23,245 nt of DNA from a bacterium (GCA_046485285.1 JAWOHE010000004.1:1-23245); one strand, 5' to 3'. Counted from the first letter of the stretch, positions 1-23,245 are shown. Program-made: numbers and translations. The notes: generated from the sequence alone by a model not told the origin.

Positions 1-1
1 C

Positions 2-214
2 AACCTGGAGCGCAGAAACTGCAATCGGGGCGACAAGAGCCCGCGCGAGATACTGGCCGAGGTTGCGCCGGAAGTGGACCGACGTGTTCTCCTGTTGCCC
101 GTCCTGGACCTTGACGAGGTGCTGGCCACGCGAGTATCATTCCTCACGCGTAAGGCTCAACCGAGGGGTCACGATGTGCCATGGACGGCCCAACCGAGCC
201 GCTTTTTCGCTTGA
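2..214 (+). mobile_element. 3' end of a probable transposase (integrase-core/IS481-like), truncated by the window edge
   Basis: Frame 2 is open from base 2 to TGA at 212-214: NLERRNCNRGDKSPREILAEVAPEVDRRVLLLPVLDLDEVL...GHDVPW. The N-x-x-R-x6-K-S-P-x-E pattern resembles the end of rve-type transposases. The DDE core is not in the window. Confidence 0.4.
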
Positions 215-239
215 CAGACCGCCCCGGGGCGGCTAACGT
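211..239 (+). promoter_or_regulatory. sigma70-type promoter upstream of the HEAT-repeat gene
   Basis: TTGACA 211-216, 17-bp spacer, TAACGT 234-239. Confidence 0.45.
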
Positions 240-383
240 ATTATCGAGGCTTGCGCTGTCCCGCCACAGGGATGGGCCGGACAGCCCTCTTCCGCTCTGG
301 TCTGCGTTCGCGTGGTCGCTTTGCGGCTTCGCGGGCGGGGGTGGTGACCCGCGGGAGAGAATGACTGTGACAGGAGGATTGAG

Positions 384-1544
384 ATGGGGCTGACTGCAGC
401 ATTTCCGTCAGCTGCCGGACGGCGTGAAGCCGTTCGGGACCCCGGGGCCAAGCTCCGGGTGGTTGTACCGGACCGGGAGACCGTCCCGGCCGCGGATGAG
501 GCCGACCCCGGAACGGCCACGTTTGAGCCCGCCGAGGACCCGGCCGCGAAGTTGCTCGAGGCGCTGGCCAGTGACGACCACGCCGCGAGGCTTGCCGCGG
601 CTGACAAGCTCGCCGCGACCGGCGAGAAGCGGGCGATTGAGCCGATGCTCCAGGCTTTCAAGGGCTGCGACGAGGCCTGCCGACACCACCTTGCCCGCCT
701 GCTGGCCGGTATGGGCCGCATCGCGCGCATCGTGCTCGTCCAGGCGCTCGAAGACCCCGACCCCGGTATCAGGGCCGGTGCGGCAGAGGCGCTTGGCGTG
801 GCGAAGTTCTTTGCCGCCGCGGCGGCGAAGAAACTCTCCGGGTCGCTTTACGACCCGGACCCGACCGCCCGCCGGAGCGCCGCCGAGGCGCTCGATCGGT
901 TCGGCTGGCGACCTCACGGCGAGGCCGCCGAGGCTGCCCGGCTGGTTGCGCTCAACCGCTGGGACGACGCCATCGCAATCGGGCCGGGCGCGGCCCGGGC
1001 CTTCGTGACCAACCTGCACAACGACGAGGACTACTACCGTCGCCGGGCCGCCAACGCGCTGGTCAAACTCGGCCCGGCCGCGACTGGACCGCTCCTGCAC
1101 ACGCTCGCCGGCCCGGACGAACGGGCCCGGGCGCTCGCGGTCTGGGTGCTGGGCGAGATGCACGCGGCCGATGCGACCGACACGCTGCTCGCCGCGCTCG
1201 CCGACGAGAACCCGGGGGTCCGTGAAGCCGCGCTCGTCGCGCTCGACAAGCTGGGCGCCGCCAAGCACTTCGACAACATCCTGACCCGGCTGACCGACGA
1301 GTCCGACTTCGTCCGGGTCGCCGCGGTCGAGGTCGTCGGACATCTTGGCAACGGCCGGGCCGCCGCGTCGATCACCGGCCGGCTCGATGACCCGTCACCG
1401 GACGTGCGCCGGGTCGCGGCCGAGACGCTGGGCCGGCTCCGGGACGCCGGCTCCGCCCGGGCGCTGCTGCGGACGCTGACCGACGAGGACCACGGGGTCC
1501 GCTACGCCGCCGAGCAGGCGCTCGCGGAAATCGAGAAAGTCTAG
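384..1544 (+). CDS. HEAT-repeat (PBS lyase HEAT-like) protein
   Basis: Repeated L.D.D..VR..AA.ALG units (LEDPDPGIRAGAAEALG, LADENPGVREAALVALD, LDDPSPDVRRVAAETLG, LTDEDHGVRYAAEQAL); AGGAGG SD at about 371-376. Confidence 0.9.
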   Translation: MGLTAAFPSAAGRREAVRDPGAKLRVVVPDRETVPAADEADPGTATFEPAEDPAAKLLEALASDDHAARLAAADKLAATGEKRAIEPMLQAFKGCDEACRHHLARLLAGMGRIARIVLVQALEDPDPGIRAGAAEALGVAKFFAAAAAKKLSGSLYDPDPTARRSAAEALDRFGWRPHGEAAEAARLVALNRWDDAIAIGPGAARAFVTNLHNDEDYYRRRAANALVKLGPAATGPLLHTLAGPDERARALAVWVLGEMHAADATDTLLAALADENPGVREAALVALDKLGAAKHFDNILTRLTDESDFVRVAAVEVVGHLGNGRAAASITGRLDDPSPDVRRVAAETLGRLRDAGSARALLRTLTDEDHGVRYAAEQALAEIEKV

Positions 1545-2155
1545 CCGCCGGCGGCCGGGCGGTCGTAGCGCGGTTCGTCCGCGCCGACCTCCCACTCGTC
1601 CTCGATGATGTGCATCGTCCAGTAGTCGGCCCAGTGCAGGAGCAGTAACAGCGGTTCCTCGCGCAGGCCGACGCACCGGTTGTCCTCGATGTACTGGCCG
1701 TCGTGGTAGACGATCGCCTGGGCCTCGGAATCGGTCAGCGGGATGTACTTGGTGACGAGGTACAGGCTCCGGACCGCGACGCCGAGATAAACCAGTTGGT
1801 CGTTGACCTTGTAGGTCATCCCCCGCTTCTCGCGCTCCCACTGGTTGTCGTTGGACAGGTACTGCGGCCGACCCGGCATCCCGACCTTGCCGACGTCGTG
1901 GAAGAGCCCGACGATGACGCAACTCTCCTCGCTGATTTCCGGCACAAGGGTCGAGCGCAGCTCGAGCAGGGTCTCGGTCACGCCGACCGAGTGCCGGAGC
2001 AGGCCGCCCTCGACGTTGAGGTGGAAGCGGGTGCTCGCCGGGCTAGTAAGCCAGGAGGTTTCCCGCTCGAGCATCGCGACGAACGCGAGGAATGCCTCGC
2101 GCCGCTCGCCGACCCGGTCTTTCAGTGCCTCGTACCGCCTGCGGACGTCTTTCAT
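1541..2155 (-). CDS. HD-domain metal-dependent phosphohydrolase (YhaM HD-like)
   Basis: SPASTRFH..EGGLLRHS, LFHDVGK, YHDG and LLHWAD motifs; overlaps the upstream gene by 4 bp (ATGA). Confidence 0.85.
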   Translation of the reverse strand: MKDVRRRYEALKDRVGERREAFLAFVAMLERETSWLTSPASTRFHLNVEGGLLRHSVGVTETLLELRSTLVPEISEESCVIVGLFHDVGKVGMPGRPQYLSNDNQWEREKRGMTYKVNDQLVYLGVAVRSLYLVTKYIPLTDSEAQAIVYHDGQYIEDNRCVGLREEPLLLLLHWADYWTMHIIEDEWEVGADEPRYDRPAAGG

Positions 2156-2787
2156 TCACCCTCCCCGGCCGTCGCCAATCTCTGCCAGGTGCTGTCGAGC
2201 TCCTCGGGCCCGAGGTAGCGGACCTCCTCGAGCATCGTCGCGGCCACCCGGCCGCCGGCCAGCTCCTCCCGGTACACCGCCAGCCCGAGCGCGGTGTCAA
2301 AGAGCACCGTCGCCGAGATGCCGCCTGCCCGGGTCTCGCTGATTGCGAGCAGGCACTCGTCCCGCGGGTCAATCCCGGCCAGCCGGTACTCCGCGGCCGG
2401 GTCCGCCGCGGTCCAGCCTCCGACCGCCTCCTCCGCATCCGCGGGCAGCGGCGGCAGGAATCCGGGCAGGCCGCGCGCGACCCGGCCATCAGGTGGCAGT
2501 TCGGCCCGAAAGCGCGCCCCGGCGGCGGCAATCACCGCCACGCTCCAGCCCCCGTCCGGGCTTTCATCCCCGACCAGCAGCCGGATGACGCTGTCCTCCA
2601 CCGGCCCGCCCTGCGTCAGGTAGACCAGCTCCTGCCCGACCTCGAGCCGGTACCGCGGCAGGACCGGCCCGCCGAGCGGCAGGAACCGCTCCGCCTCGGG
2701 CGCGGGTCCGTCCTGCGCGGAGAGCGCGAGTCCGACAAGGACCATCGCCGCCACGGTCTTGAGCATTCTGTTTTCTGGCACCAGCAC
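2152..2787 (-). CDS. Hypothetical exported protein (true start may be MLKTV... at about 2766)
   Basis: N-terminal signal peptide-like MLKTVAAMVLVGLALSA-Q; translationally coupled to the HD gene. Confidence 0.65.
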   Translation of the reverse strand: MLVPENRMLKTVAAMVLVGLALSAQDGPAPEAERFLPLGGPVLPRYRLEVGQELVYLTQGGPVEDSVIRLLVGDESPDGGWSVAVIAAAGARFRAELPPDGRVARGLPGFLPPLPADAEEAVGGWTAADPAAEYRLAGIDPRDECLLAISETRAGGISATVLFDTALGLAVYREELAGGRVAATMLEEVRYLGPEELDSTWQRLATAGEGE

Positions 2788-2807
2788 CTCCGGAAAGCCT
2801 TCCTGTC

Positions 2808-2835
2808 AGGCTAGCCCGGCCGAGGCCGGAGTCAA
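2808..2835 (-). promoter_or_regulatory. sigma70-type promoter for the hypothetical/HD operon
   Basis: Minus strand TTGACT-16 bp-TAGCCT, back to back with the lexA promoter. Confidence 0.6.
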
Positions 2836-2840
2836 GGCTG

Positions 2841-2868
2841 TTGACAAACCGGCCCGGGTCGCTACTAT
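2841..2868 (+). promoter_or_regulatory. lexA promoter (probably leaderless)
   Basis: TTGACA 2841-2846, 16 bp, TACTAT 2863-2868; ATG follows 8 nt later with no SD. Confidence 0.8.
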
Positions 2869-2884
2869 GTAAACATATGTTTAC
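2869..2884. promoter_or_regulatory. Putative LexA operator (SOS box) GTAAACATATGTTTAC
   Basis: Perfect 16-bp palindrome right after the -10 box, covering the lexA ATG; same geometry as the GAAC-N4-GTTC box. Confidence 0.75.
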
Positions 2885-3488
2885 CAGTCCTGATAACCGC
2901 CGCCGGCTGATTCTCGAGTTCGTCCGCCGCCACGTCGAACTCCACGGCTACTCGCCCAGCGTCCGTGAAATCGGAGCCGCGACCGGGCTCAAGAGCACCC
3001 GGGCGGTGAAGTACCATCTCGACGCCCTCGTCAACGCCGGCAGCCTCGAACGCGTCCCGGGCCGGGCTCGCGCTCTCTCGGCCCCGGCCCGGCCTTTCGC
3101 CCTGCCGCTCGTCGGCCGGGTCGCCGCCGGCTCGCCGGTGCTCGCGGTCGAGAACGTCGAGTCCTACCTCGCCTTCAGCCGGTTCGAGGGCTGTTTCCTG
3201 CTCCGCGTCCAGGGCGAGAGCATGCGCGACGCCGGGATATTCGACGGCGACCTTGTCATCGTCAGCGAGCGGGCCGAGGCCCGCGACGGCGACGTCGTCG
3301 CCGCCCGCATCGGCGACGAGGCGACGGTGAAGTACTTCCGGCCCGGCGCAGGCAGGGTCGTCCTCGAACCCGCCAACCCCGATTTCCCGCCCCTGGCGGT
3401 CGACCCGGGCCGGGAAGACTTCGCGCTCGTCGGCGTGGTCGTCGGGCTGCTGCGCACTTATCCCCCGGGGAGGAAAAATGGTTCGTAA
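2877..3488 (+). CDS. lexA: LexA SOS repressor
   Basis: wHTH (GYSPSVREIG...S..AV.YHL.AL), Ala-Gly cleavage site in GRVAAG, catalytic Ser (GESM) and Lys (EATVK). Start reassigned to ATG 2877; the ORF-track TTG at 2841 is the -35 box. Confidence 0.95.
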   Translation: MFTSPDNRRRLILEFVRRHVELHGYSPSVREIGAATGLKSTRAVKYHLDALVNAGSLERVPGRARALSAPARPFALPLVGRVAAGSPVLAVENVESYLAFSRFEGCFLLRVQGESMRDAGIFDGDLVIVSERAEARDGDVVAARIGDEATVKYFRPGAGRVVLEPANPDFPPLAVDPGREDFALVGVVVGLLRTYPPGRKNGS

Positions 3489-3753
3489 CAGCATCAACGA
3501 GCGCATCCGGGTCTACGCGGTCTACAACGAGCCGCGGGACCGCCGGGCGCCCCACGAGCGGCTCCAGCCGGTCGCCTTCTGCTGGCGCAACCGCCAGTAC
3601 CGCGTCCGCGACATCACCTATGTCTGGCGCGAGAGCCGCGGCGAAACCGAACTCTACCACTACGCGGTCACCGACGGCAGCGACGTCTACGAACTGCTCT
3701 ACGAGACGAAGTCGCTGGACTGGACCCTCTCGACGGTCTCCTGCGAAGAGTGA
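3478..3753 (+). CDS. Small YqjX / ImuB-C-like (DUF6504-like) protein
   Basis: P..F.WR.R.Y.V..I...W...G....HYAV.DG..YEL.Y......W.L pattern; overlaps both lexA and the polymerase gene. Confidence 0.7.
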   Translation: MVRNSINERIRVYAVYNEPRDRRAPHERLQPVAFCWRNRQYRVRDITYVWRESRGETELYHYAVTDGSDVYELLYETKSLDWTLSTVSCEE

Positions 3754-5003
3754 CAGTACTTTCTTCCGGCCCCCGCACCGTCCTCCACGTCGACATGGAC
3801 GCGTTCTTCGCCTCGGTCGAACAGCAGACCTACCCGTTCCTCCGCGGCCGGCCGGTCGGCGTCTGCGGCGACCCCGACGGCCGCACCGTCATCGCGGCCG
3901 CCTCCTACGAGGCCAAGCGCCGGGGCGTCAAGACGGCGATGACCATCCCCGAGGCCCGGCGGCTCTGCCCCGACATCATCCTCGTCGGCGGCGACCCGGC
4001 CAAGTACATCGACACCTCGGTCCGCATCCTCGCCATCTACGCGCAGTACACCGACCTCGTCGAGCTGTTCTCGATCGACGAGGCCTTCCTCGACGTCACC
4101 GGCTCCGCGCACCTCCACGGCGGTGCCGAGGCGACCGCCCGGGCCATCAAGGCTGACATCCGGCGCCGGTTCGGGCTGGCCTGCTCGGTCGGCATCGCCC
4201 CCAACAAGCTCATCGCCAAGCTCGTGAGCGACCTCGCCAAGCCCGACGGGCTGACCGTCGTCCGGCCCGATGACCTCCCCGCCCTGCTCGAACGCACCCC
4301 GGTCGAGGCGCTCTGCGGTATCGGACCGAAGACCCGGGAGCGGCTGAACCAGCTCGGCATCCGGACCTGCGCCGACCTCGGCCGCTGCCCGGAGCGCCGG
4401 CTCGTCGCGCTCTTCGGCGTCGTCGGCGCGACGCTGTCCCGGATGGGCCGCGGCGAGGACAATAGCCCTGTCCACCCCTGTCGGCACGAACCCGAGGCGA
4501 AGTCAATGGGCCACTCGCTGACCCTCGCCGAGGACACCCGCGACATCGCGGTCATCCGCCGCCACCTGCTCCAGCTCGCCGAACAGGTCGGCCGCCGCCT
4601 GCGCCGGGACGGCTATGCCGGCCGGACCGTCGCCATCGTCATCCGCTACGCCGACTTCACCACCCGCGTCCGCCAGCACAGCCTGCGCGGCCACATCGAC
4701 GACGGGCACCGGGTCTACTCGGTCGGGCTCCGGCTCTTCGACGAACTCTACGAGCCCGGCCGCCCGGTCCGCCTGCTCGGCATCAGCGTCTCCGGCCTCG
4801 TCCGCGGCATCCGGCCGGCCGGCCTGTTCGACCCGCCGGCGGGCCTGCCCGCGCCCAGGCAGGCGGGCGGCGATCCCCTGCTCCGGGCCGCCGACGCGGT
4901 CAACGACCGGTTCGGTGAATTCGCGCTCGCCCGGGCCCGGATCGTCGAGCGCGCTCCCGGCCCGCGCGTCATCCCGCCGTCCTGGCGGCCGGGCCGGAAC
5001 TGA
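3750..5003 (+). CDS. dinB: Y-family DNA polymerase (Pol IV/DinB/YqjW-like)
   Basis: HVDMDAFFASVE, AASYEAK, SIDEAFLD, SVGIAPNKLIAKL, GIGPKT motifs; little-finger domain; C-terminal LLRAADAVNDRFG. Confidence 0.93.
   Translation: MTVLSSGPRTVLHVDMDAFFASVEQQTYPFLRGRPVGVCGDPDGRTVIAAASYEAKRRGVKTAMTIPEARRLCPDIILVGGDPAKYIDTSVRILAIYAQYTDLVELFSIDEAFLDVTGSAHLHGGAEATARAIKADIRRRFGLACSVGIAPNKLIAKLVSDLAKPDGLTVVRPDDLPALLERTPVEALCGIGPKTRERLNQLGIRTCADLGRCPERRLVALFGVVGATLSRMGRGEDNSPVHPCRHEPEAKSMGHSLTLAEDTRDIAVIRRHLLQLAEQVGRRLRRDGYAGRTVAIVIRYADFTTRVRQHSLRGHIDDGHRVYSVGLRLFDELYEPGRPVRLLGISVSGLVRGIRPAGLFDPPAGLPAPRQAGGDPLLRAADAVNDRFGEFALARARIVERAPGPRVIPPSWRPGRN
4842..4868 (+). repeat. Short palindromic REP-like element inside dinB (copy 1)
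   Basis: GGCCTGCCCGCGCCCAGGCAGGCGGGC; 26/27 identical to the reverse complement of 9952-9978. Confidence 0.75.
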
Positions 5004-5056
5004 AAGGAACGCCCGACGCCGTAACCGGGCGCCGGGCGCGAGAAGTCCGGTTCGAG

Positions 5057-5920
5057 CTAGCGCTGGCCGCTGGCCTGGTCCGGCGCCTCCTGGGTGATGC
5101 CGCCCGCGCCGGGTTCGTCGCCCCAGTCGGCCGGCTGGAGCCGCTCGCCCGGCACCGGCTCGCCGTCCTCGTCGTAGCCGAGGTTGTCCTCGGGCGCCGG
5201 CTCATCGGCGAGCCCGAAGAAGTTCTGCATCGCCCGCAGGGCGGTCGCGGTGACCGCCGGCAGTTCGAGATCGTGGAGCGCCGTCCGGGCGCCCGCGCCC
5301 GCGAACATCCGCTCCGCCCGTAGCGGCGGGTCGCCCGGCCCGGCGACGAAGACCTCCATCTCGCGCGCCCCGGCCGGCCCCGCGCCGGCCATCAGCGCCT
5401 CGTCCGCCGCCCCGAACAGCGCCAGCCCGCTGAACACGTCGCCGTTCCGGAGCGCGACCCAGGCCGCCGCGCTCGCGCCCTGGCCCAGCCCGAGCAGGAT
5501 GCGCTGGTCGGCGTCGATGTCGTACTGCTCCTCGATCTCGCCGAGCGCCGCGAGGACGAGGTCCTCGGCGGTGCGGGCCGAGCGCCGACGCCCGGTCGCC
5601 GCCTCCTCGTCACCGTCCACCGCGCCGCGGAACCAACTGTAGCCGGCGCCGGCGTCAAACGGCGCCCGGAGCGCGAGCAGGATGAAGTCCGGCAGGTAGA
5701 AGAAACTGGCGTCGCGGAGCGCGGTCGCCTGCGCCTCGCTCCGGTCAAAGCCGTGGAGGACTACCAGCACCGGGTAGCTCTCCTCCGGGTCGTAGTCGTC
5801 CGGCAGCCGGATCGCGTACTCGACCGGCGTCTCGACGTGATAGGGCTCGACCTCGGCGACCCGCGATTCACCGCAGGCGAGGAGCAGGGCCAGGGCCAGG
5901 AACGGCAGCACTTTCTTCAT
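5057..5920 (-). CDS. Lipoprotein with phospholipase/carboxylesterase-like alpha/beta-hydrolase fold, probably inactive
   Basis: MKKVLPFLALALLLA-C lipobox; LPDDYDP..YPVLVVLHG; IDADQRILLGLGQGA has Gly where the nucleophile Ser is expected; AAGGAG SD. Confidence 0.8.
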   Translation of the reverse strand: MKKVLPFLALALLLACGESRVAEVEPYHVETPVEYAIRLPDDYDPEESYPVLVVLHGFDRSEAQATALRDASFFYLPDFILLALRAPFDAGAGYSWFRGAVDGDEEAATGRRRSARTAEDLVLAALGEIEEQYDIDADQRILLGLGQGASAAAWVALRNGDVFSGLALFGAADEALMAGAGPAGAREMEVFVAGPGDPPLRAERMFAGAGARTALHDLELPAVTATALRAMQNFFGLADEPAPEDNLGYDEDGEPVPGERLQPADWGDEPGAGGITQEAPDQASGQR

Positions 5921-5988
5921 CAGCTTCTCCTTTCGAACCGCGCCGGGGCGCGGGCCGGCCAAGAGGTTAGGACGGCTACCGGCCCTCG

Positions 5989-7299
5989 TCAAACCGACCG
6001 TTCCCCGCGCGCCGGCTCGGACCACAGCCGGCCGCCGGGCAGGATGCCGCCCTCGGCCCGGCCCGACAGCCGCCGGCCGATGAACGGCGAGTTCTTCGAG
6101 CGCGAAACTACCCGGTCCGCGGCGTACTCCCATTCCGCGCGCAGGTCCAGGATGACTAGTTCAACCTCGCGGCCGACCTCGACCCTCGGCGCCGGCAGGC
6201 CGAGGAGCGCGGCCGGCGCAACGGTCAGCCGGGCGACGTACTCCGGCAACTCCATCCGGCCCGACGCCACCAGCGTCTCGTAGCCGAGGCTGAACGCCGT
6301 CTCGAGCCCGGTCATCCCGGCCGGCGCGTTGTCGAACTCGACCTCCTTCGCGCCCCGGGTGTGCGGCGCGTGGTCGGTCGCAATCGCGTCAATCGTCCCG
6401 TCGACCAGCGCGTCGACCACCGCCCGCCGGTCGGCCTCGCCCCGGAGCGGCGGGTTGACCTTGCAGTTGGTGTCGTAGCCGGCCAGCGCCGCGTCGGTCA
6501 GCGTGAAATGATGCGGGCAGGCCTCCGCGGTCACCGCGATGCCCCGCGCCTTGCCCCAGCGGACGAACTCGACCGTCTCCGCGCACGAGACGTGGCAGAC
6601 GTGCAGCCGACCGCCGGTCAGCCCGGCGAGCAGGATGTCCCGTGCCGCCGCCGCCGCCTCGCCCGCCGCCGGCCGGCCCCGGAGCCCGAGCGCGGTCGCG
6701 ACCAGGCCCTCGTTGGCGACCCCGGCGTCAAGCCCGGCCAGCTCGCAGTGCGACAGCACCGGCTTGTCGAACGCCTTGGCGTACTCGAGACAGCGGCGCA
6801 TCACCTGCGCGTCGGCGATCCAGCTCCCGTCGTCGGAGAACGCCGCCGCCCCGGCCTCGGCCATCCCGCCGATCTCCGCCAGCTCCCGGCCCCGCCGGCC
6901 CCGGGTGCAGCAGCCGACCGGGTGGACCCGCGCGAACCCGGCCGACTCCGCCCGGCCGAGCAGGAACCGGACCATCGCCTCCGAGTCCACCGGCGGGTCG
7001 GTGTTCGGCATCGCGCAGACCCGGGTGAACCCGCCCGCCAGCGCCGCCCGCGTCCCGGTCGCGACCGTCTCGGCGTCCTCCGCGCCCGGCTCGCGCAGGT
7101 GGCAGTGCAGGTCGATGAACCCGGGCGCGACGTGCCGGCCGCGGCAGTCGAGCACCTCGCTGCCCGGCGCGGTGATGTTCCGCTCCATCCGCGCGACCCG
7201 GCCGCTCTCGACCAGCACGTCCAGCCGCCGGTTCCGCCCGGCGACCGGGTCGACGACCGTGCCGCCCTTAAGCAGCAGCCGGTGTATCTTCTTCAGCAT
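5989..7299 (-). CDS. pyrC: Dihydroorotase
   Basis: PGFIDLHCHLREPG, GGFT..AMPNT, HVCHVS, EACPHH, KVNPPLR, IATDHAPH. Confidence 0.95.
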   Translation of the reverse strand: MLKKIHRLLLKGGTVVDPVAGRNRRLDVLVESGRVARMERNITAPGSEVLDCRGRHVAPGFIDLHCHLREPGAEDAETVATGTRAALAGGFTRVCAMPNTDPPVDSEAMVRFLLGRAESAGFARVHPVGCCTRGRRGRELAEIGGMAEAGAAAFSDDGSWIADAQVMRRCLEYAKAFDKPVLSHCELAGLDAGVANEGLVATALGLRGRPAAGEAAAAARDILLAGLTGGRLHVCHVSCAETVEFVRWGKARGIAVTAEACPHHFTLTDAALAGYDTNCKVNPPLRGEADRRAVVDALVDGTIDAIATDHAPHTRGAKEVEFDNAPAGMTGLETAFSLGYETLVASGRMELPEYVARLTVAPAALLGLPAPRVEVGREVELVILDLRAEWEYAADRVVSRSKNSPFIGRRLSGRAEGGILPGGRLWSEPARGERSV

Positions 7300-8236
7300 G
7301 GCCGCCTGCCAGCAGGTAGAGGACCGCCATCCGGACCGCGACGCCGTTGGTGACCTGGTTCATTATCAGCGCCTGCGGGAAATCCGACACCTCGTAATCC
7401 ATCTCGACGCCCCAGTTCACCGGCCCGGGGTGGATGACGACGACCGACTTGTCCAGCCGCGCCAGCCGCTCCCGGGTCAGCCCGTAGAGCGCCCGGTACT
7501 CGCGCACCGACGGGAACAGGCTCGCGCCGATCCGCTCGTTCTGGACCCGAAGCATGTTCACCACGTCCGCCTCGAACAGCACCCGGTCGAGCCGGTAGAA
7601 CACCTCGCAGCCGAGCTCCTCGATGCCGGGCGGGATCAGCGTCGGCGGGCCGCACAGCGCGACCCGGGCGCCGAGCTTCCGGAAGCAGAGGATGTTCGAC
7701 CGCGCGACCCGCGAGTGGGCGATGTCGCCGACGAGCAGCACCCGTTTGCCCTCGAGCGTCCCCAGCCGCTCGCGCAACGTGAACGAATCCAAAAGCGCCT
7801 GGGTCGGGTGCTCGTGACAGCCGTCCCCGGCGTTGACCACGAACGCCCGGAGCCGGCGGGCGAGGAAATGCGCCGCCCCGGCCATCGAGTGCCGGATGAC
7901 GACCCCGTCGACCCGCATCGCCTCGATGTTCCGGGCCGTGTCGAGCAGGCTCTCGCCCTTCTTCACCGACGAACTGCCGGTCGAGAAGTTGACGCACTGG
8001 GCGCTCAGCCGGCCCGCCGCCAGCCCGAACGATATCGCCGTCCGGGTCGAGCCCTCGAAGAACAGGTTGACGATCGTCCGGCCGCGCAGGACCGGCACGA
8101 CCGGTATCGACCGGCCCAGCACCTCCTTGAACCGCGCCGCCTGGTCGTGAATCGTCTCGATGTCCGACCGCGCCAGCTCGGCGATGCCGAGCAGGTGCCG
8201 GAGGTTCAGGGCCGCGCGGGGCTTCTCGCCGCTCAT
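7268..8236 (-). CDS. pyrB: Aspartate carbamoyltransferase catalytic subunit
   Basis: FFEGSTRT, SSSVKKGESL.DT, NAGDG.HEHPTQALLD, GDIAHSRVARSN, HPGP, QVTNGVAVRMA. Confidence 0.96.
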   Translation of the reverse strand: MSGEKPRAALNLRHLLGIAELARSDIETIHDQAARFKEVLGRSIPVVPVLRGRTIVNLFFEGSTRTAISFGLAAGRLSAQCVNFSTGSSSVKKGESLLDTARNIEAMRVDGVVIRHSMAGAAHFLARRLRAFVVNAGDGCHEHPTQALLDSFTLRERLGTLEGKRVLLVGDIAHSRVARSNILCFRKLGARVALCGPPTLIPPGIEELGCEVFYRLDRVLFEADVVNMLRVQNERIGASLFPSVREYRALYGLTRERLARLDKSVVVIHPGPVNWGVEMDYEVSDFPQALIMNQVTNGVAVRMAVLYLLAGGHAEEDTPAAA

Positions 8237-8763
8237 CGGCGGGTCAGGTAGACCGCGTCCTCGCCGTCCACCTCCGCGAGGCAGATGTCGACGAGGTCCT
8301 GCGGCCGGGTCTCGATCGCCATCCCGGTGAAATCGGGCGCGACCGGCAGCTCCCGGTTGCCCCGGTCGACCAGCACCGCGAGCTGGATCGCCCTCGGCCG
8401 GCCGAAGTCAAGCAACTCGCTCAGCGCGGCCCGGGTCGTCCGGCCGGTGTAAATCACGTCGTCGACCAGCACGACGACGAGGCCGTTGATGTCGAAGCTG
8501 ATTTCCGTCCCGCGGACAATCGGGGTCTCGGCGACGAGCTGGAGGTCGTCGCGGTAGAGCGTGATGTCGACCGCGCCGACCGGCAAGTCAGGCCGGCCCA
8601 GCCCGGCCAGCGCCCGGGCCAGCCGCTCGGCCAGCGGCACGCCCCGCCGCTTCACGCCGACCAGCGCGAGCTTCTTCTCGGTCCGGTTGCGCGCGGCGAT
8701 CTCGCCGGCAAGCCTCTCGACCAGCCGCGCGAGCTCGCCGGCCGCGACGACCCGCTTCCTCAT
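8233..8763 (-). CDS. pyrR: PyrR bifunctional pyrimidine regulator/uracil phosphoribosyltransferase
   Basis: DITLYRDDL, VVLVDDVIYTGRTTRAAL, GRP..IQLAVLVDRG.RELP; start ATG 8763 overlaps the stop of the upstream gene. Confidence 0.93.
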   Translation of the reverse strand: MRKRVVAAGELARLVERLAGEIAARNRTEKKLALVGVKRRGVPLAERLARALAGLGRPDLPVGAVDITLYRDDLQLVAETPIVRGTEISFDINGLVVVLVDDVIYTGRTTRAALSELLDFGRPRAIQLAVLVDRGNRELPVAPDFTGMAIETRPQDLVDICLAEVDGEDAVYLTRR

Positions 8764-8996
8764 CGGACCAGCAGGCCGACCGGGATCACCACGCAGTAGC
8801 CGAGGACGAGCAGGAACGGCGCGAGGGTCATCGAGCCGCCCGCCAGGCTGATGAACCCGGCGACGATCGTCACGACCCCGACGCCCATCAGGATGTAGTT
8901 CTTCCGGCCCAGCTCGAGGTGCGGCCGCGCGGGCTTCTTCGCGGCCGGCTTCGGCGCGGGCGGCCGGGCCTGCTGTCTCGTTGATTTCTGTTTCAT
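8760..8996 (-). CDS. Small two-TM membrane protein (DUF3098-like)
   Basis: RKNYILMGVGVVTIVAGF...SMTLAPFLLVLGY.V.IP.GL. Confidence 0.75.
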   Translation of the reverse strand: MKQKSTRQQARPPAPKPAAKKPARPHLELGRKNYILMGVGVVTIVAGFISLAGGSMTLAPFLLVLGYCVVIPVGLLVR

Positions 8997-8998
8997 CG

Positions 8999-9523
8999 TC
9001 AGGTTCCTTGGATGCCGTCCATCTTATCGGTCGACCCCGGGGTGTCAAGCGACGGCTCGGCCGGTGTCGAAAACTGCCGCGCGAGCCGGTCCAGCACCGC
9101 CTGCGGCTCGGCCGGCAACAGCAGGTGCGCGCCCCGGAACGTGTCGAGGAACGTCGGTCGGGAAAACGGCGACAGCACCACCCCGTTCGCGGTCCGGAAC
9201 CAGCGCCGGAACTGGCTCCACGGCCAGGTGTGGCTGAACAGCCGCTTGTCCACCGTCGCCCCGCGCCGGTCCAGCGTGTAGGTCACCGGCAGGTACCAGG
9301 TGTTCAGCGCCACCGCCAGCACCGCCAGCGTCACGACCGTCAGCAGCAGCCCGAACGCGAAGAGCACGAACGCCGCGAACGCGACCAGCACGCCGCCGAC
9401 AACTGCGCTCTTCGCCGGCGACTCGCGGAACTTGTGGACGGTCCACGTCACGGCATCATCCTCGCCGCTTGACGTCTCTCCGCCCGGCCCGGCGGGCCGG
9501 CCATCCGGTTCGACTGCCGTCAT
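8999..9523 (-). CDS. Hypothetical membrane protein (two TM helices plus a probable PH-like domain)
   Basis: Hydrophobic hairpin followed by YLPVTYTL...WSQFRR...GVVLSPF..P..LD.FRG. Confidence 0.75.
   Translation of the reverse strand: MTAVEPDGRPAGPGGETSSGEDDAVTWTVHKFRESPAKSAVVGGVLVAFAAFVLFAFGLLLTVVTLAVLAVALNTWYLPVTYTLDRRGATVDKRLFSHTWPWSQFRRWFRTANGVVLSPFSRPTFLDTFRGAHLLLPAEPQAVLDRLARQFSTPAEPSLDTPGSTDKMDGIQGT
9021..9048 (-). promoter_or_regulatory. Internal promoter for the DUF3098-like gene and pyrRBC
   Basis: Minus strand TTGACA-16 bp-TAAGAT inside the 3' end of the upstream gene. Confidence 0.6.
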
Positions 9524-9529
9524 CGCCTG

Positions 9530-9557
9530 AGTCTAGGTCGGGCCGGGCAGGGGTCAA
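9530..9557 (-). promoter_or_regulatory. Promoter, leaderless
   Basis: Minus strand TTGACC-16 bp-TAGACT, 6 nt before ATG 9523. Confidence 0.65.
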
Positions 9558-9583
9558 GCACCGCGCCCCGCCCCGGCCGGACC

Positions 9584-9611
9584 TTGACCGCCGCGCACGT
9601 AGCCCTACAAT
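9584..9611 (+). promoter_or_regulatory. Promoter of the PqqD-S26 operon
   Basis: TTGACC-16 bp-TACAAT. Confidence 0.7.
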
Positions 9612-9636
9612 CCCCGAAAGCTCGAAGGGAGACTCG

Positions 9637-9951
9637 ATGGAACAGCCAACCGTCAAACTGGAATCGGTCTACGTCCCGTCCGAGGACATCGTCGCCCGCG
9701 AAATCGAAGGCGAACTGATAATCGTCCCGCTCGCGGCCGGGGTCGGCGACATGGAAGACGAACTCTACTCCCTCAACGACACCGGCCAGGACATCTGGCG
9801 CCGGCTCGACGGCACCGCCAATCTCGCGGCCGTCGTCTCGGCGCTCTCCGGCGAATACCGGGCCGAGCCGGCCGAGATTACCCGGGACGTCGTCGGGCTG
9901 GTCGGGGAACTGCTCAAGCGGGGAATCCTCGTTGAGAAACCCGCCGGCTAG
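9637..9951 (+). CDS. Stand-alone PqqD-family RiPP recognition element (RRE)
   Basis: SEDIVAREIEGELIIVP...ELYSLNDTGQDIWRRLDG...L..EY......I.RDV..LV.EL..RG; GAAGGGAG SD. Confidence 0.9.
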   Translation: MEQPTVKLESVYVPSEDIVAREIEGELIIVPLAAGVGDMEDELYSLNDTGQDIWRRLDGTANLAAVVSALSGEYRAEPAEITRDVVGLVGELLKRGILVEKPAG

Positions 9952-10459
9952 GCCCGCCTGCCGGGGCGCGGGCAGGCCGGCCCTCTCGGTCCGGCCGGGC
10001 AGCGAACTCAACCTCCCGCTCTCGGCCCTGCTCGAGCTGATGCGGGCGGTCCTTGCCCGCGGCCGGCCGTTTCGCTTCCAGGCCCGGGGCTGGAGCATGT
10101 CCCCGTTCATCCGCGACCGCGACGTCATCACCATCGCCCCGCTCGGCTCCGCGCCGCCCCGGACCGGCGACGTCGTCGCCTTCGTCAGCCCCGCGGACGA
10201 ACGGCTCGTCGTCCATCGCGTCGTCGGCCGGCGCGGCACGTCAATGCTCATCCAGGGCGACAACCTGCCCGGCGCGCCCGACGGACTCATCCCGCTGGCG
10301 AGCGTCGTCGGCCGGGTCCGGAAAGTCGAACGTGGCGGCCGGCCCGTCCGGCTCGGCCTCGGCGGCGAACGCCGCGCGGTCGCGCTCCTCTCCCGCAAAG
10401 GCCTGCTCACCCCCCTGCTGACAAAAGCCCGGGCCCTTGTCCGCCGCCTCGCGGAATAA
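9932..10459 (+). CDS. S24/S26-family peptidase (Ser/His, Sec11/SipW-type motifs) with no N-terminal TM; start uncertain
   Basis: GWSMSPFIRDRD, GDVVAF, VVHRVV, QGDN, VVGRV. Confidence 0.85.
   Translation: MRNPPARPACRGAGRPALSVRPGSELNLPLSALLELMRAVLARGRPFRFQARGWSMSPFIRDRDVITIAPLGSAPPRTGDVVAFVSPADERLVVHRVVGRRGTSMLIQGDNLPGAPDGLIPLASVVGRVRKVERGGRPVRLGLGGERRAVALLSRKGLLTPLLTKARALVRRLAE
9952..9978 (-). repeat. Short palindromic REP-like element (copy 2)
   Basis: Reverse complement GGCCTGCCCGCGCCCCGGCAGGCGGGC; 1 mismatch versus 4842-4868. Confidence 0.75.
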
Positions 10460-10619
10460 CCCGTGGCCCATAACCCGTCACGCGAACCCGGGCCGGGTAC
10501 GAATTGTCGAGATCGTGACAACTCCGCAATCGGACGGCCGCAGCACGATCGGAGCTGCAGATGATCGCCCGGCACCGTGTGCCCGGCACGCGACGTTGGG
10601 CGAGCCTGAAGGAGGATTG

Positions 10620-10799
10620 ATGCGCGGTGTACAGAGAAAGGTCTGGCGCAAGCCGAAGCTCAAGGTCCTTGCCCGGGTAAGGACGGAAGAGAGGGCCCTG
10701 AATGGCTGCAAGTGGTATGGAACCGCGCCCGGCGGTCCTTCCTGGCCTTCCATGTGCGGGACCAAGCTCGCGCAGTGTAACGCGTTCTCCCTCAGTTGA
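10620..10799 (+). CDS. Putative RiPP precursor peptide A (59 aa, 3 Cys)
   Basis: GGAGGA SD at 10611-10616; MRGVQRKVWRKPKLKVLARVRTEERALNGCKWYGTAPGGPSWPSMCGTKLAQCNAFSLS; paralogous to 12346-12531. Confidence 0.85.
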   Translation: MRGVQRKVWRKPKLKVLARVRTEERALNGCKWYGTAPGGPSWPSMCGTKLAQCNAFSLS

Positions 10800-10947
10800 T
10801 GGCGTCTGGCCGCGGTTCGTTCCCAGATGGTTCTGGTCCGCCCTGAGCGGGTCAGACTGCAAGGTCGACTGGCACTACCTGCCCTGTCGGGCCGGGTCCG
10901 GAAGCTAGCCCGCCGGCACCAATACCGCCCCGCGGCCGTCCGCCGCC

Positions 10948-12213
10948 TCAGCCCTGTTCCCGACCCCCGCCGCCCCGGTCGAGCCAGTCCGCCAGCGCGG
11001 CCGTGCGGTCCGGCCCGCGGCCGGTAAGCCCGAGCCGCGCGAGGCGCGGCCGCACGAGGTAGCACCAGCCGGACCGCGCGAGGTGCCCGAACCAGCGCGC
11101 CCGCAGCCGGCCCGGGCTCTCCGCGCCGGGCAGACCGCGGTACACCGCGGCCAGCGACTCCCTGGACGGCCACAGCCGCCGCCGGAACACCCCGAATCGG
11201 TCCCCGACCGACCCGGTGCCGACCAGCGCCCGCAGCGGCCGGGCCGCGCCCTGCCGGCACGACGAGAACGCCATCACGCACTCCCGGGCGGTCTCGACCA
11301 CGGCCGGGTCAAACCCACCCGGCACCAGCTCCGCGAGCGCGTCGGCCGGCACCCGGGCCCGGAGCAGGACGCGGGCAAGCTCGAGCCCGAGGCCCGCGTA
11401 GCGCCCGGCGCCCCAGTCCCGGGCGGTCCGCGCGAGCCCGGGCCAGTCGAGCTCGGCGCGAAAGCGCTCGATGACCCGGGCGATGTCGCAGAACGGCAGG
11501 AGCCCGGCCGCGAACTCGTGGTGATAGCCGGCGTGCAGGCAGAGATGCAGCAGCAGGTCCTCCGGGCACAGCGTCCGCACCTCGACGCCCGCCACCCGGG
11601 CCGGCCTTGCCCGCTCCCAGAGCCCGGCAGGGTCGATGCGGAACGGGCTCGCCGGCTGTTCGATGGTCCAGTGGACCTCCACCCACAGGCCCTGCTTGTC
11701 GAACACGCCGAGGTCAGGGTAGGTCCGGCAGGCGGTCTCGATGTCGCCGGCCGCGTTCGCCCAGCCGGCCTCGACCAGCAGGGCCCGGGCCCGGGCCAGC
11801 TCCGCCCGCGGCACGAGCAGGTCAGCGTCGCCCATCGGCCGGAGCGCGATGTTGCCGTAGACGAGCTCGGCCAGCAGCGCGCCCTTCAGCACGACCACCG
11901 GGATCCCGGCACTGCGCAGGCCGCACAGCACCGGCCCGAGCTGGCGGAAGCGGCGGATGTTCCGGTCCGCGGTCCGGTAGTAGGCGCGCCTCAGCCGGGC
12001 CCGTGCGTCGGCCGGGACCGGCTCCGGCCTGTCGCCTGCCTCGAGCCGCCGGTAGAGCAGTGCCGCGACCTGGTGCCGCTCGGCAAGGTCCGCGACCGCC
12101 GCCCAGTCGGCCGGCCGGCATTCGAGCGGCTCGGAACCCTCCTGCAGACAGTCGAGCAGGAACCCGACCGCGACCCGGGAAGACCCGGGGTCAGGCCGCG
12201 TCTCTGCCGCCAT
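10948..12213 (-). CDS. Nucleotidyltransferase family protein (NTP_transf_5-like)
   Basis: LAERHQVAALLY, GIPVVVLKGALLA..VYG...LRPMGDADLLV, VEVHW, LLLHLCLHA, CDIA. Confidence 0.88.
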   Translation of the reverse strand: MAAETRPDPGSSRVAVGFLLDCLQEGSEPLECRPADWAAVADLAERHQVAALLYRRLEAGDRPEPVPADARARLRRAYYRTADRNIRRFRQLGPVLCGLRSAGIPVVVLKGALLAELVYGNIALRPMGDADLLVPRAELARARALLVEAGWANAAGDIETACRTYPDLGVFDKQGLWVEVHWTIEQPASPFRIDPAGLWERARPARVAGVEVRTLCPEDLLLHLCLHAGYHHEFAAGLLPFCDIARVIERFRAELDWPGLARTARDWGAGRYAGLGLELARVLLRARVPADALAELVPGGFDPAVVETARECVMAFSSCRQGAARPLRALVGTGSVGDRFGVFRRRLWPSRESLAAVYRGLPGAESPGRLRARWFGHLARSGWCYLVRPRLARLGLTGRGPDRTAALADWLDRGGGGREQG

Positions 12214-12219
12214 CACGGG

Positions 12220-12247
12220 ATTCTGGACGCTCGGCCGGGGATGTCAA
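12220..12247 (-). promoter_or_regulatory. Promoter of the nucleotidyltransferase gene, leaderless
   Basis: Minus strand TTGACA-16 bp-CAGAAT, 6 nt before ATG 12213. Confidence 0.65.
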
Positions 12248-12251
12248 GAAG

Positions 12252-12277
12252 AGGCCGGGAAGGTGCCTTCCCGGCCT
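12252..12277 (-). terminator. Hairpin, probable terminator after precursor B
   Basis: AGGCCGGGAAGG-TG-CCTTCCCGGCCT perfect inverted repeat, followed by CTTCTT on the minus strand. Confidence 0.55.
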
Positions 12278-12345
12278 GCGGGCGGACAGTGCCTTGTTTT
12301 CAGCCGCACGCAGGAGTGGCGACGGCTGTCAAGGCAGGGAAATTG

Positions 12346-12531
12346 TCAGGTAAGGCCGATCTCGTAGCACTTCTGCCCGGACGCGCCCTTGTAGCACTGC
12401 CATTCCGGGGCCGCGGACGGGCCGGCCTTGTTGGGCGCCTTGCAGTTCTGCAGCACCCGCTCCTCGGCGCGGACCCTCTCAAGCACCATCAACTTCGGCG
12501 TCTGCCACTCTTTCCGCACTGAATCGGTCAT
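12346..12531 (-). CDS. Putative RiPP precursor peptide B (61 aa, 3 Cys)
   Basis: GGAGGAG SD; MTDSVRKEWQTPKLMVLERVRAEERVLQNCKAPNKAGPSAAPEWQCYKGASGQKCYEIGLT; 17/26 identical to precursor A over residues 6-31. Confidence 0.85.
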   Translation of the reverse strand: MTDSVRKEWQTPKLMVLERVRAEERVLQNCKAPNKAGPSAAPEWQCYKGASGQKCYEIGLT

Positions 12532-12610
12532 TATTGCTCCTCCGGGTCGACCCCGCATCTCAACGACTTCCGACCTGACACGACACGACACTCTCCACAC
12601 ATAGCGATAC

Positions 12611-12638
12611 ATCATACCCCCCCCGGCCCCCCTGTCAA
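12611..12638 (-). promoter_or_regulatory. Promoter of precursor B
   Basis: Minus strand TTGACA-16 bp-TATGAT, near consensus. Confidence 0.75.
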
Positions 12639-12732
12639 CCCCTCTCCGGACCGGCCCATTCGGGCCGTGGTTCAAAGTTCATAGTTCAAGGTCCAAAGTT
12701 CAGAGCTCATCGCTCAGCGCTCTCCCTCCGCC
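12639..12732 (-). repeat. Composite intergenic repeat with a heptamer run, left orientation
   Basis: ggttcaa agttcat agttcaa ggtccaa agttcag agctcat cgctcag; close reverse-complement match to 19916-20004 and part of 18441-18500. Confidence 0.85.
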
Positions 12733-12747
12733 CGCCCGCAGGCCTGC

Positions 12748-12775
12748 TTGACTGGTGTCATAAAGACACTATCAT
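12748..12775 (+). promoter_or_regulatory. Promoter of AAA ATPase 1, with an inverted repeat in the spacer
   Basis: TTGACT-16 bp-TATCAT; GTGTC-ATAAA-GACAC at 12755-12769. Confidence 0.7.
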
Positions 12776-12785
12776 CTGTTGCATT

Positions 12786-14006
12786 ATGACAGGCTATCTC
12801 CCGCGCGAGATTGTCCCGCGCCTCGAACGGGCGCTGCGGCGCTTCCCCGCGGTCGTGCTCTCCGGCCTGCGCCAGACCGGCAAGAGCACGCTCCTCCAGA
12901 ACGAACCCGCGCTTGCCCGCGGCCGTGACTACCGGACGCTGGACGACTTCGCGACGCTGGCAGCGGCGAAGACCAACCCCGAGTCACTGCTCGGCCGGGC
13001 GGTGATTCTCGACGAGGTCCAGCGCTGTCCCGAACTGCTGGTTGCCCTGAAGAGGGAGATCGACGAGCGGCCCCGGCCCGGGCGGTTCATCCTGTCCGGT
13101 TCGGCCAACCTTGCGCTCATCGGGCACGTCTCGGAGACGCTGGCCGGGCGGGCCGGCTACTTCACGCTCGAACCGATGACCGGGCGGGAACTGCGCCGCG
13201 AAACCGCCGGCCGTCCGTTCCTCGCCGACTTCCTCGACTCGCCATCACTGCCCGAAGGCAAAGCCGTCCCGGTCAGCGACGAGCTGGTACTCGCCGGCGG
13301 CCTGCCGCCGGTCTGCCTGGGACCGGCCGACAGCGCGGCGGAATGGCTGCGCAGCTACGTCCAGACCTACGTCGAACGCGACCTCCGCCAGCTCTCGCAG
13401 GTCAGCGACCTCATCGCCTTCCGCAACCTGGCCCAGCTCGCGGCGCTGCGCACCGGCCAGGTCCTCGTCGTCAGCATGCTCGCCCGCGACGCCCGGCTCA
13501 ACGCCGTCACCGCCGGCCGCTACCTCGGCCTGCTCGAGGCCTCCTTCGTCCTGCGCCGCCTGCCGCCGTTCCTGAACAACCGGAGCTCCCGGCTGGTCAA
13601 GTCACCGAAACTCCTCTTCACCGACAGCGGCCTGGCCGCGCACCTTGCCGGGGTGACCTCGCTCGCGCCCGGGCGCGACGACTCCCTGCGCGGCTCGCTC
13701 TTCGAGACCTACGTCGGTCAGAACCTGCTCGCGCTCATCGAAGCGCACATTCCCGGGGCGCGGCTGACCTACTGGCACGAACAGGGCCGGCACGAAGTTG
13801 ACTTCGTCATCGAGTCTGGCCGCAAGGTGCTCGCCATCGAAGTCAAGGCCGCGACCCGCTGGCGGGCGGGTGACCTGTCGGGCCTGCAGGCACTCCTCGC
13901 CCGGACGCCGGCCTGCACTGCCGCGGTGCTGGCCTACAACGGCCGGGAAGCGGTCCGGCTCGCGGACCGGCTCTGGGCGATCCCGGTCGGCCGGCTGCTC
14001 GGGTAG
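12786..14006 (+). CDS. AAA+ ATPase (AAA_14 + DUF4143, COG1373-like) with C-terminal PD-(D/E)XK-like motif, copy 1
   Basis: GLRQTGKS, ILDEVQ, LSGSA, ETLAGR, YVQTYVERD, KSPK..FTDSGL, EVDF...IEVK. Confidence 0.92.
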   Translation: MTGYLPREIVPRLERALRRFPAVVLSGLRQTGKSTLLQNEPALARGRDYRTLDDFATLAAAKTNPESLLGRAVILDEVQRCPELLVALKREIDERPRPGRFILSGSANLALIGHVSETLAGRAGYFTLEPMTGRELRRETAGRPFLADFLDSPSLPEGKAVPVSDELVLAGGLPPVCLGPADSAAEWLRSYVQTYVERDLRQLSQVSDLIAFRNLAQLAALRTGQVLVVSMLARDARLNAVTAGRYLGLLEASFVLRRLPPFLNNRSSRLVKSPKLLFTDSGLAAHLAGVTSLAPGRDDSLRGSLFETYVGQNLLALIEAHIPGARLTYWHEQGRHEVDFVIESGRKVLAIEVKAATRWRAGDLSGLQALLARTPACTAAVLAYNGREAVRLADRLWAIPVGRLLG

Positions 14007-14010
14007 CGCT

Positions 14011-14305
14011 CCGGACCATTCGGGCCGTGGTTCAAAGTTCGTGGTTCAGGAGGACTAGTTCAAGGTTCAGAGGGCAGAATTCGGCATTCATCGCTCAGTC
14101 CTCGTGCCGTCCTTTGTGTCTTAGCCCCCGGTCCGCGCCCTTGTCCTCACACACATCACCCCTTCGTGACTTTGTGTTGAATCCTGCCCGCAGCTCAGCA
14201 TTCATCGCTCTGCCCTCGTGCCGTCCTTTGTGTCTTTGCCTCCGGACCGCGTCCTTGTCCTCACATACATCACCCCTTCGTGACTTCGTGTTGAATCCTG
14301 CCCGC
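14011..14305 (-). repeat. Heptamer run followed by two tandem copies of a 114-bp unit (14084-14197, 14198-14305)
   Basis: gcattcatcgctc...cctcgtgccgtcctttgtgtc...catcaccccttcgtgact.tgtgttgaatcctgcccgc occurs twice with period 114; inverted third copy at 16770-16892. Confidence 0.92.
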
Positions 14306-14322
14306 GCCCCTTCAGCTTCGCC

Positions 14323-14351
14323 TTGACACCCTGCCCCACTTGGCCTAGTAT
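14323..14351 (+). promoter_or_regulatory. Promoter for the four-helix-bundle/NDP-sugar dehydrogenase transcript
   Basis: TTGACA-17 bp-TAGTAT. Confidence 0.6.
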
Positions 14352-14479
14352 CGCCAACGTATGAAACAGGCGCAGGCGGAGCCTGAGGTTGAGACGCGCG
14401 CAGCGGCCCGCGCATTGGCCGAACCAACTGCCGGAGACCTGCCGGTCCCGGCGGTCGTCCGGGCGTCGAGGACCACGGT

Positions 14480-14535
14480 GGTTCATGGTTCAAAGTCCAT
14501 TGTTCGTGGTTCGGAGGTCGAACGTCCGGCGTCTG
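14480..14535 (-). repeat. Degenerate heptamer run upstream of the four-helix-bundle gene
   Basis: ggttcat ggttcaa agtccat tgttcgt ggttcgg aggtcga acgtccg gcgtctg. Confidence 0.7.
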
Positions 14536-14622
14536 GGTCACTCGTTCGTGGTCACGCGCCTGTCGTCAGCGTTCGCATCTCACGCCTGCGACTGGCGGTT
14601 CGGCGATGACTGACAGGTAACC

Positions 14623-15039
14623 GTGGGCACGTTCAAGAGCTTCGAGGAAATAGACGCCTGGCAGAAGGCGCGCGAGCTCACGCGGCGCGTCTACGAGGTC
14701 ACGGCGAACGGTCCCTTTGCCCACGACCACGCCCTCCGCGACCAGGTCCGCCGTGCCGGCATCTCGGTGATGTCGAACGTTGCCGAGGGATTCGGCCGGG
14801 GCGGGACGAAGAAGTTCGTCCAGTTCCTCTCAATGGCGCTCGGCTCGACCAACGAGGTCCGCTCGCAGTTGTACGTCGCGCTTGACCAGGAATACATCGA
14901 CGAGCGCGAGTTCGAACTACTGACGTCCCTCGCGCAGGAATGCACGAACCTGATCAGCGGACTGGCCAGGTACCTGCGCGGCTCAGGCCTCAGAGGCACC
15001 AAATTCACCCCTCCCCGAACCTTGAACCTTGAACCTTGA
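14623..15039 (+). CDS. Four helix bundle protein (23S_rRNA_IVP/TIGR02436 family)
   Basis: SFEEIDAWQKAREL...VY..T....F..D.ALRDQVRRA.ISVMSNVAEGFGRG..K.F.QFL..A.GS..EVRSQLYVALDQ.YI; GTG start. Confidence 0.93.
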   Translation: MGTFKSFEEIDAWQKARELTRRVYEVTANGPFAHDHALRDQVRRAGISVMSNVAEGFGRGGTKKFVQFLSMALGSTNEVRSQLYVALDQEYIDEREFELLTSLAQECTNLISGLARYLRGSGLRGTKFTPPRTLNLEP

Positions 15040-15091
15040 ACTTTGAACTTCCCACTCTGAACCATGAACCTTGAACCACAAACCATGAACC
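15015..15091 (+). repeat. 11 tandem heptamers (TTGAACY consensus)
   Basis: ccgaacc ttgaacc ttgaacc ttgaact ttgaact tcccact ctgaacc atgaacc ttgaacc acaaacc atgaacc. Confidence 0.92.
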
Positions 15092-16386
15092 GCCTTATCA
15101 ATCGCCTCAACCGCAAGGAATCCGTCATCGGCATCGTCGGGCTCGGCTACGTCGGCCTGCCGCTGATGCTCCGCTTCGAGGAAGTCGGCTACCGGGTCCT
15201 CGGCTTCGACATCGACGAAGACAAGGTCGCCCGGCTCAACCGCGGCGAGACCTACATCGCCCACATCCCGGCCGCGAGCATCGCCCGGGCCCGCGCGGCC
15301 GGGTTCGAAGCCACCACCGACTTCTCCCGCGCCGCGGAGCCGGACGCGCTGATCCTCTGTGTCCCGACCCCGCTCGACAAGCACCGCGAGCCGGACCTGA
15401 GCTTCGTCCTCGACACGACCGACTCGCTCCTGCCGTACATCCGCGCCGGGCAGGTGATGTCGCTTGAAAGCACCACCTGGCCGGGCACGACCGACGAAGA
15501 ACTCAAACCCCGCGTCGAATCGCGCGGCCTTGAAGTCGGCCGGGACTTCTTCCTCGTCTTCTCGCCCGAGCGCGAGGACCCGGCCAACCCGGACTTCACG
15601 CCCCGGACGATTCCCAAGGTCGTCGGCGGCACGACCCCGGCCTGCCTCGAAGTCGGCAAGGCGCTCTACGGCCAGGTCATCGACAAGCTCGTCCCGGTCA
15701 GCTCGACCCGGGTCGCGGAGATGACCAAGCTCCTCGAAAACATCCACCGCGCGGTCAACATCGGGCTGGTCAACGAAATGAAAATGGTCTGCGACCGGAT
15801 GGGCATCGACGTCCACGAGGTCATCCGGGCCGCCTCGACCAAGCCCTTCGGCTTCGTCCCCTACTACCCGGGCCCGGGCCTCGGCGGGCACTGCATCCCC
15901 ATCGACCCCTTCTACCTCACCTGGAAGGCCCGCGAATACGGCATCAACACCCGGTTCATCGAGCTCGCCGGCGAAATCAACCGCGCGATGCCGGAATGGG
16001 TCGTCGGCAAGGTCGCCGACGCGCTCAACGCCCGCGGCCGGGCGCTCAAGGACAGCAAGGTCCTTGTTCTCGGCATCGCCTACAAGCGCGACGTCGACGA
16101 CCCGCGCGAATCCCCGGCGATGGAGATACTTGAGCTCCTCAGGCACAAAGGCGCCAAGGTCGCCTACTCCGACCCGCACATCCCGGTCTTCCCGAAGATG
16201 CGCGAGTACTGCTTCGACCTCCAGAGCGTCCCGCTCACCCCGGCCACGCTAAAAGAATACGACTGCGTGATTCTCGCCACCGACCACAAAGCCTTCGACT
16301 ACGCCCTCATCAAGAACCACGCCCGCCTCATCGTCGATACCCGCGGCGCGTACCTCGAACCAGCCCCGAACGTCGTCAAAGCCTGA
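15085..16386 (+). CDS. Nucleotide-sugar 6-dehydrogenase (UDP-GlcNAc dehydrogenase WbpA-like)
   Basis: [53 protein letters not shown] (catalytic Cys), [20 protein letters not shown]; start 15085 or 15064. Confidence 0.93.
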
Positions 16387-16476
16387 GGGTGGGGCGGAGG
16401 TGAGGGTTGTGTTCGACTGAGATGAACCAGCCCTGCCCCATACCCTAAGCGGACGCAACCCTATCCCCACCCGCAC

Positions 16477-16704
16477 CCCCGGAGCGGTCCCCGGGGCGGC
16501 TCCCGGGACGGCCCCCGGGGCGGCTCCCGGGGCGGCCCCCGGGACGGCCCCCGGAGCGGCTCCCGGGACGGCTCCCGGAGCGGCCCCCGGAGCGGCTCCC
16601 GGGGCGGCCCCCGGGGCGGTCCCCGGAGCGGTCCCCGGGGCCGTCCCCGGGGCGGTCCCCGGGACCGTCCCGGGGATATCCCCGGGGATATCCCCGGGGA
16701 TATC
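16477..16704. repeat. GC-rich minisatellite, 19 x 12 bp
   Basis: Units such as ccccggagcggt, ccccggggcggc and tcccgggacggc, ending in three ccc(c)ggggatat units. Confidence 0.95.
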
Positions 16705-16769
16705 CCCCCCCTGCCTCAAGGCTTGGTCGGTGAGTGACTTACGTTTTGGCGCCCGAGAACAGGGCGAAA

Positions 16770-17041
16770 GGCAGAGCGATGAACGCTGAGCTGCGGGCAG
16801 GATTCAACACAAAGTCACGAAGGGGTGATGTGTGTGAGGACAAGGACGCGGTCCGGAGGCAAAGACACAAAGGACGGCACGAGGGCAGAGCGCCGAACCT
16901 TGCTTCGCGTTCTACGCGAGTGCCCGCACCTTGAACCTTGGACCCTGAACTGGTCCTCGCGGACCCTGAACTGTGAACTTTGAACCACGGCCCGAAGGGG
17001 CCGGAGAGGGATTTCTCCACGCTGGTCGAAATGACGGGCGG
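16770..17041 (+). repeat. Composite repeat, right orientation: inverted 114-bp unit, small hairpin module, heptamers, GATTTC...GAAATGAC REP
   Basis: 16770-16892 is the reverse complement of the 14084-14305 unit; 16931-17004 mirrors 14011-14070; agggatttctccacgctggtcgaaatgacgggcgg at 17007-17041. Confidence 0.9.
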
Positions 17042-17058
17042 GCGGGCGGGATGTGATG

Positions 17059-17086
17059 TTGACATAGCAGAATCATCGGCTATTCT
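17059..17086 (+). promoter_or_regulatory. Promoter of AAA ATPase 2, leaderless, with an overlapping imperfect palindrome
   Basis: TTGACA-16 bp-TATTCT, 7 nt before ATG 17094; ATAGC-aGAatcaTCg-GCTAT at 17064-17083. Confidence 0.72.
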
Positions 17087-17093
17087 GTATTTG

Positions 17094-18281
17094 ATGTATA
17101 TCGAAAGGCTGGCTGAGACGGGTTTGCGCCGGGCCCTGGCTTCCGGCAAGGTGGGCATTGTCGTCGGGGCGCGGCAGGTCGGGAAGACGACCCTTGTCGA
17201 GCACGTGCTGGCCGGCCGCAAGGCCCTGTTCCTCAATTTCGACGTTGAGATAGACAAGCAGAGGTTCCTGGCCGCCGCGGCCCTGTCACCGGCGGACAGC
17301 CTCAGGAGCCTGGGCAGTCCTGAGGTGCTGGTGGTGGACGAGGCCCAGCGCCTGCCCGAGGCGGCCCGGGTGGTCAAAGGCTGGTACGATTCGCGGCTGC
17401 CGCTCACGATGCTCCTGCTCGGTTCTTCGAGCCTGGACCTGCTCGACCAGGCCGCGGAGAGCCTGACCGGGCGCAATGAGCGGCTGGTATTGCCGCCGCT
17501 CGTGTTCGAGGAGGCCCTGCGTTCCCGGCAGTGGTACTCCGATGCGCACCCGCCCGCGGTGCTCCGGGAGCAGTTTGCCGCGCCGCTCAGGGTCTCGCTG
17601 ATGGAGTCGCTGGCGTTCGGCGGGTATCCCGAGGTCGTGCTCGCCGAGGACAAGCCGCGCCTGCTGAGGCAGTTGAGTTCGGACTACCTGTGGAAGGACA
17701 TCCTCCAGACCGGGCTGGTCAAGACGCCGGACCTCATCAAGCGGCTGTTGGCGTTGCTCGCGCACCAGGTCGGGAGCGAGGTCTCGACCCAGGAGCTGGC
17801 GACCCGGCTCCAGATGGCCCGGCCGACGGTCGAGCGGTACCTCGACCTGCTGGAGCAGACTTACGTGGTCTTCCGCCTGCCGTCGTTCAGCACGAATCCG
17901 CGCAAGGAGATTACCCGGGGCAGGAAGGTCTTCTTCTGGGACACGGGAATCCGCAACGCGCTCCTGAACGCGTTCTCGACCGAGGAGTTCCGTCCGGACA
18001 TCGGCGCGCTGTGGGAGAACTGGGTGATTGCCGAGGCGGCAAAGCACAACCTGCTCCGGGGCGCGGTCAGCGAGTTGTTCTTCTGGCGCTCGCGGGCGCA
18101 GTCGGAGGTGGACCTCGTCGTCCGGACCGGCGACCGCCTGAGCGCCTTCGAGGTCAAGTGGCGGGCGCGGCGGCCGGCGGGCCGGGCGTTCGAGGCGCAG
18201 TACCGGGTGGCGGTGCGGCAGGTCAGCGCGGAGAATCCGTTCATCGGCAGACAGGTGGCGGAGGAGGGAGAAGAGCGCTGA
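17094..18281 (+). CDS. AAA+ ATPase (AAA_14 + DUF4143), copy 2
   Basis: MYIERL start; GARQVGKTT, VVDEAQ, LGSSS, ESLTGR, FGGYP, KVFFWDTGIRN, EVDL...FEVK. Confidence 0.92.
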   Translation: MYIERLAETGLRRALASGKVGIVVGARQVGKTTLVEHVLAGRKALFLNFDVEIDKQRFLAAAALSPADSLRSLGSPEVLVVDEAQRLPEAARVVKGWYDSRLPLTMLLLGSSSLDLLDQAAESLTGRNERLVLPPLVFEEALRSRQWYSDAHPPAVLREQFAAPLRVSLMESLAFGGYPEVVLAEDKPRLLRQLSSDYLWKDILQTGLVKTPDLIKRLLALLAHQVGSEVSTQELATRLQMARPTVERYLDLLEQTYVVFRLPSFSTNPRKEITRGRKVFFWDTGIRNALLNAFSTEEFRPDIGALWENWVIAEAAKHNLLRGAVSELFFWRSRAQSEVDLVVRTGDRLSAFEVKWRARRPAGRAFEAQYRVAVRQVSAENPFIGRQVAEEGEER

Positions 18282-18300
18282 GCTACGGCCCGGACGGGCC

Positions 18301-18532
18301 GGGCCACCACCTCACCCCAACCCTCAGACTTCACGTCCGACGTGAGTGCCCGCACTACCAGGAGCAGCACCCCCTTCTCCAGAGGCGGAGAGGGAGCCGG
18401 ACGAAAAGGGATTTCTCCACGCTGGTCGAAATGACGGGCGGCGGAGGGCAGAGCGATGAGCGCTGAGCTCTGAACTTTGGACCTTGAACCACGAACTTTG
18501 AACTGGTCCTCCTGGACCGCAAACCTTGAACT
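18301..18532 (+). repeat. Composite repeat between the convergent AAA genes
   Basis: cctcaccccaaccct...tctcc..ggagagg REP interrupted by an insert; 35 bp at 18407-18441 identical to 17007-17041; heptamer run 18447-18532. Confidence 0.88.
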
Positions 18533-18541
18533 GCGGGATTT

Positions 18542-19723
18542 TCAAGCCGGGCGGCCGCGGGAGCGGATGTCGGCCGCCAGCGCGGCCAGCGGCACCGCCT
18601 CCACGTCGTCACCAAGCGGGTAGCGCTCGCCACCGGGGTAGACCACGCAGCGGCGGTCGGGCTTGAGGTCAGCGCAGGCGGAGTGGAACCCGCGCGCCGG
18701 CCGCGGCCGGAGGCTTCTCTTCACCTCGACCGCCCAGCGGTCACCATCGCCGAAGACGATCAGGAGGTCGAGCTCCGCACCGCCCGCCGTGCGGTAGAAG
18801 TACCCGGTTGCCCCGTCCGGGGCGCCGACCAGGAGGTTCTCAACCACGAACCCCTCCCAGCTTGCGCCCGCCACCGGGTGGCCGAGCAGGGCGTCGCGGT
18901 CCCCGAGCGCGAGGAGAGCGTGCAGTATGCCGCTGTCGCGCAGGTAGACACGGGGCGACTTCACCAGCCGCTTGCCGGTGTTGGCGTGCCACGGTGGCAG
19001 GCGCCGGGCCAGCAGCAGGTCAACCAGCAGGTCGAGGTAGCGGGCCGCGGTCTTCGCGTCCACGCCGAGACTCCGCGCCAGCTCGGCGGTGTTGAGCAGG
19101 CCACCCTGGTGGTGCGCCAGCATCGTCCAGAAACGGCGCAGGGTCTCGGCGGCAATCCGGGGGCCGAACTGCGGGATGTCGCGCTCCAGATAGGTGCGGA
19201 TGAAGTCCTGCCGCCAGCGCATGCTCTGCTCCGCACTCCGGGCGAGCAGGCTTTCCGGAAACCCGCCGCGCAGCCAGAGCGTGTCGGCCGGCTTGCGGGT
19301 CGGTTCGAGCACGGTGAAGGGCGCGAGCTCCAGGTAGCGAACCCGACCCGCCAGCGACTCGCCCGACTGACGGAGCAGGTCAAACGACGCCGAGCCCAGC
19401 AGGAGATACCGGCCGGTGCCGTATCCCCGGCGCCGGGCGCGGTCAATCAGCCCGCGCAGAACCGGGAACAGGCCGGGCGTCCGATGCACCTCGTCGAGAA
19501 TCACCAGCTTGTCCAGGTGCCGCTCAAGGTACAGCTCCGCCTCGGCGAGCTTCGCACGGTCCCGCTCGGATTCAAGGTCCAGGTAGAGCGCGTTCTCCCG
19601 GCTCCGCTTCACCTCGAGCGCCAGGGTCGTCTTGCCTGCCTGCCGGGGGCCCAGCAGGCAGACTGCGGGGACCTCGTCCAGCGCCCGCATCAGCGAGGGA
19701 GCCAGAAGACGCTCGAGTGTCAT
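18542..19723 (-). CDS. AAA+ ATPase (AAA_14 + DUF4143), copy 3
   Basis: MTLERLL start; GPRQAGKTT, ILDEVH, LGSAS, ESLAGR, WLRGGFP, FIRTYLERD, KSPRVYLRDSG, ELDL...VEVK. The ORF-track extension to 20311 is translated repeat sequence. Confidence 0.92.
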   Translation of the reverse strand: MTLERLLAPSLMRALDEVPAVCLLGPRQAGKTTLALEVKRSRENALYLDLESERDRAKLAEAELYLERHLDKLVILDEVHRTPGLFPVLRGLIDRARRRGYGTGRYLLLGSASFDLLRQSGESLAGRVRYLELAPFTVLEPTRKPADTLWLRGGFPESLLARSAEQSMRWRQDFIRTYLERDIPQFGPRIAAETLRRFWTMLAHHQGGLLNTAELARSLGVDAKTAARYLDLLVDLLLARRLPPWHANTGKRLVKSPRVYLRDSGILHALLALGDRDALLGHPVAGASWEGFVVENLLVGAPDGATGYFYRTAGGAELDLLIVFGDGDRWAVEVKRSLRPRPARGFHSACADLKPDRRCVVYPGGERYPLGDDVEAVPLAALAADIRSRGRPA

Positions 19724-19730
19724 CCTAGCA

Positions 19731-19758
19731 ATTATGGCATGAGATTCCTGAATTGCAA
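19731..19758 (-). promoter_or_regulatory. Promoter of AAA ATPase 3, leaderless
   Basis: Minus strand TTGCAA-16 bp-CATAAT, 7 nt before ATG; GCAATT (19728-19733) and AATTGC (19751-19756) inverted pair. Confidence 0.68.
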
Positions 19759-19851
19759 GGATGACCGTCTCGGCCCGCGCCGCGAGCGGCTCCTGCCCGA
19801 AGAAGGCAGGCGGGAAGGGGCGCGGAGCGAAGCGAGAAGGCGGAAGACAGA

Positions 19852-20165
19852 TTGCAGAATGCAGAGTGCAGAATGCAGAGTGAGGAAACGGGCCGGGCGG
19901 AAAGGGAAAGGAGGAGGCGGAGGGCAGAGCGATGAGCGCTGAGCTCTGAACTTTGGACCTTGAACTACGAACTCTGAACCACGGCCCGGAGGGGCCGGAG
20001 AGGGATTTCTCCACGCTGGTCGAAATGACGGGGGGCTGCGGCGGCCGTTGGTCGAAATGACAGGCGGCGGAGGGCAGAGCGCCGAACCTTGAACCTTGAA
20101 CTTTGGACCTTGAACCTTGAACCTTGAACCTTGAACTGGTCCTCCCGGACTGTGAACCTTGGACT
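19852..20165 (+). repeat. Composite repeat: NTGCAGA heptamers, TGAAC heptamers, GATTTC...GAAATGAC REP
   Basis: ttgcaga atgcaga gtgcaga atgcaga (19852-19879); 19916-20004 block; REP at 20001-20032; half-REP at about 20047-20061; ttgaacc run about 20082-20160. Confidence 0.88.
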
Positions 20166-20195
20166 GCGGCCCGCGGCCCGGACGGGCCGGAAGTA

Positions 20196-20223
20196 TTGAC
20201 AGCCGGGCCGGCGAGAGTAGGAT
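20196..20223 (+). promoter_or_regulatory. Promoter of the dehydratase gene
   Basis: TTGACA-16 bp-TAGGAT. Confidence 0.7.
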
Positions 20224-20243
20224 ACAGCACAGGTTCTGACGTG

Positions 20244-22190
20244 ATGACACCCAAGGCGGTCAATGCCGAACTGAGCCTCGCGAGGATTGCCCGCGAAATT
20301 GCGCGTCCCACCCGATGGAAGCGTATCGCGTTCTACGTCTTCTTCGACGCGCTGGTCGTGGCGGCCGCGAGCCTCTTATCCTATGCAGCGGCGGTGCGCG
20401 AGTTCCTGCCCGCGTTCGGCCACTTCGCCTCCGATGTCCTGCCCTTCGCCGGGGTCGTGCTGGCATTCCAGGTCGGGCTGAGCTTCTTCCTCTCCTCTTA
20501 CGACCTGCGCTGGTCGACCTTCTCGCTGGCCGACCTGCCGCGCGCGGTCATCCCCGGAATCGGGACCGCGGTCGTGCTCGGCGGCGTGTCGCTGACCGGC
20601 CGGTTCGTGACCCTGACCCCGTGGTCGGCGCTGACCTGGTGCCTGATCAACATCTGCGGGACGATTGCCGTGCGCGGCGCCCGTCGCTTCTACTCCGAGG
20701 TCGTCCGGCCGCGAGGCGGGAAGCGGGCGCTGATAGTCGTCTGCACCGACAAGGCCTACTTCCTGCTCGACGTCCTGCGCCGGATTCGCGCCTTCCAGTA
20801 TCATTTCGTCGGGTTCATCGACCCGGCCCCGGGCAACCAGGGCTCGACGGTGCAGGGCGTACCGGTGCTCGGCGGCTTCGCGGACGTCGAGGAGGTGGTG
20901 GCCCGGCACCGGGTCCAGGCCGCGCTGGTCCTCCTGAGCGCGAACCCGGAATACCCGATGAACGGGCTCTACCAGCGCCTGCACGAGCTCGGGCTCGAGG
21001 TGCGGATAATCCCGTCGTTCGCGGACATGCTCAGCGACCGGGCCGACGTCGGCGCGCTCGAGCGGCTGAGCATCCACGAGCTGACCGGCCGGCCGCCGGT
21101 GACCGTCGACCCGTGCGACATGCGCGAGCTGTTCGGCGGTCGGCGGGTGCTGGTGACCGGCGCGGGCGGCTCGATCGGCTCCGAGCTCTGCCGCCAGCTC
21201 TGCCGGTTCGAACCGGCGCTGGTGGCGCTGTTCGAGCGCGACGACTCGAACCTGTTCGGCATCGAGCACGAGCTCGGCGCAGCCTACCCGGGCATCGAGC
21301 TCTTACCGTTCCTCGGCGACGTCACCCGCGAGGACGACGTCGAGCGGGCGTTCGCCCGGGTCCGGCCCGAGGTCGTGTTCCACGCCGCGGCCTACAAGCA
21401 CGTCCCGATTCTCGAGTTCCACCCGGCCGAGGCGGTCCGGGCCAACGTCGTCGGCAGTCACGTCGTCGCCCGGGCCGCGGTCCGGCACGCGACCGGCCGG
21501 TTCGTCTACATCTCGACCGACAAGGCGGTGAACCCGACGAGCGTGATGGGCGCGAGCAAGCGCATCGGCGAGACGCTGGTGACCGCGATGAACGGCCAGG
21601 GCGGGACGCGGTTCATCGCGGTGCGGTTCGGCAACGTGCTCGACAGCCGGGGCAGTGTCTCGACGATTTTCCGGCGGTCGATATACCTGCGCCGGCCGCT
21701 GACGCTGACCGACCCGGAGATGAAGCGCTACCTGATGCTGACGAGCGAGGCGGTCCTGCTGGTCCTGCAGGCGGCCGCGATCGGGCAGGGCGGCGAGGTG
21801 TTCGTGCTCGACATGGGGAACCCGGTGCGGATATGGGACCTCGCCGAGACGATGATTCGCCACGCCGGCCTGCGGCCGGAGGTGGACATACCGATTGTCG
21901 TGACCGGGCGGCGGCCAGGCGAGAAGCTGTTCGAGGAGCTCCTGACCGCGGAGGAAGGCACGGTCGTGACGATAAACCGGCGTATCTACCGGGCGCGGAT
22001 TTCCGCGAAGCGGGGGTACGATGAGCTGGCCGCGGACGTGGCGCGGCTCGAGGCCGTGGCCGGGAGCGCGGGCCCGGCCGAGGTCCGGGCGGAGATGCTC
22101 CGGCAGGTTTCGAGCTACACGCCGGACCTGGCGTGCCTGAATGGCAGGCCGACAGCATCGGGCAGTGCCGCCGTCGCGGCGGCGGAGTGA
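20244..22190 (+). CDS. Membrane-anchored NDP-sugar 4,6-dehydratase (CapD/PglF/WbpM-like polysaccharide biosynthesis protein)
   Basis: Four N-terminal TM segments, CoA-binding-like domain, TGAGGSIGSELCRQ, FHAAAYKHVP, ISTDKAVNPTSVMGASK, VRFGNVLDSRGS, VLDMG.PV.I.DLA, RPGEKLFEEL. Confidence 0.93.
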   Translation: MTPKAVNAELSLARIAREIARPTRWKRIAFYVFFDALVVAAASLLSYAAAVREFLPAFGHFASDVLPFAGVVLAFQVGLSFFLSSYDLRWSTFSLADLPRAVIPGIGTAVVLGGVSLTGRFVTLTPWSALTWCLINICGTIAVRGARRFYSEVVRPRGGKRALIVVCTDKAYFLLDVLRRIRAFQYHFVGFIDPAPGNQGSTVQGVPVLGGFADVEEVVARHRVQAALVLLSANPEYPMNGLYQRLHELGLEVRIIPSFADMLSDRADVGALERLSIHELTGRPPVTVDPCDMRELFGGRRVLVTGAGGSIGSELCRQLCRFEPALVALFERDDSNLFGIEHELGAAYPGIELLPFLGDVTREDDVERAFARVRPEVVFHAAAYKHVPILEFHPAEAVRANVVGSHVVARAAVRHATGRFVYISTDKAVNPTSVMGASKRIGETLVTAMNGQGGTRFIAVRFGNVLDSRGSVSTIFRRSIYLRRPLTLTDPEMKRYLMLTSEAVLLVLQAAAIGQGGEVFVLDMGNPVRIWDLAETMIRHAGLRPEVDIPIVVTGRRPGEKLFEELLTAEEGTVVTINRRIYRARISAKRGYDELAADVARLEAVAGSAGPAEVRAEMLRQVSSYTPDLACLNGRPTASGSAAVAAAE

Positions 22191-22201
22191 GCGCGACGAG
22201 C

Positions 22202-22417
22202 GGGCCACCACCTCACCCCGACCCTTCTCCCCCGGAGGCGGAGAGGAAGCCGGACGGGCAGGAAAGGGATTTCTCCACTCCGCTACGCTCCGGTCGAAAT
22301 GACAAGCGGAAGCGCCTCGCGGCCGTTGGTCGAAATGACGGGCGGGGACGGAGGGCTGAGCGATGAGCAAGAGTCCTGAACGATGAACTTTGAACCAGGA
22401 ACCTTGAACTTTGAACA
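22202..22417 (+). repeat. Composite repeat after the dehydratase gene
   Basis: gggccaccacctcaccccgacccttctcc..ggagagg; gatttctccactccgctacgctccggtcgaaatgac; gttggtcgaaatgac; tgaac heptamers at 22376-22417. Confidence 0.85.
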
Positions 22418-22574
22418 TCCGCCATCGTCGCTATGGGCTTGACAAAGCGGCAGACAGGGCGAAGATGTTGGCGGATTGGGGCAGGGAGCGGGGCGGTGCG
22501 AGGACAGGGGAGTTGACAGGACGGTTCGGAGCGTGAAGACAGGACAGAGACCGCAGATTGCACAGGAGGCGGAG

Positions 22575-23245
22575 ATGGAGACAGACGTGAAGGCAGGCGG
22601 AGACGGACTCAGGGCCGGGGCACCGGGACGCGGTTTTCTTCGCGTCCTCGTGCTGGCGCTCGCGCTCGTCGCGCTGATGACGCCGGCGTGGGCCCAGTTC
22701 GACCGGACCGGGGTGCTGGTCAACGTGCCGACGACCGGGGTTCTGCCGGGCGGGATGATAGCGGCGTCGGTCGGTCTGACCGGGCCGCTGATGGACCCGG
22801 CGACGAGCCGGAACACCGGGCTTGAGCTGGGCGGCGCTCTGCGCTACGCGCCGGTGGACCGGCTGGAGCTCGGGCTGACGGCGTACACGCTGATGGACTG
22901 GGTGCTGGGCGCGACCTGGCAGCTGTTCGGTGAGCCGGACGGGGCCGCGTTCGCGCTCGGGGTCCACGACATCGGGCTGAGCAGGTACGTCTCGCCGATC
23001 GGCAACGGGCTCGACGACGCGTGGCCGGACTGGAAGTACCGGCACGACAACCTCGGCAAGAAGGACCGCACGTTCGAGAACTTCTCGGCGTTCGCGGTCG
23101 GGAGCGTGCCCTTGGCGTCGTTTGCCCGGCTGCATCTCGGGGCGGGCCGGGGGCGGTTCGTGGGCTACGACCGGGGCCGGTACGTCAACACCGACATCTT
23201 CTTCGACAAGACGACGCCGTCACACTGGTGGGCGGTGGGGCTGTT
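22575..23245 (+). CDS. Exported, probable outer-membrane beta-barrel protein (YjbH-like); runs off the window
   Basis: Not in the ORF track. My translation: METDVK...RVLVLALALVALMTPAWA-QFDRTGVLVNVPTTGVLPGG...LRYAPVDRLELGL...AFALGVHDIG...RLHLGAGRGRF; open to the window end. Confidence 0.7.
   Translation, partial: METDVKAGGDGLRAGAPGRGFLRVLVLALALVALMTPAWAQFDRTGVLVNVPTTGVLPGGMIAASVGLTGPLMDPATSRNTGLELGGALRYAPVDRLELGLTAYTLMDWVLGATWQLFGEPDGAAFALGVHDIGLSRYVSPIGNGLDDAWPDWKYRHDNLGKKDRTFENFSAFAVGSVPLASFARLHLGAGRGRFVGYDRGRYVNTDIFFDKTTPSHWWAVGL

Follow-up and report, generated by a model that had tools for sequence, protein, structure and literature searches.

Is a single gene the centre of the polar heptamer repeats that surround it at this locus, or do separate elements overlap there? 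The window analyzed here is a 23,245-nt stretch (GCA_046485285.1 JAWOHE010000004.1:1-23245; contig C72) of a metagenome-assembled genome of 2.34 Mb in 102 contigs. It contains 15 copies of TTGAACC against an expectation of 1.23, and none of 100 shuffles reached 15 or more. Fourteen of these copies lie between 12.6 and 22.4 kb, three on the minus strand (12669, 14029, and 14487) and 11 on the plus strand, all from 15022 rightward; the remaining one (8127, plus strand) is intragenic. Strict array detection across the assembly returned 32 arrays, eight of them on C72 (two minus followed by six plus), and a looser detector returned 37, every one intergenic. Between 12.5 and 22.7 kb, an array was present in all seven consecutive intergenic gaps. 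The word count and the array detection thus bear out the blocks and orientations reported in the initial annotation, with minus copies on the left and plus copies on the right. That annotation also proposed that the blocks pair concentrically around a four-helix-bundle gene and that its protein and the repeats form one system acting on a polysaccharide locus, of which the left half contains a sugar dehydrogenase gene and the right half a Polysacc_synt_2 gene, with DUF4143 genes on both sides.

The inverted pairs on which this proposal was built do exist: 14087–14305 pairs with 16770–16897 (93–96% complementary), 12651–12726 with 19923–19998 (91%), 12670–12738 with 18435–18503 (87%), and 14477–14516 with 15055–15094 (75%). 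What they do not have is a common centre. Their midpoints fall at approximately 14785, 15537, 15586, and 16324, up to 1.5 kb apart, and only that of the innermost pair lies inside the four-helix gene (14623–15039), which is therefore not the symmetry centre. A nested drawing is possible for any series in which minus copies precede plus copies. Nor are the blocks unique to this locus, as the same modules occur on approximately 40 other contigs.

The outer blocks are separate from the four-helix gene; they represent solo copies of a mosaic repeat dispersed through the intergenic DNA of the whole genome. Its modules (M1a, M1h, M1b, M2, M2t, and M3) were mapped in fixed order on approximately 40 contigs, the full series beginning with a palindromic array of 12-mers and its tail, continuing with a 114-bp unit and a flank, and closing with a TTGAACC array followed by two hairpins. 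In the window, M2 with its tail (16450–16768, plus strand) is a near-palindromic array of GC-rich 12-mers (CCCCCGGGGCGG, then CCCGGGGATATC; period 12, 15.7 copies), the arms of which are 114 nt long, 75% complementary, and 1 nt apart; copies of M2 occur on more than 30 contigs, frequently at contig ends. M3 is present as a single unit at 16770–16900 (plus strand) and, inverted relative to it, as two tandem 114-bp units at 14084–14305 (minus strand; period 114, 92% matches), to which copies on C66 (97.8%) and C67 (94.8%) are equally close. Two solo M1 copies are on the minus strand, one comprising the flank, the heptamer array, and a GGCCC..GGGCC hairpin (12639–12738) and the other a heptamer array directly 3′ of the stop codon of DUF4143 gene A (14009–14070). 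The remainder are on the plus strand: a copy with the M1b hairpin GGATTTCTCCAC..GGTCGAAATGAC (16931–17045), one between the convergent DUF4143 genes B and C (18399–18536), two adjacent copies with an eight-unit TTGAACC array at 20082–20137 (19916–20169), and a further copy at 22250–22417. Three of the four DUF4143 genes of the genome, all encoding AAA_14 + DUF4143 ATPases, are found in the window. Gene A (12786–14006, plus strand) has M1 copies in minus/minus orientation on either side, and genes B (17094–18281, plus strand) and C (18542–19690, minus strand) have copies in plus/plus orientation; in other words, on C72, as on C64, DUF4143 genes lie between direct, not inverted, copies.

The polarity of the blocks is independent of the direction of neighboring genes, as the initial annotation had stated. 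Clusters between co-directional genes were co-oriented with them in 12 cases and opposed in 11, and only 57% of genes are on the G-rich strand; gene direction does not explain cluster orientation. GC skew, the sign of which is constant over tens of kilobases in this assembly, was associated with it: outside C72, 46 of 55 single-orientation clusters agreed with the skew sign of the flanking 10 kb (Fisher p = 5.6e−7), where clusters sharing a contig are non-independent and a hand count of one per contig and orientation gave approximately 36 agreeing against 9. The nine opposite clusters included several at contig ends. On C72 itself, the skew was −0.07 and −0.12 in the part before 16.4 kb and +0.075 beyond it, and the cumulative G−C minimum lay at 16717, inside M2. 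Such a reversal was seen in only 4 of 381 control windows, and at least two further contigs (C15 and C35) have the same kind of flip. Because the skew changes sign at approximately 16.7 kb, the blocks read GTTCAA to the left and TTGAAC to the right. The change has the sign expected at an origin; dnaA is on a different contig (C33), and the skew of the closed genome of a relative, G008, is irregular. An inversion, a foreign island, a true origin, and a wrong join are the candidate causes of the flip. In other phyla, the orientation of solo TGAAC arrays was concordant with local skew at 24 loci and discordant at 35 (59 loci, each of at least 6 kb), and since these arrays ignore skew, polarity is a property of the repeat family of this genome and not of the word. 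Skew presumably reflects the direction of replication, and the strand-polarity of the repeats, oriented with the G-rich strand, may have its reason there.

The innermost pair of arrays is of a different kind. The gene between them (14623–15039, plus strand) scored 116.7 bits for PF05635 (23S_rRNA_IVP; E = 6.9e−34; cut-off 33.8) and 110.3 bits for TIGR02436 (cut-off 24), and it also matched the structure PDB 2gsc (E = 1.1e−13). It is directly bracketed by complementary, inverted tandem arrays of period 7, of GTT type before the gene and of AAC type after it: the 5′ arm (14477–14535) is a degenerate heptamer array that reads GTTCA in plus-strand orientation, and the 3′ arm (15015–15094, plus strand) is a (TTGAACC)-type array. 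The 3′ arm extends over the end of the four-helix reading frame, stop codon included, and over the ATG (15085) of the downstream host gene, a member of the UDP-glucose/GDP-mannose dehydrogenase family with three UDPG_MGDP_dh domains (15085–16386, plus strand), and the C-terminal residues of the four-helix protein, PPRTLNLEP, are translated heptamer array. The arm-to-arm duplex had a calculated energy of −62 kcal/mol (z = −6.0 in 300 shuffles), against −27.6 for a reversed-arm control, and when the entire cassette RNA (626 nt) was folded, the minimum-free-energy structure joined the two arms by 33 base pairs. Upstream of both arms and both genes lies a predicted promoter, a sigma-70-like match (TTGACA, 17 nt, TAGTAT; 14323–14351, plus strand; consensus score 10/12); six promoter-like sites, consensus matches only, were found in 12300–22800 against 0.5 expected. 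The inner arms and the PF05635/TIGR02436 gene constitute a heptamer-armed cassette of the intervening-sequence (IVS) type.

Cassettes of this design recur in the same genome and far beyond it. Among the 1894 genes of the genome ranked for period-7 arrays in both flanks, four of the five four-helix genes scored (that of the window included) were within the top 35, with that of the window at rank 4. Every four-helix gene of the genome has arms with a private repeat word, and at none of the five others did TTGAAC arrays switch polarity across the gene. We also considered 80 loci from more than 15 phyla that encode relatives of the four-helix protein (42–68% identical), all from one subfamily of the protein family, counting an array as present at a period-7 score of at least 19 of 28. 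Upstream arrays lay within approximately 150 nt of the start codon (−100 bin positive in 32/79 loci) and downstream arrays at the stop codon (+400 bin positive in 39/80), with no period-7 array in the bins from −700 to −400 and from +600 to +1050. Both flanks were positive in 39 of 79 loci at period 7, in six at period 8, in four at period 9, and in none at periods 5, 6, and 10–12; strong arrays on both sides thus characterize only approximately half of the sampled relatives. In the 41 two-arm loci, arms of the same locus matched each other better than arms of different loci, both in unit sequence (5.93/7 vs 4.49/7) and in duplex energy (−36.9 vs −20.4 kcal/mol; Mann–Whitney p = 1.8e−14), and GTT occurred in the 5′ arm of 35 and AAC in the 3′ arm of 38. 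The heptamer-armed cassette is therefore a widespread design around four-helix genes of many phyla. The proposed link between the four-helix gene and inverted repeats thus holds for the inner heptamer arms, which recur across phyla, and fails for the outer blocks. Presence and absence of the cassette could be compared in a single case, at family distance: G008 has a dehydrogenase ortholog (81% identical) with the same junction, which contains a solo GAAC-type array and no four-helix gene. Its nearest four-helix homolog (67%) lies approximately 68 kb from the dehydrogenase ortholog, with its own arms, and no further protein of the window's locus was matched in the 6-kb stretch around this homolog.

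On this evidence, the locus probably consists of two independent, overlapping layers, an IVS-type cassette and a skew-oriented dispersed repeat. In the first, the four-helix gene would be the cargo of a unit made up of a GTTCA-type 5′ arm, the ORF, and a TGAAC-type 3′ arm, located at the junction before the sugar dehydrogenase gene behind one promoter-like site and presumably gained or lost as a whole. The arms of the transcript could pair, possibly also in vivo, in a stem of approximately 33–40 bp closing off the ORF. By analogy with known IVSs, such a stem may be a substrate of RNase III, and cleavage would release the cassette RNA from the message of the host gene. As the stem includes the start codon of the dehydrogenase gene, this gene could be affected as well. 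In the second layer, all other blocks would be solo copies of the species-specific mosaic repeat, oriented along the G-rich strand and so presumably in the direction of replication. The superposition of the two layers would produce the nested look as a by-product.

The best surviving alternative, although an unlikely one, is an assembly artefact in which two loci of the same genome were joined through M2/M3/M1 at 16.4–17.0 kb, or the segment between the M3 copies was placed arbitrarily. The skew minimum lies within a repeat that has copies on more than 30 contigs and at which many contigs end, the two M3 copies in inverted orientation share 98% identity across 100 nt, and the genome is metagenome-assembled and fragmented. 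However, both halves contain one functional kind of gene, with three of the four DUF4143 genes gathered here, and more than 10 M2 arrays are spanned within other contigs. Composite copies differ by 10–20%, so that the assembler has unique words to follow, and flipping 14306–16769 alone, as reasoned from the coordinates, leaves the minus/plus order of the outer blocks unchanged.

Somewhat harder to sustain is the reading of the initial annotation itself, a gene-centred cis/trans system in which the four-helix protein and all polar TTGAAC blocks organize, rearrange, or regulate the polysaccharide locus. In its favor, the heptamer word of the innermost arms recurs in the outer blocks, this 10-kb stretch has eight of the 32 strict arrays of the genome, the polarity change of all blocks spans the four-helix gene, and Avd, a relative of the four-helix protein, binds nucleic acid. 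Against this, the pair centres are scattered, approximately 29 more TGAAC arrays lie on other contigs, distant from every four-helix gene, and GC skew predicts the direction of arrays elsewhere; moreover, the other four-helix genes have private words, the DUF4143 genes lie between direct copies, and the outer copies resemble those on C66 and C67 as closely as they resemble each other. Nothing in the analysis shows rearrangement or regulation. Least probable of all is that the outer pairs are arms of larger nested cassettes, with guests such as DUF4143 ATPases inserted into hairpin loops and the nest recording the insertion history: empty hairpins, in which a short spacer separates (GTTCANN)n from (NNTGAAC)n, do occur in other phyla (e.g., loci L135, L157, L165, L191, L201, and L203) and the sugar locus is interrupted by three DUF4143 genes and one four-helix gene, but every DUF4143 gene lies between directly oriented copies, M1 is in a single orientation on C42, C48, C61, C64, and C67, the pair 14009–14305/16770–17006 surrounds an ordinary host gene, and we know of no precedent for a stem across 2.5–7 kb.

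The two layers, the cassette and the dispersed repeat, resemble different known systems. The analogy to RAYT genes flanked by inverted REPs does not apply, as the central gene belongs to PF05635 and not to PF01797 (Y1 transposase), and the only PF01797 (Y1_Tnp) match of the genome (C44:28803–29132) is not flanked by copies of these repeats. Avd, the accessory protein of diversity-generating retroelements (DGRs), belongs to a distantly related four-helix-bundle fold family (PMC10053308). As an identity for the central gene it was rejected, given a weak match of 19.9 bits to NF033474 (cut-off 80), and there was no reverse transcriptase domain among 21 scanned ORFs of the window. The strand choice of polar sequences of the KOPS/Chi type follows replication; here, the match of clusters to skew was observed in a fragmented assembly. 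REP/BIME elements are short extragenic hairpin modules, arranged in fixed-order mosaics in many copies, that break short-read assemblies. The outer blocks are likewise short, palindromic, extragenic, mosaic, numerous, and disruptive to short-read assembly; unlike REP/BIME, they contain tandem heptamer and 12-mer arrays, and they are oriented according to GC skew instead of gene ends. The STRR heptamers of filamentous cyanobacteria are hairpin-capable intergenic tandem units of 7 bp with a function stated to be unknown (PMC2670836); the excerpt of that paper used here covers cyanobacteria and names no gene family, whereas the present arrays bracket a four-helix gene in many phyla.

We found no literature description of the heptamer-armed cassette as a class, but for the kind of system of which the initial annotation knew no description there is a precedent in the ORF-bearing 23S rRNA IVS, the closest known system. 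As described in the part of Warrier et al. (2016; PMC4990558) on which we draw, the 23S rRNA IVS of Coxiella burnetii carries an S23p ORF, and Leptospira also has an ORF-bearing IVS; the termini are complementary and form a long stem enclosing the ORF, RNase III cleaves in this stem, and the element is described as selfish, sporadic, and acquired horizontally. The window cassette shares with them the protein family PF05635 and the placement of the ORF between complementary termini. A strict 23S rRNA IVS (helix 9, 25, or 45) was rejected for the cassette, as its neighbors are protein-coding and 12300–22800 contained no rRNA match. Unlike the IVS described in helix 45 of 23S rRNA (PMC4990558), it is flanked by protein-coding genes and preceded by a promoter-like site, heptamer arrays make up both of its arms, and the cargo's stop codon and the start codon of the following gene both fall in its 3′ arm.

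The window carries one more heptamer-armed four-helix cassette amid strand-polar solo copies of a mosaic repeat, situated at a GC-skew switch. It spans all of contig C72, and its source assembly is a 2.34-Mb metagenome-assembled genome of 102 contigs, with 69% G+C and an estimated completeness of 88%. Genes were called with our own codon-bias caller and annotated with Pfam, which gave an NTP_transf_5 gene (10948–12216, minus strand), DUF4143 gene A (AAA_14 + DUF4143; 12786–14006, plus), a gene for a PF05635 four-helix-bundle protein of 138 residues (14623–15039, plus), a UDP-sugar dehydrogenase gene (15085–16386, plus), DUF4143 genes B (17094–18281, plus) and C (18542–19690, minus), both again AAA_14 + DUF4143, and a Polysacc_synt_2 gene (20241–22190, plus). 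Six sigma-70-like promoter matches were found against 0.5 expected, each heading one of these gene units; the match at 14323–14351 lies 5′ of the four-helix and dehydrogenase genes, ahead of both cassette arms. Elsewhere in the window (2877–5003), genes for a DUF6504 protein and a Y-family polymerase (IMS) come after a LexA gene, an arrangement suggestive of mutagenesis genes under SOS control, perhaps of the ImuA′/ImuB type.

The arms of the cassette (14477–14535 and 15015–15094) had a calculated duplex energy of −62 kcal/mol (z = −6) and formed 33 base pairs when the entire 626-nt cassette was folded. The heptamer array encodes the C-terminal nine residues of the four-helix protein, and the ATG of the dehydrogenase gene falls inside the paired 3′ stretch (15055–15094). 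The remaining four-helix genes of the genome also have inverted heptamer arrays, with a word that differs from gene to gene when read by eye: CAGCTNN/NNAGCTG arms on contig C15 (5294–5656), GGGNNCA/CCCCTGN arms on C42 (14307–14624), and a CAGATTG-type array on C65 (2480–2860). When all 1894 genes were ranked by period-7 arrays in both flanks, four of the five four-helix genes scored, the window's own included, were among the top 35; the fifth, with a period-8 run, ranked 592. Again by eye, a tRNA-like sequence lies directly 5′ of the C65 cassette, in the region 2250–2480, and the CAGATTG array begins a few bases past the tRNA 3′ end.

Relatives of the window protein were retrieved from a two-sequence alignment, giving 80 loci (42–68% identity) from Acidobacteriota, Bacteroidota, Planctomycetota, Nitrospirota, Desulfobacterota, Verrucomicrobiota, Chloroflexota, candidate phyla radiation lineages, and others. 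The signal was period-specific: both flanks were positive for period 7 at 39 of 79 loci, compared with 6, 4, and 0 for other periods. Period-7 arrays were confined to the start-adjacent and stop positions, with none farther out. The cassette anatomy recurs across phyla, and arm complementarity co-varies between loci: arms were complementary within a locus and not across loci (duplex energy −36.9 versus −20.4 kcal/mol, p = 1.8e−14). Their polarity was also conserved, with GTT in the 5′ arm at 35 of 41 loci and AAC in the 3′ arm at 38 of 41.

The dehydrogenase shares 81% identity with its ortholog in G008, a relative from the same family, versus 44–48% in three same-genus genomes. At the G008 junction before this ortholog, a solo GAAC-type array (locus L361, G008:C1:1776500–1783500, reverse strand 3617–3666) occupies the place that the 3′ arm has in the window, and the four-helix gene is absent there; the array may be what is left of a cassette or may mark a landing site. 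The closest four-helix homolog in G008 (67%) lies approximately 68 kb from the dehydrogenase ortholog and has its own arms, and in the 6-kb stretch around it no match was found to other proteins of the window locus.

An initial annotation had read the repeats of the window as a nested inverted system, centered on the four-helix gene and organizing the polysaccharide locus. The positions and orientations of its blocks are accurate (minus at 12669, 14029, and 14480; plus throughout 15015–22417), TTGAACC is present in 15 copies where 1.23 would be expected, the inverted matches between blocks are real, and the four-helix gene is indeed tied to inverted heptamers. A single symmetry center is not seen: the pair midpoints fall at approximately 14785, 15537, 15586, and 16324. 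Nor are the blocks private to the locus, because a BLAST search of 12.4–22.7 kb against the genome placed the modules of the mosaic repeat on approximately 40 contigs. The nested system is unsupported, and the repeats resolve into one cassette plus strand-polar solo mosaic copies. For the polysaccharide locus the outcome is sobering, because evidence of a gene-organizing device is absent.

The mosaic repeat consists of M2, a near-palindromic array made up of GC-rich 12-mers; M2t, the tail of M2; M3, a 114-bp unit; M1a, a flank; M1h, a heptamer array; and M1b, two hairpins with the ends GGATTTCTCCAC..GGTCGAAATGAC. Wherever several modules co-occur, this order is kept in a single direction, as on contigs C64, C71, and C100 and, in reversed orientation, on C40, C45, C88, and C101. 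The M2 array of the window (16450–16710) is built of 12-mers CCCCCGGGGCGG and ends in three copies of CCCGGGGATATC, and more than 30 other contigs carry such arrays. They form long near-perfect palindromes, with 114-nt arms and 1 nt between, and their presence at many contig ends makes them the probable cause of much of the assembly fragmentation. The frequent location of M2 arrays at contig ends explains the almost invariable inward orientation of nearby M1 copies. An Rfam search of 12300–22800 (E up to 1) gave no match on the heptamer or hairpin modules and five sub-threshold matches, all within the GC-rich 12-mer array.

A small hairpin module, GATTTCTCC..GTCGAAATGAC, of 25–40 nt with a variable apical stem, occurs in the window at 16986–17045, 18399–18441, 19993–20035, and 22261–22346. 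Beyond this species, a gapped-pattern search found it in many phyla, at no fewer than 130 loci, including Bacteroidota, Clostridia, Desulfobacterota, Chloroflexota, Planctomycetota, Nitrospirota, and candidate phyla radiation lineages, often as inverted doublets approximately 50 nt apart; an exact 27-mer of the module is also present in a Ghiorsea MAG with 45% G+C. By tblastn, a four-helix gene lay within 300 nt of an M1b hairpin at none of 131 loci.

Three divergent AAA_14 + DUF4143 ATPase genes (A, B, and C) lie inside 7 kb of the polysaccharide locus, and M1 clusters adjoin every gene of this kind in the genome, the fourth being on C64 at approximately 53.9–55.0 kb. A BLAST search against the genome detected no DNA similarity among them apart from the repeats, and they may be guest genes favoring the same variable spots. 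An isolated second heptamer array, (CAGAATG/CAGAGTG)n, lies at 19843–19887, upstream of DUF4143 gene C; the four-helix gene on C65 has a 5′ arm built of a related word, CAGATTG, and these words resemble the GACAGAT heptamers reported for Coxiella's intervening sequence (IVS) (PMC4990558). The genome's only Y1_Tnp (PF01797) gene, on C44 (28782–29500), contains an internal direct duplication of approximately 90 bp; CCCCGG-rich repeats follow the gene, and the heptamer repeats do not flank it.

The orientation of the solo copies is associated with GC skew, the sign of which is constant across tens of kilobases in this assembly. When the polar modules outside the window's contig were grouped into 55 single-orientation clusters (one mixed cluster, on C71, was excluded), the TTGAAC strand was the locally G-rich strand in 46 (Fisher p = 5.6e−7); clusters sharing a contig are not independent, and a hand count of one per contig and orientation gave approximately 36 versus 9. 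In the window, GC skew is −0.07 over 1–12600, −0.12 over 12600–16400, and +0.075 from 16800 to the end, and the cumulative skew reaches its minimum at 16717, within M2. A comparable reversal was seen in just 4 of 381 same-size control windows from other long contigs. Minus solo copies run no farther than 14070 and plus solo copies begin at 16931, and this interval of solo-polarity change brackets the change in skew. The association may reflect replication direction, and the polarity itself could arise from strand-specific copying or from hairpins being selected against when they lie on one template strand. The association does not seem general: in other phyla, solo TGAAC arrays did not agree with local skew (24 concordant, 35 discordant).

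Candidate explanations of the skew flip are an inversion, a foreign island, a wrong join, and a true origin. With regard to the join, the orthologs of the dehydrogenase and Polysacc_synt_2 genes in G008 lie approximately 60 kb apart on opposite strands, which is uninformative. The single 3.26-Mb contig of G008 showed an irregular skew sign in 20 samples of 8 kb taken every 165 kb, and a search of G008 for the DnaA domain (PF00308) gave no match; this record may be a scaffolded bin rather than a true closed chromosome, or may be heavily rearranged. With regard to an origin, dnaA lies on C33 and not on the window's contig, the skew pattern of C33 is unclear, and DnaA-box words are rare. Gene direction does not account for the skew association: between co-directional genes, 12 clusters ran with the genes and 11 against, 20 of these 23 were still skew-concordant, and the G-rich strand carries just 57% of genes. 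A link of solo-copy orientation to promoters was rejected by hand count, since the 3′-side gene pointed away in 19 clusters and failed to do so in another 19, and an inversion between M3 copies as the origin of the pattern was dismissed by coordinate reasoning, since re-inverting 14306–16769 keeps the minus-then-plus order.

When one genome from each species was scanned for four spaced TGAAC units, at least 125 loci in many phyla were found, where by our own arithmetic approximately one would be expected by chance. Minus/plus pairs with a short spacer were present at several of these loci (L135, L157, L165, L191, L201, and L203), and a PF05635 gene lay between or directly beside the arrays at L145, L153, L180, and L197. 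In the 10 relatives searched, heptamer arrays were nearly missing (0–3 matches each).

Intergenic tandem heptamers of bacteria have been unexplained; for filamentous cyanobacteria, the available text of PMC2670836 states that the function of the heptamer hairpins known as short tandemly repeated repetitive (STRR) sequences is unknown. In the literature searched, in the parts available and with subscription journals outside coverage, we found no paper that treats as a class the heptamer-armed four-helix cassettes lying between protein-coding genes. The window adds a further well-resolved case that joins a PF05635/TIGR02436 gene to heptamer repeats, with complementary arms at an operon junction. 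Particular to it is the presence of the cassette word also as solo arrays within a mosaic repeat, and the tracking of strand composition by solo-copy direction hints at how heptamer words may spread. In a far-reaching scenario that we consider improbable, the four-helix protein would recognize, in RNA or single-stranded DNA form, its own heptamer word, which would have escaped the cassette arms and seeded the approximately 35 solo TTGAACC arrays of the genome; the alignment of these arrays with the G-rich strand would be the trace of a copying step confined to one replication strand; the cassette and the mosaic repeats would be the autonomous and non-autonomous members of a new mobile-repeat system; and STRR-type heptamers in many phyla would share this origin.

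The window protein is a TIGR02436/PF05635 member and, judged by the NCBI Avd model, not an Avd; its nearest solved relative is 2gsc. To our knowledge, this very large family has no known function beyond diversity-generating retroelements and rRNA intervening sequences. The arms of the cassette would pair on the transcript, and this pairing, or cutting of the stem, may influence the start codon of the dehydrogenase. The closest described system is the 23S rRNA IVS of Coxiella burnetii, a selfish element of 428 nt that carries an S23p ORF, has tandem heptameric repeats of strain-variable copy number 5′ of the ORF, and is cleaved by RNase III inside its stem (PMC4990558). By analogy with rRNA, the arm stem of the window may likewise be an RNase III substrate, a possibility that we would put somewhat short of an even bet. 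Because complementary arms enclose the four-helix gene at an operon junction, the model developed for rRNA inserts becomes testable on an ordinary message.
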